Translations under genes and position numbers: made by a program | In this document: piece by piece, positions 1 through 64,000 of the stretch | How positions within the stretch are numbered: the stretch's first letter is position 1 | How the letters are laid out: the number at the start of each line of letters is the position of its first letter | Assembly: GCA_018667355.1 (NCBI GenBank) | Contig: JABIVC010000009.1 | Location: 18,665-82,664, forward strand | Length of the DNA: 64,000 nt | From: Gammaproteobacteria bacterium | GTDB taxonomy: Bacteria; Pseudomonadota; Gammaproteobacteria; GCA-002705445; GCA-002716945 | Direction of reading: 5' to 3' | Notes under the pieces: generated by a model | Database searches by the model: none | Told to the model about the DNA's origin: nothing | What the model saw: only the letters and a program-made list of their open reading frames with translations

Positions 1-2445
1 GTAGTGAATAAATTCCTCTCATGGAATGGCAGTATTCAAGATCAGACAGAGATTACGTTTTATCCTAGCAGAGTCATTATGCAGGATTTTACAGGAGTAC
101 CTGCAGTTGTTGATTTAGCATCTATGCGCGATGCTGTTAAAGAGTTAGATGGTGACCCTAGCTTGATTAACCCTCAATGTCAGACAGATTTAATCATAGA
201 TCACTCTGTTATGGTTGATCATTATGGAACAGAAGACTCAAAAGATTTAAATACACAGTTAGAGTACAAAAGAAATATCGAAAGATATAGATTATTAAAA
301 TGGGGACAAGGTGCATTCCGTAACTTGAGAATTGTTCCGCCCAATAATGGCATTATTCATCAGATTAACATTGAATATATTTCCCAGGTCATATTCAATA
401 AAGATAAAACACTATATCCAGATACAGTCGTAGGGACGGATTCTCATACCACAATGGTGAATGGTTTAGGTGTTCTCGGATGGGGCGTTGGAGGAATAGA
501 AGCTGAGGCTGCCATGTTAGGACAACCAATACCAATGTTACTACCTGAGGTAATTGGTTTTAACTTAACTGGTAAGTTATCAAAATCAACTACTGCAACA
601 GATTTAGTTTTAACTATAGTTGAACAACTCCGAAAAGCCAATGTTGTAGGAAAATTTGTAGAGTTTTATGGTGATGCTCTAGACCACCTATCTATTGCAG
701 ACCGTTGTACTATTGCTAATATGGCACCTGAGTATGGGGCTACATGTGGTTTTTTCCCAATAGATGATATGACTTTAAGTTATATGGATACAACCGGCAA
801 AGATAAAGCCCATGTTAAAATAATTGAAGAATATTCTAAAAAAGTTGGATTATTTAGAAACGATTCCGATAAAATTATTTATAGCAACAGTTTGAGTCTT
901 GATATCTCTACAGTCCAGTCATGTCTTTCAGGGCCAAAAAGACCTGAAGATAGAGTTAATCTTGGGGATGTTAAAACAGTTGTAACAGATGAAATTAAAA
1001 AACAAAAAAAATCTAAGCATCAAAATGATTCGGGTTTAGCAGATGGTGCGATTATGATTGCAGCTATTACAAGCTGCACTAATACATCAAACCCTAGTGT
1101 AATTATTGGTGCTGGTTTATTAGCTAAAAAAGCCGTTGAGAAAGGTTTGAAAGTAAAAGATTGGGTAAAAACATCTTTAGCACCTGGATCAAGAGTAGTC
1201 AAAAATTATCTAGAAAAGGCTAAATTAAGTGAATACTTCGATAAGCTAGGTTTTAATATAATAGGGTATGGATGTACAACATGTATTGGTAACTCAGGGC
1301 CACTGAAAGACAAGTATACTGATGAGATCACAAATAAGGATCTTATTGTAAGTTCAATACTTTCTGGAAATAGAAATTTTGAAGGTAGAATTCACCCAGA
1401 AATTAAGATGAATTTTTTGGCATCACCAATGCTAGTAATCGCTTACTCTTTAGTGGGTCAAATTGGGCTTGATATCTCGACAGAGAGTCTTGGTAAAGAT
1501 ACAAATGGAAAAGATGTGTACTTAGATGATATCTGGCCATCTTCTGAAGAAATTGCTTCTGTTGTACATGATAATATAGATAGAAAAATGTTTACAGATT
1601 CATATTCTGATTTATTTGAAGGAGATTCAAACTGGAAGGATATTAGCACAGCAGATTCTGAATATTTTGATTGGCAAGATGACTCCACTTATATCCAACC
1701 GTCACCTTTCTTTGAAAACATTAATGAGGAATTACATAAGCTTGAATCAATAACTAATGCATACCCATTGTTAATACTTGGAGATAGCGTAACAACAGAT
1801 CATATTTCACCTGCAGGATCTTTCAAAGATACAACTCCTGCGGGAAAATTTTTAGTTAAAAATGGAACTCAAGTAGCAGATTTTAATTCCTATGGCTCCA
1901 GAAGAGGTAACTATAGGATTATGCAGAGGGGAACTTTTGCAAATATTAGAATTGCTAATAAGCTTGTGCCAGAAACAACTGGCGGATTTACATTACATCT
2001 GCCTTCTAACGAGCAAATGCCTATATTTGATGCCGCAGAAAAGTATCGTCAATCCAATGATAATCTTATTGTTTTCGCTGGTAAAAACTATGGGTGCGGA
2101 TCTTCAAGAGACTGGGCAGCAAAAGGAACTAAGTTATTAGGTGTTAAGGCTGTAATAGCTGAGAGTTTTGAACGTATTCATCGTTCTAATCTTGTAGGAA
2201 TGGGAGTTTTGCCACTTGAGTATATGGAGAATGAAACATTTGAGTCTTTAGGTTTAGATAAATTATCACAATTTACGATAAATAAGATAAACATAAATGA
2301 TAAAGTTGTAAAAGTTACAACTTCTAAAAATAATAGTCCGTTTGAGTTTAATCTTAAAATTAGAATAGATACAGCAATGGAATGGAATTATTTTATGAAT
2401 GATGGAATTCTAAATTATGTATTAAAAAATATAGCTAGCTCTTAG
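1..2445 (+). CDS. acnA: Aconitate hydratase AcnA, 5' end outside the window
   Basis: Motifs RVIMQDFTGVP, GTDSHTTM, AITSCTNTSN, GYGCTTCIGNSG, SGNRNFEGR and GSSRDWAAKG. The reading frame is open from base 1, so the track's GTG at 4 is probably not the true start. Confidence 0.97.
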   Translation, partial: VVNKFLSWNGSIQDQTEITFYPSRVIMQDFTGVPAVVDLASMRDAVKELDGDPSLINPQCQTDLIIDHSVMVDHYGTEDSKDLNTQLEYKRNIERYRLLKWGQGAFRNLRIVPPNNGIIHQINIEYISQVIFNKDKTLYPDTVVGTDSHTTMVNGLGVLGWGVGGIEAEAAMLGQPIPMLLPEVIGFNLTGKLSKSTTATDLVLTIVEQLRKANVVGKFVEFYGDALDHLSIADRCTIANMAPEYGATCGFFPIDDMTLSYMDTTGKDKAHVKIIEEYSKKVGLFRNDSDKIIYSNSLSLDISTVQSCLSGPKRPEDRVNLGDVKTVVTDEIKKQKKSKHQNDSGLADGAIMIAAITSCTNTSNPSVIIGAGLLAKKAVEKGLKVKDWVKTSLAPGSRVVKNYLEKAKLSEYFDKLGFNIIGYGCTTCIGNSGPLKDKYTDEITNKDLIVSSILSGNRNFEGRIHPEIKMNFLASPMLVIAYSLVGQIGLDISTESLGKDTNGKDVYLDDIWPSSEEIASVVHDNIDRKMFTDSYSDLFEGDSNWKDISTADSEYFDWQDDSTYIQPSPFFENINEELHKLESITNAYPLLILGDSVTTDHISPAGSFKDTTPAGKFLVKNGTQVADFNSYGSRRGNYRIMQRGTFANIRIANKLVPETTGGFTLHLPSNEQMPIFDAAEKYRQSNDNLIVFAGKNYGCGSSRDWAAKGTKLLGVKAVIAESFERIHRSNLVGMGVLPLEYMENETFESLGLDKLSQFTINKININDKVVKVTTSKNNSPFEFNLKIRIDTAMEWNYFMNDGILNYVLKNIASS

Positions 2446-3061
2446 TAATTTCTAGATACTTATCTATTGATTTAGAAAATGAGGACTTAAATACAACTAA
2501 CTTCCATTTAGTTCCGCCAAGCTGCTGCCATAAAAGTGTTGCTCTTACCCCAGCGAATAATGCGGTTCTGATTCTAGATGCTTGAAGAGGATTTGTAAGA
2601 TGGGTATTATCTCCATTTACAATAATTCTTGGCTCAAATTTACTTAATGTCTGTTGATATATTTCTGATAACCTATTCGTTTTTTGATCAGTATCTAGAT
2701 TATCGCCATCATCTTTTAATTCTTTCAACAGCTTTTGCATTAGAATTATAATTTCAGAATTCTTCATAAGATTATTTGCTAGCAATCGTAGTGATACAAT
2801 GTATCTCCTTGTCTCGCTACTTCTCGTGAATATATCACCGATCATTTGTTTTCTTAAATATTCCAAACCTGGCTTCATTTCATTAATATCAAGGTATATA
2901 TCAGTGAGATTTGCAGAATTCATTTCTAATATACTATTAATCAATGGAAGAAAGTTTCCTTCATTGTATTCACCATTCCATGCAATATCTGAGACTGCTT
3001 GGCAGCATTGATACAATCCTGCTAAAGCAATAGTTTGATCATCTATATTTTTTATCAACAT
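2435..3061 (-). CDS. hflD: High frequency lysogenization protein HflD
   Basis: Motifs TIALAG, PRIIVNG and RTALFAGVRATLLWQQLGG; canonical position downstream of mnmA. Confidence 0.93.
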   Translation of the reverse strand: MLIKNIDDQTIALAGLYQCCQAVSDIAWNGEYNEGNFLPLINSILEMNSANLTDIYLDINEMKPGLEYLRKQMIGDIFTRSSETRRYIVSLRLLANNLMKNSEIIILMQKLLKELKDDGDNLDTDQKTNRLSEIYQQTLSKFEPRIIVNGDNTHLTNPLQASRIRTALFAGVRATLLWQQLGGTKWKLVVFKSSFSKSIDKYLEITKS

Positions 3062-4134
3062 ACGTAGCTAATTATTGCTCCTCCAACACATTCTTCTTCA
3101 TCATATAATACAGCTGACTGCCCAGGCGTTATAGCTCTTTCTCTTTCAGATAAATTCAAATAATACTTGTTATCACTTTGCATAATAGTTACAGGGATTA
3201 ACTTTCCTCCATGCCTAAATCTTGCCTTAAGAACTTTTTCTAAAGCAGGGCAACCTTGAATCCAGTTAATATTTTCTAGGCCTACTTTACCAGTGGAAAA
3301 TAGTCTGTCATGATCTTGACTTATAATTAATATATTTTTATCAACATCTTTTTTCAGAACAAACCATGGCTTCTCGCTATAATTTTTCTGGCCACCAATT
3401 TTAATCCCTTTGCGTTGACCTATAGTATAGTTAAATAATCCGGCATGTTCACCTAGCATATAACCATCCTCATCACATATTTTTCCAGGCTTAGTGTCTA
3501 TATATTTTTTAATAAAACTTGAGAAATCTCTTTTCCCTATAAAACATATACCCATGCTTTCTTTTTTTTCGTAAATAGATAAATCAAAATCTTTGGCAAT
3601 ATTTTTAACTTGATCTTTATCAATATTTTCAAGTGGAAACATTAAGTTCTCCATAATTTTTTGATTAAGCATATATAGGAAATATGTTTGATCCTTTGTT
3701 TTATCTTTAGGCATATTCAAAGTAAGACCGGCTTTATTCTCTTTAAGCATCGCATAGTGCCCAGTCGCAACTTTGTCACATCCAAGTGATAATGCATATT
3801 TCATAAAGTAGTTAAATTTAATTTCCTGATTACAAAAGATGTCAGGGTTTGGAGTCAAACCCAAGTTCAATTCATCAATAAATCTCTTGAAGACTAAGTC
3901 CCAATACTTATCTGAAAAATTTACAGTAGTGAGAGTTATACCTAGTTTTTTGGATACTCGTAGAGCATCTTCATAGTCTTTTTTTGAATTACAAGCATCG
4001 TTTTTATCATCCTCTTCCCAGTTTTTCATGAATATACCAGATATGTCATAACCTGATTCTTTTAATAATACAGCTGATATTGAAGAATCTACACCACCTG
4101 ACATACCAACTATGATTTTTTTATTAGAATTCAT
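3055..4134 (-). CDS. mnmA: tRNA 2-thiouridine(34) synthase MnmA
   Basis: Motifs GMSGGVDSS, PNPDIFCNQEIKF, ATGHYA, KDQTYFL, GICFIG and GQRKG. Confidence 0.97.
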   Translation of the reverse strand: MNSNKKIIVGMSGGVDSSISAVLLKESGYDISGIFMKNWEEDDKNDACNSKKDYEDALRVSKKLGITLTTVNFSDKYWDLVFKRFIDELNLGLTPNPDIFCNQEIKFNYFMKYALSLGCDKVATGHYAMLKENKAGLTLNMPKDKTKDQTYFLYMLNQKIMENLMFPLENIDKDQVKNIAKDFDLSIYEKKESMGICFIGKRDFSSFIKKYIDTKPGKICDEDGYMLGEHAGLFNYTIGQRKGIKIGGQKNYSEKPWFVLKKDVDKNILIISQDHDRLFSTGKVGLENINWIQGCPALEKVLKARFRHGGKLIPVTIMQSDNKYYLNLSERERAITPGQSAVLYDEEECVGGAIISYVC

Positions 4135-4212
4135 TATTTATATTTGTTAATTGCACTACTTAATAGTATCATCTACGCTAAATTATAATATATCGATGTT
4201 CAAGAGGTAACA

Positions 4213-5496
4213 ATGAATAAACTTAGATCTGCAAATGAAATCCAAAAAGACTGGGATACTAATCCTAGATGGAAAAATGTAAAACGAGACTATACAGCTG
4301 AAGAAGTCGTAAGATGTAGTGGTAGTGTGAGAATAGAGCATACTTTAGCTAAAAATGGCGCTGAAAAACTATGGAATCTGATTAATACTGAAGATTTTGT
4401 GAATGCTTTAGGAGCTTTAACCGGTAATCAAGCAATGCAACAAGCAAAAGCAGGTTTAAAAGCAGTTTATTTATCAGGTTGGCAAGTTGCTGGTGATGCT
4501 AATACTGGAATGCAGATGTATCCAGATCAATCACTATATCCAGTAGATAGTGTACCAAGTGTTGTTAAAAGAATTAATAACTCTCTAAGAAGAGCGGATC
4601 AATTAAATATTGCTGAAGGTAATGAGATAATTGACTATATGTTGCCTATAGTTGCTGACGCAGAAGCTGGCTTTGGTGGCGTTCTAAATGCTTTCGAGCT
4701 TATGAAGGCGATGATCGAAGCAGGTGCAGCAGGTGTTCATTTTGAAGACCAACTTGCATCAGCTAAAAAATGTGGTCATATGGGTGGAAAAGTTCTTGTT
4801 CCAACTCAAGAAGCAGTTCAAAAACTTGCTGCTGCAAGATTAGCAGCAGATGTTTCTGATGTCCCAACTGTTCTTCTAGCAAGAACCGATGCTGAAGCTG
4901 CAAACCTAATTACTAGTGACATTGACCCAAGAGACAAAGAGTTTTGTACGGGTGATAGGACTGCAGAAGGTTTTTATAGAGTTAATAATGGAATAGAGCA
5001 AGCTATATCCCGTGGGTTAGCGTATGCTCCATATGCTGATTTAGTTTGGTGTGAAACTGGAGTTCCAGATCTAGCATTTGCTAAACAATTTGCTGAAGCT
5101 TTGAAAAAAGAACATCCAGAGCAATTGTTAGCTTATAATTGTTCTCCTTCGTTTAATTGGAAGAAAAAACTTGATGACTCTCAAATAGCTAAATTCCAAA
5201 AAGAATTAGGCGCTATGGGATATAAATTCCAGTTTATTACTTTGGCTGGTTTTCATGCTTTGAATCATAGCATGTTTGAATTAGCAAAAGGTTATAATGA
5301 AAGTCAAATGACAGCTTATGTTAAATTACAAGAAGCAGAATTTGCATCAGAAAAAGATGGATATACTGCTACTAAACATCAAAGAGAAGTAGGAACTGGT
5401 TATTTCGACACAGTAACACAAGTTATTCAAGGCGGAACTTCTTCAACTACAGCTCTTACAGGTTCTACAGAAGAAGAGCAGTTTGACGAAAAATAA
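4213..5496 (+). CDS. aceA: Isocitrate lyase
   Basis: Catalytic signature KKCGHMGGK, plus [16 protein letters not shown] and [12 protein letters not shown]; GAGG SD upstream. Confidence 0.98.
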
Positions 5497-5529
5497 TAAA
5501 TATTTTTCTCCCTCAAACTGAAAAGTTAT

Positions 5530-6849
5530 ATGATTAAATATAATATACCGAATGGTGGAGAGGTAATATCGTTTCAGGGTGGAGCGATAAACACCCCTGA
5601 CAAACCCATCATACCTTATATAATTGGTGATGGCATTGGAATGGATGTCACGCCAGTTATGAAGAGGGTTCTTAATTATGCAATTGGAAAAGCATACGGT
5701 GTCTCCAGAGAAATTAAATGGATGGAGATATATGCTGGTCAGCAAGCAAAAGAAAGTAGTAACGAATTACTCCCTCAAGAAACAATTGATGCAATGAAGA
5801 AATATAGAGTTTCAATTAAAGGGCCGTTAACTACACCTGTAGGGAATGGATTTAAATCTCTAAATGTGACTATAAGACAAAAACTTGATTTGTATGCATG
5901 CGTTAGACCGATTAGATATTTTCCGGGCACAAGCAGCCCTATGGTTGAGTCAAATTTAACTGATATGACGGTTTTTAGGGAAAATACCGAAGATCTTTAT
6001 ACTGGAATTGAATGGAAGGCTAACTCAGAGGGAGCAAAAAAAATAATTAATTTTATTAAAGAAGAGTTAGGTGAATCCCCGTTTCGTTTTGAGAATAATT
6101 GTGGAATCGGAATTAAACCCGTGTCTCGAGAAGGGTCAGAAAGGCTTATTAACATGGCTATTGAATATGCATTAAATGAAAAAAAGGATTTTTTAACCAT
6201 TGTTCATAAGGGCAACATAATGAAATATACAGAAGGTGCATTTAGGGATTGGGCGTATGGTTTAGTGAAAGACAAATATAATGGAACCATGAACGATGAT
6301 GGGACATTTTCAATATCAAATATTGGAGCAAAACATATTTTAACAGTCAAAGATTGTATAGCTGATAATTTTTTACAACAAATAATTTTAGTACCTGAGC
6401 AACATGAGGTTATCGCTACTCTTAATTTGAATGGTGACTATATATCAGATGCTTTGGCTGCACAGGTAGGAGGAATAGGAATAGCTCCTGGTGCTAATAT
6501 TGGTGAAGGTGTAGCTGTTTTTGAAGCGACACATGGTTCGGCAGAATCATTTGCTGGTAAAAATAGAGTTAATCCGAGTTCAATTATATTATCTGGTGAA
6601 ATGATGCTTAGATATATGGGGTGGGATGAGGCAGCAGATTTTGTACTCAAAGGTGTCAAGGGAGCAATACAGAAAAAACAACTTACTTTTGATTTAGCTC
6701 GGGCAAGAGCTGGTAGAAAATTTATTAGACCAAAATCTAAAGAAAAACATACTGCTGAAGAAATTCAAAAAGAGTTGATTACATTAGTTCCAGGAGCAAC
6801 TTTAGTTAGCACAGAAGGATTTGGTGATGCAGTTATAGATAATATGTAA
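5530..6849 (+). CDS. icd: Dimeric isocitrate dehydrogenase with an atypical cofactor pocket and a C-terminal insertion
   Basis: Motifs GDGIG, KGPLTTPVG, FRENTEDLY, VHKGNIMK, NLNGDYISD and FEATHG, collinear with E. coli Icd. Confidence 0.95.
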   Translation: MIKYNIPNGGEVISFQGGAINTPDKPIIPYIIGDGIGMDVTPVMKRVLNYAIGKAYGVSREIKWMEIYAGQQAKESSNELLPQETIDAMKKYRVSIKGPLTTPVGNGFKSLNVTIRQKLDLYACVRPIRYFPGTSSPMVESNLTDMTVFRENTEDLYTGIEWKANSEGAKKIINFIKEELGESPFRFENNCGIGIKPVSREGSERLINMAIEYALNEKKDFLTIVHKGNIMKYTEGAFRDWAYGLVKDKYNGTMNDDGTFSISNIGAKHILTVKDCIADNFLQQIILVPEQHEVIATLNLNGDYISDALAAQVGGIGIAPGANIGEGVAVFEATHGSAESFAGKNRVNPSSIILSGEMMLRYMGWDEAADFVLKGVKGAIQKKQLTFDLARARAGRKFIRPKSKEKHTAEEIQKELITLVPGATLVSTEGFGDAVIDNM

Positions 6850-6854
6850 TCGTT

Positions 6855-7073
6855 TTATTTATCTCTGAATATTATTCTGCCTTTAGACAAGTCATATGGA
6901 GTTAGCGCTACCATAACTTTGTCACCTCTAAGAATTCGTATATAATGCTTTCTTATCTTTCCAGATATATGAGCAGTAACAACATGTCCGTTTTCTAGCT
7001 CAACCTTGAACATGGTATTCGGCAAAGTTTCAATTACTTTCCCAGACATTTCTATTTGTTCATCTTTTGACAT
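6855..7073 (-). CDS. infA: Translation initiation factor IF-1
   Basis: 72 aa, [30 protein letters not shown]...RIIFR. Confidence 0.98.
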
Positions 7074-7135
7074 AATTTATTTTAAACTGTAAATTAGAAG
7101 TTGTTCTATTATAACAAAATTTGAGTTAATAGTGT

Positions 7136-7564
7136 ATGAATATAAATATTGGTTCTAGGCAGACAGATGATTTTAAAATTATGAATTTTGATCATCTTAT
7201 GAAGATCTATGAAAATAATTATTATCTTTTTAAAAAGGTAATTACTTCACTTAGGGATAATAGTTCGATGTCAACAATCGTGTTTAATAATAATGTCATG
7301 CAATATGAGCCTATTACGATTACCAAATATACAGATATATTTAAATTTTATTATAAATATAAGTCTCCCTTTTATCCTGGAAATAGTTACTCAATTAAAC
7401 CTCACCTATTATTCACGCTCTATAAAGACGCAAGGTTGCTTGAAGTTAAGTCATTAGGTCAAAACAAGGATTTTGACGAAAATATCAGAAACAAAATAAA
7501 AGTTAATTTAAATATTTATTTCTGGTTAAAGAGTATTTTGAAAAATAATCATACATATCAATAA
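7136..7564 (+). CDS. DUF1249 (YqiB-like) protein
   Basis: YENNY, TKYT, LYKDARLLEV and a terminal N-x-x-x-x-x-WL pattern resemble DUF1249; recognised by eye. Confidence 0.6.
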   Translation: MNINIGSRQTDDFKIMNFDHLMKIYENNYYLFKKVITSLRDNSSMSTIVFNNNVMQYEPITITKYTDIFKFYYKYKSPFYPGNSYSIKPHLLFTLYKDARLLEVKSLGQNKDFDENIRNKIKVNLNIYFWLKSILKNNHTYQ

Positions 7565-7695
7565 TATATAAGGTATATCGATAATATATATAAATATTTA
7601 TGTTTTTAACTGATTGCTCGAGAGTCTTGTAAATCACATATTTATCCCATAACATATATACAAAGGGGTAATTGAAACTTATAAGGAGAGTTAAG

Positions 7696-8139
7696 ATGAA
7701 ATTATCAGCAAAAGGACGATATGCGATTAAGGCTATGATCAATATCGCTTTAAACACATCAAAAGAGCCAAAAACCTTGCTTCAAATAGCAAAACATCAG
7801 GGTATTTCTTTATCATACTTGGAACAATTGTTTGCTCTGTTGAGGAAACATAACCTAGTATCTGGTATACGAGGACCTGGAGGAGGGTATAAGCTTTCAG
7901 ATTTGCCCGAAAATATCACAATAGCACAGATTATCAATGCAATTAACAGTGATACTGTGGTTAACGATGCTTCCGAGAGGAAAGATGAGGTGATTTGGTC
8001 AAAATTCAGTGCTAAACTATGTAACTACTTGGAAACTGTTACACTGGGTAGCTTGATATCGGAGAATAACTCTGTGAATATCACTGATTCAGCTGCAACT
8101 GAAACTGTAGTAGATAAAATTATGGTAAATGGGATTTAG
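7696..8139 (+). CDS. Rrf2-family, IscR-like transcriptional regulator lacking the Fe-S cluster ligand loop
   Basis: MKLSAKGRYA, ISLSYLEQLF and RGPGGGY. Start moved to ATG 7696, which follows an AGGAG SD. Confidence 0.9.
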   Translation: MKLSAKGRYAIKAMINIALNTSKEPKTLLQIAKHQGISLSYLEQLFALLRKHNLVSGIRGPGGGYKLSDLPENITIAQIINAINSDTVVNDASERKDEVIWSKFSAKLCNYLETVTLGSLISENNSVNITDSAATETVVDKIMVNGI

Positions 8140-8158
8140 CTTAAACCGGAGAAAATAG

Positions 8159-8539
8159 ATGGCTTATAGCGATAAAGTGTTAGATCATTACGAAAATCCT
8201 CGTAATGTCGGAAAGTTTGACAATGATGATACAACTGTAGGCACAGGTATGGTCGGTGCACCAGCATGTGGTGACGTCATGAGGCTACAGATTAAAGTAA
8301 ATGATGATGGTGTTATTGAGGATGCAAAGTTTAAGACATACGGATGTGGCTCTGCAATAGCCTCTAGCTCATTACTTACTGAATGGGTCAAAGGGAAATC
8401 GTTGACCGAAGCATCTTTGATAAAGAACTCTGACATTGCCGAAGAACTAGCTCTTCCACCTGTAAAAATCCATTGCTCAGTGCTTGCTGAAGATGCAATT
8501 ACGGCTGCAATCGAAGATTACAAAAATAAAGCTAAATAA
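8159..8539 (+). CDS. iscU: Fe-S cluster scaffold IscU
   Basis: MAYSDKVLDHYENPRNVG, APACGD, YGCGSAIAS and LPPVKIHC. Confidence 0.98.
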   Translation: MAYSDKVLDHYENPRNVGKFDNDDTTVGTGMVGAPACGDVMRLQIKVNDDGVIEDAKFKTYGCGSAIASSSLLTEWVKGKSLTEASLIKNSDIAEELALPPVKIHCSVLAEDAITAAIEDYKNKAK

Positions 8540-8550
8540 GTAGTTAAATA

Positions 8551-8580
8551 TTGAAAAGTTAGTTATTTATTGCTTATAAT
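8551..8580 (+). promoter_or_regulatory. Putative sigma70 promoter of the DUF2892 gene
   Basis: TTGAAA (8551-8556), 18-nt spacer, TATAAT (8575-8580); GAGGAG SD downstream. Confidence 0.55.
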
Positions 8581-8610
8581 GTTATTTAAGTAACAGAGGA
8601 GATTGACGTT

Positions 8611-8823
8611 ATGGGAACAACTCTTAAAACAATGAGTACAAATGTTGGTGGTATGGAACGTATGCTAAGAATTGTAGCCGGTATAGCAATACTATACTTT
8701 ACAATGGCCGGTATGATTCCAATGCCTTGGGGATTAATTGGTATAGTCCCAATTCTAACTGGATCTTTGGGTTGGTGCCCATTGTATATTCCTTTTGGAA
8801 TCAGCACGATGAAAAATCAGTAA
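8611..8823 (+). CDS. DUF2892 (YgaP-like) small membrane protein
   Basis: NVGGMER-x-LR, two hydrophobic segments and GWCPLY-x-x-FGIST. Confidence 0.9.
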   Translation: MGTTLKTMSTNVGGMERMLRIVAGIAILYFTMAGMIPMPWGLIGIVPILTGSLGWCPLYIPFGISTMKNQ

Positions 8824-8845
8824 ATACTAAGTATTTATAAAATTT

Positions 8846-8872
8846 AGAGACGCTTCTGGCGTCTCTTTTTTT
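8846..8872 (+). terminator. Intrinsic terminator
   Basis: Perfect 8-bp stem AGAGACGC-ttctg-GCGTCTCT followed by a T tract. Confidence 0.88.
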
Positions 8873-8889
8873 ATAAGTAATTTTCTATT

Positions 8890-9522
8890 ATGAACAATTA
8901 TAATACTAAGCCAGTCTATTGGGAAAAAGCCAAAAATTATTTATCTAATAATGATAATATTATAAAGAAAATTATACAAAGTGTTGATAATAAACATTTT
9001 TTGACTAGGAACTCAACACCTTTTCAAACATTAGCTAACGCGATTATCGGTCAACAGATATCTGTGGCAGCAGCCTCAAGTGTTCTAAATAAGCTCAAAT
9101 CAAATATTGGCGGCTTGAGTCCTAAGAAATTATACTCAGCTAATAACTCAATGCTAACAAATTCTGGCTTATCTAGGCAAAAAATTGAATATTTAAGCAT
9201 TCTAGCCTCTAAATTTGTTACAAATCCTGATTATTTTTACGGTTTTAAGAATATGTCAGATAAAGACATAATAGATAAATTATGTGAATTAAAGGGGATA
9301 GGCGAATGGACGGCACAAATGTATCTAATCTTTCAGTTGAATAGACCAGATATTTTGCCATTAGCTGATATCGGCTTTGTGAATAGTGCAGTCAAGATAT
9401 ATGATATAAAAGAACCAAAATTACAGAATCTTTTGGAGGTTTCTAAGAAATGGGGTCATTATAAAACAGTCGCTGTATGGTATATTTGGAGAATAATTGA
9501 TCCTGAAGTTGTACAGTATTGA
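8890..9522 (+). CDS. alkA: DNA-3-methyladenine glycosylase II (AlkA-like, HhH-GPD)
   Basis: IIGQQISV, GLSRQKIEY, HhH motif LKGIGEWTAQM and catalytic Asp in LPLADIG. Confidence 0.85.
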   Translation: MNNYNTKPVYWEKAKNYLSNNDNIIKKIIQSVDNKHFLTRNSTPFQTLANAIIGQQISVAAASSVLNKLKSNIGGLSPKKLYSANNSMLTNSGLSRQKIEYLSILASKFVTNPDYFYGFKNMSDKDIIDKLCELKGIGEWTAQMYLIFQLNRPDILPLADIGFVNSAVKIYDIKEPKLQNLLEVSKKWGHYKTVAVWYIWRIIDPEVVQY

Positions 9523-9547
9523 CAAAATATTTTATGAAAAAAATAAT
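9519..9547 (+). promoter_or_regulatory. Possible sigma70 promoter upstream of the sigma-1.1 gene
   Basis: Perfect TTGACA (9519-9524), 17-nt spacer, AATAAT (9542-9547). It overlaps the start of the 46-codon ORF. Confidence 0.4.
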
Positions 9548-9674
9548 TAAAAATATAAAAGTAGCCAAAGAAATTAAGAAAAAAAACAAGAATAAGAAAA
9601 CAATTTTTGATAAATATGGCGATAAGATAGAAGATGGTATTGATTATAAAAAAGATAAACCACCTCATTGGTAA
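9534..9674 (+). CDS. Putative 46-aa Lys-rich small protein, below the ORF-track cutoff
   Basis: Hand translation gives MKKIIKNIKVAKEIKKKNKNKKTIFDKYGDKIEDGIDYKKDKPPHW*. It fills most of the alkA to sigma-1.1 gap; no SD. Confidence 0.45.
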   Translation: MKKIIKNIKVAKEIKKKNKNKKTIFDKYGDKIEDGIDYKKDKPPHW

Positions 9675-9709
9675 TGCCGCTATATAATCTTAGTTTGATG
9701 GACAATATT

Positions 9710-9994
9710 ATGAATAATCAGGAAGAGCTAAAGACATTAATTCGCCAAGGCAAAGAGATTGGTTATATTCTTAACGAAACTCTAGATAAATGTCTTTTAA
9801 GCTTCTCAGCAATTGATAGGAAATATATTATTGAGACATTGGAAGAAATGGAAATACAGATTGTTGACTCTCCAAAAGAATATGATGAGTATAAATACTT
9901 ATCTGGTGAAGAAGCTATAAAGATTTTACAAAGTTTGAGTGATGGGACTCATGAAGCATTTATCAAGCCTCCTAACAAAGACAAAGATGAGTAA
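9710..9994 (+). CDS. Stand-alone RNA polymerase sigma70 region 1.1 domain protein
   Basis: QEELKTLIRQGKEIGYI and IIETLEEMEIQIVDS align with E. coli RpoD QSQLKLLVTRGKEQGYL and IIQMINDMGIQVMEE. No sigma regions 1.2-4 follow. Likely start is ATG 9710. Confidence 0.8.
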   Translation: MNNQEELKTLIRQGKEIGYILNETLDKCLLSFSAIDRKYIIETLEEMEIQIVDSPKEYDEYKYLSGEEAIKILQSLSDGTHEAFIKPPNKDKDE

Positions 9995-10038
9995 TTTAAA
10001 AAACTTATGAAACATGTTAACATACGAAAAAACTTATT

Positions 10039-10350
10039 ATGTTTAAGAAATATTATAATTTAATTGTTCTGTTAATATGCACTGGAGCATTTCCGGTTCA
10101 AGTCGTGTCATCGAGTAATACAGCATTCACTGATCCTGCTATATGCTACTTCCATGATGCTGACTCCAATGATGATAGACAAATTATCAAATGTGATCAT
10201 TGTGATTACTACTATGATATTGATTCTAATCAAAATTCTAAATATATTTTCCCGATTAATGAAGATATCTTGGTCGATAACCTTACACTCAAAAAAAATT
10301 TTTTAAGTTACATACTTTCTCTTAACCCTAGATCCCCTCCATTAGTTTAA
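10039..10350 (+). CDS. DUF2946-like (CruR/CutF-like) leader protein with CxxC and a C-terminal RSPP
   Basis: N-terminal hydrophobic segment, C36-x-x-H39, C52-D-H-C55 and terminal NPRSPPLV*; lies 46 nt upstream of a copper-type TonB receptor. Confidence 0.75.
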   Translation: MFKKYYNLIVLLICTGAFPVQVVSSSNTAFTDPAICYFHDADSNDDRQIIKCDHCDYYYDIDSNQNSKYIFPINEDILVDNLTLKKNFLSYILSLNPRSPPLV

Positions 10351-10396
10351 TTTTATTATCATTAATTAATTTAACTAATATATAGCGGAGGATGCT

Positions 10397-12466
10397 ATGA
10401 AAAATATTTATATTTTCTGTCTAATGACATTAATTATTTCGACAAATATATATGCTGAAGATCTTACTGATATTCAGATAACTGCACCTGAACTTAGTTC
10501 ACAAGATTTAACTAACCAAGCTATTGAGGATATCAATACTAAAAATGCCATTGATGGCGGTGATCTTTTAAGATCTATTAACGGTATAAGTACAATCAGA
10601 AGAGGAGGGCATGGCTTAGATCCTGTTGTAAGAGGACAAAGTGATCAACGTCTTAATTCATTTTTGGATGGCGCTGTAGTTTATGGTGCTTGCTCATCTA
10701 AAATGGACCCTGCCTCTACATATGTGAATATAGAAAACTATGACTCAATAAGTGTCATTAAAGGTTCACAGTCAGTATTATATGGTCCGGGCGGACCGGG
10801 TGGAGTAGTAAGGTATGAAAGAATTACTGAACCTCTAACTCAATATACAAAAGATAGCAACACTAAGTCACAGCCATATAAGCTTAAAATAGGTCAGACA
10901 TTTGACTCTAATGCGGAAGCTAAAACTACAATTGGTGATTTTACATTAGGTTTAGGTCAAGCATATTTTAGAGTTAATGCTTCTTATTCTGAGGCCGGGA
11001 ATTATGAAACAGGTACAGGCTTGAAACCACTTACAGAATATGAAACTAGTAATTATTCAACCATATTAGGAAAAAGACTTGATGATGGTTCTAAATTAGA
11101 ATTTTCATATACTGATAACTCTCAAGAAAATATTGGCTTTGCTGGTTTAGCAATGGATATCGTATACAGTTATACAGATATTTATAATTTAAAATACCAT
11201 CGAGTTACACCGCTTGGCCCTTTTTCTTCAATGAAAGTTGAACTTTTTAATTCTGACATGGATCATTTAATGGATAACTATAAAATGAGAAATGTTAATA
11301 CTATGAGAACACCAGCTGCTTCTGATACATATGGTGGAAGAATCATAGGAGCTACAGATAGGGGGATGAAAATTGGTGTTGATTATGAACATAATACTAG
11401 AGATGCCGAGCAAAATATGGTTATTTCTGGAACAGAAAGACATCTTGCATACCTGTGGCCTGGAGCAGAAATTTCTAAGCTGGGTTTCTTTATAGAAAAA
11501 GATAATAAAATGTCAGATCTAACTACAATGTCATATGGTTTAAGATTTGATAGGGTAGAGACAGATGCAACTAGGGCTGCTGTTGATCCTGGTACTGCAC
11601 ATATGGCTCAAGTAACAGCCAATAGTTTGTATACAGCTCATTATGCTGGAACTGTCACAGCAGGTAAAAGAGATTTTAACAATTTTAGTGGGTTCTTGAG
11701 ATTTAAAAAAGATTATGGCCCAATGTCTAGTGCTTATATCTCTCTAAGCAGGAATGAAAGAACGCCTGATGCAACAGAGCTATTCAATGCTAAAACTTCT
11801 ATGGCAATGGGTGGAAAATATAGACTCAGACATATTGGTAATCCAAATATCAATTCTGAGGTACACACTACATTAGAGTTAGGTTTTGAAAATATGATTA
11901 TGGGTAGTCATGTCAATGGATCTTTATATCTTAATGATGTTAGTGATTATATTACAACATACAGAGCTTCTGATGGAACATATGATAATACCGTTAACGA
12001 TGCAAGAATTTATAAGAATGTAGATGCTACTATTTGGGGGTATGAACTTACTGTTAAAAAAGATCTTACCTCTAATGTAAAAACCATATTTAATATAAAT
12101 TATACTCATGGAGATGACGATACACAAAATAGACCATTAGCTCAAATAATGCCTTTATCTGGTGATATTTCATTAGAATATCAGACAAGTTCCGTCAACT
12201 ATGGTTTAAGAGCTAATTTTGCCGATACTCAAGACCGTTTTGATTCAAGAGTCCTTGATAGCGGTAGAACTGGGGGTTATACCGTTTATGATCTATATGC
12301 AGGTTTTGAACCAACTCCAAATATTAGATTTACAATGGGTATAAGTAATTTAACTGATAAAAGATATGCTACTCATTTGAATAGTTCTAACTCTCTAGAT
12401 GCAACAGCTGACCGTGTTGATGAACCAGGAAGAAGTTTCTGGGGATCATTAATTTATGATTTCTAG
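10397..12466 (+). CDS. oprC: TonB-dependent copper receptor (OprC-like)
   Basis: Signal peptide, RRGGHGLDPVVRG, CxxxM (GACSSKMDP), HxM (DHLMDNY), EPGRSFW and terminal Phe. Confidence 0.85.
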   Translation: MKNIYIFCLMTLIISTNIYAEDLTDIQITAPELSSQDLTNQAIEDINTKNAIDGGDLLRSINGISTIRRGGHGLDPVVRGQSDQRLNSFLDGAVVYGACSSKMDPASTYVNIENYDSISVIKGSQSVLYGPGGPGGVVRYERITEPLTQYTKDSNTKSQPYKLKIGQTFDSNAEAKTTIGDFTLGLGQAYFRVNASYSEAGNYETGTGLKPLTEYETSNYSTILGKRLDDGSKLEFSYTDNSQENIGFAGLAMDIVYSYTDIYNLKYHRVTPLGPFSSMKVELFNSDMDHLMDNYKMRNVNTMRTPAASDTYGGRIIGATDRGMKIGVDYEHNTRDAEQNMVISGTERHLAYLWPGAEISKLGFFIEKDNKMSDLTTMSYGLRFDRVETDATRAAVDPGTAHMAQVTANSLYTAHYAGTVTAGKRDFNNFSGFLRFKKDYGPMSSAYISLSRNERTPDATELFNAKTSMAMGGKYRLRHIGNPNINSEVHTTLELGFENMIMGSHVNGSLYLNDVSDYITTYRASDGTYDNTVNDARIYKNVDATIWGYELTVKKDLTSNVKTIFNINYTHGDDDTQNRPLAQIMPLSGDISLEYQTSSVNYGLRANFADTQDRFDSRVLDSGRTGGYTVYDLYAGFEPTPNIRFTMGISNLTDKRYATHLNSSNSLDATADRVDEPGRSFWGSLIYDF

Positions 12467-12476
12467 TTGACATATT

Positions 12477-12521
12477 ACCCGTCCCTACAGCACTCCATTA
12501 AAGGGGCGGGTGATTTATTTT
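12477..12521 (+). terminator. Probable intrinsic terminator after the TonB receptor
   Basis: 10-bp GC-rich stem ACCCGTCCCT/AGGGGCGGGT with one G-U pair and a 15-nt loop, then GATTTATTTT. Confidence 0.55.
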
Positions 12522-12656
12522 CCTAAGATTAGAAATTTTTTCATTTATTTATTTGAACACTATAATGACTCAAAATATTTGAATATTAACTATCTCTAAC
12601 TTGTTTTCAATAATATATGTATATAAAATAATTTATTACTTATTAGGAGTATAGGG

Positions 12657-13655
12657 ATGGATCCATTATCACAAGGTGTTGTTGGCGTAGTTGCTGCTCA
12701 GCAAACTGCAGATCGCAAACATCTCTTAATTGCTAGTCTTTTAGGATTCTTTGCAGGGATGTCTGCTGATTTAGATATATTCATTAAGTCTTCTCAAGAC
12801 CCATTATTCTCGTTAGAGTTTCATAGGCAATTTACGCATTCAATATTTTTTATGCCATTTGGCGGATTAATATGTGCATTATTTTTTTATAATCTCTTTT
12901 TAAAAAATAAAGATATATCATTTAAACAAACTTATATTTACTCAACACTGGGTTATGCTACTCATGGCCTACTTGATGCATGTACAACTTATGGCACTCA
13001 GTTATTTTGGCCATTCACCAATGATAGGATTGCCTGGAATACAATTTCTATTATTGATCCATTATTTACTTTACCTATCCTTTTCTTAGTTGTATTTTCA
13101 GTTTATAAAAATAGCAAAAAATATTCATATATTGCTTTGTCATGGATAATAATATATACATCTTTAGGTTTTATTCAAAATTACAGGGCTGAAGAGATAG
13201 GGAGAGAGCTTGCAGAATCACGTGGGCATAAAATAATAAATATTGAAGCAAAACCAAGTTTTGCAAATATAATTGTTTGGAAGACTATATATACAACTCA
13301 AACACATTATCATATAGATGCAGCTAGAGTAGGATTTAATACTAGAATAATAGAAGGAGTGAAGATAGAAAAATTTAACATAAAAAAATCATTCCCCTGG
13401 CTCGACTTAGAATCTCAACAAGCGAAAGACATAGAAAGGTTTAGATGGTTTTCAAATGGATATATTGCTACTTCTAGTATTAATCCAAATCAAATAATTG
13501 ATATTCGTTATTCAATGTTGCCGAATGAAGGACATGGTTTATGGGGTATACAACTAAATCCAGAAGCAGAAAAAGATGCTTATATAAAAAGAATTTCTAA
13601 TAGACGTAGTGATATGTCCACATATATTAAATTATGGAAGATGATAGTAGACTAA
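12657..13655 (+). CDS. Membrane-bound metal-dependent hydrolase (YdjM/DUF457-like)
   Basis: MDPLSQ, DLD, HRQFTHS, HGLLDACT and IIDP motifs with hydrophobic segments. Confidence 0.85.
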   Translation: MDPLSQGVVGVVAAQQTADRKHLLIASLLGFFAGMSADLDIFIKSSQDPLFSLEFHRQFTHSIFFMPFGGLICALFFYNLFLKNKDISFKQTYIYSTLGYATHGLLDACTTYGTQLFWPFTNDRIAWNTISIIDPLFTLPILFLVVFSVYKNSKKYSYIALSWIIIYTSLGFIQNYRAEEIGRELAESRGHKIINIEAKPSFANIIVWKTIYTTQTHYHIDAARVGFNTRIIEGVKIEKFNIKKSFPWLDLESQQAKDIERFRWFSNGYIATSSINPNQIIDIRYSMLPNEGHGLWGIQLNPEAEKDAYIKRISNRRSDMSTYIKLWKMIVD

Positions 13656-13781
13656 TATATCTATGATTTAATTATCTCCTATGGAGAAACTGAATTAATT
13701 ACTTCAGGATTCAACTTTATAATGTTATACCTATTGATATAAATCATTTAAATCATATAGTTAAGATGATAGATTGCATAT

Positions 13782-14471
13782 ATGCGTTATAAAATTTTAT
13801 TTCTTTTAACCATCTGCTGTTTTAACCCATCCTATTTATATTCTGGTGGTAAGACTACTGCGGAATCAGTTAATTCAAAAAACATTCAATATACTATTGG
13901 TTATATGTCAGAGTATTGGATAAGAGGGTCTTTTCAAGCTGCTTCTGTTCTACATGCCAATGTTTCTTATACTACTGGCCCAGTTTATTTGAGTGCTGGT
14001 TATGCAGATTTAAGAGATAGAAAGGGCGGAGCATCTTATAATGAAGGAGAGGCATTCGTAAGTCTATATGGAAGTTATAATTTTAAATTATATGAAATAC
14101 CATCATACATAGGACTTGCAGCATATAGATATACCGATGGAATTGATCAGCATTATAATGAGGTCAGTATTGGTGCTGATCTAAGTCTATTTTCTGTTGA
14201 TGCTGTTATTCTAGGTGATTATGATACGTCTCCAAGCTCAGATTATTGGCATTTTCAGGTCACAGTACCCTTGGGTCCAGTCAATTATACTTATGGTACA
14301 TATTCTGGTGCATGGCAATATGTTGTTCATGAAGTATCAACAGGGTTTGATATCAATGATATAAATTTTGGTGTAAAACTAGGCATGAATAATGACAATG
14401 CGATGGGTACATCTGCCAATTCAAATCAGGATACAACATACGGTGTACTCTCTATTAGCTATAGCTTTTAG
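13782..14471 (+). CDS. Putative outer-membrane beta-barrel, TorF/Gcw_chp-like porin
   Basis: Signal peptide, SEYWIRG resembling the SDY-x-FRG TorF motif, alternating aromatic strands and terminal ISYSF. Confidence 0.6.
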   Translation: MRYKILFLLTICCFNPSYLYSGGKTTAESVNSKNIQYTIGYMSEYWIRGSFQAASVLHANVSYTTGPVYLSAGYADLRDRKGGASYNEGEAFVSLYGSYNFKLYEIPSYIGLAAYRYTDGIDQHYNEVSIGADLSLFSVDAVILGDYDTSPSSDYWHFQVTVPLGPVNYTYGTYSGAWQYVVHEVSTGFDINDINFGVKLGMNNDNAMGTSANSNQDTTYGVLSISYSF

Positions 14472-14478
14472 AGATAGT

Positions 14479-14598
14479 ATGATTGAAAAGTATAAATCAA
14501 TTAAAACTTTGGCTTTAGAAACAATTAAATTAATATTAATAGGAATATCCATGATTTCTTTTGCCATTTATATATTATTTAATATATTTTATGATTGA
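14479..14598 (+). CDS. Possible 39-aa single-pass membrane peptide
   Basis: MIEKYKSIKTLALETIKLILIGISMISFAIYILFNIFYD*, starting 7 nt after the porin stop; could be a chance ORF in AT-rich DNA. Confidence 0.3.
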   Translation: MIEKYKSIKTLALETIKLILIGISMISFAIYILFNIFYD

Positions 14599-14741
14599 AA
14601 AATTTATTAAGACTGAGTGTGGTTTATCTGAGTATAAAAGATTAAAAATACTCTCTGAAGATAGAGTACTTTTTAAAATCAGACTATACGTTTTCGTTAT
14701 AATAGCGATTATGAGAGATTTATTTAAATAGTTAGATAGAT

Positions 14742-15323
14742 CTAATTATTTTTTTTCTGCATCTTCTTAAACTTTTCTATAGCTGCTTTTCTTTTTATAT
14801 CACCATTTTTATCAAGCATGCTGCTAATATCTGAATTATTATCTACCACTGATTTGAGGTTAGAACATACAAGACCTATTTCAAATGGAGATAGAGATTT
14901 CATGTTCAAGACTAAATAATAATTTAGACCATGCTCCCAATGCTTTAGAAATCCATTTTCTATATATTTTATTTCAACATCATATTTTTCGGCTATAATC
15001 TTAAATGCATTTCTTTTAGTCTTTTCATCAAATATTTCTGTCCATACATTATTGATTACCATTGACATGACAAGATTATCAGTCACTCTTACATCTTTAG
15101 TTAATCCAAAAGCTTTATCTAAAGATCTAGATTTATTTCTAAGCATAATAGATGCATTGTTACACCATTCACTTAATTCTTCTGGAATAAGTTTAGGGAC
15201 AGCATTATAAACATGCATAATTTCAAAAAGTTCTATAATATCCTCGTTTCTTATTTGAGTACGAGATAATATTTTTTTAATTCGTAGTTCATGTAATTGC
15301 CATGAAATATTTTCTGTTGTCAT
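14742..15323 (-). CDS. Hypothetical protein, possibly a mobile-element-derived DNA-binding protein
   Basis: 193-aa ORF with no competing long ORF. The SLDKAFGL and AFKIIAEKYDV segments are reminiscent of phage/island HTH proteins. Confidence 0.6.
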   Translation of the reverse strand: MTTENISWQLHELRIKKILSRTQIRNEDIIELFEIMHVYNAVPKLIPEELSEWCNNASIMLRNKSRSLDKAFGLTKDVRVTDNLVMSMVINNVWTEIFDEKTKRNAFKIIAEKYDVEIKYIENGFLKHWEHGLNYYLVLNMKSLSPFEIGLVCSNLKSVVDNNSDISSMLDKNGDIKRKAAIEKFKKMQKKNN

Positions 15324-15437
15324 TATTACTCTCTTATTTATGGGTTAACTTTACCATCAGATACTCATTAAATACTACATATTTATCGCTAGTTATGTTA
15401 ATTTTAGGTTATAGAAATAAAGAGGGGAGTGAAGATA

Positions 15438-16076
15438 ATGAGAAATATACTTTTATTTTTGACGCTAGGGTTTACTTCGATTGCATTCGCAGGTGGCCAT
15501 GGTAAAGGTCTGCCGAATGATTCAACTCATGGATCACATGGCAAATATAGTTTAACTTATGAAATTCTAGATAATGATTATGATAGCGGTGTGAACACGA
15601 TAGTAGGAGCAACCATAGATGAAGATGATAATGGCTATGGTATAGTCTTGGGTTATGACCTGGGAAATAATCTTACGCTAGAAGCAGCATATAGAGATTT
15701 TGGCCAAGCTTCATTAAGCGGAGCATCTGGAAATACTTTCAAATATGGAGGCGTTTCTTACACATTTGATGCAACAGCTGTTGTTTCGGTTGAGGCAGAT
15801 ACTCTAGCATTAGGTCTGAAAAAATCGTTTAATCTTGGGGACAATCTTTCTGTTTTTGCTAGAGCAGGTATTCATCGCTATGAATCTACTCTTGGAGTAA
15901 CAGCGGCGACAGCATCTGCTGACACTAGCAACAAGGACGAAGAAATTTATTATGGAGTAGGAGCATCATATTCAATGGGTAATATACATCTTAATATAGC
16001 TCATGATACTTATGACATTGATTATGGAGATATAGATGCTACAGGTATATCTTTAAGTTATAACTTAGCTTTTTAA
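15438..16076 (+). CDS. Small outer-membrane beta-barrel protein (OmpA transmembrane-domain-like)
   Basis: Signal MRNILLFLTLGFTSIAFA, LGYD-x-x-x-x-LTLEAAYRDFG, YYGVGASY and terminal SYNLAF; GGGGAG SD upstream. Confidence 0.8.
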   Translation: MRNILLFLTLGFTSIAFAGGHGKGLPNDSTHGSHGKYSLTYEILDNDYDSGVNTIVGATIDEDDNGYGIVLGYDLGNNLTLEAAYRDFGQASLSGASGNTFKYGGVSYTFDATAVVSVEADTLALGLKKSFNLGDNLSVFARAGIHRYESTLGVTAATASADTSNKDEEIYYGVGASYSMGNIHLNIAHDTYDIDYGDIDATGISLSYNLAF

Positions 16077-16097
16077 ATAGTTAAGATTTATTAATAT

Positions 16098-16120
16098 ATG
16101 GCCTAGATTTTCTGGGCCAT
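16098..16120. terminator. Hairpin between the convergent OMP gene and ssrA, possibly a bidirectional terminator
   Basis: ATGGCCTAGA-ttt-TCTGGGCCAT, a 10-bp stem with one G-U pair; no clear U tract. Confidence 0.4.
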
Positions 16121-16150
16121 GTTCATGAGGTAGGTATCAATTTTACTTCA

Positions 16151-16495
16151 GTGGAGACGGCGGGAATCGAACCCGCGTCCGAGAGCACTCAGCCCTTAGT
16201 ACTACATGTTTAGTTTATCTTTAATTTAATCATTAAGCTGACGATAAACAATCTACTTAATAACTGTCTTGTTTAATTTAACAGTACAATAACAAGCACA
16301 TGTACTGCGGTCTTATCATTATGACTTCAGTAAAGAGCATATAAGCCTACTCTTAGTGAAGCTAGCGGCAGTTAGGCTGCTAGGGCTAAAGGTTTATTTT
16401 CAGCGTTTATAGTTTATCAGCAGTTTAACGAGTTACCGAAAAGCTCGACATGCACTTCAGGAATTGCAACCCCACGTCGAAGCCAGGTCGTCCCC
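16151..16495 (-). ncRNA. ssrA: tmRNA, one-piece; predicted tag (A)AENKPLALAA
   Basis: The minus strand starts GGGGACG and ends with GGGTTCGATTCCC T-arm and CGTCTCC-A, with a G3-U70 pair. Tag ORF GCT GAA AAT AAA CCT TTA GCC CTA GCA GCC TAA lies at 16404-16372 after ATAAAC. CCA is not fully encoded. Confidence 0.96.
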
Positions 16496-16560
16496 TAAAA
16501 TTAGCTTTATATCCTATATCTTATAATACACTCACGCAATCACTATTGACCATATTTAAT

Positions 16561-17226
16561 TTATTTTTTTAAATAAGTTTTAAAATAATATCTGGATACT
16601 ATTGGTAGGATTCCAAGCACTGTGAGTAAAAGTATTGTCTGTAAATCAATATTTACCCCTGTTGTAAAAGCCTCTCCAAGTTTACTGCCTATAATAATAA
16701 TTATAATCGTCCCAGGCAGCATACCAATTTGTGAAACGATATAATAAAGCCAAGACTTTATTGTCGTAAGACCCACAAGGGAATTAACTATAAAATATGG
16801 AAAAATCATACACATTCTCAGTGCAAACAAGTAAGATCCTCCATTTTTTATAAATCCCTTATTAATTTGTAAATAATGCTCACTATATTTCTTCCTAAGA
16901 TAATCTCTAAGTAAATATCGTGATAACCAAAATGAGAGAAGCCCTCCTATAGATGACGCGAAAGACACTAAAATTATTGCATCAATAACATTAAATATCA
17001 TCCCAGCAAGCAAACCCATGAGTCCTGCAACTGGTAATGATAATGAGGTAAAGAGAATATAAAACAGGAAATAGTATAATTTAGATAGTTGTGGCGATTG
17101 AGTTATAAAAATTTTGATATTTTCTAAGTTAGCATTGAAGATATCAGCTATATTACTTTCCATATTCATCACAAAGATGGAAGAAATGACGATTATTAAG
17201 AACAATATAAATTTAAATTTATTCAT
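16561..17226 (-). CDS. TVP38/TMEM64 (DedA/VTT-domain) membrane protein
   Basis: SLSLP, SSIGG, YLFALR-x-x-x-x-FPYFIVN and SQIGMLPGT motifs. Confidence 0.88.
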   Translation of the reverse strand: MNKFKFILFLIIVISSIFVMNMESNIADIFNANLENIKIFITQSPQLSKLYYFLFYILFTSLSLPVAGLMGLLAGMIFNVIDAIILVSFASSIGGLLSFWLSRYLLRDYLRKKYSEHYLQINKGFIKNGGSYLFALRMCMIFPYFIVNSLVGLTTIKSWLYYIVSQIGMLPGTIIIIIIGSKLGEAFTTGVNIDLQTILLLTVLGILPIVSRYYFKTYLKK

Positions 17227-17338
17227 AATTATCTAATACTACTATGTACAGTCTACTTTGTATTATGCCATCAATATATTTTATTATAACTAAGCAATAC
17301 CAATACTCCTAAAACTGTATTAAAATATAGGCTCTATT

Positions 17339-20300
17339 ATGCTTCAAAATACAAATATACTTATAGATGTAACCAAAAGAAAGGGTAATACCAAAGATTC
17401 ATTTCATTACTTCCTTGTTTATAAAATCAAGTATGATAAAAAGATTAGCTCATCAGAGCTAGAGACTCTAAACCATCTACTGAATACTAGTAGGGTTCTT
17501 AGAACAAATGACATAAAAAGCAATAGTATATTAATTACAAATAGATCGGGTATTTTATCTCCATGGGCAGAGAAAGCTAAACAGGTTATTAATAATTGTG
17601 GATATAATAATAGTTTGAGCATAGAACAGACAAAGCTATATTCTTTTGATAGTAACATTATATTTAAACAGATGAGTGCTAACCTTGATACATTATACGA
17701 TAAAATGACACAGAATTGTTTTGCAAAAAAAAATGATATACAAAAATATTTGAATAATGACAAAATTTCTAAGAGTGATAAGAAAACAGAAACAATATCA
17801 TTAACACAATTAAATAAATATAATATAAAAATGGGTCTAGCTCTTAGCGACCTGGAAATCCTTTATTTAAAAAAAATATATACAAAGCTTAAGAGGCCAC
17901 CCAAGGATATAGAACTGATGATGTTTGCACAGATTAATTCTGAACACTGCAGACATAAAATATTTAATTCTAAAATAATAGAAAAGAATTCTAAGAAAAA
18001 CATATCTCTATTTGCATTAATCAAAAAAACTTTCAAGAAAAGAAATAAAGATGTAGTTTCAGCTTATACTGATAACTGTTCTATCATTAAATCAAATAAG
18101 ATAAACTTTTTATATACTGATTATATCAAAAAGAAGTATAGATATAAAAAAGAAGATGGCTTATATATAGTGAAGGCAGAAACACATAATCATCCAACTG
18201 CCATAGCACCGCATGCTGGAGCAGCCACAGGGTCAGGTGGAGAATTACGAGATGAAGGAGCGACTGGAAGAGGGTCAATACCAAAGGTAGGTTTTACAGG
18301 TTATACATTATCAAACCTATGTATACCTAAAGATAACAATAGGTGGGAAAATAATAATATAGGTACCCCCGCAAGAATAAAATCACCGTTAGATATTATT
18401 ATTGAGGCACCCATAGGAGCTGCTTCCTATAATAATGAGTTTGGTAGACCTAATATTTTTGGTTATTTTAGAACCTGTGAATTTAGTCCGATCATAAATA
18501 AATCTAATATAAAAAGTATTGGGTACCATAAACCAATAATGATTGCTGGTGGTGTTGGAGTCATAAGGAATAGTCATGTAAATAAAAATAAGTTGGATCA
18601 TGGTGACCTAATTATTGTCTTGGGTGGACCATCTTATCTCATAGGTCTTGGCGGTGGAGCAGCATCATCATTATCATCCGGAACTAGCAGTGAAAACTTA
18701 GATTTTGCATCAGTGCAAAGAGATAATCCAGAAATTGAAAGAAGATGTCAGGAAGTAATTAATCAATGTGTATATTTAGATAAAAAGTCACCTATTAAAA
18801 GTATTCATGATATTGGAGCAGGAGGACTGTGCAATGCTGTCCCAGAAATAGTTAATGATTCCGATAGAGGTGCAGATATTATGATGTCTAAAATACCTCT
18901 AGGTGAAGAATCTATGAAGCCTTTGGAAATCTGGTGCAATGAATCTCAAGAAAGATATATCATAGTGATTAATAAAGAAGATTTAAGTATATTTGATTCT
19001 ATTAGTATCAGAGAAAACTGCCCATATGCCGTGATTGGTAAAGTAACACGAAAAAGAAGTCTTGTTGTATATGACCTAGATAATGTAACAAAAATAATTG
19101 ATTTACCAATGAATTATCTTTTAGGAAAACCCCCTATAAAACCAATTAATATTATTGGTTATGATGAAAAAAATTATAGCAATAATCACAGTTATATAAA
19201 TTTTGAAAAATGCGTGAAAAGTGTTTTATCACTACCATCAGTATCTGATAAAGGATTCCTTATCACGATAGGTGATAGATCTGTTACTGGTCTTGTTGCA
19301 CGCGATCAAATGGTAGGAGCAAACCAAGTACCTGTTTCTAATGTAGGCATAACAATGTCCAACATAGGTTCTACAAGTGGGCAAGTGATAACAATGGGAG
19401 AACGTCCATCTATAGCAATTACCAATCCTGAAGCATCCGCAGAGATTGCTTTTGGAGAGGTCATAACAAATATTGCATGCTCACATATCAAAGATATTTC
19501 TAAAATAAAATTGTCAGCAAATTGGATGGCATCATCAAAAAATGACAATGAGATTGAAAGCCTATATCAAGCTGTGAAAAAAATATCAGAACTATGTCAA
19601 TTTAATAATATTACAATTCCTGTTGGCAAAGACTCCTTGTCTATGAGCACTTCATGGAAGAAAAATAAAAAATCATATGATGTTGAAAGTCCTGTAAGTC
19701 TCATATTATCTGGATTTTGTTCTATTGATAATGTTGAGGATGTAATAACTCCTGACTTAAAAGGTGATGGTGAAATATTTCTTATCGATATTTCTGAAGG
19801 TAAGGAACGATTAGGAGGTTCATCTTTACATCAAGTACATAATATAATTGACAACGATGTCCCAAGGATAGATAAATCGGAAAATATCCCTTTATTTTTT
19901 AACTTAGTCCAAAATCTTGTGAAATCTAAAATTATCTCTGCGTATCATGATAAATCAGACGGGGGTTTATTTACGACATTAAGTGAAATGGCATTTTCAG
20001 GAAATATATCACTTGATATTTTCAATAGCCTAGAGAGATACTTCGATATACAGCATATGATTAAATTTTTCTTTAATGAAGAGTTAGGCGCAGTGATTGA
20101 AGTACCTAAAAGAAATATTAAGGACTTTAATACTTTAGTTCAAAAAAATAAAGCTGATAAATTTATAGTTCCACTAGGAAAGTCAATAAAATCATCTAAT
20201 CCGGAAATACTAATCAGGTCTTATGAGGATATATCCTTTACTCTATCAGTATTAAGGAAATATTGGAGCAAACTAGCATACAATATTCAAAAGATTCGTG

Positions 20301-21181
20301 ATAATTCTTCAACTGCAAAAGATGAATATTATAGCAAAATAACCTCACATCAGGATATAAAGCCACTAAATAGTAAGGTCACTTTTTCAGCCAATAAAAT
20401 GAGGATTAAAAAGACCAAATTAAATAGGAAACCAAAAGTCGCAATTTTAAGAGAACAAGGTGTTAATGGGCATAAAGAAATGGCACATGCATTTATGATG
20501 TCTGGTTTTGAGTCTCACGATATACATATTAATGACATTTTAAAAGGTGATGTAAACTTAAGATCTTATGAAGGTATAATTGCATGTGGTGGTTTTTCAT
20601 ATGGCGATGTACTAGGGGCCGGAAAAGGTTGGGCAAGTAAAATACTATATAATGATAAGGCTAAGAATGAACTTGAGCTATTCTTTAATGATAAAGCTAA
20701 GTTTGCTCTAGGTGTTTGTAATGGTTGCCAAATGTTGTCACAACTTCAAACAATCATACCAGGAACAAAATATTGGCCTGTTTTCAGTCAAAATAAATCT
20801 CAACAATTTGAAGCAAGGTTATCAAGAGTTAAAATTAATAAATCACAATCTTTGTTTATGTCAGACATGGAAGGATCCATATTACCCATTATAGTCTCTC
20901 ATGGAGAAGGTCGGGTTGTATTTAAAGATAAATCATATACAAGTAATGGTATAATAAGCTATGTGGACAATGATAATAAAAAAACAATGAAATATCCATA
21001 TAACCCAAATGGATCTTGCAACGGAGTAAATGGTTTTACGAACAAAGACGGAAGAATAACTATCATGATGCCTCACCCAGAAAGATTATTCGACTTAAAA
21101 CAATATTCTTATCGACCTGCTGAATGGAAAAAGTCTCCATGGTCTAAAATATTCATTAATGCAAGAAATTGGTTAAAGTGA
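17339..21181 (+). CDS. purL: Phosphoribosylformylglycinamidine synthase, large single-chain PurL
   Basis: [35 protein letters not shown] and MMPHPER; 1280 aa. Confidence 0.97.
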
Positions 21182-22113
21182 AAATATTTAATAAATATAA
21201 CTTAGATAAAGAGAATGAAATTACTGATGAGAAATATTTTCTCAATCGTAGGAAAATTATGGCTTCAGCATTTGCTTTCCCATTCTTAATAAATTCTAAC
21301 AGTTTAGTCGCATCACAAAAAAAACTCTCCTTCAATAAAGATTTAGAATACAGCACAAATGAAAAAACAAATACTATTAAACAAATTACTTCTTACAATA
21401 ATTTTTATGAATTGGGAACTGGCAAAAGAGACCCTATGTTGAATGCAGATAAGTTAAAATCTCATGAATGGAAATTAACAATAGATGGGCTGGTAGAGAA
21501 TTCATTAATTCTTGATTCTGATGATTTGATAAAAAAGTTCCAGCTTGAAGAGAGAATATATAGACTAAGATGTGTTGAGGCATGGTCGATGGTAGTTCCC
21601 TGGATTGGTTTCGAGTTAAGAAGTTTAATTAATCTTGCCAAGCCATTATATAATGCAAAATATGTATCTTTTGAATCTATCTTAGATAAAGAAAATCTAC
21701 CTGGCCAAAAAAGAAATATTTTAAATTGGCCTTATAAAGAGGGATTAAGAATGGACGAGGCAATCAATCCATTAACAATGATAGCGGTAGGACTTTACGG
21801 AAAGACTCTCCCCAATCAAAATGGCTCCCCTGTAAGACTTATTGTTCCATGGAAATATGGGTTTAAAAGTATTAAGTCAATTGTTAAAATTTCATTTGTT
21901 GATCAAAAACCAACATGCACATGGAATGAACAAGCCCCAAATGAGTATGGTTTTTATTCTAATGTCAATCCATATGTAGATCACCCAAGATGGACTCAGA
22001 AAAGAGAACGAAGGATAGGTGAGTTTGGCAAAAGGGATACTTTGCTATTCAACGGATATAGTAAATTTGTAGATAATTTATATACAAACATGGATCTTAA
22101 AAAAAACTTTTAA
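21178..22113 (+). CDS. msrP: Protein-methionine-sulfoxide reductase catalytic subunit MsrP
   Basis: EITDE-x-x-x-LNRR Tat signal, YNNFYELG, Mo-ligating RCVEAWS and [11 protein letters not shown]. Likely GTG start overlapping the purL TGA (GTGA). Confidence 0.95.
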
Positions 22114-22127
22114 TATAATTTTTTATT

Positions 22128-22673
22128 TTGAATAGAATCATTACATATACATTTTCATTGATTCCAGTATTTTACATTTTTTATCAATCCTTATTCAATG
22201 ATGAAATTATTAATCCATATTCATATTTAATAATTTCATCAGGATATATTGCCATGAGCATGATAATAATTATATTATCAGTTCCTCTTCTATATTTTGT
22301 CAAAAACTTTATAGATAGAAGATCTCTGGGGTTAATCACGTTTGTTGTTACATTATTTCATTTCTTTTTATATCTTTTAGATAATAGTTTTAACTTTAAA
22401 TATATAATGTCTGATCTTATCTCTTTATGGTTTATACAGGCAGGGTATCTGGCTTTACTATTATTTATTCCTTTGGTATTAACATCAACAGACAAACTTA
22501 GGAATAAATTAGGTAATAAGTGGTTTACACTGCATAGATTAATTTATTTGATTCTAGTATTATCATTATTACATTATTATTTAATCATTAAGGCAGATTA
22601 TTTTTTATTTAATCTTTATTTGGCCATTTTATTAGCTATATTGATAATAAAAAGAAGGGTTTATAGTTCATGA
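22128..22673 (+). CDS. msrQ: Heme-binding membrane subunit MsrQ
   Basis: RRSLG, LFH, LVLTS, W-x-x-LHRLIY and LLHYY; directly follows msrP. Confidence 0.9.
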   Translation: MNRIITYTFSLIPVFYIFYQSLFNDEIINPYSYLIISSGYIAMSMIIIILSVPLLYFVKNFIDRRSLGLITFVVTLFHFFLYLLDNSFNFKYIMSDLISLWFIQAGYLALLLFIPLVLTSTDKLRNKLGNKWFTLHRLIYLILVLSLLHYYLIIKADYFLFNLYLAILLAILIIKRRVYSS

Positions 22674-24394
22674 ATAGAAGAGAGTTCATTCAATTTTTAC
22701 TAGCTGGATATGCTGCAGGCATAGTAAAGCCCTCTATGAGCTCGTCAACAATTAATTATAATATCAAACCTTTTGGTGATTTGAGACTTATTCATATCAC
22801 AGACACTCATGCGCAATTAGACCCCATGCATTTTAGAGAGCCAAACTACAATCTTGGTGTTGGTATTAATAGAAACACCCCTCCTCATCTAGTAGGAAAA
22901 AGATTATTAGATTATTATTCTATTAATTCATCTATTATGAAACATGCTTTTACTCATCTTGATTTTAATAGTCATGCAAAAGAGTTTGGTAAATTTGGTG
23001 GTTATGCTCACCTTAAAACTGTTATAGATCAATTACGCTCTGATGCTAGTCAAAATTCATTGTTGCTTGATGGTGGAGATACTTGGCAAGGAAGTGGCCT
23101 TTCTTTGTTAACAAATGGAAAAGATATGGTTGAAGCATCGAATATTTTAGGTGTAGACGTTATGACTGGGCATTGGGAGTTTACCTATGGCGAAAAAATA
23201 TTCTTGGAGAATTTAAAGAATTTTAATGGTGATTTTGTTGCTCAAAATATTTCACTTACTGAAGAAGCTCTATTTGATGGAATAGAACCAGTAGATGATG
23301 ATAATCATTTTCAGAAACCATATGTTATCAAAACTATAAATAATCAGAGAGTCGCTGTCATTGGCCAGGCATTTCCATATACTCCTATTGCTAACCCTAG
23401 CCGAATGATTCCTAATCTTACTTTTGGAATTCGTGATAATGAACTTCAGGATTTAATTGATAAAATTAAAGAAACTGAAAAACCTTCCTTAATAGTGCTT
23501 TTATCTCATAATGGTGTAGATGTAGATAAAAAAATGGCATCAAAAGTTCGTGGGATAGATATTATATTTGGTGGACATACCCATGATGTTTTACCTAAAC
23601 CTATTGAGGTAATTAATAATAATGTAAAGACAGTAATATTAAATTCAGGATGTAATGGTAAATTTGTTTCGATGATCGATATAAAAGTTAAACATTCATC
23701 TTTTGAATACAGATACAAGTTATTACCAATTTTTTCAAATCAAATAGAACCATCAACTGTTATGAATAATCATATTTCCAATATGAAAAGTCCTTTCAAA
23801 AATCATTTGAATCAAGTTATCGGAAAATCTAATCATGATTTGTATAGACGAGGAAATTTTAATGGCTCTTTTGATAACCTTATCTGTGACTCAATGTCTA
23901 ATGTTCTTGATAGTGAAATATGTTTGTCCCCAGGTTTTAGATGGGGAGCCACTGTTCTTGCAGGAGAAGATATTACCATGTCCGACATCTATAATCATAC
24001 CGCCATTACCTACCCAAATGTTTATAGAAGGGAAATGACGGGGCTCACTATAAAGAATATCCTTGAAGATGTAGCTGATAATATTTTTAATCCTGACCCT
24101 TATCTCCAGCAAGGGGGCGATATGGTGAGAACTACTGGCATTAGTTATGAAATTGAACCAAAGAATTCAATTAATAAAAGAATCAAAAATATAACATTAA
24201 ATAATGGTAAACTACTGAAAAATAACAAAAAATATATTGTCAGTGGATGGGCTAGTGTAAACTCAGAAGAATCGGGAGCCCCGATTTGGGAAGTAACTAA
24301 AGAATATCTTGGTTCTATCAAACACTATGACTTAAGTAAGGTTAAACAACCCATTTTAGTCTCTGAAGATGACAATTTTGGAATAGAAATTTAG
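22670..24394 (+). CDS. soxB: Thiosulfohydrolase SoxB
   Basis: Tat signal MNRREF, TDTHAQL, HFREP-x-x-NLGVG, [28 protein letters not shown] and QQGGDMVR. Confidence 0.93.
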
Positions 24395-24462
24395 TTACAA
24401 AAAATACTTTAAATGTTAATATTTCATTTGAATTTATACACTATATTGTGAAAGGAGAGCAT

Positions 24463-25734
24463 ATGTTTGATGTAGATATGAAAATTGCAGGATTTGATGA
24501 CGAGCTTAATGATGCTATAAAAAAAGAGATTATTCGCCAAGAAGAGCATGTAGAGCTTATAGCTTCAGAAAACTATGCAAGTCCTAGGGTTTTAGAGGCA
24601 CAAGGATCAGTTTTAACGAATAAATATGCAGAAGGATATCCTTACAAACGATATTATGGTGGGTGCGAAAATGTTGATGTAGCTGAACAGTTAGCTATTG
24701 ATAGGCTAAAAGAAATATATGGTGCAGATTATGCAAATGTTCAACCTCACTCTGGCTCTCAAGCAAATGCTGCTGTTTATCTTGCTTTACTTAACGCTGG
24801 TGACACTATACTTGGTATGAGCTTAGATGCTGGCGGCCATTTAACGCATGGTTCAAAAGTAAATTTCTCAGGAAAATTATTCAATGCTATCCAATATGGT
24901 ATAGATGAGAATGGAATGCTTGATTATGATGAAATAGAAAAATTAGCAGTAGAACATAAGCCAAAAATGTTAGTTGGTGGGTTCTCAGCTTATTCACAAG
25001 TTATCGACTGGGAAAGAATGTCTAAAATTGCTAAAAAAGTAAACGCTTACTTTTTAGTTGATATGGCTCATGTTTCAGGCTTAGTTGCCGGAGGTGTTTA
25101 CCCATCTCCTGTACCTTTTGCTGATGTGGTTACATCAACTACACATAAAACATTAAGAGGGCCTAGAGGTGGAATAATAATTTGTAAATCAAATCCAGAG
25201 CTTGAGAAGAAATTTAACTCATTAGTTTTTCCTGGAACACAGGGTGGACCCCTAATGCATGTAATTGCAGCTAAAGCCGTTGCATTTAAAGAGGCATTAG
25301 AACCTGAGTTTAAAGAATATATGAAGCAGGTTGTGTTGAATGCAGACTTATTAGCTAAAACAATAATCTCTAGAGGTTATGAGATTGTGTCGGGTGGAAC
25401 AAAGAACCATTTAATGCTGGTTAGTTTGGTCAAACAAGGCTTAACTGGAAAAGCAGCTGATGCTGCCTTGCATAAAGCAAATATTACTGTAAATAAAAAC
25501 TCTGTGCCAAATGATCCGCAAAGTCCTTTTGTCACAAGTGGAATTAGACTTGGTACTGCGGCTATCACAACAAGAGGTTTTAAAGAGGCTGAGACTACCA
25601 TTCTAGGTAATCTTATATGCGATGTACTTGATGATATAGATGACGAGTCTAAAATAGCATCTGTTAAAGAAAAAATATTAAATTTAACATCTCAATTCCC
25701 AGTTTATTCTACGAATAAAAAAGCTGTGGCTTAG
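24463..25734 (+). CDS. glyA: Serine hydroxymethyltransferase
   Basis: [26 protein letters not shown] and [11 protein letters not shown]. Start ATG 24463 follows AAGGAG. Confidence 0.98.
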
Positions 25735-25745
25735 AGGTATTTGAT

Positions 25746-26246
25746 ATGCGCTGTCCTTTTTGCGGGGAGCCCGAAACAAAGGTAATTGATTCTCGCCTGG
25801 CAGGAGAAGTAAATGCTATTAAAAGGAGACGTGAGTGCGTCTCATGCGGTATACGATTCAATACTTCTGAACAGTCTGAACTATCATATCCGCGTGTCAT
25901 AAAAACCGACAATTCATCAGAACTATTTTCTGAAGATAAAATTAAAAAAGGCGTCTACATAGCTCTCGAGAAAAGAGAAAATACCGTAGTTGACATAGAC
26001 ATTACCTTTAATTGTATTTTCAAAAAATGCAGGACTCATATTGATAAAGAGATTTCATCGAATCAAATTGGTAAAATCGTGATGGAAGAATTATTAAAGT
26101 TAGATCATGTGGCATATCTGAGGTTTGCATCTGTCTATTTAAAATTCGAAGATATAGAGGCGTTTACTAAAGTAATAAAAGGTCTAGAAAAAGATTTATC
26201 ACCAGAAATGAAAAAACTTCAAAAGAATTTATTGCAAGATGAATAA
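25746..26246 (+). CDS. nrdR: Transcriptional repressor NrdR
   Basis: CPFC, DSR, RRRREC-type zinc ribbon and VAYLRFASVY. Confidence 0.96.
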   Translation: MRCPFCGEPETKVIDSRLAGEVNAIKRRRECVSCGIRFNTSEQSELSYPRVIKTDNSSELFSEDKIKKGVYIALEKRENTVVDIDITFNCIFKKCRTHIDKEISSNQIGKIVMEELLKLDHVAYLRFASVYLKFEDIEAFTKVIKGLEKDLSPEMKKLQKNLLQDE

Positions 26247-27333
26247 AGAAAAGTTTGATGAATACTATATCCGAGAAACCTTTAAATTAGCTCTTAATGG
26301 AAAATTTACTGCTCATCCAAACCCGATGGTTGGTGCGGTCGTAGTTAAAAATAATAAAATTATTGGAAAAGGGTTTCATTTAAAACCTGGGTCACCTCAT
26401 GCTGAACAGGTTGCTATAAAAAATGCTGGAATATCTGCTCTTAACTCGACACTCTATATTAATTTGGAACCGTGTTGTCATTATGGCAGAACACCACCAT
26501 GTTCTGATTTAATCATTAATAAAAAAATAAAGAGAGTAGTTATCTCATCTCTTGACCCTAATCCTCTCGTAAATGGAAAAAGCGTCAAACAGCTAAGAAG
26601 TGCAGGCATTGAAGTCAAGATTGGAATTTTAAAAGATGAAGCAATTAAACTAAATAATGGATTTTTTAAGAAGTTTGTATTGAAAAGACCAATCATTATT
26701 TGTAAATCAGGCATATCTTTAGATGGAAAAATTTCTTTAAATAACGGTGTAAGTAAGTGGATTACATCAATTGATTCGAGGAAAGATGTCCAGATGGAAA
26801 GAGCAGTTTCATCACTAATATTTTCTTCATCAAAAACAGTTATAATGGATAATCCAAACTTTAATGTCAGAAATCCAGAACTATTGAAAAAAATAATAAA
26901 GCAACCATGCCTCGGGATAGTAGATAGAGCTTTGAAGATACCTTTGGAAAATAAAATATTTAAAAATATATCTAGAAAAATATATTTATTCACATCAGTT
27001 AAAAATACTGCTAAGAAATATAAAAAAAATGTAACCATCGTATATATAAAAGCTGAGAAAGGCAAAATGAATATCGCTAAATGCATGAGTTATCTTGCTA
27101 CTCAAGATATTAATAGCGTTTTTATAGAAGCAGGACCTACTTTAATAGAGTCTTTTTTAAAAAAATCATTAATAGATGAGATGATATTGTATATAGCTCC
27201 AAAGATAATTGGTCACACAGGTAAATCTTTTTCAGGCGTAACGTATATAAAAGAACTTTCAAAAAAGATAAATTATAGAATTAGTGATATGATTGCAATT
27301 GGAAACAATTTAAAAGTAAGGCTTGAGAAGTAA
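26239..27333 (+). CDS. ribD: Bifunctional deaminase/reductase RibD
   Basis: PNPMVG, PHAE, LEPCCHYGRTPPC, SLDGK and SKWIT. Confidence 0.96.
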   Translation: MNKEKFDEYYIRETFKLALNGKFTAHPNPMVGAVVVKNNKIIGKGFHLKPGSPHAEQVAIKNAGISALNSTLYINLEPCCHYGRTPPCSDLIINKKIKRVVISSLDPNPLVNGKSVKQLRSAGIEVKIGILKDEAIKLNNGFFKKFVLKRPIIICKSGISLDGKISLNNGVSKWITSIDSRKDVQMERAVSSLIFSSSKTVIMDNPNFNVRNPELLKKIIKQPCLGIVDRALKIPLENKIFKNISRKIYLFTSVKNTAKKYKKNVTIVYIKAEKGKMNIAKCMSYLATQDINSVFIEAGPTLIESFLKKSLIDEMILYIAPKIIGHTGKSFSGVTYIKELSKKINYRISDMIAIGNNLKVRLEK

Positions 27334-27334
27334 A

Positions 27335-27922
27335 ATGTTTACAGGAATTATAGAAAATTTAGGTAAAGTTATTTCTATAAATAAGATTAGTAATAATCAT
27401 GTTATTGAAATAGAGATTTTAAATTTACCTGTGAGCATAGCTAATGGTGATAGCATTGCTATTAATGGTGCATGCTTAACAGTTAGTGGGATTAATGATA
27501 ATACTTATAGTTTTCATTTATCACCAGAGACTATGAATAAGACTTCATTCAATCATTTAGAAAAAAATAACTTTGTTAATACAGAATTACCTTTGACTCT
27601 AAATAAATTTATAAGTGGACATATTACTACTGGACATATTGATACTACCGGTAAAATTGAGAAAATTTTAAAAAATAAAGAATCATGGTTTGTGCAATTA
27701 AGCATTGATAGTAAATTTTTAAAATATGTAGTTCATAAAGGATCAATCTGCATTGATGGTGTTAGTCTAACAATTAACGATATGAATGAAAATATGTTAG
27801 ACTTGATGATAATTCCTCATACATATGAAAATACAATTATTAAAAATTATAAAATAAATGACAATGTAAATATAGAAGTAGATTATATAGCAAAACATTT
27901 AGAGAAACTTAAAAATGATTAA
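27335..27922 (+). CDS. ribE: Riboflavin synthase (alpha chain)
   Basis: Canonical N-terminus MFTGIIE, GDSIAINGACLT, GHITTGHID and GSICIDGVSLT. Confidence 0.96.
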   Translation: MFTGIIENLGKVISINKISNNHVIEIEILNLPVSIANGDSIAINGACLTVSGINDNTYSFHLSPETMNKTSFNHLEKNNFVNTELPLTLNKFISGHITTGHIDTTGKIEKILKNKESWFVQLSIDSKFLKYVVHKGSICIDGVSLTINDMNENMLDLMIIPHTYENTIIKNYKINDNVNIEVDYIAKHLEKLKND

Positions 27923-29003
27923 TACAACTCAAGAAATTATCGACTCTCTTAAAAAAGGAAAAATGGTCATTATAATGGATGATGAAAATAGAGAGAACGA
28001 GGGTGATCTTGTAATGGCGTCTGAATTTGTAAAAGCTAATGATATTAATTTCATGGCTTCCAAAGGTAGAGGTTTAATATGTTTAACTTTAACTGCCTCA
28101 AAATGCAAAAAACTTGGTTTGCAGTTAATCAAAAAAACTGGTGAAACTTCTAAAGAAACTAATTTTACTGTCTCTATAGAGGCTGCCAGAGGTGTTACAA
28201 CCGGAATATCTGCTGCCGATAGAGCTAAGACTATACAGGCAGCTGTAGCAAAAAAATCTAAATCGTCTGATCTTGTTCAGCCTGGACATATATTCCCATT
28301 GATGGCAAAAGATGGTGGAGTTTTAGTTAGGGCAGGACATACGGAGGCAGGTTGTGACTTAGCTAAACTAGCTGGGCTTGAAGCATCATCCGTCATTGTA
28401 GAAATTTTGAATGAAGATGGGACAATGGCGCGTAAAAAAGACTTACTAGCATTCGCAAAGAAGTATAAATTAAAAATTGGAACGATTGAAGATCTTATAA
28501 AATATAAGATATCAAATGAAAAAACAATTAAAAGAATTCATGAGGAGATAATAAAAACAGATTATGGTGTTTTTAATAGTATTTTCTACAAAGACACTTT
28601 AACTTCTATGACTCATTTTGCTCTAATTAAAGGGAAAATTAAGCCTGATCTCCCAACAACAGTTAGAGTTCATGTGCAGAATGTTTTAATTGATACTATT
28701 AAAGCTACAAATCTTTCAACATGGTCGCTTGATAATGCATTAAAGAAAATATCTAAATCTAAACAAGGTGCTGCAGTTTTCATCACTGAAAATTTATCTA
28801 TTAATCAGGTCCTTAATTTAAAAAGTTCTAAAAAAGAACTAGCAAATAAATCAAGTAAAACAGAAGATTTCAGGACAGTGGGTATAGGCGCCCAAATATT
28901 GAGTGATATAGGTGTAAAAGACATGGTTCTGCTAAGTTCACCTATAAAGTATCATGGTATTAATGCATTTGGGTTAAATGTAACTAAATATGTGGGCAAA
29001 TAA
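27915..29003 (+). CDS. ribB: DHBP synthase fused to a degenerate GTP cyclohydrolase II-like domain (RibBX type)
   Basis: DDENRENEGD, GVTTGISAADR, PGHIFPL and RAGHTE. The C-terminal domain lacks the RibA zinc-binding cysteines. Confidence 0.92.
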   Translation: MINTTQEIIDSLKKGKMVIIMDDENRENEGDLVMASEFVKANDINFMASKGRGLICLTLTASKCKKLGLQLIKKTGETSKETNFTVSIEAARGVTTGISAADRAKTIQAAVAKKSKSSDLVQPGHIFPLMAKDGGVLVRAGHTEAGCDLAKLAGLEASSVIVEILNEDGTMARKKDLLAFAKKYKLKIGTIEDLIKYKISNEKTIKRIHEEIIKTDYGVFNSIFYKDTLTSMTHFALIKGKIKPDLPTTVRVHVQNVLIDTIKATNLSTWSLDNALKKISKSKQGAAVFITENLSINQVLNLKSSKKELANKSSKTEDFRTVGIGAQILSDIGVKDMVLLSSPIKYHGINAFGLNVTKYVGK

Positions 29004-29507
29004 ATGAAAAATTCCAACGTTCAATCTACTGGTTTATATCCCGATATAGATAATAATGGAGATTTGTGTAAAAGCAATATCAAAGATTGTGACATAATTA
29101 TTGTGTCAACACTATATCATAAAGAGATAGTCCGTAGCATGATGTATAGCTTCATAAGCACTATCAATAAATCAACCAAGGTATCAATCGGTTTTGTTGA
29201 ATCACCTGGGTCTTTTGAGTTACCAATAACAATTCAAATAATTGCCGAAAAATATCAACCTAAATTATTTCTTGCAGTAGGCTGTATTATCAAAGGTGAA
29301 ACGAATCATGATAGTTATCTATCATCATCTGTTACCGAGGGGTTGATGAATTTATCACTAAAATTTAGTACACCTATATTAAATGGTGTCTTAACTACCA
29401 ATACTTTACAACAAGCGATTGATAGGGCAGGTAAAAATCTTGATAAAGGAAAAGACCTTGCAGAAGCTGCAATAGAGATGCTTGCATTTACAAGTAACTT
29501 TAAATAA
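29004..29507 (+). CDS. ribH: 6,7-dimethyl-8-ribityllumazine synthase
   Basis: PGSFELP, GCIIKGETNH, GVLTT and AIDRAG; canonical position before nusB. Confidence 0.92.
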   Translation: MKNSNVQSTGLYPDIDNNGDLCKSNIKDCDIIIVSTLYHKEIVRSMMYSFISTINKSTKVSIGFVESPGSFELPITIQIIAEKYQPKLFLAVGCIIKGETNHDSYLSSSVTEGLMNLSLKFSTPILNGVLTTNTLQQAIDRAGKNLDKGKDLAEAAIEMLAFTSNFK

Positions 29508-29923
29508 TGAAAGATTTTAATGCGAAAGAAAGAACTCTCGCAAGAGAAAACATTGTCAAAGTTCTATATCAGCAAGACCTAAATCAGTACTCTTTTTCTG
29601 ATATTTTAAAAACATTTGTTGAAAAAAGAAGTTATGATAAAAGTTATTTTGAAAATATTATTTTATTGATTGGCCAGAATAATGAAAAAATTATTGACTT
29701 TATAGAGAAAAATACAGATTTACATATTGATAAGTTAATACCGATAGATAGATCCATTCTAAGACTATCAGTTTGTGAGTTTATATATAGAGCTGATGTT
29801 CCTAAAAAAGTAATCTTGAATGAAAGCATAGATATTGCTAAAAAATATTCTACAGATGAATCTTATAGATTCATTAACAATATTCTTGATCAACTACTAA
29901 AATGTTTTGATAAAAATGATTAA
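29507..29923 (+). CDS. nusB: Transcription antitermination factor NusB
   Basis: ARE-x-x-x-x-x-LYQ, IDRSILRL, VILNESIDIAKKY and FINNILD. Confidence 0.94.
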   Translation: MKDFNAKERTLARENIVKVLYQQDLNQYSFSDILKTFVEKRSYDKSYFENIILLIGQNNEKIIDFIEKNTDLHIDKLIPIDRSILRLSVCEFIYRADVPKKVILNESIDIAKKYSTDESYRFINNILDQLLKCFDKND

Positions 29924-30872
29924 AAATGAAGAAGACATTATTGATTATATTAAATCAAATATTAATACAACCTCGAAGAATGTTGTAAGGAGTATAGGTG
30001 ATGATTGTGCAGTAATAAAGATATCTGCGCAAAAGTACCATGTTATTACAACAGATACATCATTGTTAGGACCTCATTTTACAAAAGATTACACAGCTTA
30101 CGAGATAGGATATAAATCTTTAGCTACCAATATAAGCGATATAGCTGCGATGGGTTGTATACCTAAGTATATATTCATGGCTATTACTTTACCAAAACTT
30201 GAATCTAACTGGATTAAATCTTTCTATAGAGGTATTAAGGACCTCACAGATAAGTATGATATTTCATTAATAGGTGGTGATACTAATCGGGGCCCTCTTA
30301 GTGTTTCTATCCAGGTGATAGGGGAAAATAAATCAAAGGTACTTTATAGAGATGGTGCGAAAAATGGTGATTATATTTATATAACTGGAAAGGTAGGATG
30401 CGCTAGAGCAGCCTTAATGATTTCTAATAAAAAAAAGTATAAGAGTGAGTTTAAGGTATTAAAGAAATATTTATATATGCCCGAACCAAGAATAAATATT
30501 GGAACTAATATATCAAATTTTGCCACTAGCTGCATTGATATATCTGATGGGATTTCAAAAGATTTAAACAATATAATCAAGAGTAGTAAATGTGGAGCTG
30601 ATATATTTCTTGATAAGATTCCTACTCATAAATTAGTTAAAAAAGTTATATCATCAAAAAACTATTATGAGGCACTTATTGGAGGAGGAGAGGACTACGA
30701 ACTTTGTTTTACTGCAAATAAAAAATATACCAAGCATATTGATAGGATATCAAAGAAATTATCAGTTCCTATCACTAAAATAGGAGTGATTACAAAAAAT
30801 AAATTAAATTATTTTGATAATGGCGTCAATGTTGATGTTAATTTGAAAGGGTTTGATCATTTTTCAGACTAG
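29916..30872 (+). CDS. thiL: Thiamine-phosphate kinase
   Basis: IGDDCA, NISDIAAMG, GGDT, DISDG and GGEDYELCFT. Confidence 0.96.
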   Translation: MIKNEEDIIDYIKSNINTTSKNVVRSIGDDCAVIKISAQKYHVITTDTSLLGPHFTKDYTAYEIGYKSLATNISDIAAMGCIPKYIFMAITLPKLESNWIKSFYRGIKDLTDKYDISLIGGDTNRGPLSVSIQVIGENKSKVLYRDGAKNGDYIYITGKVGCARAALMISNKKKYKSEFKVLKKYLYMPEPRINIGTNISNFATSCIDISDGISKDLNNIIKSSKCGADIFLDKIPTHKLVKKVISSKNYYEALIGGGEDYELCFTANKKYTKHIDRISKKLSVPITKIGVITKNKLNYFDNGVNVDVNLKGFDHFSD

Positions 30873-30876
30873 TCTT

Positions 30877-31452
30877 TTATATTTCATAATTAAGCTTTTC
30901 TAGATATCTTAGAAGCCTTATAAGTGGTAGGCCAACTATTGATGTTGGATCCTCACCTGATGTTTTTTCTACTAAACTTATTGCTAAGCCTTCAATACGT
31001 ATACTAGCGGCACAATTCAGCATGTCTTCTTTCTTTATATAATTATCTATAATCTTTTTAGATAATTTTTTCATTTTTATATCATAATTTACTACAGATG
31101 CAAATTTTTTCATTGTATTTGTATCAATGACACATATTCCTGTCTTGAATACTATTTTTTTCCCTGAAATGAATTTAAGTTGTTCTTGCGCAACTTTCTT
31201 GCTCAACGGTTTCCCTAGTATTTTATTATCAACAACAGCAATTTCATCAGACCCTATTACTATCGAATTTTTCTTTAATACTGCTATTTTCATAGCCTTT
31301 TCAATAGATAATCTTCTAACAAATTTATTAACGGGTTCATTCTTGATTCTTGATTCATCAATATCTGGAGAAATAGCTGTGAATTTTAATTTTATCTGCT
31401 TTAATAGCTTTTTTCGATGGATTGAACTTGATGCTAGTATTATTTTTCTCAT
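30877..31452 (-). CDS. maf: Maf-family nucleotide pyrophosphatase (YceF-like by position)
   Basis: IILASSS, PDIDES, GSD, ILGKP and GLPL; divergent from rpmF. Confidence 0.92.
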   Translation of the reverse strand: MRKIILASSSIHRKKLLKQIKLKFTAISPDIDESRIKNEPVNKFVRRLSIEKAMKIAVLKKNSIVIGSDEIAVVDNKILGKPLSKKVAQEQLKFISGKKIVFKTGICVIDTNTMKKFASVVNYDIKMKKLSKKIIDNYIKKEDMLNCAASIRIEGLAISLVEKTSGEDPTSIVGLPLIRLLRYLEKLNYEI

Positions 31453-31565
31453 ATAGTTAAATTATATATTAGATTTTTGACACATTGATATTATCAGAAA
31501 GATTAGTAATTTTAAATTATATATGTCTATTTTGTAAAAAAGTAAGCAAATAAAGCAGATATAAA

Positions 31566-31594
31566 TTGCTTGCTAGGGATTTATTGCTTAGAAT
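31566..31594 (+). promoter_or_regulatory. Putative sigma70 promoter of rpmF-plsX-fabH
   Basis: TTGCTT (31566-31571), 17-nt spacer, TAGAAT (31589-31594). Confidence 0.55.
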
Positions 31595-31630
31595 AGCGTA
31601 TATTTTATAACAAACAGACGGTATTAAGTC

Positions 31631-31837
31631 ATGGCAGTTCAAAAAAGTAGAAAATCTAAATCTAAAAAAGGTATGAGGAGATCTCATCATGGTTTATCGG
31701 GACCATCTATGTCTGTAGATAAAACTACTGGTGTTAGGCATTTAAGACATCATATTGCTAAAGATGGTTACTATATGGGTAAAGAAATTATTACCCCTAA
31801 GGTAAAGAAAGAGAAGCAAGAAGAGTCGCAAACATAG
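31631..31837 (+). CDS. rpmF: 50S ribosomal protein L32, zinc-free type
   Basis: [24 protein letters not shown] and GYY; no cysteines. Confidence 0.96.
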
Positions 31838-31862
31838 TAAAATCTTAGTAAACTAAACCATA

Positions 31863-32885
31863 ATGCAACAAAAAATTACCATAGCATTGGACATGATGAG
31901 TGGAGATCATGGCTTATCTGCCTCTGTACCAGCAGCAATAGAATCGTTAAAGAATCATAATGACTTGTTCCTTATACTCGTAGGTGATGCGCAACTAATT
32001 CAACCTTTAATCCCCAAAGATTTTAAAGATTTACAGAATCAAAGGTACAGTATAATTCATACAGATCAATTCATTGCCATGGATGATGAAGTAATTACAG
32101 CAATAAGATCTAAAAAAAAATCATCGATGAGACTTGGAATTAATGCTGTTAAAAACAAAGAAGCGGAAGCATGTGTGAGCGCAGGAAATACCGGTGCACT
32201 TATGGCATTATCAAAAATAATTTTAAAAATGATTCCTGGTATCGATAGGCCTGCCATATGCGGCTCTTTGCCAACTAAAAATGGACAATGCTATATTTTA
32301 GATCTTGGCGCAAATATTGAATGTGATGCAAAACATCTATATCAGTTTTCTATTCTTGGATCTGCTCTAGTCCAGTCGCTAGAGATTAGTGAAAAACCAA
32401 TTATTGGTTTATTGAATGTAGGGTCTGAAGAGTTCAAGGGTAATAATACAATAAAAGAAGCTGGACAAATCTTGCAAGAATCAAATCTGAACTATGCTGG
32501 TTTTATCGAAGGTGATGAAATGTTTAATGGTAACCATGATGTTATTGTTTCAGATGGGTTTGCTGGAAATATAGCTTTAAAAAGTATTGAGGGTGTCGCA
32601 CAACTAATTAGTCATTTTATACGAACTGAATTTAATAAATCATTGCTAACTAAAATTTCAGCAATTTTGAGCTATCCTGTTATGAAAGCGGTTAAAAAGA
32701 AAGTCGATCCTAGGAAATATAATGGAGCAAGTCTTTTGGGACTCCAAGGTGTGGTCGTCAAAAGTCATGGTGGAGCAGATGCATATGCATTTAGCCAGGC
32801 TATAGATACTGCATATTTTGAAGTGAAAAATCAAATACTTGATAAAATTGAATCATTAGTTCAATCTGAGGGTTCTTATGAGTGA
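31863..32885 (+). CDS. plsX: Phosphate acyltransferase PlsX
   Basis: ALDMMSGD, SAGNTGA, IDRPA, DLGAN, DGFAGN and KSHG. Confidence 0.97.
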   Translation: MQQKITIALDMMSGDHGLSASVPAAIESLKNHNDLFLILVGDAQLIQPLIPKDFKDLQNQRYSIIHTDQFIAMDDEVITAIRSKKKSSMRLGINAVKNKEAEACVSAGNTGALMALSKIILKMIPGIDRPAICGSLPTKNGQCYILDLGANIECDAKHLYQFSILGSALVQSLEISEKPIIGLLNVGSEEFKGNNTIKEAGQILQESNLNYAGFIEGDEMFNGNHDVIVSDGFAGNIALKSIEGVAQLISHFIRTEFNKSLLTKISAILSYPVMKAVKKKVDPRKYNGASLLGLQGVVVKSHGGADAYAFSQAIDTAYFEVKNQILDKIESLVQSEGSYE

Positions 32886-33819
32886 TCTATATTCAAAAAT
32901 TATTAGCTGTGGTAGTTATCTACCAGAAAAAGTATTAACTAATCATGATTTAGCAGAAATAGTTGATACTAGTCATGATTGGATTTATGAAAGAACAGGA
33001 ATCGTCCAAAGACATATTGCAGCTGAAAATGAATCATCTGTTGATATGGCCTATAATGCATCTTTGAAAGCAATGTCTTTGGCAGAATTAAGACCAGATG
33101 ATATTGATATGATTATTGTTGCAACAGCTACACCAGAAAGAAAGTTTCCGAGCACAGCTGTTCTTTTACAAAACAGTTTGAAAATTGAAAAAGCATTTGC
33201 CTTTGATGTCAATGCTGCATGCACTGGTTTTGTATATGCTCTAGATGTTGCTGATAAATATATACAGACAAAAATAGCCAAAAATATATTAATAGTAGGC
33301 ACAGAAAAAATGAGTTCCTTGTTAGATTGGAAAGATAGAAATACCTGTGTATTATTTGGCGATGGTGCTGGAGCAATTATATTGTCTGAATCAAATAAAC
33401 AAGGAATCTTATCAACTAGTATTGGCTCTAATGGTGCATATAAAGATTTATTAACGGTTAATATTGATTCTGAATTTATTGAAATGAAAGGTAATGATGT
33501 ATTTAAAATTGCTGTAAAAACAATGGGTAAGTTAGCTATGTCAACATTACAAAAAAATAATATTGATATTGATGAAATTGATTGGTTAATACCACATCAA
33601 GCTAATAGTAGAATTATAAATGCTATTGCTAAAAAAATATCTTTGCCAAGGGAAAAAATTGTATTAACAGTAGACAGGCATGGTAACACATCCGCGGCAT
33701 CAATCCCGTTAGCGTTTGATGATGCATATCATAATGGTTCTTTAAGAGAAGGTGATTTAATAATGCTGGAAGCGTTTGGAGCTGGGTTTACTTGGGGTTC
33801 GGCTTTACTTAAATTTTAA
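32878..33819 (+). CDS. fabH: Beta-ketoacyl-ACP synthase III
   Basis: Catalytic triad motifs AAC(T)GF, PHQAN and GNTSAAS; GAGFTWG. Confidence 0.97.
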   Translation: MSDLYSKIISCGSYLPEKVLTNHDLAEIVDTSHDWIYERTGIVQRHIAAENESSVDMAYNASLKAMSLAELRPDDIDMIIVATATPERKFPSTAVLLQNSLKIEKAFAFDVNAACTGFVYALDVADKYIQTKIAKNILIVGTEKMSSLLDWKDRNTCVLFGDGAGAIILSESNKQGILSTSIGSNGAYKDLLTVNIDSEFIEMKGNDVFKIAVKTMGKLAMSTLQKNNIDIDEIDWLIPHQANSRIINAIAKKISLPREKIVLTVDRHGNTSAASIPLAFDDAYHNGSLREGDLIMLEAFGAGFTWGSALLKF

Positions 33820-33820
33820 A

Positions 33821-34420
33821 ATGTTAGACCTACTAAATTCATGCAAAAAATGCTGTAGAATTTCAGAATACCTTTTTGATTTAAAAAAAAAATATAAAGA
33901 TTATTATAATAAACCTGTTAAAGGTTCTGGGTCTATAGATTCTACCATATGTATTGTTGGTCTAGCACCAGGCTTACATGGAGCAAATAAGACTGGCAAA
34001 GTTTTCACAGGAGATTTTTCCGGAGATATTTTAAATAGTTGTCTTAGGTCAATTGGTTTTAAAGATCCAACAAGCAAAGATTTCCCATATATTACTAATG
34101 CAGTTAAATGTTGCCCACCTGATAATAAGCCAAAATATTATGAAATAAAGAATTGTTTGGGATATTTAAAAAGTGAAATTTTAAGCATGAAAAAATTAAA
34201 AGTTATCATAGCACTTGGTAAAATATCACATCTATCCATTTTAAAATCTTTCGACATGGCATCTTCTAAATATGTGTTTGAGCATGGTAAAATACATGAC
34301 CTATTAAATGATGTAATCTTAATTGATTCTTACCACTGCAGTAAACTTAACATAAACACCAAAAGAGTAACTCGTAAAATGATAAAAGATATTCTATTTA
34401 GAGCAAAAAATGTCAATTAA
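33821..34420 (+). CDS. Uracil-DNA glycosylase, family 5 (UdgB-like, Fe-S type)
   Basis: C-x-x-C, GLAPGLHGANKTGKVFTGD and NAVKCCPPDNKP. Start moved to ATG 33821, just after the fabH stop. Confidence 0.85.
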   Translation: MLDLLNSCKKCCRISEYLFDLKKKYKDYYNKPVKGSGSIDSTICIVGLAPGLHGANKTGKVFTGDFSGDILNSCLRSIGFKDPTSKDFPYITNAVKCCPPDNKPKYYEIKNCLGYLKSEILSMKKLKVIIALGKISHLSILKSFDMASSKYVFEHGKIHDLLNDVILIDSYHCSKLNINTKRVTRKMIKDILFRAKNVN

Positions 34421-36224
34421 AATAATGATTGCTGATTTAGTTAAAAACTTAACAAGTAGACCTGGAATATATAAATTTTTGGATACTAACTCTAAAATTA
34501 TATATATTGGTAAAGCTTTAAATCTAAAAAAACGAGTTTCATCTTATTTTAATAAATCAGTCAATAATATCAAAACTACAAAACTAGTTGAACATATAGC
34601 TAATATTGAAGTCATAATTACCGAAAATGAAGAAGAAGCGCTAATACTTGAAAATACACTTATCAAAGAGTACAAACCTAAGTACAATATTCTTTTGAGA
34701 GATGACAAAACATATCCTTATATATATATTGATAAAACTCATGACTACCCATCTATAAAGTTTTTTAGAGGACAGAAAAATAAAAACAAAGGTTTTTTTT
34801 TCGGTCCATATACTCAAGTTGCCCATGTTAGATATATGTTAAATCTCACACAAAAAATATTTAAAATTAGGGCTTGTGAAGATGCATATTTCAAAAATCG
34901 TACCAAACCTTGTCTCCAACATCAGATTAATCGTTGTGATGCACCTTGTGTAGATTTAATTAGTAAAGAAAATTATGCGCAGGCTATTAAGAACACTATT
35001 CTTTTTTTACAAGGTAAGAATGATTCACTTTTAAATAGCTACAATGAAAAAATGTTAGAATATTCATCTAACCAAGAATTTGAGGAAGCATCATCTATGC
35101 GAGATAAAATATCTATGATTAGAAGTTTAACTAAATCAAAGAATATTATTAATAATCAAAATGAATTAGATATTATTACTATCAGTAATTCTGGAGAATA
35201 TCATTGTATCGATGTATTTCTTGTAAGAGATGGAGTTAATCTTGGTAACAAGAAATTTGAGTTTAAAAATATTAATGATACCTCCGAATCCATCTTAAAC
35301 TCATTCTTTAAACAATATTATTTTAATAATATTCCACCAGGGAAAATTATAATACCAAGTAAAATAAATGATTCTGCTTTATTATTAAAGATATTATCTA
35401 AAAAATATAACAAGATGGTTAATTTAATCAGTAATAAAAGAAAACCATATTCAATATGGTCTAGAATATGTCAAACAAATACCGATGATCGATTAAAACT
35501 CTTATTAAGATCTAAATCAAAAGATGACATATTGGCTTCAATAAATACTGATTTAAATAATACAGTACTTATTGAAAATGCAATTTGTTTTGATGTAAGT
35601 CATCTAGGGGGCTCTAATACCCAAGGTTCATGTGTATGGTTTACAAAAAATGGTCCAGAAAAAAATCTTTACAGAAGATATAATATTACTGATGTTAAAA
35701 AATCTGATGACTATGGAGCAATGAGATTTATTTTACAAAAACGTTTAAAAAAGCTAAAGGAAGAAAGAATATTGCCCGAGTTAATTATTGTTGATGGCGG
35801 GAAAGGGCAAATAAGTCAGGCTAAAGATATATTGAAAGAGCTTGATATATCAACAACCATAATTCTGGGTGTAGTCAAAGGTCATAAACGTAGGACAGAT
35901 AATGATAGAATATTAGATATAAACTTTAATGATATTACTTTAACTTTATCTGCTGATACAATTATGCGCATACAGCAGATGCGAGATGAAGCTCATAGAT
36001 TTGCGATTATGGGGCAAAGAAAGAAATCTAATAATAAACAATATAATTCTAAGCTAGACTCTATTCCAGGAATAGGTAAAATTAAAAAAATAGAGTTATT
36101 GAAATATTTTGGAGGGATACAGGGGGTTATGAAATCATCTATTGAAGATTTAACAAAGGTACCAGGAATAAGCACACACTTAGCTGATATAATTTATAAT
36201 CACTTGCATAGTAATGAAGTTTAA
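34410..36224 (+). CDS. uvrC: Excinuclease ABC subunit C
   Basis: GIY-YIG (PGIY...YIGKA), LRDDKTYP, FDVSH, DGGKGQ, RDEAHRFA and C-terminal HhH repeats. Confidence 0.97.
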   Translation: MSIKIMIADLVKNLTSRPGIYKFLDTNSKIIYIGKALNLKKRVSSYFNKSVNNIKTTKLVEHIANIEVIITENEEEALILENTLIKEYKPKYNILLRDDKTYPYIYIDKTHDYPSIKFFRGQKNKNKGFFFGPYTQVAHVRYMLNLTQKIFKIRACEDAYFKNRTKPCLQHQINRCDAPCVDLISKENYAQAIKNTILFLQGKNDSLLNSYNEKMLEYSSNQEFEEASSMRDKISMIRSLTKSKNIINNQNELDIITISNSGEYHCIDVFLVRDGVNLGNKKFEFKNINDTSESILNSFFKQYYFNNIPPGKIIIPSKINDSALLLKILSKKYNKMVNLISNKRKPYSIWSRICQTNTDDRLKLLLRSKSKDDILASINTDLNNTVLIENAICFDVSHLGGSNTQGSCVWFTKNGPEKNLYRRYNITDVKKSDDYGAMRFILQKRLKKLKEERILPELIIVDGGKGQISQAKDILKELDISTTIILGVVKGHKRRTDNDRILDINFNDITLTLSADTIMRIQQMRDEAHRFAIMGQRKKSNNKQYNSKLDSIPGIGKIKKIELLKYFGGIQGVMKSSIEDLTKVPGISTHLADIIYNHLHSNEV

Positions 36225-36768
36225 TATACCAAATTCTTTGACTTTAGTAAGAATATTACTCATCCCAATAATAGTATGCTTATTTCTTTTAAGCCCTCAA
36301 GGATATCGGACTATAATATTTTCTCTATTTCTTTTAGCAACGATTACAGATTATTTAGATGGATTTTTTGCAAGATATATGAAACAAGTTACTAATTTCG
36401 GTACATTTTTAGACCCTGTTGCAGACAAACTTCTGGTAATAATTACCTTGATACTTTTAATCACAGAAAACCAAGATATTTTTTTCCTTGTACCTGTTTT
36501 GATTATTATTACTCGTGAGTTCCTGGTTATAGCTATAAGGCAAAGATTAGCTGAAGCAGGTGATAATATAAAACTAAGTGTTTTATTTATCTCTAAGATT
36601 AAGACTGCAATTCAATTAATATCTTTGTTACTCTTATTATATAAATTTCCTCTGCTTGGAATTGATATTTATCAGTTAGGTATACATTTATTGCAGATCG
36701 CATCTTTATTAACATTGATATCTTTTTTTTATTATGTTAAAAAGTCCTGGAATGTTATTATTAAGTAA
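36214..36768 (+). CDS. pgsA: CDP-diacylglycerol--glycerol-3-phosphate 3-phosphatidyltransferase
   Basis: NIPNSLT-x-x-R and D-x-LDG-x-x-AR...G-x-FLDPVADK. Confidence 0.96.
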   Translation: MKFNIPNSLTLVRILLIPIIVCLFLLSPQGYRTIIFSLFLLATITDYLDGFFARYMKQVTNFGTFLDPVADKLLVIITLILLITENQDIFFLVPVLIIITREFLVIAIRQRLAEAGDNIKLSVLFISKIKTAIQLISLLLLLYKFPLLGIDIYQLGIHLLQIASLLTLISFFYYVKKSWNVIIK

Positions 36769-36788
36769 GTCGTAACGTTTTGAATTAA

Positions 36789-36861
36789 GCGAGAATAGCT
36801 CAGTTGATAGAGCGCAACCTTGCCAAGGTTGAGGTCGCGGGTTTGAGCCCCGTTTCTCGCT
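36789..36861 (+). tRNA. tRNA-Gly(GCC) with A19/U56
   Basis: Cloverleaf GCGAGAA/TTCTCGC, anticodon loop TTGCCAA, U73; no encoded CCA. Confidence 0.96.
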
Positions 36862-36868
36862 CATTAAT

Positions 36869-36939
36869 GGCTAAGTGGCAGAGTGGTCATGCAGCGGCCT
36901 GCAAAGCCGTCAACGCCGGTTCGATTCCGACCTTAGCCT
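36869..36939 (+). tRNA. tRNA-Cys(GCA)
   Basis: GGCTAAG/CTTAGCC acceptor, anticodon loop CTGCAAA, GGTTCGATTCC T-arm, U73. Confidence 0.96.
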
Positions 36940-37021
36940 TAAATTACTACAGTACTCATATTCGGTGACAACCACCTAACAATATGGTACATTCTAATCT
37001 TCGAAATCTATGATTACCATA

Positions 37022-37105
37022 GCCCGGGTGGCGGAATTGGTAGACGCAAGGGACTTAAAATCCCTCGAGGGCAACCTCGTGCCGGTTCGACTCCGGCCCT
37101 GGGCA
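37022..37105 (+). tRNA. tRNA-Leu(TAA)
   Basis: GCCCGGG/CCTGGGC acceptor, anticodon loop CTTAAAA, long variable arm, A73. Confidence 0.96.
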
Positions 37106-37110
37106 AAATT

Positions 37111-37908
37111 ATGAATAAAATAATATTTATATCATTAACATTAATTATTACAGGATGTGCTAAAAGTATAGTAAACCCTTTAACAGGATTAATTATGCCC
37201 GAGTATAATGCGGATTCGGTCAATGCAAATGATTATGGTGCTTACCCAAAAGATTATCAGAAAATTCTAAAAGATTACTTGCAGAATAAGTTAATTAACC
37301 ATGAAGACGCTAAAGTAGAATTTATTAACAAACCAGTTAAGAAGTCAATATCCCAAGCTAGTAATATTTATACAGGATACAGATTATGTTTGTCAATTAA
37401 TTCGAAAAATAGAAAATCAGTTTATACTGGTTTCAAAACACATTTATTTGTCATAAATGATTCCAAAATAATCTTACACCTTTATGATAGTGGCTTATTA
37501 AAGATACCTTTCAACCTTTGTGTGGATAGAAAAGAATCAGATGGTATGTATCTAAATGAAATACCTGATAAAATAGAAGATATTCTTCTTGAGGAAATGG
37601 ATGAAATTGATCTAAATAAAAGATCTAATCAGTCTATCAAAAGTAAAACGAACACATATATACTCTGCAAGGTTAATGGAGTAGAGCGGACTCTATATTT
37701 CAATGAATACAATAAGTTATTCGTAGAATCATCTGGCATCAATGAAATTGAATTAAGTGATGTTGAGTTTTCAACTACACATATACTTGGGTCTAATGGC
37801 ACCGAGGAAATTCTAATCAATAGAGTTTCAGGGTCAATTATAATTACTCAATCTAATACAAAGCCTTCAGAAGGAATGTGTGAATTATTTGATAATAAAA
37901 AATTCTAA
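37111..37908 (+). CDS. Putative lipoprotein
   Basis: Signal peptide with lipobox IITGC. YG-x-YP-x-DY and N-x-KN-x-x-x-x-YTG resemble a widespread uncharacterised lipoprotein family. Confidence 0.75.
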   Translation: MNKIIFISLTLIITGCAKSIVNPLTGLIMPEYNADSVNANDYGAYPKDYQKILKDYLQNKLINHEDAKVEFINKPVKKSISQASNIYTGYRLCLSINSKNRKSVYTGFKTHLFVINDSKIILHLYDSGLLKIPFNLCVDRKESDGMYLNEIPDKIEDILLEEMDEIDLNKRSNQSIKSKTNTYILCKVNGVERTLYFNEYNKLFVESSGINEIELSDVEFSTTHILGSNGTEEILINRVSGSIIITQSNTKPSEGMCELFDNKKF

Positions 37909-37977
37909 CTTGATATTCGACTTTTCTTGAATATCAAATGAATACAGATTATAGTAATTATTCATTCGGGGTTAATT

Positions 37978-39651
37978 ATGAAAAGTGATATTGAAATAGC
38001 TCAAGCAGCAGAATTAGAAAAAATATCGTCTATAGCTAAAAAGTTAGATATTCCAGAAGATTCATTGGAGCCATATGGTCATTACAAAGCTAAAATCTCA
38101 TTAGATTTTCTAAAATCACTAGATGATAAAAGAGATGGGAAGTTAATTCTAGTAACTGCTATTAGCCCTACGCCAGCAGGAGAGGGTAAGACGACCACAT
38201 CTGTTGGACTTGGCGATGCGCTTAATCAAATTGGGAAAAAAGCACTTATAACGATTAGAGAGCCTTCTTTAGGTCCTGTATTTGGTATGAAAGGTGGAGC
38301 GGCTGGTGGAGGAATGGCTCAGGTTATTCCTATGGAAGACATCAATCTTCATTTCACTGGTGATTTTAATGCAATACAGTTAGCTAATAATTTATTGTCA
38401 GCAATGCTTGATAATCACATACATCATGGGAATAAACTAAATATTGATGTTAGAAGAGTAACCTGGAAAAGAGTGCTCGATATGAATGATAGGGCCTTAA
38501 GAAAAACTGTCTGTTCGCTAGGTTCCATCGGAAATGGTTACCCTAGGGAAGATGGGTTTGATATTGTTGTTGCATCAGAAGTTATGGCAATCTTCTGTTT
38601 GGCAACATCACTAGCAGATTTAAAGGAAAGACTGGGTGATATTGTGATCGCTTATACAAGAGATAGAGAACCTATTCTAGCAAGACAGATAAATGCTCAT
38701 GGAGCAATGACGGTATTACTTAAAGATGCTGTAATGCCGAATCTGGTTCAAACACTTGAAAATAATCCTGCAATAATTCATGGAGGACCATTTGCAAATA
38801 TTGCACACGGTTGTAATTCCGTTATTGCAACAAAAGCATCTCTTAAGTTAGCAGATTATGTTGTAACAGAAGCAGGTTTTGGAGCAGATTTAGGTGCTGA
38901 GAAATTTTTGGATATAAAATGTAGAAAAGCAGGCTTGACACCTTCAGTTGTTGTATTAGTTGCAACTATTAGAGCATTAAAATATCATGGCGGTTGCTCT
39001 AAAGAAGAGTTTTCAGTTGAAGGCTGTGATTATCTAAAAAAAGGTCTTGTTAATCTAGAACGACATGTCAAAAATTTAAAAAAACATTACGGCTTACCAG
39101 TGGTTGTGGGTATAAATGGTTTTGCTAGTGATACAGATGCTGAAAGAAAAATATTGCAAGATAAATCAGACGAACTTGATGTTCCAATAGTTTCATCAAC
39201 ACATCACGCAAATGGTGGAGACGGAGCAAAAGAACTAGCAGAAACTGTTGTCAAAGTGATAGATGAGGTAGAAAATAAATTTAAATTTTTATATGAAGAT
39301 GACTTAGATTTATGGTCTAAAATGGAAACAATTGCACAAAAGATTTATGGTGCATCAGGAATATCTGCTCCTGCAAATATTAAGAAACAGATTGATGATT
39401 TACAGAAGAATGGTTATGGAAAATATCCTGTCTGTGTCGCAAAAACACAATATTCTTTCTCAACAGACCCTACTCTCAGAGGTGCTCCATCAGGGCATGA
39501 AATCACCATAAGGGAAGTCAGATTAGCTGCTGGTGCTGAATTTATTGTTATGGTGTGTGGTGATATTATGACAATGCCAGGTCTCCCAAAAATACCGGCT
39601 GCAGAAAAGATTGATCTTGATGATGACGGGAATATAATCGGTCTGTTTTAA
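37978..39651 (+). CDS. fhs: Formate--tetrahydrofolate ligase
   Basis: [42 protein letters not shown] and MTMPGLP. Confidence 0.98.
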
Positions 39652-39657
39652 ACGGCG

Positions 39658-41172
39658 ATGTTTTTCCGTCACTTGTTTACAAACAAAAGATTTTTGTTAC
39701 TAATTTCATCCATACTTCTATTATTTGCTTCAGTTCTAGGCTCAAGTGAATCAAAAATATATCACCTCATAATACATTTCGATATAACTACTATTATGGA
39801 ACACTATTCAGAATCTGATACATTCTTCAGAACACCAAGCACTCCATTAAGAATATTCTTATTCTCTATTTCTGCCAGTATGTTAATCTTAATTCCATTA
39901 TTAAAATTACCTACGATCTCGTATGAAAGTAAACATTTCAAGATTATTACAAAATATCTAATCGTCGTGTTTATGTTATCTATCTTATCTACTGAAAATT
40001 TATATAATATCGCCGCTTTAATCCTATTATTTATATCAATAATTTATTTAATATTTTTTTCATCAAAGAAATTTAGTCTCTTAGAAAAATATTTTCTTTC
40101 ATCGTATTTTTTAATATTTTATTATCCTTTTTTACATTCTTTTTTTATAGAAACTAATTTAGCAGAAATGGATAATTCAATACGATTCTTATTTGCTATA
40201 CCCGTATATTGCTTAATTAGAGAGATGAAGATAAATGAAGAGTATTTTAAGTTTATTGTGAATCATACTTCGCTAACAATAGGTCTTTTTGCAATATATT
40301 TTTCTTTTTCTCATGAATCTCTTAGAGTTAGTGGTTATACAAGTACTGCAACAATTTTTGGCAATATTGCACTGTTATTTTCATGCTTGTCCTTGTTATC
40401 CATGAAGTCTTTTAATCATAAATTTTTTAAGTATTATCCATTAATTTCTGGAATAATTGCTTTTTACGCTTGGAGCTTAACTGGCTCTAGAAGTTCATTA
40501 CTAATTTTACCTGTTTTTTTAACTATTTTTCTCTTTTCTAAAGACATAAGGAGTAATTTTTTATTTAAAGTCGATTTAAAATCATTAACCATGTTCTTTG
40601 TGGTTATGGCTATAATATTCTCTCAATCAACTGTATTTAATAGAATGGTTAATTCTTATGAATCATCTTATTCATATTTGTTTGAAAATGGAGAATATAA
40701 TTGGAGACATAAAGATAGCTTAGTACCAAGATTGACAATATGGAAAGGTTCTACAAATATAATATCTGAATACCCCCTTTTAGGTATAGGCCAAAGTAAT
40801 TTTAACAATCATTTAGTTCTTCAGATAAAAGATAAAAAAATTAATCCAATACGAAATAGTCCTGAAATGTTGGCAGCAGGGTTAAATCATGCGCACAACC
40901 AATATTTAGATACCTTTGCTAAGACAGGTATAATTGGTTTTATTATTCTAATATTCTTTATTTACATGAATTTATTATTCTTCTCGAAAAAGTATGTTAA
41001 TAATAGAAACTGTTTTTATTCTAAAGCGGGTTTATTTACTATTATCTCATATTCGACATATATGCTTAATCACACTATACTTTCACATCAGCAATCATCA
41101 TTGTTTTTATCATTTTTTTTGATAATTGTGGCTGCTTTAGCTAATAATAATATTTTAAAGGAAAAAGTATGA
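39658..41172 (+). CDS. waaL: O-antigen ligase family protein (Wzy_C/WaaL)
   Basis: Multiple TM segments, TGSRSS, R-x-x-IW, PLLGIG and HAHNQYLD. Confidence 0.85.
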   Translation: MFFRHLFTNKRFLLLISSILLLFASVLGSSESKIYHLIIHFDITTIMEHYSESDTFFRTPSTPLRIFLFSISASMLILIPLLKLPTISYESKHFKIITKYLIVVFMLSILSTENLYNIAALILLFISIIYLIFFSSKKFSLLEKYFLSSYFLIFYYPFLHSFFIETNLAEMDNSIRFLFAIPVYCLIREMKINEEYFKFIVNHTSLTIGLFAIYFSFSHESLRVSGYTSTATIFGNIALLFSCLSLLSMKSFNHKFFKYYPLISGIIAFYAWSLTGSRSSLLILPVFLTIFLFSKDIRSNFLFKVDLKSLTMFFVVMAIIFSQSTVFNRMVNSYESSYSYLFENGEYNWRHKDSLVPRLTIWKGSTNIISEYPLLGIGQSNFNNHLVLQIKDKKINPIRNSPEMLAAGLNHAHNQYLDTFAKTGIIGFIILIFFIYMNLLFFSKKYVNNRNCFYSKAGLFTIISYSTYMLNHTILSHQQSSLFLSFFLIIVAALANNNILKEKV

Positions 41173-42500
41173 AAATAACTATTATAGGGTGCGGTTATGT
41201 TGGGCTAGTGACTGGGGCATGTATGTCAGATATTGGACATGATGTTCTTTGTCTTGATATTGATGCTGCAAAAATTAAAAAATTAAACAAAGGTGTTATA
41301 CCAATTTATGAAAAAGGCCTTGATAGCATCGTATCTTTCAATCTAAAGAAGAAGAGATTAAATTTTACCACATCATATAAAAAAGCTGTTACTCATTCTG
41401 ATATCATTTTTATTGCTGTGGATACGCCTTCTAAAAAGAATGGCGATGCAGACTTATCTAGTATAGTGAAAACTTCTCAAAGCATTTCACAACATATGTC
41501 TAGGGATAAAATTATCATTGAAAAATCCACTGTACCAGTTGGGACGTCAGATTATATTCAGACTATCATCATGAAAGGTCTTAAATTAAGAAATAAAAAA
41601 CTAAATATTTCAATGGTATCAAATCCAGAATTTCTTAAAGAAGGCTCTGCCGTGGATGATTTTATGAAACCAGACAGAATAATAATAGGTCTTGATAACC
41701 AAGAATTGCAGCATATTTTTAATGAAATGTATCTCCCATTTAATCGCAAGTATAATAAAATTCATTATATGGATGTTAAGTCAGCTGAGCTAACCAAGTA
41801 TGCTGCAAATGCAATGCTAGCGACAAAGATTAGTTTTATTAACGAAATTGCTATACTTTCAGATAAACTAGGTGTTGATATTGAAAGTATAAGAAAAGGT
41901 ATTGGTGCAGATAAAAGAATAGGCAAAGAATTTCTTTACCCTGGATGTGGTTACGGAGGATCTTGCTTCCCAAAAGATGTGAAGGCGCTGATATCTACCG
42001 CAAAGAAGATATCTGTTGAAACATCACTATTAAAATCAGTGCATCAAGTTAATGATGCTCAGAAGCAATACCTTGTAGAAAAAGTTAAGCATATATTTAA
42101 AAATAAAATTAAAGGTAAAAAATTTGCAATATGGGGCTTAGCATTTAAACCAAATACAGATGATGTACGTGATGCTCCAAGCATTACTATTATCAAATCT
42201 CTTCTTAATGGAGGCGCTCATGTCATTGCTTATGATCCAATAGCATCTCTGGCAGAAATTATTAACTCTAGCCGCTACAATGAAGTATCTACTGCAATCT
42301 CTGCTCTACATGATGTAGATGCGTTAATTATATGCACTGAATGGAAAGAGTTCTGGTCAATAAATACTGATATATTCATTGATAATATGAAAAAACCTAT
42401 TATATTTGATGGTCGTAACATATTTTCACCAGAAAAGATGATGCGAAATTCCATTGAGTACTATGGTGTTGGGAGAGGTTTAAGCCTTTCAAAAAAATAG
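41169..42500 (+). CDS. ugd: UDP-glucose 6-dehydrogenase
   Basis: G-x-GYVG, EKSTVPVG, NPEFLKEG, GYGGSCFPKD and LAFKPNTDD. Confidence 0.95.
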   Translation: MKITIIGCGYVGLVTGACMSDIGHDVLCLDIDAAKIKKLNKGVIPIYEKGLDSIVSFNLKKKRLNFTTSYKKAVTHSDIIFIAVDTPSKKNGDADLSSIVKTSQSISQHMSRDKIIIEKSTVPVGTSDYIQTIIMKGLKLRNKKLNISMVSNPEFLKEGSAVDDFMKPDRIIIGLDNQELQHIFNEMYLPFNRKYNKIHYMDVKSAELTKYAANAMLATKISFINEIAILSDKLGVDIESIRKGIGADKRIGKEFLYPGCGYGGSCFPKDVKALISTAKKISVETSLLKSVHQVNDAQKQYLVEKVKHIFKNKIKGKKFAIWGLAFKPNTDDVRDAPSITIIKSLLNGGAHVIAYDPIASLAEIINSSRYNEVSTAISALHDVDALIICTEWKEFWSINTDIFIDNMKKPIIFDGRNIFSPEKMMRNSIEYYGVGRGLSLSKK

Positions 42501-42516
42501 CTAAGACCATTATAAT
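42488..42516 (+). promoter_or_regulatory. Putative promoter of rfaH and the glycan operon
   Basis: TTCAAA (42488-42493), 17-nt spacer, TATAAT (42511-42516). Confidence 0.5.
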
Positions 42517-42530
42517 ACGCTGATATTCTC

Positions 42531-42549
42531 ATGTTCATGCCGTGAACAT
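42531..42549. promoter_or_regulatory. Palindrome copy 1, putative operator
   Basis: ATGTTCA-tgccg-TGAACAT. Confidence 0.7.
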
Positions 42550-42586
42550 AAATACCTTGATTTTTGCCTATCATTAAGTTAATTTT

Positions 42587-42609
42587 ATATGTTCATGGGG
42601 TGAACATAT
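42587..42609. promoter_or_regulatory. Palindrome copy 2, putative operator overlapping the rfaH RBS
   Basis: ATATGTTCA-tgggg-TGAACATAT; its 19-bp core is 17/19 identical to copy 1. Confidence 0.7.
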
Positions 42610-42610
42610 T

Positions 42611-43105
42611 GTGTGGATATTAGCTAAAACTAAGTGTAGACAAGAGGTGAGAGCAGAAAAAAACCTTAATAATCAGGGATTTAAATGCTTTTTGCCAACT
42701 ATTAATGTAAAAAAATTTATTAATAATGTCTGGACTGAAAAGAAAGAGGTCATGTTTTCGGGGTATTTATTTATAAATATAGCTAATCTAGCCCACAAAA
42801 TGCATAAAATTAATAATACATATGGTATTTCTAAATTATTAATCGATAAAGGCACAGGTTCTCCATATATAATCAATAATAGCTTAATCGAAGAAGTATC
42901 AGAAGAAGCGTCAAGAGCAAGTGATCGAGATAGTATAGAAAACGGAGATGCTGTAGTTATAACCAATGGTAAACTATCAACTTTTTCGGGTATTTTCCTG
43001 GAAAAATGTAGTAAATACAGAGCAAAATTATTAGTAACTTTTTTGAATAGTGAACAAGAACTAGTGGTAGATATTTCAGATATACAAAAAGTATATTTGA
43101 ATTAG
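42611..43105 (+). CDS. rfaH: RfaH-like NusG paralog (antitermination factor)
   Basis: W-x-x-x-x-TK-x-RQE-x-RA-x-x-NL-x-x-QG, F-x-GYLF, INNTYGI and KOW-like GDAVVITNG; GTG start. Confidence 0.88.
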   Translation: MWILAKTKCRQEVRAEKNLNNQGFKCFLPTINVKKFINNVWTEKKEVMFSGYLFINIANLAHKMHKINNTYGISKLLIDKGTGSPYIINNSLIEEVSEEASRASDRDSIENGDAVVITNGKLSTFSGIFLEKCSKYRAKLLVTFLNSEQELVVDISDIQKVYLN

Positions 43106-43123
43106 TTCTACTTATTGTCAAAC

Positions 43124-43161
43124 CTGATAGACATGTTTATGACTATTAGTGCGGTAGCCTG
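43124..43161 (+). promoter_or_regulatory. JUMPstart/ops-like element
   Basis: Hairpin CTGATAG...CTATTAG followed by GCGGTAGCCTG (ops consensus GGCGGTAGnnTG), ending 13 nt before the GT2 ATG. Confidence 0.7.
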
Positions 43162-43174
43162 TCTAAATAAAAAA

Positions 43175-44092
43175 ATGAGTATATCAGTTATCATTCCTTA
43201 TTATAATGAATCAGAAACTATCCTAAAAACGCTTAGGTCTATAGCATGTCAAAGTTATACACCTGATGAAGTATTACTAATTGATTCCGGTTCAACAGAT
43301 AAGACTTCATTATTAATAGATGAATGGATCAAGACCAATAAAATGAACCAATATAGAAATATATACTCTGGAATGATGTCACCTAGCTCATCTATAAATA
43401 AAGGCATTAAGAATTCAAAAAATAAACTTATAGCATATATGGATTGTGGTCTTGAAATACCCAAGAATTGGTTAATGAGTAATTATAAATTATTAAATAA
43501 AGCTGAGAGTGATATAGTGTCTACAGTCATTTATACAGCTGGAAAAAGTATTATTGATCAATCATTTATATCTCAGACTTATGGATATCAAAATAAAACA
43601 GTATGTCTTCCTGGGTCTTTAATTAATAAAAAAGTATTTAACAAAATAGGATATTTAATTGAATCAGTCAGAGCTGGTTATGATATAGATTTTGTAAATA
43701 AACTCAAAAAGTCAAATATTAAAAGAGTAGTGAATAGAGATATAGCTCTAAAATATTATAATTTTAATTATTGCCAAACATTTTTATCAGGATTTAAAAA
43801 AGTATATTCATATTCTCTTTCTGGATGGAAAACAAAAGGTGATATTAAGCCAGCAATATATATATCAATGTTTTTTTTATTTTTAATTTCAATGTATTTA
43901 GAGTCTTATTACTTATTAATACTATATCTATTAACTAGAGGTTTTATGATTCCATTTTATAAATCAAATTATAATATATTAATGTTATTACCACATAGAG
44001 TTATATTTAACTGTATTACTGGAATGATAATTGAAATATCAAGAGTAATAGCATATTCAAATATATTTAGAATGAAGAGTAGTGAGGGATAA
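43175..44092 (+). CDS. Glycosyltransferase family 2
   Basis: [17 protein letters not shown] and YMDCG. Start moved to ATG 43175. Confidence 0.9.
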
Positions 44093-44099
44093 GCCATTT

Positions 44100-44468
44100 A
44101 TGTCAAAAAAAGAAAATATTGATAATGATTTAAAGGTAATTAGATATTTGCATGATAGGCAAAATACTAATCAACGAGAAATGTCAGAATCATTAAATAT
44201 TAGCCTCGGAAAAGTAAACTATATTTTGAAAGCTTTGATGGAGAAAGGTATAATCAAGGCTAGAAATTTTAAAAGCAATAAGAATAAGCGTGCATATATG
44301 TACTTTTTGACACCTAAAGGTATTGAAGAAAAAGCAAAGCTAACACTCAGCTTTTTTGACAGAAAAAGTCAAGAATATGATAGACTCAAGAAAGAACTTA
44401 TAGAATTAAAAAAAGATATGGAAGACACTGCGGTAAATAACTCAAATAAAGGTAAAGAGAATGACTGA
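44100..44468 (+). CDS. EPS-associated MarR-family transcriptional regulator
   Basis: QRE[23 protein letters not shown], NF[21 protein letters not shown] and EYD-x-LK match the TIGR04176-type pattern. Confidence 0.9.
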
Positions 44469-45501
44469 TGAGATAAATTTAGATAATTTTTTAAAAAAAA
44501 TAGTTGAGAGCAAGAATATTTTATTAGGTATTATAATTATTAGTTTTGTGTCCTCTATATTTATTGCCCTATCTAAAACTGAAACATTTAAAGCAGATGC
44601 ATACCTAATACCTCCAGAAAGTAGATATATTCAACCATTAAATGTTTTTTTATCGGATGGATATAGATTGGATAGAAGTTCGTTTACCAGAGGAGATGTC
44701 TATAGAACATTTGTCCTCAACATGCAATCAAGAAAATTCCAAAGAAGATTTTTCTTTGAAAAAGAAATATATAAAAATTATGAGGAAACCAATCTTGAGA
44801 AGTCATTCGAAGTTAATTTTTATAACAATATGAGATTTTCTTTAGACTCTAAAATTACTGATAGAAGTAATAGGCAAGAACAGTTTCTAAAGGTTAGTTT
44901 TATTGGTTTAAATCCTGAATTATCTGCTAAATGGCTAAATGATTATATTCAAATGGTCAATATCATAACATCCCAGGATTTTGTCGATGGTGTAAATGTT
45001 TTGATTTCAAATACTAAAAATACATTATCCTCAGAAATTAATAGCAAAAAAAATCTAGCTGAACAGATAAAGCAAGACAGAATAGTTTTACTAGAAGAAG
45101 CTTTTTCTATTGCCGAAGATCTTAACATCATTGATAGAGAAAAGAGTTTGTCTAATCAACAAAATGTCATCTTAAGTAAAGATGAAAATATAAGTTCAAA
45201 ATCTCCGCTCTATTTATTAGGTACTAAAGCAATAAGATCAGAGATTAATACATTAAAGAATCGTAATAACTCAGAATCATTCATCCCTGGGTTCAGACAA
45301 CTTCAAGAGAAGGCCAAAGCATTAGATTCAATAAAGGTAGATGCTGTGAATGTAAGATCAGCTCAAATTGACCAAAAAGCTATCACACCTATTTCACGGT
45401 ATGAACCCAAAAGAAAGCTTATAGTTTTATTAGGATTAATCACAGGATTCTTTATATCTTTCTTATATGTTCTCGCGATGTTTATTATTTCTAGAAAATA
45501 A
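44461..45501 (+). CDS. wzz: Chain-length determinant Wzz/FepE
   Basis: Two terminal TM helices, a coiled periplasmic region, and P-x-x-x-x-x-PKRKLI-x-x-LG-x-x-x-G. Confidence 0.9.
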
Positions 45502-45583
45502 TTCATATTATTAAAATACTTCAGATAACATCGTAATTAGCATCACATATTATATTATACTGAATAAAGTCTAAATTCTTGCA

Positions 45584-46930
45584 ATGACTACTTATAACAT
45601 CAACTACTATAATATTCTTAAACTCACCTTATTGTTTTTATTCATAGGGGTTTTTTTAAAAGCTATATCAAAGCCACCGGCTGTACTTATTGAGTTAGTG
45701 CTCATTCTGAGTCTATTAGGCATATCACTAATATACTTATTTGAGAAGTTTCAGATAAATTCACTTCATACTATTGTTCTATACATATTTTTTCTTTACT
45801 TGATAGGACATTTTTTAGTCGCAACTATTATGAGGCCTGATGAGTTAAATTTACCTTTTTATAAAGTTTTACAATATAACTTGCTTGAGTTTAGACTCTC
45901 ATCACTGGGTTATTTCTTGCCACTTATATTTATACCATTGAGTAAGTTTAATACTGAAAAATTTGAAAAATATCTGATTGTATTAATCAAGTTTTCAGTA
46001 ATATACACATTACTTGAACAGTTTATCTCCTTAATAGGATTTCGTTATATTTTTGAAATTGCATATTCAAATACAAGCGTTGTTACTTCTAATTTAGTAG
46101 GAGTTAAAACTCTTGGGTTGTATAGAATATGGGGCTTAATGGGTGCACCACAATTATTAGGTGTATTTCATGTAATAACTTTATTCTATTTTATGGAAAA
46201 AGGAATGAAAGGGTGGTCAATTGCCAGTATATTTGCTGTGATTGCTAGTACTTCCAAGACTGCCTATGTAATTCTTATATTGCTTGGTTTTTTATATTTA
46301 CTCTATAAAAGAAAATATTTTATATTTATATTATTATCAGGGTTTGGTATTTTTGCCATTATCGCTTCTTTCGCTACTTATTTTTATTTAATTAGAGATG
46401 GTATATACACTGACGAGTATCCGAAATTTATACAATTTGTTGGTTCAGTTCACGGTTATTATCTACTTTTGGATCAAGTAAGGTATATAAAAGAAAATGA
46501 AGATGGCACTGGAATGCAAGATTTCTTTAGCCAAGGAGGAATCTTAACCACTTTAGCAACTTATTATCATAACAATCCACTGGATATTTATCTTGGGAAG
46601 GGTATGTCTTATTCTATATTCAAGTATAGTGGTGGAAGCAGTACAGATCCTCTGTTTGCATACAAATACTTAACATCTGAATATTATATCCTGACATATT
46701 TCAATCAATATGGTATTTTAGGTCTTGCGCTTTTCTTGTATTTATTCTTGGTTTACCCTGTGTATAAAATTTTAAAAGGTTGCGAGATATACTACTTCAT
46801 TCCTGTTGCATTCTTTTTAGCAACATTACATTATCCGCCACAAATACCAAAATTAATGATGGTCTTGGTTGGCTATGCTATGTGGAAAATTTATATTGGT
46901 TATATTAGGGAAGAACGTGATGCTAAATAA
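45584..46930 (+). CDS. wzy: Putative O-antigen polymerase Wzy
   Basis: About 10-12 hydrophobic segments with a large periplasmic loop; directly follows wzz. Confidence 0.65.
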   Translation: MTTYNINYYNILKLTLLFLFIGVFLKAISKPPAVLIELVLILSLLGISLIYLFEKFQINSLHTIVLYIFFLYLIGHFLVATIMRPDELNLPFYKVLQYNLLEFRLSSLGYFLPLIFIPLSKFNTEKFEKYLIVLIKFSVIYTLLEQFISLIGFRYIFEIAYSNTSVVTSNLVGVKTLGLYRIWGLMGAPQLLGVFHVITLFYFMEKGMKGWSIASIFAVIASTSKTAYVILILLGFLYLLYKRKYFIFILLSGFGIFAIIASFATYFYLIRDGIYTDEYPKFIQFVGSVHGYYLLLDQVRYIKENEDGTGMQDFFSQGGILTTLATYYHNNPLDIYLGKGMSYSIFKYSGGSSTDPLFAYKYLTSEYYILTYFNQYGILGLALFLYLFLVYPVYKILKGCEIYYFIPVAFFLATLHYPPQIPKLMMVLVGYAMWKIYIGYIREERDAK

Positions 46931-47609
46931 AAAGCCTACAGTTATCATATTATGTGGTGGCAAGGGAATGAGATTAAGGCCTATAACTAATGATTTACCA
47001 AAACCATTAATCCCGATATCTGGAAAACCTGTTTTACATTATATAATTAATCAATGTATGAAATATGATTTAGATAAATTTGTTATTGCAACTGGATATA
47101 AGTCTAAAAAAATCAGTGAGTTCATAGATAGTAATTTTAGAGACTTAGATTGCGCATTAGTTGACTCTGGTGATTCTGATATAATTAATAGGATAAGGGA
47201 TTGTCTTGATCTTATTGATGATGACTTTATCTTATGCTACGGGGACACAATTTCAGATATTAATTTAAATAATTTACAAGAATATCATAAACTACAGTCA
47301 AATATTTCTACAGTGACATCTTTTCCAATCTTAATTCCATTCGGAGTAATGAGTCTTGATGATGATAATTATGTAAAAAGTTTCATAGAGAAGCCAGTAT
47401 TAAAAGACGTAATGAATATTGGTTATTTTTACTTTTCCAAGGTACATCACAATCTCTTTTTTAAACACAACAGCTTCATTGAAGTATTAGATGATTTATG
47501 TAATCAAAAAGAACTAAAGTGCTACAATCATGCTGGTATACATATAACAATAAACACAATTCAGGAACTTGAATATGCAAACGCAAACATCAGCAAAATA
47601 CTTAAATAA
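46920..47609 (+). CDS. Sugar-phosphate nucleotidyltransferase (RfbF/DdhA-like)
   Basis: ILCGGKG-x-RL, PKPL and F-x-L-x-YGD. Start moved to ATG 46920. Confidence 0.85.
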   Translation: MLNKKPTVIILCGGKGMRLRPITNDLPKPLIPISGKPVLHYIINQCMKYDLDKFVIATGYKSKKISEFIDSNFRDLDCALVDSGDSDIINRIRDCLDLIDDDFILCYGDTISDINLNNLQEYHKLQSNISTVTSFPILIPFGVMSLDDDNYVKSFIEKPVLKDVMNIGYFYFSKVHHNLFFKHNSFIEVLDDLCNQKELKCYNHAGIHITINTIQELEYANANISKILK

Positions 47610-48642
47610 GAGTTTTTGGAAAAATAAAAATGTGCTAGTAACCGGAATCAACGGTTTTATTGGTGGTAACTTAGCAAAAGTCTTATTAAGCCTAGGGGCA
47701 ACTGTAATTGGTATCACAAACAAAAACTATAAAAATAAATTTCTTATATTTGAAAAAATTCATAACAAATTAAATTTTCATAAAGTAGATATTAAAAATT
47801 ATTCTGCTCTAGAAAAGGTAGTGAACCTCTATAGTATCGATATGTGTATACACTTAGCTGCACAAGTGGATGTTAATATCGCTAAAACTAATCCTTATGA
47901 AACATTTGAGGCCAATATCAAAGGAACATATAACCTTTTAGAAATTTTGAGAAAAAAAGGAAACATCAAATCAATAGTGATTGCTTCTTCTGACAAAGCA
48001 TATGGCGAATATAAAGTATCAGATTTGCCATATAAAGAAGATTATGACTTAAGACCTTTGTACCCATATGATGTATCAAAGGCCGCAGCAGATATGATTG
48101 CTAAATCATATGCATCGGATTTATTCTCATTACCAGTTATAACAACAAGATTTGCAAATATATATGGACCAGGACAACTTAACTTTACCGCCCTTATACC
48201 TGATTGTATATTAGCTAACCAAGGCAATAGAAAATTTATACCACGTGGAGATGGTACTAATCAAAGAGATTTCTTATATGTAGATGATGTTTGTGATTTA
48301 TATCTATGCCTCTCTTACAATCTCTATAATAATACAAAATATAAAGGTGAAATTTATAATGCTGGTACAGGGCATGGATATACAGTCAGAGAGATAGTCG
48401 AAAATATTTGTCAATTATATGATAACAGCAAGCTATTTAACCAAATTGATAAAAAATTTGTTAATAAAAAACTATCAGGAGAAATTCAACATCAGTTTAT
48501 GACATATGATAAGCTTTACAAAACATTTAAATGGCAACCAAAACATAATATAAAAGATGGGCTCATAGAAACTATAAGATGGTATGATAAATTCTTGAAA
48601 AGATATTCATACAAAAGTTTTACGGATTTAAATAAAAGATGA
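47575..48642 (+). CDS. NDP-hexose 4,6-dehydratase-like extended SDR (RfbG-like)
   Basis: FWKNKNVLVTG-x-x-GFIG, SSDKAYG and YDVSK. The start is uncertain. Confidence 0.8.
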   Translation: MQTQTSAKYLNKSFWKNKNVLVTGINGFIGGNLAKVLLSLGATVIGITNKNYKNKFLIFEKIHNKLNFHKVDIKNYSALEKVVNLYSIDMCIHLAAQVDVNIAKTNPYETFEANIKGTYNLLEILRKKGNIKSIVIASSDKAYGEYKVSDLPYKEDYDLRPLYPYDVSKAAADMIAKSYASDLFSLPVITTRFANIYGPGQLNFTALIPDCILANQGNRKFIPRGDGTNQRDFLYVDDVCDLYLCLSYNLYNNTKYKGEIYNAGTGHGYTVREIVENICQLYDNSKLFNQIDKKFVNKKLSGEIQHQFMTYDKLYKTFKWQPKHNIKDGLIETIRWYDKFLKRYSYKSFTDLNKR

Positions 48643-49784
48643 AAAGAATTTTAATATTAGGTGCTGATGGTTATCTTGGCTGGGCATCAACAGTTGCATT
48701 ACATCAAGATGGACATAAGTTGACAATAGTTGATAATTATTCAAAACGTAAATATATGAAGGAACTAAATCGTGATCCTCTCGTAACCTTACCAAAACTG
48801 AAGACTAGACTTACATCAATTAATAAGACAAGACATAAAATAAATATCTATGATAAAGATTGTACAAATTATGTAGAATTAAAAGCTATAATAAAAAAAC
48901 ATAAGCCAGAAGTTATCATTCATTTTGCAGAATTACCATCTGCTCCATTCTCAATGCTAAATAATATATATGGATGGAAAACATTGCAGAATAACATTCA
49001 AAGTACTTTTAATGTTGCTCATATTATAAAAGAGATAAATCCTGATTGTCATATTATTAAACTTGGTACCATGGGTGAATATGGAACTCCTAATATTGAT
49101 ATTGAGGAAGGATGGCTGAAAGTTAATCACAATGGCAGGAATGATAAGTTTCTCTATCCAAGGCAAGCATCTAGCCTATATCATACATCAAAAATTATGG
49201 ATACAGATTTGCTTTGGTTTTATACAAGGATGAACAATTTAAGGGTTACTGATTTAATGCAAGGACCTGTATATGGTTTATGCGTTAATTCAGCTAATGA
49301 GAAACCCATGGAATCTACTTTTACATATGATGATATATTTGGAACTGTATTAAATAGATTTATTGTCCAGGCTGTTGCAGGGATACCCTTGACAGTTTAT
49401 GGTTCTGGAAATCAGATAAGAGGTTATATCAATATTGCTGATACAATTGATTGTATACGATTAACATTAGCAAATACTCCTCATAGTGGGAAATTAAATA
49501 TTTACAACCAATTTACTCAGCAGTTTTCTGTTAATGAATTAGCAAAGTTAGTTAAAGTCTCACTTAATGAAATAGGTATTAATACTAAAATTACTAAAAT
49601 CTCTAATCCTAGAATTGAAAAAGAGAAACATTATTATAATGCAAAGCATACAAATATTAATAAAATTGGGTTGAAACCAACACTCTTGGATTCGGAAGTC
49701 ATTATAGATATTGCTAAATATGTGTTGAAGCATAAATCTAAAATTAATAAAAAAATAATAAATCCAAAGGTTAAATGGAAATGA
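48639..49784 (+). CDS. sqdB: UDP-sulfoquinovose synthase-like protein (SqdB/SQD1/Agl3 family)
   Basis: G-x-DGYLGW, HFAE-x-x-SAPFSM, KLGTMGEYGTPNIDIEEG, P-x-QASS-x-YH-x-SK and FGT-x-LNRF-x-VQA-x-x-G-x-PLTVYG. Confidence 0.85.
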   Translation: MKRILILGADGYLGWASTVALHQDGHKLTIVDNYSKRKYMKELNRDPLVTLPKLKTRLTSINKTRHKINIYDKDCTNYVELKAIIKKHKPEVIIHFAELPSAPFSMLNNIYGWKTLQNNIQSTFNVAHIIKEINPDCHIIKLGTMGEYGTPNIDIEEGWLKVNHNGRNDKFLYPRQASSLYHTSKIMDTDLLWFYTRMNNLRVTDLMQGPVYGLCVNSANEKPMESTFTYDDIFGTVLNRFIVQAVAGIPLTVYGSGNQIRGYINIADTIDCIRLTLANTPHSGKLNIYNQFTQQFSVNELAKLVKVSLNEIGINTKITKISNPRIEKEKHYYNAKHTNINKIGLKPTLLDSEVIIDIAKYVLKHKSKINKKIINPKVKWK

Positions 49785-50764
49785 AGATTTTGATAACAGG
49801 TGGACTTGGCTTTATAGGGTCAAATCTTGTAGCTTATCTTCTTAAAAAAAAGAAAATATCACAGATATTAATAGTAGATAATTTAAGTAAATCCTCCGTA
49901 AAATATCTAGAATCTATAACTAAATTTAAATTCTTTAATAACATTAAAGACTATAAAAAATCTAAATCTAGAGTTGTTGTTGTCAAGGCTAATGTTATTG
50001 ATTTTAAAATAGCCAATATCCTTACAAAAAATATTGATAGCATAGTTCACTTAGCAGCTGAATCTGGTATAGACATATCTATATCAAATCCTAGAGAATC
50101 TTTTGAAACAAATGTAATTGGAACATTTAACTATTTGGAATCAGCAAGATTAAATAATGTTAAGTCTTTTATATTTGCCTCAAGTGGATCAGTATTTGGT
50201 GATGTTAAGCCACCAATGATAGAGAGTTACCCAAGAATACCTATTGCTCCATACGGATCAAGCAAGCTATCTATTGAATCTTATTGTGAGACATATTCAA
50301 AAGTATTTAATATCAAAACAACTATACTCAGATTTAGTAATGCATATGGCTTATATTCTAGTCATAAAAAAAGTGTTGTAGCGAATTTTATCAAATCAAT
50401 ATTAGATAATCAGCCAATAATTATTAATGGCGATGGCAAGCATACACGTGACTATGTTTTTGCTGAAGATTTAGTTGATGCCATTTATAAGTCAATATTT
50501 AAAAAAGATAAAAATAATATTTTTCATATTTCAACAGGAATAGAAACTACAACTAATAAACTTTTAAGTATATTAAAAAAAATATCCTATAAGTATAAAT
50601 TAAATATCCCTAATATAAAGAATATTTCTAGCAGAGTAGGCGATATGAGATTTAATAGTCTATCCACTAAACATACTGAAAAGAATCTTAGGTGGAAACA
50701 TAAAATATCTATTGATAATGGAGTAGAGCGCACTTTAAAATGGTTTCTAAAGTCATATAATTAA
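49781..50764 (+). CDS. NAD-dependent epimerase/dehydratase (GalE-like)
   Basis: ITGG-x-GFIG, HLAA, ASSGSVFG, PYGSSK, RFSNAYG and TRDYV. Confidence 0.88.
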   Translation: MKILITGGLGFIGSNLVAYLLKKKKISQILIVDNLSKSSVKYLESITKFKFFNNIKDYKKSKSRVVVVKANVIDFKIANILTKNIDSIVHLAAESGIDISISNPRESFETNVIGTFNYLESARLNNVKSFIFASSGSVFGDVKPPMIESYPRIPIAPYGSSKLSIESYCETYSKVFNIKTTILRFSNAYGLYSSHKKSVVANFIKSILDNQPIIINGDGKHTRDYVFAEDLVDAIYKSIFKKDKNNIFHISTGIETTTNKLLSILKKISYKYKLNIPNIKNISSRVGDMRFNSLSTKHTEKNLRWKHKISIDNGVERTLKWFLKSYN

Positions 50765-50776
50765 TTAAATTACTGA

Positions 50777-51886
50777 ATGAAATATACCTTCATGCTCCCT
50801 AGAAAAACTGATCTTATTATTTTTGATAATAATGAGTATGAAATGCTATTGAGTACTGTAATACCTCGAGAATACACAGCGCAATTAATGGATAGTAGCA
50901 TATCTTGCATCTACCTAAATCCTATATTTTTATTTGTATATATTATAACAGTAATCAAGAATCTATTGACGGGTTCTAAAGTAAAGTCAGCTCTTTATAA
51001 ATCATATCTATTATGCATTTTAAAATTTATTAAACCAAAAGTTGTCATTACATTTACAGATAATAGTTTAGTTTATCATTGGCTAGTAAAATATTATAAA
51101 AAAGCAAGATTTATCGCTATACAAAATGGTGTGAGACAGCCGTATCAATTTAAAATAATTAAGTCATCAACGGATATTATGATAAATCATGATATTTTTT
51201 ACTGCTTTGGGCGCTATGATGTAAAAAGACATGGAGAAATGGGTTTTACCATAAATACCCCTATACCAATTGGTTCTTTGAGGTTATCTAATTTTAATGA
51301 CTTAAATAGAAAAATAACTCCTGAATATGATATATGTTTAGTTTCAAAATATGGAAAAACTAATCCTCTAAAAAAACCATTAATAGATGAGTTTATATAT
51401 AATTCAAATAGACTAGATTTAGATGTTGCCAAGCTTGCTAAAAACAAAAAACTTAAAGTAGTTATTGCTTTAAGAGGATCGCCCAAAGAGGAAGCTTATT
51501 ATCGTAAGATTTTTGGAGATTATGCAACATATGTAGAGAATAAAGATAGCGAGAGTAGCTACAGAGCATGTTTTTCAAGCGAGTTAATAATTTCTTATCA
51601 ATCATCGATGCTCATTGAAATGTTAGCAAGCAAGAAAAAGGTCTTGCATGTTGATTACACCTCTAATAAAGATATTTTTGGGTATGAGGGTGCTATTAGA
51701 TTAGATTATGTTGATTATTCAAATTTTGAACACCATGTTATCAATCTTTTATCCATTGATTACAAGATTTATGAAAAACTTGTGAAAGATGATCAGATTA
51801 AATTTATGAACCATAGTAGTAGTAACCCACCAAATGTCATAATAAAAAATCATATTGACAAATTAATGAGGAGCTCTATTGTATAA
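50777..51886 (+). CDS. Uncharacterised glycan-biosynthesis protein, possibly a GT-B-like transferase
   Basis: KPKVVITFTDN, IAIQNGVR, YCFG and SSMLIEML...KKV. Position inside the locus supports a glycan role; family not firmly identified. Confidence 0.5.
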   Translation: MKYTFMLPRKTDLIIFDNNEYEMLLSTVIPREYTAQLMDSSISCIYLNPIFLFVYIITVIKNLLTGSKVKSALYKSYLLCILKFIKPKVVITFTDNSLVYHWLVKYYKKARFIAIQNGVRQPYQFKIIKSSTDIMINHDIFYCFGRYDVKRHGEMGFTINTPIPIGSLRLSNFNDLNRKITPEYDICLVSKYGKTNPLKKPLIDEFIYNSNRLDLDVAKLAKNKKLKVVIALRGSPKEEAYYRKIFGDYATYVENKDSESSYRACFSSELIISYQSSMLIEMLASKKKVLHVDYTSNKDIFGYEGAIRLDYVDYSNFEHHVINLLSIDYKIYEKLVKDDQIKFMNHSSSNPPNVIIKNHIDKLMRSSIV

Positions 51887-53642
51887 ATTACTTAAAAAAT
51901 CTTTCTTATTTTTTGATAGTACTGATAAAAAAAGCTTGACTATATTATTGTTTTTATATGTATTAGTAGGCTTAATTGAAATATTTGGAATAGCTTCTAT
52001 AGTTCCCTTTGTTGGCCTTCTTACTGACCCAGAATATTTTAATAATAATGAATATGTCATGGTATTTAAAAACTATTTCTCTCTACAAAGCAATGAGCTT
52101 CTTATGGTTTCAGGTTTCATACTTATAGGTATATTTGTTTTAAGCAATATACTAAATGCTTTAGTATTATGGAAAACTCTTGAGTTTGGAACAAATCATA
52201 GTTATAAGACGTCACTCATAATTCTAGAAAAATATTTAAAACAACCATATAAATTTTTTGTTAATGCGGATATTTCATCACTTAAGAAAAATATCCTTGA
52301 TGAATCTATTCGCTTAGCTGAATCAATATTTCTACCAATGTTACACATACTATCAAGAGTTATTCTTTTGACTTTCATTAGTATATTATTAATTTCGGTA
52401 AATACACAAGCTTTCATATATTCATTACTAATTATTGGAATAATGTATTTACTTATCTTTGTTGTCATAAAAAATATGCTTAAAAAATATGGAGATATAA
52501 GGCTTTCCGCTAATGATAAAAGGTTCAAAACCGTAAATGATTGTTTAAATAGTATCAAAGATATTAAATTTTATAATGCTGAGAAAAAGTATCTAACAAG
52601 TTATTCACAGTCGTCAAATATTTTTTTATGGCTCACAGCAAAAAAAACATTAATCTCAACACTGCCTAGATATTTTATTGAAATAATTGCGTTTGGTGGG
52701 TTCTTTTCAATAATTCTATATTTAACTTATGGTAGCAATGATATATCTACTTCTTTACCTACAATCGCTTTATTTATACTTGCTGCTTATAGGATACTTC
52801 CATCTATGCAACAAATATTTGCTTACTCAAGTTCAATTAAATTTCACATACCCGCATTAGATCTTATTTCAAAAGTAATCAAACTATCCGATAATGCATC
52901 GACTGGAATTGAACCTATAGATTCAAGAGAAGAAGTAATTATTTTTGATAATGTATCTTTCTCGTATGATTCTAATAAAACAATATTGAATAATGTCTCA
53001 TTTAAATTAAATAATCCTGGCATTACTGCAATTATTGGGTCAACCGGGGCAGGGAAGACAACTTTAATTGATTTGTTGCTTGGACTTTATAAACCTACAA
53101 CGGGATTAATTAAGATTCGAAAACTATTATCAGCGCATAGTCTAGATAAAGAAATTAGTTATGTGCCACAAAATATTTCGTTTGTTGATGATAGTATTAT
53201 TAATAATATAGCATTTGGTATTGATGAAAGCTTGATTGATAACGGTAGGGTTACAGATTCATTAAAGGCTGTAAAACTCGATCATCACATAAGTACTTTG
53301 CCCGATGGACTCTTGTCAGAAATAGGTGAAAATGGTGTTAAGTTTAGTGGTGGCCAGTTACAGAGACTTGGGATAGCAAGGGCACTATATTTCAATCCAC
53401 AGATTTTAGTTCTAGATGAGGCTACAAATGCTTTAGATATAAAAACAGAGGAAGAAATCTTGTTATCTTTGAAAAATAACAATCCTAATCTAATAATAAT
53501 ACTTATTACTCATAGAACTTCAGCTCTCAAGTTATCTGACAATATATTACATTTATCCAAAGGCAGCCTGAAGATGATGGATATCAATAATAAAGATTTA
53601 TCAATAGAGAAGCTATTAAAAGATACAGTTTATAATAATTGA
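51879..53642 (+). CDS. ABC transporter, fused TMD-NBD (PglK/MsbA-like flippase)
   Basis: Six TM segments, Walker A GSTGAGKTT, signature FSGGQ and Walker B LVLDEAT; TTG start. Confidence 0.9.
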   Translation: MYKLLKKSFLFFDSTDKKSLTILLFLYVLVGLIEIFGIASIVPFVGLLTDPEYFNNNEYVMVFKNYFSLQSNELLMVSGFILIGIFVLSNILNALVLWKTLEFGTNHSYKTSLIILEKYLKQPYKFFVNADISSLKKNILDESIRLAESIFLPMLHILSRVILLTFISILLISVNTQAFIYSLLIIGIMYLLIFVVIKNMLKKYGDIRLSANDKRFKTVNDCLNSIKDIKFYNAEKKYLTSYSQSSNIFLWLTAKKTLISTLPRYFIEIIAFGGFFSIILYLTYGSNDISTSLPTIALFILAAYRILPSMQQIFAYSSSIKFHIPALDLISKVIKLSDNASTGIEPIDSREEVIIFDNVSFSYDSNKTILNNVSFKLNNPGITAIIGSTGAGKTTLIDLLLGLYKPTTGLIKIRKLLSAHSLDKEISYVPQNISFVDDSIINNIAFGIDESLIDNGRVTDSLKAVKLDHHISTLPDGLLSEIGENGVKFSGGQLQRLGIARALYFNPQILVLDEATNALDIKTEEEILLSLKNNNPNLIIILITHRTSALKLSDNILHLSKGSLKMMDINNKDLSIEKLLKDTVYNN

Positions 53643-53652
53643 GAAAAATAAT

Positions 53653-54657
53653 ATGAAAAATAAAAAAATACTTATAACAGGTGCAGATGGATTCATAGGA
53701 TCACACCTAACTGAAAAGCTCATACGAATGGGTTGTGATGTTAGAGCTATGTGTTTATATAACTCGTTTAATTCCTGGGGATGGCTTGATAGCATTAATA
53801 AAAAATTATTAGATAAAGCCGATGTTGTCTTGGGTGATGTCCGCGATATCAAATCTGTTAAAAAAGCATGTAAAAATATAGATTATGTTTTCCATCTTGC
53901 ATCATTAATAGCAATACCTCACTCTTATAACTCGCCATATTCTTATTTGCATACTAACGCTGAAGGTACGATGAATATTCTTGAGGCATGTACTGATACT
54001 AATGTTACAAAAATTATTCATACGTCAACAAGTGAGGTATATGGTGATATAAAGAAGATGCCTATATCTGAATCCGACAAAATATTTGCTAAGTCTCCAT
54101 ATTCAGCAACTAAAATTGCTGCAGATCAGATTGCTGAATCATATTACAGTTCTTTTGGTTTACCCGTAACTATAGTAAGACCTTTTAATACTTATGGTCC
54201 AAGACAATCAAATAGAGCCATAATACCAACTATTATCAGTCAAATATTAGATGGTAAAAAAAAGATTAAACTTGGATCACTGTATCCAACTAGAGATTTC
54301 TCATATATTGATGATACAGTAAATGGATTTATATCAGCTGCAATATCAAAAAATAGTATAGGTGAAACTTTTAATATCGGTGCAGGCTATGAAATATCCA
54401 TAGGTGATTTATTTAATGTGATAAATAAACTATGCGGAAGTAATGCTAAAATAAAAACTGACAGTGTACGTATTAGACCAAAATCAGGTGAAGTATATAG
54501 GTTGAAAGCTGATAATAAAAAAGCAAAAAAGATAATTAAGTGGGAACCTAAATATTCTGGTAAGTCAGGACTCATAAGGGGTCTTAAAAATACTATTGAG
54601 TGGTTTAGCAAGGAAGAAAACCTCTGTAAGTATAAAACTGATCATTATATTACTTAA
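53653..54657 (+). CDS. legB: NDP-GlcNAc 4,6-dehydratase LegB
   Basis: TGADGFIGSHL, YNSFNSWGWLD, LIAIPHSY, SPYSATK and RPFNTYGPRQS. Confidence 0.9.
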   Translation: MKNKKILITGADGFIGSHLTEKLIRMGCDVRAMCLYNSFNSWGWLDSINKKLLDKADVVLGDVRDIKSVKKACKNIDYVFHLASLIAIPHSYNSPYSYLHTNAEGTMNILEACTDTNVTKIIHTSTSEVYGDIKKMPISESDKIFAKSPYSATKIAADQIAESYYSSFGLPVTIVRPFNTYGPRQSNRAIIPTIISQILDGKKKIKLGSLYPTRDFSYIDDTVNGFISAAISKNSIGETFNIGAGYEISIGDLFNVINKLCGSNAKIKTDSVRIRPKSGEVYRLKADNKKAKKIIKWEPKYSGKSGLIRGLKNTIEWFSKEENLCKYKTDHYIT

Positions 54658-54658
54658 A

Positions 54659-55807
54659 ATGTACGATAGTATAATTAAAAAAATTAGAAAATGTTTGCCT
54701 ACAAATGTAAAAAAATATGCAGTCCATGAGCCCTCTTTCCCTAAAAAAGTGCTTAGGGAAATAGAAAAATGTATAGACTCAAGTTATGTGTCAACATCAG
54801 GAGAATATTTAGATAAATTCACCAGAGAATTACAGGAGATAACTAATTCTAAATATGTTGTGTTAACATCTAGTGGTACAGCGGCGCTATTCTGTGCGCT
54901 AGAAGAAATTAATATTTCTGGATGTGAAGTGATTATGCCTTCAATGACATTTGTTGCTACTCCAAACGCTGTTATACATGCTAGTGGAATTCCAAATTTT
55001 ATTGATAATAGTAAATACTCTCTAAATATAAATGCTGAAATCCTAGATAAATATTTAAATGAGAATACTATGCAAGTGAAGGGTAGCTGCATTAATAAAA
55101 AATCAATGAGACGTATACGATGTATTATTGTAGTGCATGCATATGGTACAGCAGCTAATGTTACCAATATTTGCAAGGTTGCAAAAAAACATAAAATAGA
55201 AGTTTTGGAAGACGCTGCTGGTGCACTTGGCTCATATGAATATAACAAACATGTCGGGACTATATCACGCATGGGTGCCTTAAGCTTTAATGGAAATAAA
55301 ATCATAACTACAGGAATGGGTGGAGCATTGCTTCTTAAAAGCAAAAAAGACTATGAACGAATATCTCATAAAATAAGTACTGCTAGACTTAAACATGAAT
55401 GGAAAGTAGAGCATGATATGGTTGGATATAATCTTCGAATGGCTAATATAAATGCTACTTTAGGTTATTGTCAAATCACTGATTTCAAAAAAACATTAAA
55501 GATAAAAAGAAAATTATACAATGATTATCGTGAAATCTTTTATAATGATAAATATTGTTATATTAAAGATGAAGAGCCGAATACTACCAATAATAACTGG
55601 GTAACTAATTTATATCTAAGAGATAGTTTTAAAGATAAACATCAAATCTTAATCAAAAGACTGCATAAAAGTAATATTTTGGCACGAGAATTATGGAAAC
55701 CTATGCATTTACTTCCAATGTTTAAGAGTATGCCTCGAACACGTATGAAAAATTCAATAAATAATTGGAAAACAGGGCTCAGTTTACCTAGCAGTTATTA
55801 TAAATGA
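54659..55807 (+). CDS. legC: LegC-family PLP aminotransferase (DegT/DnrJ)
   Basis: HEP, TFVAT-x-NA, EDAAGALGS, SFNGNKIITTG-x-GG and GYNLRM. Start moved to ATG 54659. Confidence 0.88.
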   Translation: MYDSIIKKIRKCLPTNVKKYAVHEPSFPKKVLREIEKCIDSSYVSTSGEYLDKFTRELQEITNSKYVVLTSSGTAALFCALEEINISGCEVIMPSMTFVATPNAVIHASGIPNFIDNSKYSLNINAEILDKYLNENTMQVKGSCINKKSMRRIRCIIVVHAYGTAANVTNICKVAKKHKIEVLEDAAGALGSYEYNKHVGTISRMGALSFNGNKIITTGMGGALLLKSKKDYERISHKISTARLKHEWKVEHDMVGYNLRMANINATLGYCQITDFKKTLKIKRKLYNDYREIFYNDKYCYIKDEEPNTTNNNWVTNLYLRDSFKDKHQILIKRLHKSNILARELWKPMHLLPMFKSMPRTRMKNSINNWKTGLSLPSSYYK

Positions 55808-56949
55808 TTAAAAAAAGAACAATATGCGTCCTTTCTTCTAGTAGAGCAGATTATAATCATCTATATTTACTTATGAAGAGCTTAAAAGAATCACAAATAT
55901 TTGATTTTAAGCTTTTGGTGACAGGGATGCATCTTTTAAAAAAATATGGAGATACATACTCTGAATTAGTTAAAGATGGTTTTAAAATTGATGGTTTCAT
56001 AAAAAATTCTAGTCTGAATAATAATCATAATCAAATTTTAAATTTAATGTCTGATCAGTTATCAAATGCAGGCAAGCAGTTAGATAAAATTAATCCAGAT
56101 ATTTTGGTTATCTTAGGTGATAGATATGATGTATTACCGATAGCAATCGCATCTCATATAAAGGGAATTGCTATTGCACATTTTCATGGTGGTGAAGTTA
56201 CTCATGGAGCTATAGATGATGCAATTAGACATGCAATTACTAAATTCTCTGATATACATTTCGTAAGTAATAAAGAATTTAAGAAAAGAGTGCAACAATT
56301 AGGTGAAAATACAAAAAATGTTCATAATATTGGTTCGTTAGGTGTACAGGCTATTAAATTAACACCAATAATTTCAAAACAAGAAATTCAAGAGCATTTT
56401 GATATTCATGGAGATTATATTTTAATTGCTATTCATCCAGAAACAATCAATGCTGATAATATCAGAATGATTAAATCACTATTCGATGTCTTATCTAAAG
56501 ATATATCTCATCAAATTATATTCACTAGCCCTAATTCGGATCCTGGAAATGAAATAATAATTAAAAATATTAAATCTTTTTTAAAAGATCACCCGAAGAA
56601 AGCAAAGTTTATTGTTTCAGCTGGTAGAGAACTTTTCATTAACTTAATGAGACACTGCAATTTCATTATTGGTAATTCATCATCTTGCGTTATAGAGGCG
56701 CCAGCTCTAGGTATCAAATCTATATTAATTGGTGATAGACAATCAGGTCGACCAATATCATCAAGTGTCAGTCAATCATCTTTTAGTCGTAAATCTATAA
56801 GTAGTCAGATAAAAATAACAGAAAACTTAAGAAAGACTAGTGCTAAAAAGATTCATTATAAAGGTTCAAATACAATTCCAAAAATATTAAAAATACTCGA
56901 AACTGTACCTTTGAAAGAAATAAAATTAAAGAAGTTTAAAGATATATAA
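55804..56949 (+). CDS. legG: Hydrolysing NDP-diacetamido-sugar 2-epimerase (LegG/NeuC)
   Basis: SRADY, GDRYD, HFHGGE, D-x-x-IRHAITK, IHPET and GNSSS. Confidence 0.88.
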   Translation: MIKKRTICVLSSSRADYNHLYLLMKSLKESQIFDFKLLVTGMHLLKKYGDTYSELVKDGFKIDGFIKNSSLNNNHNQILNLMSDQLSNAGKQLDKINPDILVILGDRYDVLPIAIASHIKGIAIAHFHGGEVTHGAIDDAIRHAITKFSDIHFVSNKEFKKRVQQLGENTKNVHNIGSLGVQAIKLTPIISKQEIQEHFDIHGDYILIAIHPETINADNIRMIKSLFDVLSKDISHQIIFTSPNSDPGNEIIIKNIKSFLKDHPKKAKFIVSAGRELFINLMRHCNFIIGNSSSCVIEAPALGIKSILIGDRQSGRPISSSVSQSSFSRKSISSQIKITENLRKTSAKKIHYKGSNTIPKILKILETVPLKEIKLKKFKDI

Positions 56950-58065
56950 ATGACAAAGATTAATAAAAGACCGATTCACATAATTGCTGAAATAGGAGTA
57001 AACCATAATGGAAAACTATCTTTGGCAAAAAAACTGATTAAAGAAGCAAAAAAATCTGGGGCAAACTCTGTTAAATTTCAGACCTTTAATACTGATGAGA
57101 TTATTAAAAGAAATACCTCAAAAGCTAAGTATCAAATCAAGAACACAAATAATAAGGAATCGCAATACGATATGTTGAAGAGATATGAATTAAGTAATGA
57201 AGATTATAAAGCTCTAATAGTTTATTCAAAAAAAGTTGATATTGAATTCTTTTCTACAGCATGTGATATCGATAGTCTTACATACTTATGTAAAAAATTA
57301 AAACTAAAAACAATAAAAATATCGTCGACAGATTTAACAAATATACCTTTACTTTTAAAAGCTGGGGCTACGAGAAAGAAAATTATCATTTCATCTGGAA
57401 TGGCGGATATATATGAAATTGATATAGCCTTGTCAGCCTTATCATATGGTTATGCCCATGCAGACAATTTAGATATTTCTAAATTTAAGCTTATAAAACA
57501 TAAAAAATATTATTTAAAGAACAAACAATATCTTTCAAGGAAAGTTACTTTATTGCATTGTACGACAGAATACCCGGCACCTCTAGATGAACTAAATTTA
57601 AATGTCATAACAGATTTTCAGTCAAGATATCCAACATCAATAGGTTATTCTGATCATTCAAATAATCTCTTAACACCAATTGTGGTAACAGCAAAAAACA
57701 TCACCATGATTGAAGTCCATGTAACATTGAATACAACAATGGATGGCCCTGATCATAAATGCTCTTTAGACATGAAAAAATTTTCTGAGTATGTTGATAA
57801 TATAAGAAAAACTGAGATGATGCTTGGTTCACCTAATAAAGCTCCTACAAAATCTGAAATTCAAAATATTAAAACAGTAAGAAAGAGTCTTGTATTAAAT
57901 AAGTCAATTGTAAAAGGAGAAAAAATTACAGTAGATAACCTAGCAGTTAAAAGACCAGGAAACGGAATACCATCAATACACTATACTGATTATATAAATG
58001 TTGTATCTAAAAAAATATTAAACAAAAATCATTTTCTTAAAAAAGAAGATGTAAAAAAGAAGTAA
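56950..58065 (+). CDS. legI: Nonulosonic acid synthase (LegI/NeuB)
   Basis: IAEIGVNHNG, KFQTF, LLHCTTEYP, GYSDHS, EVHVTL, GPDH and C-terminal SAF domain (KRPG-x-GI). Confidence 0.9.
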   Translation: MTKINKRPIHIIAEIGVNHNGKLSLAKKLIKEAKKSGANSVKFQTFNTDEIIKRNTSKAKYQIKNTNNKESQYDMLKRYELSNEDYKALIVYSKKVDIEFFSTACDIDSLTYLCKKLKLKTIKISSTDLTNIPLLLKAGATRKKIIISSGMADIYEIDIALSALSYGYAHADNLDISKFKLIKHKKYYLKNKQYLSRKVTLLHCTTEYPAPLDELNLNVITDFQSRYPTSIGYSDHSNNLLTPIVVTAKNITMIEVHVTLNTTMDGPDHKCSLDMKKFSEYVDNIRKTEMMLGSPNKAPTKSEIQNIKTVRKSLVLNKSIVKGEKITVDNLAVKRPGNGIPSIHYTDYINVVSKKILNKNHFLKKEDVKKK

Positions 58066-59087
58066 TGGAAATATCAATTAAAAATAATCTTCTCCTGAAA
58101 GACTCTTTGATTACTGATGCAATCAAGCATTTAGAAAAATGTGATATAAAAATTATTGTTATTGTTGATTCTGATAAAAAAATATTGGGTACAATTACAG
58201 ATGGCGACATAAGGCGAGCTTTATTAAAAGAAATATCACTTGATAGCAAATGTGCTCTAATCATGAATAGTAATCCTCATTATTCAAAAATAAATGAGAT
58301 AGATAAAATAAATAGGATAATTCAAGTAAGCAAGAAATCTGTTGTAATTGTAGATAATGAAAATAAAGTTATTGGAATAGAATCTAGTATTAAACCACAT
58401 CTCAATATGCGGAACCAAGTTATTGTGATGGCTGGTGGCAAAGGAACTAGACTTGAACCTTTAACTCTAGATACACCAAAACCTCTTTTAATGATAAAAG
58501 AAAAACCAATTTTACATAGAATAATAGACAGTCTAGTTTCATATGGCTTAATTGATATTTATATATCTGTTTTATATAAGGCTGATCATATAGTTAATTA
58601 TTTTAATAATGGTGAAGGTTTCAACGCAAGAATTGATTATCTAAAAGAATCAAAACCATTAGGAACAGCGGGCTGCTTAAAACTATTTAAGAAATATATG
58701 AACAATGAGCCAATTATTGTTATTAATGGTGATGTTTTAACTTCCATCAATTATGATAGGCTTTTAGATTTTCATAAAAAATCAAAAAAAAGCATAACAA
58801 TTTGTAGTGCAAAATATGAGATACCTCTAGAGTATGGAACTCTTAATATTAAAGATGGGGATCTCATAAGCCTTGAAGAAAAACCAGTTAAAGAATATTT
58901 TGTTAATGCCGGAATATATATAATTAATCCTAGTGTCATTACAAATTTAGAAGAAAAAGAAAGATTTGATATGACAGATTTACTAGAGATTTATATAAAA
59001 ACTAAATCCGTAGCTGTGTTTCCAATGCATGAACAGTGGATAGATATAGGTAATCATAAAGACTATAAAAAAGCTAATGAAGAATAA
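58065..59087 (+). CDS. legX: CBS-domain nucleotidyltransferase (LegX/PtmE)
   Basis: N-terminal CBS pair (TDGDIRR), MAGGKGTRL-x-PLT, PKPLL, PLGTAG and W-x-DIG. Confidence 0.85.
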   Translation: MEISIKNNLLLKDSLITDAIKHLEKCDIKIIVIVDSDKKILGTITDGDIRRALLKEISLDSKCALIMNSNPHYSKINEIDKINRIIQVSKKSVVIVDNENKVIGIESSIKPHLNMRNQVIVMAGGKGTRLEPLTLDTPKPLLMIKEKPILHRIIDSLVSYGLIDIYISVLYKADHIVNYFNNGEGFNARIDYLKESKPLGTAGCLKLFKKYMNNEPIIVINGDVLTSINYDRLLDFHKKSKKSITICSAKYEIPLEYGTLNIKDGDLISLEEKPVKEYFVNAGIYIINPSVITNLEEKERFDMTDLLEIYIKTKSVAVFPMHEQWIDIGNHKDYKKANEE

Positions 59088-60078
59088 ATTAATTGCCACT
59101 GAATTTTTAATGGTTGGTAGTGGAAACATTGCATTACAACATATAGATGCAATTATAAGTTATAAAAAAAACAGCAAAGTGCATCTATTAAAGAGAAGTA
59201 GAGGTGTTGCCAATATTAGAGTGCAAAATGCATGTGAAACAGTATCATCAGATATCCATAACTTTATACCATTAACTACAAAATCAGTTGCAATAATCAC
59301 TTCTCCAGCATCAAAACACATCGATGATGCAATAATATTAGCAAAGAAAGGGTTTCACTTATTAATAGAAAAACCACTTATGATATCTCGAAAAGGTTAT
59401 CAGATATTAATTAATATAACTAATAAAAAACTATTGTGCACACATGTTGCTTACAATTTAAGATTTAATAATTTAATAATAAATCTTAAAAAAATTATTG
59501 ATAGCAATAAACATGGAAGAATAATAAATGTCGATATCAGTATTACCAGTAACTTCAAAAAATGGAGGCCAAATAAAAAGTACTATGAAACTGTGAGTTC
59601 TCAGAAAAAATTTGGTGGCGGGGTTATTAACGAACTATCACATGACTTTGATTATATGTTATATTTGTTTGGCAAACCTATTGCGGTTACATCAGAACTT
59701 TCATTTACAAGAGATAAAAGGATTGATGTTGAAACTAAGTCTATTAATCGTTTTAGATATAAAGATTTTGTAATAAATTTATGTCAAAATATGTGTTCTG
59801 ATAAAGAAGAGCGTAAATGTATCGTAGATTTTGAAAAGGCAAAAATAGTTTTAGATTTTAATAAAAGTAAAATATGTATCATTAAAGATCAGAAAAAAAA
59901 ATATATAATAAACAAAGATACCATGGCATCTACATATAAAAATCAGTTTGACTATTTCATGAAATGTATAAAATCTAAAAGTAAATCATCTATGGATATT
60001 CGTGATAATAAATTATTATTCAAAACATTAAATTCGGTTAAACTTTCACATAAAAATAGTAAAGAGATAAGAATATGA
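59077..60078 (+). CDS. Gfo/Idh/MocA-family oxidoreductase (PtmF/ElaA-like)
   Basis: VGSG-x-IA, IEKPL, YNLRF, WRP and GGG-x-x-x-ELSHDFDY. Confidence 0.85.
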   Translation: MKNKLIATEFLMVGSGNIALQHIDAIISYKKNSKVHLLKRSRGVANIRVQNACETVSSDIHNFIPLTTKSVAIITSPASKHIDDAIILAKKGFHLLIEKPLMISRKGYQILINITNKKLLCTHVAYNLRFNNLIINLKKIIDSNKHGRIINVDISITSNFKKWRPNKKYYETVSSQKKFGGGVINELSHDFDYMLYLFGKPIAVTSELSFTRDKRIDVETKSINRFRYKDFVINLCQNMCSDKEERKCIVDFEKAKIVLDFNKSKICIIKDQKKKYIINKDTMASTYKNQFDYFMKCIKSKSKSSMDIRDNKLLFKTLNSVKLSHKNSKEIRI

Positions 60079-60770
60079 ATGAGAAAACAGTAGCGTTTAT
60101 TTTTGCAAGATCAGGTTCCAAGGGAGTAAAAGATAAAAATATTCAATTAATTAACAATATACCTCTCATTGGATATTCAATAAATATTGCGAAGGATTCT
60201 AATCTATTTTCTGACATTGTAGTATCGACTGATTCACAAGAAATAGCTGATATAGCAAATTTATATGGAGCTAGTACACCTTTTAATAGACCGGCTGATT
60301 TGGCAACAGATGAGTCATCTGAGTGGTTATCTTGGCAGCATGCTGTTAAATCATATATGAATATAACTAAGTTTGATTACTTCTTTAGCTTACCAGTCAC
60401 ATCGCCATTAAGGAGTAAGAATGATATACTATCGATGAAGGATTATTTCATGGATAATAGTTTTGATATTGTTCTTGGTATGACAGAATCTCATAGGTCA
60501 CCGTATTTCAATATAGTGAATAAAAAAGATGATGGCTCTGTAGAGAGAGTTATTGATAGGGCGAATACTATTAGCAGAAGGCAAGATGCCCCAAAAACTT
60601 ATGATTTAACAACAACTGGATATATCACAACGCCAGACTATATTTTGAACAATAATAATTTGTTTGATGGTATTGTAGGTGGCTATGAAATACCTATGAA
60701 TAGAAGTTTAGATATTGATAGTGAATATGACTTAATGATTGCGCGAAAAATACTTGAAACTAATGAGTAA
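60075..60770 (+). CDS. legF: Acylneuraminate cytidylyltransferase (LegF/PtmB/ElaB-like)
   Basis: ARSGSKGV-x-x-KN, STDS, RP-x-x-LA-x-D, TSPLR, RRQDAP and DID. Confidence 0.9.
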   Translation: MNEKTVAFIFARSGSKGVKDKNIQLINNIPLIGYSINIAKDSNLFSDIVVSTDSQEIADIANLYGASTPFNRPADLATDESSEWLSWQHAVKSYMNITKFDYFFSLPVTSPLRSKNDILSMKDYFMDNSFDIVLGMTESHRSPYFNIVNKKDDGSVERVIDRANTISRRQDAPKTYDLTTTGYITTPDYILNNNNLFDGIVGGYEIPMNRSLDIDSEYDLMIARKILETNE

Positions 60771-61557
60771 TATATTTGATAATTCAATTAAAGGTAAAGT
60801 AGTCCTAGTAACAGGAGCATCGGGATATATTGGTAGAAACATAGCCCATGCTTTATCTAGTCATGGTGCAAATTTAATTCTAGTAGATACAAATCAAAAG
60901 AAATTAAAAGATCTAAAGATTTCAATTGAGAGAAATAATGCAAGTGTCGATATAATATGCAAGGATCTAACAAGAAAAGGTTCGATCGAACTAATTAAAA
61001 AAATGATTGAGAAGAAATATAAAAAACTAGATATATTGATAAACTCAATTGGGTTTGTAGGCACATCTAAAATGAAAGGTTGGAATACAGGCTTTAAAAA
61101 TCAATCCAAACAAGCATGGGATTGTTCGATAGAGACAAACATGACTTCTGTTTTCTTTCTGATACAGGCTCTTCATGTATTAATGAAAAAATCAGAAAGC
61201 GCATCAATAGTGAATATTTCTTCCATGTATGGTGAGTATGCTCCTGATAAAAAAATATATGAAGGGACAAAGATTAATAATCCAGCTGCATACTCTGTAG
61301 CAAAAGCAGGTTTAAATCATATGACTAAATGGCTTGCTGTTGAATTAGGACCAAAAATAAGAGTCAATGCGATATCCCCAGGTGGATTATTTAGAAATCA
61401 AGATAAAATGTTTGTTAAAAAGTATGCCGAGAAAACTTTATTAAAGAGAATGGCTACAGAAGATGATATTATCGGACCTATAATATTCTTCGCATCGGAT
61501 ATGTCTAAATATATTACAGGACAAAACTTAATTGTTGACGGAGGTTGGGGTACCTAA
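60763..61557 (+). CDS. Classical SDR oxidoreductase (PtmA/ElaC-like)
   Basis: TGASGYIG, NISSMYG, NPAAYSVAKAG, RVNAISPGG and VDGG. Start moved to ATG 60763. Confidence 0.85.
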   Translation: MSNIFDNSIKGKVVLVTGASGYIGRNIAHALSSHGANLILVDTNQKKLKDLKISIERNNASVDIICKDLTRKGSIELIKKMIEKKYKKLDILINSIGFVGTSKMKGWNTGFKNQSKQAWDCSIETNMTSVFFLIQALHVLMKKSESASIVNISSMYGEYAPDKKIYEGTKINNPAAYSVAKAGLNHMTKWLAVELGPKIRVNAISPGGLFRNQDKMFVKKYAEKTLLKRMATEDDIIGPIIFFASDMSKYITGQNLIVDGGWGT

Positions 61558-61561
61558 GAAA

Positions 61562-62878
61562 ATGACTATACAAAAGCTAATAAATTATCCAAGCAAGATA
61601 GATTATACAGAATATAAGAAAGATAGTTCGAGTATAACTAAATATGGATTACCAAAAGACATAAAGTTTTGTAAATCATGTGTAATTTCAAATCAAAGAC
61701 CTAATTCTCAAGTTGAACATGAGCATAATAAGGCTACGCTTAAAACAACTATAAATTTCAATGATGATGGGATTTGTGATGCTTGCGTATTAGCTGAAAA
61801 AAAGAAAAGAGAAATCGATTGGGATAAAAGAGAAGCTGAATTGAAAGCTTTATGTGAAAAATATCGTAGTCGTAATGGCTCATATGACTGTTTAGTGCCT
61901 GGTTCTGGAGGTAAAGATAGTTTTTTTGCATCTCATATACTTAAGAATAAATACAAAATGAATCCACTTACAGTTACGTGGGCGCCGAATATGTATACTA
62001 CATGGGGTTGGAATAACTTTCAAAAATGGATTCATTCAGGTTTAGATAATTATCTAATGACACCTAATGGGAGAACACATAGAATTTTAACAAGACTCGC
62101 TGTAGAAAACTTATTACATCCTTTTCAATCTTTTATAATTGGTCAAAAATCATTTGCACCAAAAATGGCTATTAAATTTAATATCCCTCTTATATTTTAT
62201 GGTGAGTCCGAGTCTGAATATGGAAATCCAATAAGTGAATCAATGTCTTCTAAACGTGACTGGAGTTTTTCATCTATTGATGAGAGAGACAATATCTTTC
62301 TTGGTGGTGTAAGCTATAGTTCATTAAAAAATGATTATAAGTTAACAGATAATGATCTATCAATATATGTTCAAGAAAATATTAATAATATTAAAGATAA
62401 AGAAATTGATTTTAGATATCTTGGTTATTATTTAAAGTGGCATCCACAATCTAATTATTATTATTCTGTAGAAAATGGAAATTTTGAAGCAGCACCTGAG
62501 AGAACTCAAGGGACTTATAGTAAATATAATAGTATTGATGACAAAATAGATGATTTTCATTATTTAACAACGCGTACTAAATTTGGGATTGGAAGAGCAA
62601 CATATGATGCAGCACAAGAAATTAGATCTGGGGATATCACAAGAGAAGAAGGAGTCATGTTGGTTAATAAATTTGACCACGAATTTCCAGATAGGTTCGA
62701 AGATGAGATTTATAAATATTTAAGCATTAACCAAAAAGAGTTCCCATCTTCTTTTGACTTATTTGAAGAGCCAACAATGACAAAAGAGTACTTTTCATTA
62801 TTAAGTGATAATGCACGATCACCTCATATATGGAAATATGAAAATAATAAATGGGTTTTGCGCAGTATTATTAAATAA
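61562..62878 (+). CDS. N-acetyl sugar amidotransferase (WbuX/WbpG/PseA-like)
   Basis: C-x-x-C...C-x-x-C, YDCLVPGSGGKDS, YGE-x-x-x-EYG, DDKIDDFHY and KFGIGRA. Start ATG 61562. Confidence 0.9.
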   Translation: MTIQKLINYPSKIDYTEYKKDSSSITKYGLPKDIKFCKSCVISNQRPNSQVEHEHNKATLKTTINFNDDGICDACVLAEKKKREIDWDKREAELKALCEKYRSRNGSYDCLVPGSGGKDSFFASHILKNKYKMNPLTVTWAPNMYTTWGWNNFQKWIHSGLDNYLMTPNGRTHRILTRLAVENLLHPFQSFIIGQKSFAPKMAIKFNIPLIFYGESESEYGNPISESMSSKRDWSFSSIDERDNIFLGGVSYSSLKNDYKLTDNDLSIYVQENINNIKDKEIDFRYLGYYLKWHPQSNYYYSVENGNFEAAPERTQGTYSKYNSIDDKIDDFHYLTTRTKFGIGRATYDAAQEIRSGDITREEGVMLVNKFDHEFPDRFEDEIYKYLSINQKEFPSSFDLFEEPTMTKEYFSLLSDNARSPHIWKYENNKWVLRSIIK

Positions 62879-62882
62879 ATAT

Positions 62883-63656
62883 ATGTCAAGTAATATCAGA
62901 CTGATATCAAGATTAGATATCAAGGGACCAAATTTAATCAAAGGAGTTCATTTTGAAGGTCTTCGAGTACTTGGTGACCCCAACGACTATGCTAAAAAAT
63001 ATTATATAGATGGTATTGATGAAATACTTTATATAGATAGTGTTGCAAGTTTATATGGACGAAATAATTTATCTGACATTCTTATTAAAACTGTTTCTGA
63101 TACATTTGTGCCAATAACAGCAGGTGGTGGACTTAGAAATATTGAGGATGTGACATTAATTTTACGTTCTGGCGCAGATAAGGTAGCGATTAATACTGCA
63201 GCTGTAAAAAAACCAGCTTTAATATCTGAAGTCGCAAATAAATTTGGTTCACAATGCATGGTCATATCAATCCAGGCAAAAAAAATTTCAAATAATAAGT
63301 GGGAGGTTTATACAGAGAATGGGAGAGAAAAGACAGGCAATTGTGTAATGGAATGGCTTACAAAAGCCATAAAACTAGGTGCAGGGGAAGTTCTTATTAC
63401 ATCTATAGACAAGGATGGGACAAAAAATGGATGTGACAAAGAATTAGTTAAAGCTGTTTCTCAAGTATCACCAATTCCAATTATAGCTAGTGGTGGAATT
63501 GGAAATTTAAATGATATTGAGGAAATTATTCAATATTCAAAAGCTGATGCCGTAGCAATGGGAAGTATCTTGCATTATAAAGATTATACGATAAATGAAA
63601 TAAGAAATTTTCTATCCAAGAAAGATATCAATGTAAGGACATATGAAAACTATTAA
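62883..63656 (+). CDS. HisF-like cyclase-family subunit (WbuZ/HisF2)
   Basis: RLISRLDIKG, ASLYGR, GGG-x-R, TSID-x-DGT and ASGG; adjacent to the amidotransferase. Start ATG 62883. Confidence 0.88.
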   Translation: MSSNIRLISRLDIKGPNLIKGVHFEGLRVLGDPNDYAKKYYIDGIDEILYIDSVASLYGRNNLSDILIKTVSDTFVPITAGGGLRNIEDVTLILRSGADKVAINTAAVKKPALISEVANKFGSQCMVISIQAKKISNNKWEVYTENGREKTGNCVMEWLTKAIKLGAGEVLITSIDKDGTKNGCDKELVKAVSQVSPIPIIASGGIGNLNDIEEIIQYSKADAVAMGSILHYKDYTINEIRNFLSKKDINVRTYENY

Positions 63657-64000
63657 TATTATTGATTATGGTTTGTGTAATATCCATAGTGTCAAAAGTG
63701 CTATCACTAAATTAGGATATAAGCCTAATTTGATAAATAATATAAATGGTTTGCCATCTGATTCAAAAATTATATTACCAGGTGTCGGATCTTTTGCTAA
63801 TGGAATATCAAGATTGGAAGAGATGGGGCTAATAGGCTCAATTAAAAAACATATTGATAATCAAGGACACTTTTTAGGTATATGTCTAGGCATGCAAATG
63901 ATGTTTGAAAAAAGCTCAGAATCTAAAAATACAAAAGGGTTGGGAATTATAAAAGGGGAGATAGACTTGATACCTAATCAATATATGAATAAGACACACA
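63643..64000 (+). CDS. HisH-like glutamine amidotransferase (WbuY/HisH2), 3' truncated
   Basis: Hand translation MKTINIIDYGLCNIHSV...LPGVGSF...LGICLGMQ; the frame is open to the window end, so it is absent from the ORF track. Confidence 0.9.
   Translation, partial: MKTINIIDYGLCNIHSVKSAITKLGYKPNLINNINGLPSDSKIILPGVGSFANGISRLEEMGLIGSIKKHIDNQGHFLGICLGMQMMFEKSSESKNTKGLGIIKGEIDLIPNQYMNKTH

What the first reader, a model, noticed from the sequence alone, without database searches (positions are those of the whole stretch)
6532..6702. IDH cofactor pocket is neither NADP-type nor NAD-type
Seen: catalytic residues are intact, but E. coli H339-GTAPKY-AG reads HGSAESFAG (P343E, K344S, Y345F), and Y391 is F while R395 is kept. 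Known: K344, Y345 and Y391 bind the 2'-phosphate of NADP, while NAD-specific homologues typically have D-I at 344-345. Inference: this is an unusual specificity solution, possibly NAD-preferring or dual, with Glu343 in the Asp role.
Basis: partly seen in the sequence, partly recalled or inferred. Interest (0 to 1): 0.55.

Follow-up and report, generated by a model that had tools for sequence, protein, structure and literature searches.

The report
Isocitrate dehydrogenase with rebuilt cofactor pocket
The only isocitrate dehydrogenase of a family of tiny-genome marine bacteria has lost four of the five residues that normally grip the extra phosphate of NADP and has gained a conserved glutamate there, so it probably prefers NAD although databases label it NADP-dependent; no enzyme assay exists yet.

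Summary
ORF 5530-6849 is a genuine E. coli-type (type I) isocitrate dehydrogenase with all substrate and catalytic residues. A gapless alignment gives P343E, K344S and Y345F, with V351, N352 and R395 kept and Y391F. R292' is also replaced (by V), and the 258-263' loop is remodelled.

This state is shared by all 30 full-length IDHs recovered from the 37 species genomes of the window's family. These genomes are 0.6-1.2 Mb and span 6 genera. Glu343 is invariant (GAA and GAG codons), while 344 and 292 drift among small residues.

The enzyme belongs to a paralogous subfamily linked to aceA that carries a 27-residue basic insertion after R395. Its ancestors were NADP-type. In larger genomes, members with degenerate pockets nearly always sit beside a canonical NADP-IDH. 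This family keeps only the odd copy. It has PntB and no 2-oxoglutarate dehydrogenase, malate synthase or AceK.

Best reading: NAD-preferring (about 0.5). Rivals are dual or low specificity, or NADP retained through R395, R397 and the basic insertion. Geometry could not be checked and nothing was assayed. It is a new variant of a known kind.

The scan had already noted a Gly-Phe sister form in another genome.

The parts
5530..6849 (+). icd: type I (E. coli-like) homodimer-type isocitrate dehydrogenase, 439 aa. It is the only IDH found in the genome.
   Evidence: NCBIfam PRK07006 scores 578.7 bits (cut-off 490). TIGR00183 scores 567.5 against a cut-off of 567.3. The only other Iso_dh family member in the genome is LeuB. 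No monomeric IDH was found.
6532..6576 (+). Cofactor-binding loop HGSAESFAGKNRVNP, equivalent to E. coli H339-P353. It carries T341S, P343E, K344S and Y345F; V351 and N352 are kept.
   Evidence: Gapless alignment. Family-wide pattern GSAE[S/P/T/N/A/V][F/Y]AG.
6544..6546 (+). Glu339 of the protein, equivalent to E. coli P343. It is invariant in the family and Pro in all 28 outgroup sequences.
   Evidence: The codon is GAA in 20 species genomes and GAG in 10.
6391..6393 (+). Val288, equivalent to E. coli R292', the 2'-phosphate ligand donated by the other subunit.
   Evidence: The family shows V, A or S at this position.
6295..6309 (+). Remodelled loop DDGTF, equivalent to E. coli 259-263 (DGGPW) of the second subunit, with a one-residue deletion after it.
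   Evidence: GPW is conserved in all outgroups. W263 is listed as an NADP contact in PMC8623467.
6688..6708 (+). Start of helix alpha12, FDLARAR. It carries Y391F, keeps R395 and has the subfamily-specific R397.
   Evidence: R395 and R397 are invariant in 116 family sequences; position 391 is F or Y.
6703..6783 (+). 27-residue basic insertion, protein residues 392-418 (ARAGRKFIRPKSKEKH...). Its Arg/Lys positions are conserved and no solved IDH structure covers it.
   Evidence: PDB alignments of the E. coli-type dimeric IDHs, the top 20 rows, stop by residue 401; loop pLDDT about 60, then a helix at 409-419.
4213..5496 (+). aceA (isocitrate lyase), 33 nt upstream on the same strand with no terminator-like site between. 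It is probably co-transcribed with icd.
   Evidence: The adjacency is conserved in 28 of 30 family loci and in several outgroups.

Best explanation
This is a functional isocitrate dehydrogenase that descends from NADP-type ancestors and has secondarily given up classical recognition of the NADP 2'-phosphate. It most likely now prefers NAD+.

Shown:
- Four of the five 2'-phosphate ligands are replaced by residues that cannot bind phosphate: R292' to V, K344 to S, Y345 to F and Y391 to F.
- The otherwise universal Pro343 is an invariant Glu.
- The rest of the nicotinamide, pyrophosphate and adenine contacts are kept.

Inferred:
- The Glu carboxylate repels the 2'-phosphate and/or hydrogen-bonds the ribose 2',3'-diol. 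This is the role Asp344 plays in NAD-specific relatives, here one position earlier in the loop.
- Phe345 keeps the packing against adenine without the phosphate hydrogen bond.
- Physiologically the enzyme only has to supply 2-oxoglutarate for biosynthesis, because no 2-oxoglutarate dehydrogenase is found.
- NADPH would come from the proton-driven transhydrogenase PntAB.
- An NAD-linked IDH would stay active even when the NADP pool is kept highly reduced.
For: 1. The pocket alignment is gapless.
2. The published NADP contacts K100, L103, T105, N232', Q287', Q288', E336, H339, G340, A342 and N352 (PMC8623467) are all kept, while R292', K344, Y345 and Y391 are changed.
3. Glu343 is invariant in 116 metagenome proteins and 30 species genomes, with both synonymous codons. 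Positions 344 (S/P/T/N/V/A) and 292 (V/A/S) drift, which is what positions that no longer touch a ligand would do.
4. P343E is one of only 13 of 412 columns that are fixed differently in the family and in the outgroups.
5. In the tree the family sits inside a clade of PKY/R292 NADP-type enzymes, on a long stem of 0.89 substitutions per site.
6. Against outgroups, IDH identity is 54-64% while its operon partner ICL stays at 69-75%. Among outgroups the two proteins diverge about equally, so the acceleration is specific to IDH.
7. In larger genomes, 11 of 12 subfamily members with a non-KY pocket coexist with a canonical PKY/R292 dimeric IDH or a monomeric IDH. This suggests a division of labour.
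8. The family has PntB in 16 of 17 high-quality genomes and lacks sucA in 37 of 37. The window's own genome lacks G6PDH and malic enzyme.
9. Natural type I IDHs with non-canonical residues at 344/345 are experimentally dual: UmIDH with R/L/V and MfIDH with K/I/A (PMC10380307, PMC5397045). This pocket is further from the NADP type than either.
Against: - There is no assay.
- No coordinates of the AlphaFold model could be read, so the direction of the Glu343 side chain is unknown.
- Position 343 is not the canonical acidic position, and adjacent loop side chains often point in different directions.
- V351, the NADP-type residue, is kept rather than Ala.
- R395 and R397 are invariant.
- The insertion directly after them carries conserved Arg/Lys at 400, 401, 404, 406 and 410 (E. 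coli-style numbering) that could bind a phosphate.
- In the wider insertion subfamily R292 is already variable even where PKY is kept. This hints that the insertion may have taken over part of phosphate binding.
- Glu (GAA) is favoured by the AT-rich composition of this genome.
- The genome has no other obvious soluble NADPH source. That could equally argue for keeping an NADP-linked IDH.
Confidence: 0.5

Rival explanations
1. Dual or low-specificity enzyme. Flux through IDH is small because there is no 2-oxoglutarate dehydrogenase, and PntAB balances the pools. Selection on cofactor choice therefore relaxed and the pocket decayed to a form that uses NAD+ and NADP+ with similar, probably modest, efficiency.
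For: - Positions 344, 292 and 391 are variable within the family.
- The subfamily as a whole shows many states at 344/345: KY, KH, GF, GL, QH and SF.
- UmIDH (R/L/V) is dual with millimolar Km values.
- The pocket is a hybrid: V351 and R395 are NADP-like, while the missing K/Y and an acidic residue are NAD-like.
Against: Glu343, Phe345, R395 and R397 are under clear purifying selection across 6 genera, which is not simple decay. This is the sole IDH of a streamlined genome, so a poor enzyme would be costly.
Confidence: 0.27
2. Still NADP-preferring with a relocated phosphate site. The 2'-phosphate would be held by R395, the subfamily-specific R397 and Arg/Lys of the 27-residue insertion. Glu343 would form a salt bridge to the insertion, acting as a lid latch, rather than touching the cofactor.
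For: - The insertion starts right after the helix that carries Y391 and R395, and its basic residues are conserved.
- R397 is nearly invariant in the subfamily, while R292' is already variable in members that keep PKY.
- The genome lacks G6PDH and malic enzyme, so NADPH from IDH would be useful.
- NCBIfam NADP-IDH models score above their cut-offs.
Against: - A conserved acidic residue is gained in the phosphate-facing loop.
- K344, Y345-OH, Y391-OH and R292' are lost together.
- On an ideal helix, residue 397 lies about 200 degrees around from 395 (inference only).
- Subfamily members that keep PKY also have the insertion, so the insertion did not arise as a replacement.
- Members with degenerate pockets in larger genomes almost always keep a separate canonical NADP-IDH.
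Confidence: 0.2

Closest known systems
E. coli NADP-isocitrate dehydrogenase (Icd; PDB 1AI2, 9ICD; EC 1.1.1.42)
   Same: It is the best PDB sequence match (E = 3.5e-155) and is colinear over residues 5-400. It has the same substrate and catalytic residues and the same adenine, pyrophosphate and nicotinamide contacts.
   Different: - R292', K344, Y345 and Y391 are replaced and P343 is Glu.
- The 258-263' loop is remodelled.
- A 27-residue insertion follows R395.
- No AceK is present in the genome.
- The gene is fused into an aceA-icd unit.
Acidithiobacillus thiooxidans NAD-IDH (PDB 2D4V) and other type I homodimeric NAD-IDHs (S. mutans, P. furiosus, Z. mobilis)
   Same: Same fold family (2D4V matches at E = 1.8e-133). 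They come from organisms in which IDH is mainly biosynthetic. The likely shared outcome is NAD+ use.
   Different: Those enzymes use Asp344/Ile345/Ala351 (PMC10380307). Here the residues are Ser/Phe/Val with the acid at 343. This enzyme is derived from NADP-type ancestors rather than from the old NAD branch.
Natural dual-specificity type I IDHs: Umbonibacter marinipuiceus UmIDH (Arg/Leu/Val) and Methylobacillus flagellatus MfIDH (Lys/Ile/Ala)
   Same: They are type I homodimeric enzymes whose 344/345/351 triad fits neither canonical set. UmIDH also comes from a marine gammaproteobacterium (PMC10380307, PMC5397045).
   Different: Both keep a basic residue at 344. This enzyme has none, adds an acidic residue at 343 and also loses R292' and Y391.
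Engineered NAD-specific E. coli IDH (PDB 1ISO)
   Same: It shows that replacing the same positions inverts specificity (1ISO is among the hits).
   Different: The natural solution here keeps V351 and R395 and uses Glu343 instead of Asp344.

Membership tests
Type I prokaryotic homodimeric isocitrate dehydrogenase (PF00180; NCBIfam PRK07006 / TIGR00183) | Sequence scores above the curated family cut-offs | tested here: met
   PF00180 scores 279 bits (cut-off 27). PRK07006 scores 578.7 (cut-off 490). TIGR00183 scores 567.5 (cut-off 567.3), so it only just passes.
Type I prokaryotic homodimeric isocitrate dehydrogenase | Isocitrate, metal and catalytic residues S113, N115, R119, R129, R153, Y160, K230', D283', D307 and D311 | tested here: met
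   All are present and are invariant columns in alignment A1.
Type I prokaryotic homodimeric isocitrate dehydrogenase | Homodimeric quaternary structure and isocitrate-dependent NAD(P)+ reduction | not testable with these tools
   This needs purified protein.
NADP-specific type I IDH (EC 1.1.1.42) | Lys344 / Tyr345 / Val351 specificity triad | tested here: not met
   The residues are Ser / Phe / Val. The family-wide pattern is [S/P/T/N/A/V] / F / V.
NADP-specific type I IDH (EC 1.1.1.42) | Further 2'-phosphate ligands R292', Y391 and R395 | tested here: not met
   R292 is V, Y391 is F and only R395 is kept.
NAD-specific type I IDH (EC 1.1.1.41) | Asp344 / Ile345 / Ala351 triad | tested here: not met
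   There is no acid at 344, Phe stands at 345 and Val at 351. The acidic residue is at 343 instead.
NAD-specific type I IDH (EC 1.1.1.41) | Kinetic preference for NAD+ | not testable with these tools
AceK-regulated IDH (E. coli-type branch-point control) | IDH kinase/phosphatase gene in the genome | tested here: not met
   PF06315 was not found in the window's genome, which is 94% complete. S113 itself is conserved.
aceA-linked, insertion-bearing IDH subfamily (defined here) | An insertion of about 25-30 residues after R395 beginning AR-x-R, with clade membership in the tree and aceA adjacency | tested here: met
   The clade has SH-aLRT support of 96. The insertion alignment is. aceA lies directly upstream.

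The most novel reading that the evidence does not exclude
A whole family of streamlined marine sulfur-oxidising gammaproteobacteria has naturally reverted an NADP-IDH to NAD+ use by a route not seen in characterised enzymes: Glu at the universally Pro position 343, with no acid at 344. This happened inside an aceA-icd operon. These would then be ICL-bearing organisms with no NADP-IDH at all, relying on PntAB for NADPH. That would be an exception to the reported rule that the glyoxylate branch is always accompanied by an NADP-IDH (PMC4360740, citing Zhu, Golding and Dean 2005).
Probability: 0.4. Interest if true: 0.6.

Novelty: new variant of a known kind. Interest (0 to 1): 0.5.

Why it matters
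IDH cofactor specificity is a textbook case of molecular adaptation: NADP use is read as an adaptation to growth on acetate through isocitrate lyase.

This enzyme descends from NADP-type ancestors, is co-transcribed with isocitrate lyase, and has dismantled the classical phosphate site in a way that none of the characterised NAD, NADP or dual enzymes shows.

If it is NAD-linked, three things follow:
- It gives a new natural solution for specificity reversal, which is useful for enzyme engineering.
- It shows that automatic 'NADP-dependent' labels are wrong for an abundant ocean lineage.
- It changes redox budgets in metabolic models of these bacteria, with NADPH coming from PntAB only.

The wider aceA-linked paralog, with its basic insertion and variable pocket, is itself unstudied.

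Tried and rejected
- **Register shift restoring K/Y:** rejected. The spacing H339...G347...V351-N352-P353 is identical to E. coli.
- **Sequencing error or pseudogene:** rejected. The ORF is intact and the state is shared by about 150 independent sequences.
- **Changed substrate (homoisocitrate or isopropylmalate):** rejected. All isocitrate-binding residues are kept, and IDH models far outscore LeuB and HICDH models.
- **A second, canonical IDH hidden in the genome:** not found. There is no other Iso_dh member except LeuB and no monomeric IDH.
- **Geometric test of Glu343 on the AlphaFold model:** not possible. Only pLDDT and secondary structure are returned and no coordinates appear in /data.
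- **The 50%-identity representative library:** it collapses the whole E. coli-type family into one representative, so it gave no fine-scale survey. It did show that Pro343 is the rule (48 of 56 motifs) and that rare Asp343 or Glu344-Phe345 variants exist elsewhere.
- **Enrichment of family-specific fixed changes in cofactor elements:** only suggestive. 4 of 13 sites fall in about 12% of the columns.
- **Identifying the family by name:** failed. Records are titled only 'Gammaproteobacteria bacterium'. UBA868 was excluded on genome size and absence of icd.

Full report
**What is there.** ORF 5530-6849 (+) encodes a 439-residue protein.
- It matches E. coli isocitrate dehydrogenase structures at E = 3.5e-155, colinear over residues 5-400.
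- It passes the NCBIfam models for prokaryotic NADP-IDH: PRK07006 scores 578.7 bits against a cut-off of 490, and TIGR00183 scores 567.5 against 567.3, only just above.
- It matches Pfam Iso_dh.
- All residues that bind isocitrate and metal or act in catalysis (E. coli S113, N115, R119, R129, R153, Y160, K230', D283', D307, D311) are present. They are invariant in a 35-sequence alignment of relatives.

It is an isocitrate dehydrogenase, not a LeuB or homoisocitrate enzyme.

**Check of the observation.**
- The codon at 6532-6534 is the His that aligns with E. coli H339. The codon at 6700-6702 is the Arg that aligns with R395.
- Between H339 and P353 the alignment has no gap: HGSAESFAGKNRVNP against HGTAPKYAGQDKVNP.
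- P343E, K344S and Y345F are therefore real, V351 and N352 are kept, and no register shift can restore Lys-Tyr.
- TFDLAR against TYDFER gives Y391F with R395 kept.

- R292, the ligand donated by the other subunit, is Val.
- The GGPW263 loop of the second subunit reads DGTF, with a one-residue deletion.
- 27 residues rich in Arg/Lys are inserted directly after R395.

A published list of NADP contacts in the E. coli enzyme (PMC8623467) allows a comparison. K100, L103, T105, N232', Q287', Q288', E336, H339, G340, A342 and N352 are all kept. The changes fall on R292', K344, Y345, Y391 and W263', which include four of the five 2'-phosphate ligands.

**Distribution.**
- Of the 120 closest proteins in the large metagenome collection (72-94% identity, many from ocean surveys), 119 read GSAE-x-[F/Y]-AG.
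- The window's genome is 1.03 Mb and 94% complete. Its GTDB family holds 37 species genomes of 0.6-1.2 Mb in six genera.
- All 30 full-length IDH genes recovered from that family have Glu343. They have S/T/N/P/A at 344, Phe at 345 (Tyr once), V/A/S at 292, F/Y at 391 and R395.
- Glu343 is encoded by GAA in 20 and by GAG in 10, so the residue is held by selection. Positions 344 and 292 are among the variable ones.
- P343E is one of only 13 of 412 alignment columns fixed differently in the family and in 28 outgroup sequences.

**Evolutionary origin.** A maximum-likelihood tree gives the following.
- All IDHs with the C-terminal insertion form one clade (SH-aLRT 96). It is nested among ordinary gamma- and betaproteobacterial PKY/R292/Y391/R395 enzymes.
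- The window's family forms a 100%-supported group on a very long stem of 0.89 substitutions per site.
- Its weakly supported sister still has Pro-Lys-Tyr.

The pocket is therefore a secondary loss from an NADP-type ancestor, not a survivor of the old NAD branch.

The acceleration is specific to IDH. Against outgroups IDH is 54-64% identical while the adjacent ICL is 69-75%. Among the outgroups themselves the two proteins diverge about equally.

**The subfamily.**
- The insertion-bearing IDHs are frequently encoded directly after isocitrate lyase. This holds in the window (33-nt gap, no terminator-like site), in 28 of 30 family loci and in several outgroups.
- Across the 120 nearest relatives of the sister sequence L005 (the widest sample of the subfamily taken), Pro343 is always kept. 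Position 344/345 is KY, KH, GF or GY, R292 is K/R/N/Q/S/H, and R395 and R397 are nearly invariant.
- Species representatives add SF, GL and QH at 344/345.
- In larger genomes, 11 of 12 members with a non-KY pocket coexist with a second IDH. Seven have a canonical dimeric PKY/R292 enzyme without the insertion, and four have a monomeric IDH. One of three PKY members has a second copy. These genomes are related to one another, so this counts as a few independent lineages, not twelve.

The pattern suggests that the aceA-linked paralog is freed from, or selected away from, the NADP role. The window's family keeps only this paralog.

**Metabolic setting.**
- The window's genome has no monomeric IDH, AceK, malate synthase, 2-oxoglutarate dehydrogenase E1, RuBisCO, G6PDH or malic enzyme. 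It does have PntB.
- Family-wide, PntB is in 30 of 37 genomes (16 of 17 high-quality ones). sucA is above cut-off in 0 of 37 and malate synthase in 0 of 37.
- IDH is therefore a biosynthetic outlet to 2-oxoglutarate rather than part of a full cycle. The transhydrogenase can supply NADPH.
- Earlier notes on this genome call it a dsrAB-bearing sulfur oxidiser. I did not re-test that.

**Mechanism.**
- *Shown:* loss of the positive charges and hydroxyls that hold the 2'-phosphate, and gain of a conserved carboxylate in the same loop.
- *Inferred:* Glu343 repels the phosphate and/or binds the ribose diol, as Asp344 does in NAD-specific relatives. Phe345 keeps the adenine packing.
- *Literature:* type I NAD-IDHs use Asp/Ile/Ala and NADP-IDHs use Lys/Tyr/Val. 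Two natural intermediates, Lys/Ile/Ala and Arg/Leu/Val, are dual (PMC10380307, PMC5397045). The present Ser/Phe/Val plus Glu343 is not among the described solutions and is further from the NADP type than either dual enzyme.

I rate NAD+ preference at about 0.5.

**Why not higher.**
- R395 and a subfamily-specific R397 are invariant. The insertion that follows carries conserved basic residues at five further positions.
- R292' is already relaxed in subfamily members that keep Lys-Tyr. The insertion may therefore have taken over part of phosphate binding, and Glu343 could be a latch for it.
- V351 is NADP-like.
- The AlphaFold model is good overall (pLDDT 84.7) but weak in the insertion loop (about 60). 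Its coordinates could not be read, so side-chain geometry is untested.
- The dual reading (0.27) and the retained-NADP reading (0.2) remain open.

**Novelty and verdict.** This is a new variant of a known enzyme kind: real, conserved, ecologically widespread, probably mis-annotated as to cofactor, and cheaply testable. It bears on the classic claim that a glyoxylate branch is always accompanied by an NADP-IDH (PMC4360740). The bypass here is incomplete, however, because malate synthase is missing. The scan had already flagged the Gly-Phe sister form with the same insertion in another genome, and the aceA-icd tandem in this and other genomes.

Noticed in passing
window 4213-5496 (aceA) and whole genome G000 / family f1: Isocitrate lyase is present and highly conserved, yet malate synthase (0 of 37 genomes) and 2-oxoglutarate dehydrogenase E1 (0 of 37 above cut-off) were not found anywhere in the family. 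ICL seems to serve as the route from isocitrate to succinate in a broken cycle. The fate of glyoxylate is unknown (glycine is one possibility).
   Followed up: partly
L004-L014, L035, L065, L117-L119 and P0271-P0390: A widespread, often aceA-linked IDH paralog occurs in Woeseiaceae, Steroidobacteraceae, Sulfurifustaceae, Acidiferrobacterales and others. It has a basic insertion of 25-30 residues after R395 and variable residues at 344/345 (KY, KH, GF, GL, QH, SF). Members with degenerate pockets nearly always sit beside a canonical NADP-IDH. All are annotated 'NADP-dependent'.
   Followed up: partly
G002:C3, G013:C8, G021:C4, G024:C4, G026:C8, G028:C19, G030:C4, G031:C1, G032:C10, G033:C2: In many family genomes pntB lies only 5-16 kb from icd on the same contig. 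This is a loose synteny of the two NAD(P) redox genes.
   Followed up: no
window 7136-7564 (+): A 142-residue ORF with no Pfam match lies between a small infA-like gene and the iscR-iscU genes. It is conserved in the same place on four independent metagenome contigs.
   Followed up: no
window 5530-6849: The protein clears the TIGR00183 'isocitrate dehydrogenase (NADP+)' equivalog cut-off by only 0.2 bits. Pipeline annotation will therefore assert NADP dependence on very thin grounds.
   Followed up: yes
P0213, P0267, P0219 (representatives): Other distant Iso_dh family clusters carry Asp at position 343 (GTADWIAG, GTADDIAG) or Glu344-Phe345 (GSAPEFAG). Acidic residues around 343/344 combined with Phe or Ile at 345 have therefore arisen more than once.
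   Followed up: no

Follow-up and report, generated by a model that had tools for sequence, protein, structure and literature searches.

The window analysed here, a 64,000-nucleotide stretch of gammaproteobacterial DNA, encodes a free-standing 94-residue protein made of two parts: an N-terminal domain whose likeness to region 1.1 of sigma70 is, by sequence comparison, well above chance, and a C-terminal module that is nearly invariant within the protein's own family. Judged from its relatives, the gene is functional, strongly constrained and common in one marine lineage. We tentatively read its product as an RNA polymerase (RNAP)-associated factor anchored by the tail, a reading to which we give somewhat less than an even chance. 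What is already known is the annotation at the level of the domain; the new questions concern what the protein does, what it binds and how much its tail matters.

The features discussed below are collected in Table 1. The start of the gene at position 9710 matches the aligned start of most homologues (MDNKEELK...); beyond the alternative ATG listed in the table, the further in-frame upstream start is a TTG at 9668.

Table 1. Features of the sigma-1.1-like gene and its surroundings (window coordinates, except in the last row, where the contig is named).
Feature	Position	Strand	Basis or remark
Sigma-1.1-like protein CDS	9710..9994	+	ATG to TAA, 94 aa, stop included; ORF list and family alignments A1/A3
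Alternative in-frame ATG	9698..9709	+	Adds MDNI, giving 98 aa; homologue P0002 starts MENIMNNQ
Sigma70 region-1.1-like N-domain, residues 2-57	9713..9880	+	Pfam PF03979, PDB sequence matches, AlphaFold, Foldseek
Near-invariant family-specific module, residues 58-86, YDEYKYLSGEEAIKILQSLSDGTHEAFIK	9881..9967	+	A1/A3 columns, dN/dS, predicted helix 66-78
Variable charged C-terminal end, residues 87-94	9968..9991	+	Alignment A3; predicted disordered, pLDDT 45-48
HhH-GPD DNA glycosylase gene	8890..9522	+	Pfam PF00730; upstream context
46-aa lysine-rich small ORF, MKKIIKNIK...FDKYGDKIEDGIDYKKDKPPHW	9534..9674	+	Between glycosylase and sigma-1.1-like gene
Variable island between gene and tmRNA	9995-16148		Locus comparison
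103-aa secreted-looking ORF	10039-10350		In island
TonB-dependent receptor	10397-12466		In island
YdjM-family gene	12657-13655		In island
tmRNA gene	16149-16495	-	
Type-B transmembrane small ORF	L152 7844-7969; L017 133-258; L149 about 7870-7970		

The first-pass annotation of this DNA had aligned about 55 residues with RpoD region 1.1 and had proposed a free-standing protein bearing a genuine region-1.1 domain, and our searches bear out both points. The Pfam model PF03979 (Sigma70_r1_1) matches residues 2-64 significantly, with 31.4 bits (E 1.8e-7) against a curated gathering score of 22.5 bits, and the same model is matched by 53 of the 57 family members. The top NCBIfam match of the protein is RpoD PRK05658, at positions 22-88. 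Searches of PDB sequences, with the protein itself (phmmer) as with the family profile, returned RpoD and SigA chains only, aligned at their N-termini each time; T. maritima sigma 1.1 (2k6x) was found at E 4.8e-4 and E. coli sigma70 at E 3e-3. In a profile-profile comparison (hhalign), the family aligned with 55 RpoD N-termini at a probability of 95.9% (E 5e-9). These sequence-level matches place the likeness far above chance level. Six residues of the sigma-like half (G14, G18, D36, Y39, I49 and Q50) are invariant across all subtypes in alignment A3. The protein stops at residue 94 and has no Pfam match to regions r1_2, r2, r3 or r4; the clean stop after a non-sigma tail described in the first-pass annotation is likewise confirmed, with the tail measuring about 30-37 residues here.

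Structure prediction agrees with the sequence matches. In two AlphaFold runs of the single chain, mean pLDDT was 86-87, and it reached 93-96 across residues 11-60. The predicted N-domain consists of a helix at residues 3-17, a strand at 19-21, two further helices at 22-28 and 34-46 and a strand at 50-52, and a separate helix is predicted in the tail at residues 66-78. The best PDB fold matches found by Foldseek are sigma factors (9a58_A, 8to1_L and 4llg_F), and B. subtilis sigma 1.1 (5mww) superposes with a TM score of 0.55 and an rmsd of 2.9 A over 58 columns; the E-values of these matches are weak (0.09-0.8), which is normal at this small domain size. The protein is thereby predicted to adopt the compact three-helix fold of sigma region 1.1.

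Compared with region 1.1 of group-1 sigma factors (E. coli sigma70 ~1-95; T. maritima 2K6X; B. subtilis SigA 5MWW), the family is homologous over ~57-64 residues and shares both the GK-x-x-GY, D-x-x-Y/I and I-Q/V signature and, by prediction, the helix-strand-helix-helix-strand core. However, it departs from region 1.1 in several respects: (I) the family protein is detached from regions 1.2-4, (II) it is without the long acidic linker and is far less acidic, (III) its H2-H3 loop is shorter by 2-4 residues, and (IV) it carries an invariant C-terminal module that is unique to the family.

Analysis of the family alignments reveals that this C-terminal module is, at the level of sequence, the most conserved portion of the protein. 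The first-pass annotation was right to call the tail non-sigma, since it has no sigma homology, but overlooked its standing as the most conserved part. Among type-A members, the subtype of the window, residues 58-86 are almost identical, whereas the sigma-like half falls to ~45% identity (alignment A1). Tail omega is at most 0.03 at pS 0.5-0.9, with synonymous sites saturated, and it is therefore the protein, not the DNA, that is constrained. Ten tail residues (D59, E60, K62, Y63, G66, L73, D78, G79, A83 and F84) are invariant across subtypes (A3). AlphaFold models residues 61-80 at pLDDT 82-90, which suggests that the tail packs or makes a defined element, unlike a floppy linker. The tail has no match in Pfam, NCBIfam or the PDB; in an exhaustive HMM search across 1.84 billion representatives at 50% identity, its one match outside the family was to a spurious repeat protein. 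In our view, the tail is probably what decides the protein's role.

By eye, a helix of RpoD just ahead of region 1.2 looks similar to the tail helix (EQEAVEVLSNL versus GEEAIKILQSL), and the greedy hhalign alignment passes through the tail at low confidence. An equivalence of the two is not supported: taken by itself, the tail scores 8.6 against 7.2 +/- 1.4 for shuffles, a value that 27 of the 200 shuffled column sets also reach. We note a separate 79-residue ORF, P0088 (492-731 on the 756-bp contig L016), in which the invariant tail is joined to an unrelated N-terminus; it sits among short overlapping ORFs with a phage-like look, on a contig too short to judge.

The family itself is large and uniform in length. 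An initial search of marine metagenomes and metagenome-assembled genomes (MAGs) returned 70 relatives (54-99% identity), with few exceptions 93-99 residues long. The HMM search described above gave 27 matches among its 1.84 billion representatives, all short proteins or fragments and none a sigma factor; a further search, started from the family's most divergent members, yielded at least 536 clusters at 90% identity; the best 120 of these 536 clusters are all of 89-101 residues, on contigs that reach 1.1 Mb. The loci bearing family genes have 30-33% GC and belong to gammaproteobacterial MAGs, conceivably of SAR86-like lineages. Three subtypes can be told apart by their tails: type A (YDEYKYLSGEEAIKILQSLSDGxHEAF), the very abundant type B (...DYDEYKYMTGEEAIEFLQSLSDGKTKAFVKDE) and the smaller type C (...DYDELKYLSGKDAIDFLQNLTDGKYSAF). 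Pairwise Nei-Gojobori estimates over eight distinct coding sequences give a whole-gene omega of 0.04-0.14 with synonymous sites near saturation, and an N-domain omega of ~0.07-0.4, indicating purifying selection on this half also.

Several members (P0308, P0294 and MDG2159702.1, the last of which shares a 90% cluster with the window protein) are labelled at NCBI as 'RNA polymerase sigma factor region1.1 domain-containing protein'. This PGAP label reflects the Pfam domain alone and gives no function, partner or conserved tail. Our literature search on free-standing or trans-acting region 1.1 proteins found no relevant paper, in line with the earlier statement that no characterised example was known. 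One further sequence, P0090 (159 residues), has a Sigma70_r2-like N-terminus fused at NQIKNLIRK to the exact sigma-1.1-like domain of the L014 type; it is probably an assembly chimera, and possibly a real recombinant.

The first-pass annotation had counted about 21 acidic and 12 basic residues, numbers that prove exact, and had taken an acidic DNA mimic as its premise. This premise is poorly conserved in the family, in which the charge is weak and variable: the net N-domain charge is -5 in the window protein and has a family mean of -2.6 (range -8 to +2), against a mean of -7.4 in RpoD 1.1 cores (n=49), where the subsequent linker adds -9.5. The acidic linker is absent from the sigma-1.1-like family. 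Judged from these computed charges, the family does not share the strongly negative character of region 1.1, and the argument from acidic DNA mimicry is weakened because the N-domain is only mildly acidic.

In sigma70, region 1.1 lies in the primary channel, where it has to shift to let DNA in (PMC2613000), and sigma release requires it (PMC12478191). Small acidic proteins of the SutA type bind RNAP close to the main channel and so influence initiation (bioRxiv 10.1101/423384). The protein described here has two parts, residues ~2-57 being an old, diverged paralogue of region 1.1 and residues 58-86 the family-specific module. The sigma-1.1-like half may contact the same RNAP surfaces as sigma70 1.1, that is, the main DNA channel bounded by the beta lobe and the beta-prime clamp, while the invariant tail would dock on a highly conserved partner surface and so substitute for the lost covalent tether to sigma region 1.2 and domain 2. 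The effect could be to tune DNA entry and open-complex formation or, alternatively, to hold core or alternative-sigma holoenzymes off non-promoter DNA. A replacement anchor seated on a very conserved surface should itself be invariant, as the tail is, and it is on this account that we favour an RNAP-associated factor. That the family constitutes a new class of transcription factor, a separately encoded sigma-1.1 module with its own C-terminal anchor to RNAP, we regard as doubtful though possible; if true, it would bring 1.1-type channel gating to core or alternative-sigma holoenzymes in abundant, streamlined heterotrophs of the surface ocean.

Other small proteins that act on RNAP invite comparison. 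The delta subunit of B. subtilis (RpoE) and the phage DNA-channel binders T7 Gp2 and Ocr are small and acidic and either occupy the surfaces of RNAP that bind nucleic acid or compete for them; their folds are unrelated to the sigma-1.1-like family. SutA of P. aeruginosa resembles the family in being small, acidic, sigma-independent and gammaproteobacterial and in possessing a conserved helix (bioRxiv 10.1101/423384). SutA binds the beta1 domain of RNAP, and its acidic part has been proposed to lie near the main channel in a sigma-1.1-like manner (bioRxiv 10.1101/423384). We treat SutA as a functional analogy to the proposed mechanism, RNAP binding having been shown for SutA and being hypothetical here. 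The two are not homologous, and SutA is largely disordered, whereas the present protein is predicted to be a folded sigma-1.1 domain with a tail.

Certain observations argue against an RNAP-associated factor. The mild and poorly conserved charge of the N-domain, together with the missing acidic linker, weakens it, and the genomic neighbourhoods show no link to transcription. In addition, the strongest constraint falls on the part without sigma homology, and the function may therefore be unconnected to the role of sigma 1.1. The main rival reading follows from the mild, variable charge, the constraint on the tail and the occurrence of Sigma70_r1_1 in proteins that are not sigma factors: the protein would be an adaptor centred on its tail, with the 29-residue module binding another conserved partner or ligand and the sigma-1.1 fold serving as a reused scaffold. 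Conservation of the tail far exceeds that of the sigma-like half, the P0088 tail stands on a different N-terminus, and no transcription gene lies in the neighbourhoods, all of which would suit such an adaptor. So would the domain's use in P0094 and P0096, each of which has two copies of Sigma70_r1_1 outside any sigma factor. P0094 (726 residues) carries KOW motifs and an N-terminal region that matches the Agrobacterium jumbo phage Atu_ph07; P0096 (259 residues) has its two copies in tandem, followed by a C-terminal region of unknown type. Both differ from the family in their host organisms, in their multi-domain or repeated architecture and in being without the YDEYKY...SDG...AF tail. A mere scaffold, however, is harder to reconcile with the purifying selection on the N-domain (omega ~0.07-0.4) and with retention of the sigma 1.1 signature residues listed above, and none of the sequence or structure searches suggests another partner. 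We consider the adaptor possible, if on the unlikely side.

Alternatively, the protein may act in trans on sigma itself, binding domain 2 or 4 of RpoD or of an alternative sigma factor and thereby inactivating it or altering sigma competition. Region 1.1 homology is compatible with such an anti-sigma-like role, as is the masking of DNA-binding determinants by region 1.1 in free sigma70. Region 1.1 added in trans reportedly inhibits, in 1993 work attributed to Dombroski. The part of PMC2613000 that recounts work of Dombroski et al. states that sigma70 minus region 1.1 binds DNA and that the full-length protein does not. Against this reading, acidity is weak and variable in the family, and the gene has no linkage to sigma genes, the flanks of 120 rpoD loci and the window both being negative. 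Direct contact between region 1.1 and sigma4 as the mechanism of autoinhibition is, moreover, a matter of debate. We hold an anti-sigma-like factor to be improbable.

The neighbourhood of the gene differs among the subtypes. At type-A loci, the upstream order is conserved and reads mnmA, isocitrate lyase, isocitrate dehydrogenase, infA, IscR, IscU, a gene for a YgaP-like membrane protein and the HhH-GPD glycosylase, followed by the gene; the glycosylase-to-gene gap is 14-15 nt in L005 and L014, and one or two small ORFs intervene elsewhere. The 46-residue ORF of Table 1 is kept in the window, L001, L010, L011/L012 and L013, and is missing at this place in L005 and L014. Gene calls include it on 90 contigs, and Pfam gives no match; its connection with the sigma-1.1-like gene may be functional or merely positional. 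A promoter-like site at 9519-9547 overlaps the start of this ORF in an AT-rich stretch, and we place no reliance on it. In L001, a downstream pair of 46- and 94-residue genes that we considered as a second copy turned out to encode unrelated membrane peptides. Downstream, type-A loci are variable and end at the tmRNA (ssrA) gene, which lies 15 nt from the gene in L005-L008, ~3.2 kb away in L014 and ~6.1 kb away in the window. This stretch resembles a typical ssrA-flanking insertion hotspot; in the window it also holds beta-barrel-like ORFs.

At type-B loci, the gene stands between a 4HBT thioesterase gene and ppc, or else precedes a His_Phos_1 gene, and HhH-GPD is ~7 kb off or absent; at type-C loci, the gene follows a cold-shock-like gene. 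Directly upstream of the type-B gene we observe a conserved small ORF of ~33-41 residues with a single transmembrane segment (MKDYKVIYLIVIVSILAFLSVYYMD...), which overlaps the sigma-1.1-like gene by 4 nt in L017. No transcription gene was found near the family gene in type A, B or C neighbourhoods; there being no universal neighbour either, the context gives no functional hint.

These arrangements bear on a further reading, in which the protein would be a partner or inhibitor of the HhH-GPD glycosylase, mimicking DNA as Ugi does on uracil-DNA glycosylase. The gene is the downstream neighbour of the glycosylase at every type-A locus, and the 14-15 nt gap in L005 and L014 suggests co-transcription. 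However, the adjacency is gone in types B and C, one or two small ORFs separate the genes in many type-A genomes, and among close type-A relatives the adjacency is uninformative because the entire upstream region is syntenic. A glycosylase partner is consequently very improbable. We also discarded a phage origin, including a phage-encoded inhibitor: IMG/VR, GenBank phages and BFVD structures contain no relatives, and the neighbours are housekeeping genes.

A different possibility is that the RpoD of this lineage lost region 1.1, which would now be a separate polypeptide of a split sigma factor. The window contains no rpoD-like sequence. With a codon-biased DNA pattern built on the ARTIRIPVHMIETINKLNR motif, we retrieved 120 AT-rich gammaproteobacterial rpoD loci, in which the rpoD ORFs uncut by contig ends are of ~600-670 residues with region 1.1 intact, except for four with an in-frame stop (L092, L114, L126 and L131). 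Three of these exceptions (L092, L126 and L131) are 96-99.8% identical to full-length rpoD genes, while the best likeness of L114 (22% GC) to the others is ~75%. By tetranucleotide composition, other family-bearing loci are closest to the window (r = 0.986-0.992) and the G4 group of rpoD loci comes next (r = 0.97-0.98); for type-B loci, the best-matching rpoD group is G3 (r = 0.986-0.989). Both groups possess region 1.1, and the G4 RpoD relatives listed, at least 120 in number, all combine PF03979 with r1_2, ner, r2, r3 and r4. A side observation is that G4 rpoD (L115, L124, L139, L140 and L148) lies outside the usual rpsU-dnaG-rpoD operon, between msrA and an opposite-strand ahpC-tkt-gap cluster.

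An intact rpoD elsewhere in the genome had been named earlier as something to confirm, and here the outcome is divided: region 1.1 is kept in the composition-matched G4 and G3 groups, but nucleotide and protein overlap with the 120 rpoD loci found no contig shared by rpoD and a family gene, and no family member occurs in the flanks of those loci. On the basis of composition, an ordinary RpoD that retains region 1.1 is most probably present as well in the genomes that bear the gene. Against each RpoD group, the family profile reaches 11-21 bits and favours none, and we therefore regard the family as an old paralogue, not a recent duplicate. Retention of region 1.1 in RpoD, barring the four exceptions above, and the equal distance of the family from all RpoD groups leave a split sigma factor highly improbable; with region 1.1 still in RpoD, the protein would be additional to sigma rather than a part of it. 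Finally, a decaying rpoD 5' fragment or spurious ORF, which the first-pass annotation would have recognised by a dN/dS near 1 and restriction to single strains, has a negligible probability given the whole-gene omega of 0.04-0.14, the steady length, the at least 536 clusters and the confident AlphaFold model.

In sum, an RNAP-associated factor anchored by its tail is the reading that we tentatively prefer for this protein. Of all parts of the housekeeping sigma factor, region 1.1 is understood least; besides gating the entry of DNA, it influences promoter-specific kinetics as well as sigma release, and phages target it. A free copy under strong purifying selection in very abundant, genome-streamlined marine bacteria would amount to a natural experiment on region 1.1 in trans, in which the 29-residue tail provides a handle for identifying the partner. 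If that partner is RNAP, the family would represent a new type of polymerase-binding regulator; otherwise, it would be a case of the sigma-1.1 fold repurposed.

What the first reader, a model, noticed from the sequence alone, without database searches (positions are those of the whole stretch)
10039..12466. Putative copper-sensing ribosome-arrest leader (CxxC...RSPP) gating an OprC-type receptor
Seen: the leader has a signal/TM segment, C52-D-H-C55 and R98-S-P-P101, with 42 residues between the motifs. The downstream TonB receptor has CxxxM and HxM. Known: CruR (upstream of bfrG in Bordetella) and CutF (Rhodobacter) are DUF2946-type leaders using CxxC and C-terminal RAPP-like motifs, and CxxxM-HxM is the OprC copper site. 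Inference: the spacing would let the CxxC emerge while RSPP sits at the peptidyl-transferase centre. RSPP is a variant of RAPP/RGPP, in a streamlined AT-rich genome.
Basis: partly seen in the sequence, partly recalled or inferred. Interest (0 to 1): 0.75.

Follow-up and report, generated by a model that had tools for sequence, protein, structure and literature searches.

The report
Copper-sensing arrest leader before copper receptor
A small secreted-type peptide gene ending in Arg-Ser-Pro-Pro sits just before an OprC-like outer-membrane copper receptor in an uncultured AT-rich marine gammaproteobacterium, and it most likely stalls its own ribosome to expose the receptor's ribosome-binding site; this is a variant of the known CruR/CutF copper switches that the standard family model does not detect.

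Summary
Window 10039-10350 encodes a 103-aa peptide with one N-terminal signal-like hydrophobic segment, C36, C52-D-H-C55, a 42-residue spacer, and R98-S-P-P101-L-V-stop. After a 46-nt gap comes a 689-aa TonB-dependent receptor. Its CxxxM and HxM align exactly with the OprC copper ligands C143/M147/H323/M325.

I collected 39 unique relatives, from marine metagenomes and one Gammaproteobacteria MAG. All keep CxxC and RSPP, and the spacer is 42 or 43 residues even though its sequence is only 20-30% identical. Every locus that reaches the downstream gene start (28 of 30) has the same receptor. This conservation pattern is typical of a ribosome-arrest leader.

The leader is not detectably a DUF2946 member by Pfam, profile-profile comparison, or an exhaustive HMM search. 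Its spacing is 42-43 residues, against 44-46 in my DUF2946 sample. The intergenic gap is 41-55 nt, against 162 nt in Bordetella.

In all 20 unique intergenic regions, the Ser-Pro-Pro codons are predicted to pair with the receptor's GGAGG Shine-Dalgarno. That is the only full GGAGG among about 60 genes in the window. Blocking the footprint of a ribosome stalled at RSPP frees the Shine-Dalgarno.

Best reading: CruR-like copper logic with SecM/CutF-like Shine-Dalgarno unmasking. Stalling and the copper response are inferred, not shown. I classify it as a new variant of a known kind.

The parts
9995..10023 (+). Promoter-like element for the leader-receptor unit: -35 TTTAAA (9995-10000), a 17-nt spacer counting the TGT as its last three bases, and an extended -10 TGT-TAACAT (10015-10023).
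   Evidence: Read from the sequence. Aligned family members carry an equivalent TTTGA/TTTGTA and TGnTAnnAT at the same place, and several have a terminator just upstream. This is inferred; the simple promoter scanner did not call it.
10039..10350 (+). Leader ORF of 103 aa: a putative metal-sensing ribosome-arrest peptide.
   Evidence: There are 39 unique homologues, and the ORF and its length (103-106 aa from the conserved start Met; 113 and 116 aa in two loci only if an upstream in-frame ATG is used) are preserved down to 22% identity. It has no Pfam or NCBIfam match. AlphaFold2 gives pLDDT 35, so no stable fold is predicted.
10039..10116 (+). Signal-peptide-like N-terminus (residues 1-26): K3K4, a hydrophobic core at residues 8-23, then Ser-rich VVSSS.
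   Evidence: Hydropathy profile. LLIxxGAFP is conserved across the family.
10144..10146 (+). Invariant Cys36, a possible additional metal ligand. It occupies the position of the semi-conserved Cys of DUF2946.
   Evidence: Invariant in A3/A4. hhalign places it opposite the DUF2946 semi-conserved Cys, but that alignment is not significant.
10192..10203 (+). C52-D-H-C55, the putative metal-binding CxxC.
   Evidence: CDHC in 37 of 39 sequences, CNHC in 1 and CDKC in 1.
10204..10329 (+). Spacer, residues 56-97. Its length is conserved but its sequence is not.
   Evidence: The spacer is 42 residues in 29 sequences and 43 in 10. Mean pairwise identity is 0.20-0.30. By contrast, the C36-to-CxxC distance varies from 11 to 17 residues.
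10330..10341 (+). R98-S-P-P101 (AGA UCC CCU CCA), the putative arrest motif. By analogy with CruR, the P-site would hold P100 and the A-site P101.
   Evidence: Invariant in 39 of 39 sequences. P100 is CCU in 28 of 30 unique leader DNAs and P101 is CCA in 27 of 30. The equally invariant Pro19 uses CCA 16, CCT 10, CCG 3 and CCC 1. The CruR toeprint places the third and fourth codons of RAPP in the P and A sites (PMC12992588).
10336..10391 (+). Predicted Shine-Dalgarno-sequestering hairpin. H1 pairs CCUCC (10336-10340) with GGAGG (10387-10391). H2 pairs AUUAGUU (10341-10347, tail codons) with AACUAAU (10373-10379). The AU-rich apical stem is variable.
   Evidence: Searches give an MFE of -13.4 kcal/mol with z = -1.75. 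In the 20 unique family intergenic regions, the probability that the SD pairs with the S-P-P codons is 0.94-1.00. That probability falls to 0.00-0.38 when the stalled-ribosome footprint is blocked. There is no column-wise covariation.
10387..10391 (+). GGAGG Shine-Dalgarno of the receptor, 5 nt before the AUG.
   Evidence: It is the only full GGAGG upstream of any of the ~60 genes in the window. It is conserved as GGAGG, GGAGA or GGGGG throughout the family.
10397..12466 (+). OprC-type TonB-dependent receptor, 689 aa. Signal peptide ending at YA|ED, TonB-box-like DLTDIQITAP (10460-10489), C99xxxM103 (10691-10705), and H290xM292 within 11261-11275.
   Evidence: Pfam Plug and barrel domains. TIGR01778 TonB-copper scores 404 bits, the best family hit but below the 472 cutoff. 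OprC 6fok matches at E = 3e-53 with all four Cu ligands aligned. The ligand motifs are conserved in every family receptor long enough to show them.
12474..12521 (+). Intrinsic terminator closing the two-gene unit: a 13-bp GC-rich stem and 15-nt loop, followed by a U-rich tract that begins within the stem's last base pairs (UGAUUUAUUUU, 12511-12521).
   Evidence: Fold gives -20.9 kcal/mol, z = -3.58. Sequence shown.

Best explanation
The leader and receptor form a self-contained two-gene unit with its own promoter (~9995-10023) and terminator (12474-12521). The leader is a regulatory nascent peptide.

Proposed mechanism:
1. A ribosome translating the leader arrests with Pro100 (CCU) in the P site and Pro101 (CCA) in the A site. 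This is the R-x-P-P type of arrest.
2. At that moment C52DHC55 lies 45-48 residues from the peptidyl-transferase centre, so it has just emerged from the exit tunnel.
3. The arrested ribosome physically covers nt ~10321-10351. That stretch includes the CCUCC-AUUAGUU arm, which otherwise pairs with the receptor's GGAGG Shine-Dalgarno (10387-10391) and with AACUAAU (10373-10379).
4. The only strong Shine-Dalgarno in this region is therefore exposed, and the receptor is translated.
5. When copper is sufficient, it is bound by the nascent chain through CxxC, probably together with C36 and H54. Metal-induced compaction or pulling releases the arrest, the leader terminates two codons later, the hairpin re-forms, and receptor synthesis falls.

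The copper logic is that of CruR: metal relieves the arrest and an uptake receptor is shut off. The output is that of SecM-secA or CutF-cutO: SD unmasking.

Shown here:
- The ORF, its motifs, and their conservation and spacing.
- The receptor's identity and its Cu-ligand residues.
- The predicted pairing and its loss under a ribosome footprint.

Inferred:
- That arrest occurs.
- That copper is the ligand, and the direction of its effect.
- That SD masking limits translation.
For: Leader conservation:
- Conservation matches an arrest peptide rather than a folded protein. The signal segment, C36, CDHC and RSPP are invariant, while the spacer is 20-30% identical but fixed at 42/43 residues in 39 unique sequences.
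- AlphaFold2 predicts no fold (pLDDT 35), as was reported for CruR (PMC9426467).

RSPP as an arrest motif:
- RSPP is arrest-permissive in ApdA/ApdP mutants, was recovered in random E. coli arrest screens, and is depleted from bacterial proteomes (PMC12992588).
- It occurs in natural uORFs that cluster with RAPP peptides (PMC10987492).

Linkage to the receptor:
- The leader always precedes the receptor with a 41-55 nt gap, even where the flanking genes differ. Close relatives have an isc/HhH-GPD context; remote relatives have an ExbB/ExbD/second-TBDR context.
- The receptor keeps the OprC Cu ligands (PMC8610252).

RNA structure and codon usage:
- SD-to-SPP-codon pairing has P >= 0.94 in 20 of 20 unique intergenic regions and is relieved by a 27-nt ribosome block.
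- The receptor's GGAGG is unique among ~60 genes in an otherwise SD-poor genome.
- The arrest Pro codons are frozen as CCU-CCA, while the control Pro19 drifts freely.
- The two members whose P100 is not CCU have GGAGA as their SD, and it pairs with UCUCC instead.

Precedent:
- CruR and CutF establish Cu-responsive arrest leaders. CruR-type leaders upstream of TIGR01778 OprC-type receptors have already been reported.
Against: - There is no experimental evidence for arrest, copper binding or regulation in this family.
- The leader has no detectable homology to DUF2946: no Pfam hit for any of the 8 members scanned, hhalign probability 0.6%, and an exhaustive profile search that found only this family.
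- The hairpin shows no column-wise covariation, since observed values equal the shuffled controls.
- Its MFE is only mildly better than shuffled sequence (z from 0.0 to -3.9).
- The SD-to-PP-codon pairing survives shuffling of the intervening sequence. It is therefore an almost automatic consequence of CCUCC plus GGAGG in an AU-rich context, not proof of selection.
- A normally terminating ribosome would also open the hairpin, so simple translational coupling could explain part of the arrangement.
- The frozen Pro codons could reflect tRNA-specific effects on arrest rather than RNA pairing.
- The Cys3-His ligand set would suit zinc as well as copper.
- The 42-43 spacing lies just outside the 45 +/- 1-2 reported for DUF2946.
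Confidence: 0.6

Rival explanations
1. This is CruR-type transcription attenuation. Arrest at RSPP keeps Rho off the nascent RNA. Copper releases the ribosome and Rho then terminates before or within the start of the receptor gene. On this view the SD hairpin is incidental or secondary.
For: CruR, the closest functional precedent with a TBDT downstream, works this way (PMC9426467). The last ~100 nt of the leader ORF are C>G skewed, with GC skew -0.46 to -0.67 at 10260-10379, which is rut-like in sign.
Against: The intergenic gap is 41-55 nt here against 162 nt in Bordetella, and long gaps are said to be typical of cruR loci. The region is only 19-33% GC, so absolute C content is low. The receptor's AUG lies only ~46 nt beyond the arrest site, leaving little untranslated RNA for Rho loading. 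No rho gene was examined in the window.
Confidence: 0.15
2. This has CutF-type polarity. The nascent leader is exported co-translationally. Periplasmic copper strengthens the arrest rather than relieving it, so the receptor is induced by copper.
For: The Sec-type signal segment is conserved. An SD-shielding stem-loop is the CutF output (PMC9973294; preprint 10.1101/2025.02.05.636593). At arrest, C36 lies ~64 residues from the P site, far enough to reach the periplasmic side of SecYEG.
Against: The downstream gene is an OprC-type importer, not a detoxifying oxidase, so induction by copper excess would be physiologically odd. CDHC at 45-48 residues from the PTC would still be at the ribosome exit or inside the channel, not in the periplasm. 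The motifs are CxxC and R-x-PP as in CruR, not CxxxC and PPP as in CutF.
Confidence: 0.1
3. The leader is primarily a working secreted or periplasmic copper-binding protein, such as a chaperone or metallophore-like partner of the receptor. It would simply be translationally coupled to the receptor, and RSPP would be a structural C-terminus without regulatory arrest.
For: It has a signal peptide plus conserved Cys/His residues. It is tightly linked to the receptor. The hairpin would produce coupling even without arrest.
Against: About 40% of the mature sequence (the spacer) is nearly free to vary in sequence yet fixed in length. No fold is predicted. The invariant motif is exactly one of the most strongly avoided arrest-prone tetrapeptides and lies 2 residues from the stop.
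Confidence: 0.1
4. This is a chance ORF in AT-rich DNA with coincidental motifs.
For: Small ORFs are common in AT-rich sequence. The leader is not annotated by name in any source.
Against: The ORF, its frame, its length and its motifs are preserved in 39 unique sequences down to 22% identity, with indels in multiples of three.
Confidence: 0.01

Closest known systems
CruR (Bp2923) of Bordetella pertussis, a DUF2946/PF11162 upstream ORF of the TonB-dependent transporter gene bfrG (Roy et al. 2022, PMC9426467; arrest shown in PURE by Fujiwara et al. 2025, PMC12992588)
   Same: Both are small exported-type peptides encoded as the first gene. Both have a semi-conserved upstream Cys, an invariant CxxC, a spacer of fixed length, and an R-x-P-P motif 2-3 residues before the stop. 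Both are followed by a TonB-dependent receptor. OprC-type TIGR01778 receptors are a reported partner of CruR homologues. The physiological logic expected for an uptake receptor (off when copper is present) is the same.
   Different: This leader has no detectable sequence homology. It has RSPP instead of RAPP. Its spacer is 42-43 residues, against 45 in CruR and 44-46 in my DUF2946 sample. Its tail is 2 residues, not 3. The region after CxxC is polar and acidic, not hydrophobic or Ala-rich. The intergenic gap is 46 nt, not 162 nt. The likely output is SD unmasking rather than Rho-dependent termination.
CutF of Rhodobacter capsulatus, encoded upstream of the multicopper oxidase gene cutO (Ozturk et al. 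2021/2023, PMC8456105, PMC9973294; preprint 10.1101/2025.02.05.636593)
   Same: Both have a Sec-type signal, a Cys motif and a C-terminal proline arrest motif. In both, an mRNA stem-loop masks the downstream gene's Shine-Dalgarno and is opened by the paused ribosome.
   Different: CutF uses CxxxC and PPP, is EF-P sensitive, senses periplasmic copper, and induces a detoxifying enzyme. Here the motifs are CxxC and RSPP and the downstream gene is an importer. The anti-SD arm is formed by the arrest codons themselves rather than lying in the intergenic region.
RAPP-class arrest peptides ApdA, ApdP and ApcA, and SecM-secA (Sakiyama 2021, PMC7897499; Morici 2024, PMC10951233; Fujiwara 2024/2025)
   Same: [quoted passage not shown] RSPP is listed as a natural and arrest-permissive variant.
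   Different: Those peptides monitor Sec or YidC activity through pulling force. This leader carries a metal-binding CxxC and precedes a metal receptor. In this family RSPP is the invariant wild-type motif, not a tolerated mutant form.
OprC (PA3790) of Pseudomonas aeruginosa, PDB 6fok (Bhamidimarri et al. 2021, PMC8610252)
   Same: Both have a Plug plus 22-strand-type barrel architecture. The match is E = 3e-53 over residues 48-688. All four copper ligands of the CxxxM-HxM site are conserved at aligned positions.
   Different: Local identity is low (about 31% to the best plasmid homologue, Thioclava; a clearly weaker match to OprC, 184.7 bits). TIGR01778 scores 404 bits, below the 472 equivalog cutoff. 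The receptor is 689 aa against 723, and the alignment starts at OprC residue 92 against residue 48 here, so OprC's N-terminal extension is missing.

Membership tests
DUF2946 / CruR family (Pfam PF11162) | Matches the PF11162 profile at or above the gathering score | tested here: not met
   No PF11162 hit at E <= 10 for the window leader or 7 close homologues. Genuine DUF2946 leaders from plasmids score 55 and 35 bits in the same scan. hhalign of the family alignment against a DUF2946 sample gives probability 0.6%, E = 0.1. A profile search of 1.84 billion representatives returned only this family.
DUF2946 / CruR family (Pfam PF11162) | N-terminal export signal (signal peptide or N-in/C-out TM segment) | tested here: met
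   K3K4 is followed by a hydrophobic core at residues 8-23 (KD 2.29) and a Ser-rich c-region. This is conserved in the family. No dedicated signal-peptide predictor was available.
DUF2946 / CruR family (Pfam PF11162) | Invariant CXXC motif | tested here: met
   CDHC, CNHC or CDKC in 39 of 39 sequences.
DUF2946 / CruR family (Pfam PF11162) | C-terminal RAPP motif about 3 residues before the C-terminus | tested here: not met
   The motif is RSPP in 39 of 39 sequences, never RAPP or RGPP. The tail is 2 residues, or 4 in one subclade. RSPP is a documented arrest-permissive variant, so the function may be retained even though the literal feature is not.
DUF2946 / CruR family (Pfam PF11162) | CXXC-to-RAPP spacing of about 45 residues, conserved to within 1-2 | tested here: not met
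   The spacing here is 42 (29 sequences) or 43 (10 sequences). My DUF2946 sample gives 44-46. The property of a tightly conserved spacing is met, but the value is shifted by 2-3 residues.
DUF2946 / CruR family (Pfam PF11162) | First gene of an operon with a TBDT or copper-homeostasis genes | tested here: met
   The leader is followed by an OprC-type receptor in every locus that extends far enough. A promoter-like element lies upstream and a terminator downstream.
DUF2946 / CruR family (Pfam PF11162) | Copper-relieved translation arrest controlling downstream expression | not testable with these tools
   This needs toeprinting or PURE translation and reporter fusions.
RAPP-like ribosome arrest peptides (ApdA/ApdP/SecM class) | R-x-P-P (or RAGP/RAPG) core near the C-terminus of a small secretory or membrane protein encoded upstream of the regulated gene | tested here: met
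   RSPP at residues 98-101 of 103, a signal segment, and the receptor 46 nt downstream.
RAPP-like ribosome arrest peptides (ApdA/ApdP/SecM class) | Demonstrated peptidyl-tRNA accumulation or toeprint at the motif | not testable with these tools
CutF-type Cu-sensing leaders | CxxxC Cu motif and C-terminal PPP repeat | tested here: not met
   The motifs here are CxxC and a PP preceded by R-S.
CutF-type Cu-sensing leaders | mRNA stem-loop shielding the downstream Shine-Dalgarno | tested here: met
   This is met in silico only. The SD pairing probability is 0.94-1.00 in 20 of 20 intergenic regions and falls to 0-0.38 under a stalled-ribosome block. There is no covariation support.
OprC-type TonB-dependent copper receptor (TIGR01778) | Plug plus TonB-dependent barrel with a TonB box | tested here: met
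   PF07715 at 5e-16 and PF00593 at 1.9e-28. DLTDIQITAP follows the signal peptide.
OprC-type TonB-dependent copper receptor (TIGR01778) | Scores above the TIGR01778 equivalog cutoff | tested here: not met
   404.1 bits against a cutoff of 472.45. It is still by far the best family hit; the next scores 149 bits.
OprC-type TonB-dependent copper receptor (TIGR01778) | CxxxM-HxM copper site at the OprC positions | tested here: met
   C99/M103/H290/M292 align with OprC C143/M147/H323/M325. The site is conserved in all family receptors. The motif definition comes from PMC8610252.
OprC-type TonB-dependent copper receptor (TIGR01778) | Binds and imports ionic copper | not testable with these tools
   This needs metal-binding and uptake assays.

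The most novel reading that the evidence does not exclude
This may be a previously undescribed lineage of metal-sensing arrest peptides in uncultured, SD-poor marine Gammaproteobacteria. It would be either independently evolved or diverged beyond recognition from DUF2946. Three features would distinguish it:
1. RSPP is the invariant natural arrest motif.
2. The arrest codons themselves (CCU-CCA) serve as the anti-Shine-Dalgarno for the receptor. A single ribosome pause would therefore be converted directly into SD exposure, with no need for Rho or a separate intergenic stem.
3. The genome keeps a canonical GGAGG essentially only where it is needed for this switch.
Probability: 0.35. Interest if true: 0.65.

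Novelty: new variant of a known kind. Interest (0 to 1): 0.55.

Why it matters
Copper-responsive nascent-peptide switches (CruR, CutF) were described only in 2022-2025 and are usually found through the DUF2946 profile or RAPP/RGPP motif searches. This family escapes both approaches. Metal-sensing arrest leaders may therefore be more widespread, and more varied in sequence, than current surveys indicate, including in abundant streamlined marine bacteria where copper is scarce.

The family also offers a compact natural test case of about 360 nt for three open questions:
- Whether RSPP is a fully competent natural arrest motif.
- How the distance from CxxC to the PTC sets metal-dependent arrest release (42-43 residues here, 45 in CruR).
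- Whether Pro-Pro codons double as an anti-SD.

On the practical side, the leader is not named in any source, and its clusters list only JGI/ENA sources rather than NCBI. It is probably being missed in MAG annotation.

Tried and rejected
- Pfam and NCBIfam scans of the leader and 7 homologues found no DUF2946 match, only chance-level zinc-ribbon/BED hits with E of 0.04-0.2.
- hhalign of the family against a DUF2946 sample was not significant, although it placed the signal end, the upstream Cys and CxxC in register.
- AlphaFold2 on the 8-sequence alignment gave pLDDT 35, so it says nothing about a metal site. I did not run a fold search for that reason.
- RNAalifold on 20 intergenic regions recovered only the 5-bp CCUCC:GGAGG helix with zero compensatory pairs. 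My explicit H1+H2 structure gave covariation measures equal to shuffles. I therefore do not claim covariation support.
- Shuffling the middle of the intergenic region did not abolish the SD pairing. The apical stem is therefore not evidence of selection.
- An Rfam scan at E <= 1 over 9900-10600 found only two chance-level hits, to eukaryotic families, far below their gathering scores.
- The consensus scans called no promoter immediately upstream of the leader start (+ strand matches lie only inside the upstream ORF or within the two genes) and no terminator after the receptor. I identified both by eye, alignment and folding.
Narrower alignments worked.
- The palindrome ATGTTAACAT at 10014-10023 looked like a possible Zur/Fur-type operator, but it is not conserved in the family and coincides with the extended -10. 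I dropped that idea.


Full report
**1. What is in the sequence**

Window 10039-10350 (+) is a 103-codon ORF. Its product is MFKKYYNLIVLLICTGAFPVQVVSSS NTAFTDPAIC36YFHDADSNDDRQIIK C52DHC55 DYYYDIDSNQNSKYIFPINEDILVDNLTLKKNFLSYILSLNP R98SPP101 LV-stop. The only hydrophobic stretch covers residues ~8-23 and follows K3K4, so it is signal-peptide-like. The rest of the peptide is polar.

Forty-six nucleotides downstream, at 10397-12466 (+), lies a 689-aa TonB-dependent receptor.
- It has Plug and barrel domains.
- Its best curated family is TIGR01778 TonB-copper at 404 bits. That is below the equivalog cutoff of 472 but far above the next family at 149 bits.
- Its best solved relative is P. aeruginosa OprC (6fok, E = 3e-53).
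- In that alignment GAC99SSKM103D lies on GAC143PNRM147D, and DH290LM292DN lies on DH323IM325DN. All four ligands of the published CxxxM-HxM copper site are therefore present at homologous positions (PMC8610252).

A GC-rich stem with a U tract at 12474-12521 (-20.9 kcal/mol, z = -3.6) closes the unit. The window is 30.8% GC and about 93% coding. Exact-match proteins elsewhere are labelled 'MAG: Gammaproteobacteria bacterium'.

**2. The leader is a real, conserved gene**

A word-indexed search found 7 close homologues at 64-99% identity. An exhaustive profile search of 1.84 billion representatives added more at 22-44% identity. Scans of genome and metagenome contigs gave 30 loci.

Across 39 unique protein sequences:
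- CxxC is invariant: CDHC in 37, CNHC in 1, CDKC in 1.
- RSPP is invariant in 39 of 39.
- C36 is invariant.
- The tail after RSPP is 2 residues, or 4 in one subclade.
- The CxxC-to-RSPP spacer is 42 residues (29 sequences) or 43 (10 sequences). Its mean pairwise identity is only 0.20-0.30.
- The C36-to-CxxC distance, by contrast, varies from 11 to 17 residues.

A spacer that drifts in sequence but is fixed in length, flanked by invariant short motifs, is what a nascent-chain ruler between a sensing motif and the peptidyl-transferase centre would look like. It is not what a folded domain would look like. AlphaFold2 accordingly predicts no fold (pLDDT 35).

The leader-receptor pair is the conserved module, because the flanks change. 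Close relatives share the window's isc/HhH-GPD/sigma-region-1.1-like neighbours. Remote relatives sit between ExbD, a second TBDR and ExbB. Every receptor long enough to be judged keeps GAC[SA]SKMDPA and DMDHLMD. Most members have a recognisable -35/extended -10 upstream of the leader, and some have a terminator before it.

**3. Relation to known systems**

*CruR.* CruR is the DUF2946 uORF upstream of bfrG in Bordetella. Its defining features are an export signal, a semi-conserved Cys, CXXC, 45 +/- 1-2 residues, RAPP three residues from the end, and a long intergenic region. In the published model, copper sensed through CXXC relieves arrest at RAPP and allows Rho-dependent termination (PMC9426467). 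Arrest at RAPP, with the two Pro codons in the P and A sites, was later shown in a PURE system (PMC12992588). CruR homologues upstream of TIGR01778 OprC-type receptors were already noted.

*CutF.* CutF in Rhodobacter has a Sec signal, CxxxC and PPP. Copper-induced stalling melts a stem-loop that masks the cutO Shine-Dalgarno.

*RSPP.* RSPP is documented as arrest-permissive in ApdA/ApdP, as a product of random arrest screens in E. coli, as strongly depleted from proteomes, and as a variant in natural uORFs that cluster with RAPP peptides.

*Membership test.* The leader is not detectably a DUF2946 protein.
- There is no PF11162 hit even at E <= 10 for 8 members.
- Genuine DUF2946 leaders taken from plasmid OprC loci score 35-55 bits in the same scan.
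- hhalign of the two family alignments gives probability 0.6%.
- The exhaustive profile search reached no DUF2946 protein.
- The DUF2946 sample has spacers of 44-46 residues, 3-residue tails and a hydrophobic or Ala-rich segment after CxxC. This family has 42-43 residues, 2-residue tails and an acidic/polar segment.

I therefore conclude that it works like CruR/CutF but cannot be filed as a DUF2946 member. It is either extremely diverged, possibly under AT pressure, or convergent.

**4. The likely output: Shine-Dalgarno unmasking**

Folding 10324-10402 pairs CCUCC (10336-10340, the Pro100-Pro101 codons) with GGAGG (10387-10391, the receptor's SD). It also pairs AUUAGUU (10341-10347, the tail codons) with AACUAAU (10373-10379), beneath a variable AU-rich apical stem.

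In all 20 unique family intergenic regions, the probability that the SD pairs with the Ser-Pro-Pro codons is 0.94-1.00. I then made the first 27 nt unavailable, mimicking a ribosome with Pro100 in the P site. The SD pairing probability dropped to 0.00-0.38.

Further support:
- The receptor's GGAGG is the only full SD among ~60 genes in this SD-poor window, and the leader itself has none.
- P100 is CCU in 28 of 30 unique leader DNAs and P101 is CCA in 27 of 30. The equally invariant Pro19 uses CCA 16, CCT 10, CCG 3 and CCC 1.
- The two members whose P100 is not CCU have GGAGA as their SD, and it pairs with UCUCC one codon upstream.

Limits, stated plainly:
- RNAalifold finds only the 5-bp helix, with no compensatory changes.
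- My explicit two-helix model shows no covariation beyond shuffles.
- Whole-hairpin z-scores are modest.
- The pairing persists when the intervening sequence is shuffled. It follows almost automatically from CCUCC plus GGAGG in an AU-rich context.
- The frozen codons could equally reflect tRNA-specific effects on arrest.
- AACUAAU, UAUAG and CUAUG are invariant in the intergenic region, and the hairpin explains this only partly.

**5. Mechanism I commit to (overall confidence about 0.6)**

1. The leader's ribosome arrests at R98-S-P100 in the P site with P101 in the A site.
2. CDHC is then 45-48 residues from the PTC, just outside the tunnel.
3. The arrested ribosome covers the anti-SD arm, so the receptor's SD is open and the receptor is made.
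4. When copper is available it is bound by the emerging CxxC, probably with C36 and H54. The resulting compaction or force releases the arrest, termination follows two codons later, the hairpin re-forms and receptor synthesis drops.

Approximate sub-probabilities:
- The leader is a regulatory arrest peptide for the receptor: 0.8.
- The output is SD unmasking: 0.6.
- Copper is the ligand and relieves the arrest: 0.5.

Rivals:
- Rho-dependent attenuation as in CruR (0.15). The C>G skew at 10260-10379 is compatible with it, but the 46-nt AU-rich gap argues against it.
- CutF polarity with periplasmic sensing and induction by copper (0.10). This is odd for an importer.
- A working periplasmic copper-binding protein with simple translational coupling (0.10).
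- A chance ORF (about 0.01).

**6. Novelty and verdict**

The general arrangement, a Cu-sensing arrest uORF in front of an OprC-type receptor, is known. The new elements are:
- A family invisible to PF11162 and to RAPP/RGPP motif surveys.
- An invariant natural RSPP.
- A ruler shifted to 42-43 residues.
- A very short intergenic region in which the arrest codons themselves are the anti-SD.
- The host: uncultured, streamlined, SD-poor marine Gammaproteobacteria.

I rate it a new variant of a known kind, interest 0.55. The decisive work is experimental: PURE translation and toeprinting, reporter fusions with and without copper, and compensatory hairpin mutants.

Noticed in passing
window 10387-10391 compared with all ~60 genes in the window: The receptor is the only gene in the 64-kb window preceded by a full GGAGG Shine-Dalgarno. 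About two thirds of the genes have not even a 4-mer SD core within 20 nt of the start. Keeping a strong SD at this one spot may itself reflect the regulatory hairpin.
   Followed up: partly
window 10373-10399 (3' half of the leader-receptor intergenic region): AACUAAU, UAUAG and CUAUG (the last includes the start codon) are invariant or nearly so in 20 unique family intergenic regions, while the 5' half varies. UAUAG lies in the internal loop of the predicted hairpin and remains unexplained. It could pair with CUAUG, placing the SD in a loop.
   Followed up: partly
window 9668-9994 (+): A stand-alone 108-aa ORF matches only sigma-70 region 1.1 (PF03979, 3.4e-07). It lies directly upstream of the leader and is syntenic in close relatives. 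A free-standing region-1.1 protein is unusual.
   Followed up: no
window 9519-9674 (+): A 51-aa, very basic ORF has a 46-aa counterpart called as a gene at the same position in several related contigs. It has no Pfam match.
   Followed up: no
window 12474-12521 (+): A strong intrinsic terminator follows the receptor: a 13-bp stem, a 15-nt loop and a U tract, at -20.9 kcal/mol and z = -3.6. The consensus scanner missed it because of the long loop.
   Followed up: yes
L017, L020, L021, L024, L027, L028, L030, L033: In remote family members the leader-receptor module is followed by an ExbB-family gene (PF01618). In three of them it is preceded by a second TonB-dependent receptor and a divergent ExbD. 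The module has therefore moved between genomic contexts.
   Followed up: partly
L008:2447-2970 (Thioclava sp. FTW29 plasmid NZ_CP135445.1): The plasmid receptor most similar to the window's (31% identity) is preceded by a 135-aa 'hypothetical protein' with CPFC, a 44-residue spacer, RGPP and a 3-residue tail. It scores just below the DUF2946 cutoff (21.6 against 23.7 bits). Its Pro-Pro codons also pair with the downstream SD (CCGGAG) in the MFE structure. Pro-Pro codons acting as an anti-SD may therefore be more general.
   Followed up: partly
P0013, P0016, P0018 (representatives): Three family members lose the CDHC and/or RSPP part and look frameshifted or truncated. They could be assembly errors or decayed copies.
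   Followed up: no
window 16149-16495 (-) and 36789-37105 (+): A tmRNA gene (190 bits) and a cluster of three tRNA genes.
   Followed up: no
window 13782-14471 (+) and 12657-13655 (+): Downstream of the unit lie a YdjM-family inner-membrane protein (PF04307) and a 229-aa signal-peptide protein with no Pfam or NCBIfam match. Neither has an evident link to copper.
   Followed up: no
window 10392-10400: A 2-codon mini-ORF (AUG CUA UGA) starts immediately after the SD and overlaps the receptor's AUG. It is present only in the window's subclade and is probably not functional because there is no spacing between the SD and its AUG.
   Followed up: no

Follow-up and report, generated by a model that had tools for sequence, protein, structure and literature searches.

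Several members of the MarR family, among them E. coli MarR (which uses sites I and II of marO), OhrR, MepR, and SlyA, are repressors that regulate their own genes through paired palindromic operators. Some MarR/SlyA-type proteins activate rather than repress. The locus described here resembles the autoregulated repressors in several ways: the regulator is a small winged-helix protein, a palindrome of ~20 bp lies over the promoter/start (a predicted start in the present case), there are often two sites, and the regulator gene is found inside the operon that it controls or, here, would control. It differs from them in its target, which would be a glycan operon headed by the gene for an antiterminator. 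The regulator itself also differs. Canonical MarR proteins have about 140-150 aa and a helical dimerisation domain to which both the N- and C-termini contribute, whereas the protein encoded here, a member of the MarR_EPS family (TIGR04176), is smaller, with one long C-terminal helix predicted in place of that domain.

Auxiliary operators are well known from lac, in which O2 lies inside lacZ and O3 upstream, and from gal, with its OE and OI sites. As in those systems, one primary candidate operator is present at the promoter of this locus and its relatives, and a second is found either upstream or hundreds of bp downstream within the first coding region. Unlike the looping pairs of lac and gal, however, the sites are spaced without conserved helical phasing, and tetramers of MarR_EPS have no support.

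The other relevant comparison is with enterobacterial RfaH and its ops element, a part of JUMPstart. Here too, a NusG paralog that is closest to RfaH is found together with an ops element ahead of a long surface-glycan operon. However, E. coli rfaH is unlinked to its targets, whereas the gene in this locus is present in cis, upstream of ops and as the first gene of its proposed operon. Bacteroides UpxY and Bacillus LoaP are NusG paralogs that head their own polysaccharide or polyketide operons, and this locus is like theirs in that the antiterminator gene comes first in the cluster it serves. In the UpxY and LoaP systems a leader element precedes the gene; in contrast, the recruitment signal here is a canonical ops that follows it. 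Furthermore, a dedicated winged-helix regulator with a candidate operator of its own is proposed to gate the promoter, a feature that sets this locus apart from UpxY and LoaP.

An initial annotation of this locus postulated that the MarR protein has its operator at rfaH and that RfaH acts on the operon encoding MarR. The comparative evidence given below supports this central idea. Thus, two palindromes that precede rfaH are probably operators of the MarR_EPS protein encoded two genes downstream, through which the protein would exert negative feedback on a promoter whose output is amplified by RfaH.

The rfaH-like gene, the ops element, and the glycan cluster

Coordinates are those of the window, i.e., the whole stretch of 64,000 nucleotides that was analysed. 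The genes and the ops element are as follows.

42611..43105, + strand: rfaH-like NusG paralog of 164 aa with a GTG start, first gene of the proposed glycan operon (Pfam NusG NGN, E 4e-15)
43150..43161, + strand: ops element TGCGGTAGCCTG (consensus GGCGGTAGnnTG), intergenic between rfaH and GT2
43175..44092, + strand: family-2 glycosyltransferase, GT2 (Pfam Glycos_transf_2, E 3e-21)
44100..44468, + strand: MarR_EPS regulator, the proposed palindrome binder (TIGR04176, 132.2 bits; cutoff 88)
44461..63656, + strand: remaining glycan cluster (ORF list with Pfam and NCBIfam matches)

RfaH is the best-scoring family for the 42611-43105 product, whose sole sequence matches in the PDB are E. coli RfaH (E 3.5e-13), and an N-terminal MWI(L/V)AKTK is conserved among the rfaH-like proteins. 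The protein nevertheless scores below the cutoffs of the curated RfaH models (102.5 bits with TIGR01955, cutoff 144.5; 94.8 with NF006534, cutoff 124). The ops element TGCGGTAGCCTG agrees with GGCGGTAGnnTG at 11 of its 12 positions, and GCGGTAGCNTG is found once in the window versus 0.02 expected. A search with Rfam, over the whole window at gathering thresholds and over 42400-43300 at E values up to 5, returned only spurious hairpins of the microRNA type, with JUMPstart unmatched. An ops element also follows the rfaH-like gene in all 20 of the tabulated relatives in which rfaH comes first, as well as in several more distant loci. Because a canonical ops follows rfaH both in the window and in these relatives, RfaH would have a separate target of its own. 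The location of ops, between rfaH and the GT2-marR-wzz genes, fits the idea that the marR-containing operon is a target of RfaH.

The likely start of GT2 is ATG 43175; the mechanical ORF, from TTG 43115, overruns the ops element. Similarly, the marR ORF opens at GTG 44082, with ATG 44100 as the likely start. The score given above bears out the claim that an EPS-associated MarR gene lies two genes downstream of rfaH, and the 44082-44468 product also matches PF01047 (26.5 bits versus 24.6) and HTH_24 (45.7 bits). The remaining cluster encodes a Wzz-like chain-length protein, sugar-nucleotide enzymes, an ABC exporter, and nonulosonic-acid proteins (NeuB and others). The tight packing of the genes on one strand suggests that the glycan cluster is a single transcription unit. 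The DNA is very AT-rich, with about 29% G+C.

The palindromes and the predicted promoter of the rfaH operon

The region between ugd, whose stop codon is at 42498-42500, and rfaH contains the following features.

42488..42516, + strand: TTCAAA-17-TATAAT, a promoter-like match named in the initial annotation (consensus scan, 10/12)
42531..42549, unstranded: distal (auxiliary) candidate operator, ATGTTCA-TGCCG-TGAACAT (exact match; recurs in relatives)
42557..42562, + strand: predicted -35 hexamer, TTGATT (conserved in nearly all rfaH-first relatives)
42580..42585, + strand: predicted -10 hexamer, TAATTT (from conservation and consensus)
42589..42607, unstranded: proximal (primary) candidate operator, ATGTTCA-TGGGG-TGAACAT (core invariant in rfaH-first relatives; same motif and position at MarR_EPS loci)

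The description of twin palindromes 58 bp apart is borne out by exact matches to ATGTTCA-N5-TGAACAT, whose starts are separated by that distance and which differ solely at two bases of the spacer (TGCCG in the distal copy, TGGGG in the proximal). No other exact match occurs in the 64 kb, and 100 shuffles gave 0.00; sites with one mismatch elsewhere in the window (45392 and 51717) are at chance level. The conserved core is GTTCA-N5-TGAAC, which occupies 42533-42547 in the distal copy, 9 bp from the -35 hexamer, and 42591-42605 in the proximal. The proximal copy extends to a palindrome of 23 bp, ATATGTTCA..TGAACATAT, at 42587-42609. It is this extended palindrome that ends 1 nt before the GTG of rfaH (42611), as had been stated for copy 2; the 19-bp form ends 3 nt before. 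A Shine-Dalgarno sequence had also been placed inside this copy, and GGGG (42597-42600) does lie in its spacer, at a distance from the GTG that suits a ribosome-binding site.

A promoter upstream of both copies was part of the original proposal. The sequence match, TTCAAA-17-TATAAT, exists and overlaps the ugd stop codon, but no equivalent upstream of the distal copy is present in the relatives L001, L005, L006, L012, or L065; the match is thus specific to the window, for which it may be an additional promoter. Instead, the -35/-10 pair that is conserved lies between the two copies (TTGATT-17-TAATTT, 42557-42585), so that the distal copy is upstream of the -35 and the proximal copy over the predicted start. 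Within spacer DNA that otherwise diverges, a -35-like hexamer bearing TTGA is kept in nearly all rfaH-first relatives (mostly CTTGAT, in some TTGAAA/TTGTAA). At the position of the -10, which begins 17 bp past the -35 and ends 5 bp ahead of the G in the proximal GTTCA, TA[AC]TTT is found in L001, L002, L005, L006, L007, and L008, and TAnnnT in other relatives. This conservation argues for TTGATT-17-TAATTT as the promoter of the rfaH operon, although its hexamers in the window are weak (7 of 12 consensus positions; score 7.5 with the spacer bonus). Transcription would then start at about 42591-42594, within the proximal copy. No terminator was found after ugd; consequently, read-through from ugd into the rfaH region is possible.

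The position of GGGG within the 5-nt spacer had led to the suggestion that copy 2, as RNA, occludes the ribosome-binding site. If this were its main function, the proximal copy would act by forming a hairpin in the RNA and masking the rfaH ribosome-binding site. The isolated segment does fold, at -8.7 kcal/mol, two A-to-G changes in the right flank of L001 would retain G-U pairs, and RNA containing the whole palindrome could come from ugd read-through or from the upstream promoter specific to the window. However, such a fold is unexceptional (z = -1.8, with 13 of 200 shuffles equally stable), the 5-bp arms are invariant and never co-vary, and pairing at the flanking position is seen in 38 of 70 sites, versus 35.2 expected from composition. 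Relatives also show no conservation in the flank rightward of the core. Furthermore, the same motif occurs ahead of the -35, within a coding region, and, across the family, with spacers that contain no ribosome-binding site. RNA initiated at the predicted start, which lies inside the left arm, could not form the hairpin at all. Occlusion thus receives no comparative support, since just a 5-bp invariant core is kept, flanks pair at the rate expected by chance, and the left arm would be missing from a transcript of the conserved promoter; this explanation seems quite improbable. The hairpin was rejected as a selected feature given its unexceptional folding energy and the lack of co-variation. 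A stable 109-nt fold (-39 kcal/mol) was likewise set aside: it is simply the two palindrome copies pairing with each other, and, since many relatives lack the distal copy, it cannot have been conserved.

Conservation in relatives with rfaH as the first gene

The operator reading, in which the palindromes are recognised as DNA by MarR_EPS, is consistent with the pattern of conservation. The proximal core, GTTCA-NGGGN-TGAAC, does not vary in any rfaH-first relative, even where RfaH identity falls to 36-43%, while the surrounding spacer DNA diverges. A second copy is kept by most of these relatives, at varying places and with a free spacer. It is at the same position as in the window, 58 bp from the proximal copy, in L001/L004, L005, and L006, and 55 bp from it in L012/L065; elsewhere, it is found 336 bp downstream inside rfaH, where the changes in its spacer are synonymous, or ahead of ops, ~560 bp downstream. 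Many relatives can dispense with the upstream copy. No regularity of helical phasing was seen among the distances between paired sites (58, 55, 56, 41, 25-29, 336, and 561 bp), and cooperative looping is therefore not indicated.

A MarR_EPS gene is present in every relative for which downstream DNA is available. One locus, L018, has an rfaH-like gene and ops; in the 4.2 kb examined, it has neither the palindrome nor a MarR match.

Association of the palindrome with MarR_EPS across phyla

An initial lead came from scanning the collection for TATGTTCANGGGNTGAAC, which gave 117 matches, mostly chance occurrences in unrelated genomes; ~19 were in MarR_EPS or rfaH-like glycan loci. In the main comparison, resemblance to the EPS-type MarR protein was the sole basis for gathering 80 loci from many phyla, which otherwise vary greatly from phylum to phylum in the genes they carry. 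Every possible 5-mer inverted repeat with 5 bases between its arms (1024 in all) was then compared over these loci. GTTCA-N5-TGAAC has 73 matches, in 60 of the 80 loci, whereas the runner-up has 15 and the average over the repeats is 1.27. The length of the spacer is also selective, since N4 and N6 give only 11 and 3 matches, respectively, versus the 73 of N5. A chance origin of the palindromes is ruled out by the shuffles, which contain no exact match, and by this extreme position among the 1024 repeats in independent loci. The initial annotation had named co-occurrence of the motif with TIGR04176 as a check, and its lack as grounds for refutation; the two do co-occur across phyla. Thus, the same palindrome marks the genes of this uncharacterised family in many bacterial phyla.

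The palindrome adjoins marR in 51 of the 80 loci. Among the 29 in which no exact N5 site is next to marR, ~12 carry N4 or GCTCA variants and ~9 more have the site at an rfaH-like gene that precedes marR; the remainder fall into neither group. Across the family, the palindrome usually comes directly after a sigma-70-like -10 box ahead of marR. Promoter-like -35/-10 pairs end 0-7 nt before it, and such pairs score at least 9 in 33% of sites, versus 3.5% of controls. The site is 26-300 nt from the start codon, and its dyad symmetry reaches past the core (T-n-Y...R-n-A).

These loci also bear on another possibility, that the RfaH-like protein itself is loaded at the palindromes, which would form a hairpin in the RNA or the non-template strand in the manner of the LoaP/UpxY leader elements. 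A NusG paralog that heads its own operon would be expected to have a cis element in the leader, and the palindrome and an rfaH-like gene do occur together in many loci. However, the ops after rfaH in every rfaH-first relative supplies the expected target, the distal copy is upstream of the conserved promoter, and L018 combines an rfaH-like gene and ops with no palindrome. In addition, 57 of the MarR_EPS loci have no NusG paralog within 6 kb, and 46 of these keep the palindrome next to marR. It is therefore supported, from the comparison of loci, that the palindrome goes with MarR and not with RfaH. A role as an RfaH loading site, which we regard as exceedingly improbable, was rejected given the presence of ops and the occurrence of the motif without NusG paralogs.

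Variants of the candidate operator and the recognition helix

The variant palindromes belong to two Rhodobacteraceae-type subfamilies of MarR_EPS with altered recognition helices. A helix-3 motif SLG[KR]xN[YF] accompanies GTTCA-N5, while SLG[AS]xNY accompanies GTTCA-N4-TGAAC and S[NVA]G[SG]xHY accompanies GCTCA-N4-TGAGC. Judging from these alignments, the operator appears to change together with the recognition helix of MarR, although the co-variation consists of two clade-level events only, for which shared ancestry is a confounder. The predicted specificity residue in helix 3 is Asn versus His, the Asn being the N of SLGKVNY.

It might be argued that the palindrome is recognised by another, unlinked DNA-binding protein and that its link to marR is indirect, given that every gene of these glycan loci is somewhat associated with the motif. 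This seems very unlikely. The loci were collected by MarR similarity alone and vary widely in their other genes, the site is at the promoter of marR itself in most of them, and changes in half-site and spacer track those in the MarR recognition helix.

A model for control of the glycan operon

If MarR_EPS is the protein that binds, as the association and the variants suggest, the recognised unit would be Y-GTTCA-N5-TGAAC-R, whose 5-bp half-sites are separated by one helical turn, the geometry expected of a winged-helix dimer. A MarR dimer on the proximal copy would cover the predicted start and the ribosome-binding site of rfaH and so prevent initiation, with extra occupancy coming from the distal copy just ahead of the -35. 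When the promoter fires, rfaH would be made first, and RfaH would then load as RNA polymerase reaches ops at 43150-43161. Loaded RfaH would carry transcription across the >20 kb of the glycan cluster, marR included, and the MarR produced would in turn exert negative feedback on the promoter that RfaH amplifies. A winged-helix repressor acting on a palindrome is an ordinary mechanism.

The position of the sites points to repression as the sign of this regulation. Alternatively, MarR_EPS could bind the same sites and activate or counter-silence the operon, in the style of SlyA/RovA. The centre of the distal copy, near -52, is where an activating site could lie; in addition, the DNA has a very high AT content and the promoter hexamers are weak, as at activator-dependent promoters. 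However, the copy that is universally conserved lies over the predicted start and the early transcribed region, 0-7 nt past the -10, a typical position for a repressor, and the upstream copy is dispensable in many relatives. Activation is thus unlikely, and repression is the sign that we adopt.

A broader hypothesis, which is tentative at best, is that the MarR_EPS promoter-operator and ops/RfaH form a portable two-tier cassette that heads O-antigen or exopolysaccharide loci in many phyla, including the rfb locus of Leptospira. In this speculation, the long C-terminal helix would bridge the operator at the start site to auxiliary ones at variable places (upstream, inside rfaH, or before ops), and release by an intermediate of the glycan pathway would make the locus self-adjusting. 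If so, a glycan locus would tune its own expression. In the Leptospira rfb (O-antigen) locus, a MarR gene of the TIGR04176 group serves as the published start marker (PMC10958091).

Since TIGR04176 regulators head surface-polysaccharide loci in many phyla, the predicted operator, together with the predicted specificity residue, makes their regulation directly testable, and it should allow promoters of glycan operons to be located in uncultured genomes. The recurrent circuit would combine a predicted repressor at the level of the promoter with processivity control by RfaH and ops.

The MarR_EPS protein

A search of the literature library available found no binding site for TIGR04176 regulators, nor anything relevant on the motif, on RfaH with MarR and ops, or on MarR with PEP-CTERM. 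A homolog search with MarR yielded nothing beyond the generic name "EPS-associated MarR family transcriptional regulator", and a sequence search of the PDB found no member of the family. Cultured bacteria with an ortholog include Methylophaga muralis, Roseovarius tolerans, Saccharospirillum alexandrii, and Leptospira species. The structure model of MarR_EPS has a winged helix, made up of H2-H3 and a beta wing, and then a single 49-residue C-terminal helix. Canonical MarR structures align to this monomer model over the winged helix alone (TM-score to target 0.43-0.49); small PadR-type chains, in contrast, match it along their full length (TM-score, normalised to target, 0.70-0.79). Among the latter, LmrR, Rv3488 (5zi8), BC4206 (4esb), and a Listeria protein (6abq) are the best full-length structural matches. 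These PadR types, which are dimeric, share with the MarR_EPS model a winged helix and then one C-terminal helix. Unlike PadR, however, the protein is placed in MarR_EPS and MarR by sequence models, and the PadR profile gives only a weak match below threshold. The PadR box, ATGT-N8-ACAT, also differs in spacing from GTTCA-N5-TGAAC.

The palindromes and their setting in the window

As described in the initial annotation, the window (G+C ~30%) contains two, and only two, exact copies of ATGTTCA-N5-TGAACAT; no exact match arose in 100 dinucleotide-preserving shuffles. Both lie inside the 110-bp gap between the UDP-glucose dehydrogenase gene (ugd) and the gene for a NusG paralog, whose best family match is RfaH (TIGR01955, 102.5 bits, under the curated cutoff of 144.5). 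The earlier statement that the second copy ends 1 nt before the GTG of this gene holds for an extended 23-bp palindrome (42587-42609), but not for the 19-bp core. Downstream come genes for a family-2 glycosyltransferase (GT2), a regulator that passes TIGR04176 (MarR_EPS; 132.2 bits versus a cutoff of 88), and a Wzz-like protein, followed by ~20 more same-strand glycan-synthesis genes, nonulosonic-acid genes among them.

Features around the rfaH-like gene
41169-42500, ugd
42531-42549, distal copy, spacer TGCCG
42557-42562, predicted -35, TTGATT, from conservation
42580-42585, predicted -10, TAATTT, 17 bp from the -35, from conservation
42589-42607, proximal copy, spacer TGGGG
42611-43105, NusG paralog, rfaH-like, 164 aa (stop 43103-43105)
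43150-43161, ops element TGCGGTAGCCTG, between the rfaH stop and the likely GT2 ATG at 43175
44100-44468, MarR_EPS regulator

Occurrence of the palindrome at MarR_EPS loci

A genome-collection scan with the proximal variant gave 117 matches, most by chance, but some lay immediately 5' of MarR_EPS homologs, in Gemmatimonadota, Alphaproteobacteria, Deltaproteobacteria, and other Gammaproteobacteria. For an unbiased test set, 80 loci from different species in many phyla were chosen by MarR_EPS protein similarity alone, and every inverted repeat consisting of a 5-mer, N5, and the reverse complement was counted (1024 possible). GTTCA-N5-TGAAC was found 73 times in 60 of the 80 loci, bearing out the proposed co-occurrence of the motif with TIGR04176 loci; the next-best repeat had 15 matches, and the mean over all 1024 was 1.27. 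With an N4 or N6 spacer, the same arms gave 11 and 3 matches, respectively. The site lies within 400 bp upstream of marR in 51/80 loci, and 46 of the 57 loci without a NusG paralog within 6 kb keep a marR-proximal site. Dyad symmetry extends past the core (T-n-Y-GTTCA-N5-TGAAC-R-n-A). Typically, the site is placed 0-7 nt 3' of a sigma-70-like -10 box, a layout identical to that in the window, and a promoter score of at least 9/12 is seen at 33% of sites versus 3.5% of control windows.

Conservation and promoter architecture

Protein-guided searches found relatives in marine gammaproteobacterial genomes (metagenome- or single-cell-assembled) and metagenome contigs. These share the order fhs, O-antigen-ligase-like, ugd, rfaH-like, GT2, marR, wzz, with RfaH identity falling from 82% to 36-43%. 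Throughout, the proximal core GTTCA-NGGGN-TGAAC is invariant and lies 17-21 nt upstream of the start codon; the spacer DNA around the core is divergent. The position of the second copy varies.

Position of the second copy in the window and in relatives' loci (L numbers)
58 bp upstream: window, L001/L004, L005, L006
55 bp upstream: L012, L065
336 bp downstream, inside rfaH: L002 (6062), L007 (3316), L008 (2486), L009/L010 (3316)
~560 bp downstream, immediately before ops: L003/L011, L122

Translated, the copy inside rfaH reads VHNMN, part of the variable interdomain linker, and it is retained despite synonymous spacer changes and divergent codons beside it; auxiliary-copy spacers are free in sequence. 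Because the probability of a second GTTCA-N5-TGAAC arising by chance in a 12-kb locus is near 0.01, the three independent placements suggest that a second site has been selected for.

It had been postulated that the promoter lies upstream of both copies. The sequence in question, TTCAAA-17-TATAAT (42488-42516), matches the consensus well, but nothing equivalent is present in the other loci with a distal copy; in L003, the entire ugd-rfaH gap is just 45 bp. What is conserved lies between the copies: a -35-like TTGA hexamer (mostly CTTGAT), followed after 16-18 bp by TAnnnT. Given the position of this pair, the distal copy would be upstream of the -35 and the predicted start site would fall in the proximal copy, within its left arm; in the window, 5 bp separate the end of the -10 from the G of that arm's GTTCA. 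The search for a terminator in the ugd-rfaH gap found none.

DNA operator or RNA stem

It had also been suggested that copy 2, as RNA, would occlude the ribosome-binding site. However, conservation is limited to five base pairs in each arm, which never co-vary. At the first flanking position, the left side prefers Y and the right side R, independently of each other, with pairing at 38/70 sites versus 35.2 expected from composition. The isolated proximal segment folds unexceptionally (-8.7 kcal/mol, z = -1.8), and RNA beginning at the predicted start site would have no such hairpin. Furthermore, a ribosome-binding site within the spacer is confined to the rfaH-first clade (operons opening with the rfaH-like gene); in other loci the spacers vary and the start codon is 26-300 nt away. 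An RNA carrying both copies (42517-42625) would form a long hairpin by mutual pairing (-39 kcal/mol, z = -7), but this is a trivial result of duplicating a palindrome and is not conserved where the distal copy is absent. Taken together, these observations favour double-stranded DNA, read by a dimer, over an RNA stem, although there may be a minor RNA effect on transcripts reading through from ugd.

The MarR_EPS protein and its predicted recognition helix

The AlphaFold model of MarR_EPS (mean pLDDT 82.8) has three helices, a beta wing, and one 49-residue C-terminal helix. Over its full length it aligns best with small PadR-type regulators (TM-scores to target 0.70-0.79), whereas canonical MarR structures match over the winged helix only (0.43-0.49); a PDB sequence search found no solved structure of a family member. 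Half-site centres are 10 bp apart, which presumably fits a dimer touching successive major grooves.

Some loci without the N5 motif carry variant palindromes: GTTCA-N4-TGAAC in four Rhodobacteraceae-type loci (L147, L194, L195, L202), GCTCA-N4-TGAGC or a close variant in ~7 (L152, L167, L172, L193, L201, L206, L212), and a hybrid, GTTCA-N4-TGAGC, in L196. In the N4-variant loci, MarR_EPS is altered in the predicted recognition helix.

Palindrome and helix 3 of the accompanying MarR_EPS
GTTCA-N5-TGAAC: SLG[KR]xN[YF]
GTTCA-N4-TGAAC: SLG[AS]xNY
GCTCA-N4-TGAGC: S[NVA]G[SG]xHY

Thus, the half-site T-to-C change goes with an Asn-to-His change in helix 3. Such co-variation is the pattern expected if MarR_EPS reads the palindrome, although it represents two clade-level events for which shared ancestry is also possible. 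In many of the Rhodobacteraceae-type variant loci, ops sits immediately 5' of marR; a divergent NusG paralog is present in several.

The ops element

The TGCGGTAGCCTG pattern occurs once in the window versus 0.02 expected. A mechanical GT2 open reading frame from TTG 43115 overruns it; the likely GT2 start is ATG 43175. A canonical ops lies 3' of the rfaH-like gene in 20/20 rfaH-first relatives tabulated and is also present in several more distant loci with such a gene. By this comparison, ops would be a conventional RfaH loading site preceding GT2, marR, wzz, and the remaining genes. The palindrome is then no longer needed to serve RfaH, and its candidacy as the RfaH target was dropped. The order promoter, site, ops, marR recurs in several MarR_EPS loci, and three have a second, complete set of promoter-like sequence, operator, and then ops, downstream of rfaH and directly ahead of marR or GT2 (L003 6545, L122 762, L138 5806).

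A model for regulation of the glycan cluster

In the proposed model, MarR_EPS dimers bound over the start site at the proximal operator, and beside the -35 at the auxiliary operator, would shut the promoter. Upon their release, rfaH would be transcribed and translated first; when polymerase reaches ops, RfaH would load and carry transcription through the long glycan cluster, which contains marR, thus closing a negative loop. We consider this whole mechanism likely, inferring binding, repression, the start site, operon extent, and any ligand; the narrower claim, that the palindrome is a MarR_EPS operator to which the protein is predicted to bind, is highly probable.

The system is of a familiar kind, an autoregulated winged-helix repressor together with RfaH and ops. 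What is new is the predicted operator assigned to the widespread MarR_EPS family and the encoding of rfaH in cis, upstream of the ops that would serve it. The searchable literature yielded nothing on TIGR04176, the palindrome motif, or such a MarR/RfaH pairing, and a homolog search with MarR_EPS returned only a generic family name. The Leptospira rfb (O-antigen) locus has been described as starting with a MarR regulatory gene (PMC10958091). This gene is a MarR_EPS family member (60% identity in the best-matching segment), and its locus (L145, Leptospira interrogans, NZ_FTNA01000004.1) has GTTCA-N5-TGAAC upstream of marR at 5827, ~170 bp ahead of the conserved domain, and then a TTGACA-like hexamer.

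Other features of the window

The nonulosonic-acid-type genes (54596-59087) encode a DegT aminotransferase, UDP-GlcNAc 2-epimerase, NeuB, and a CBS-domain nucleotidyltransferase. Two large open reading frames in the glycan cluster, 45584-46930 (448 aa) and 50777-51886 (369 aa), are without a Pfam match, and the former has none in NCBIfam either; the cluster also contains an ABC exporter (51879-53642). Elsewhere are a tmRNA gene (16149-16495, -) and three grouped tRNA genes (36789-37105, +).
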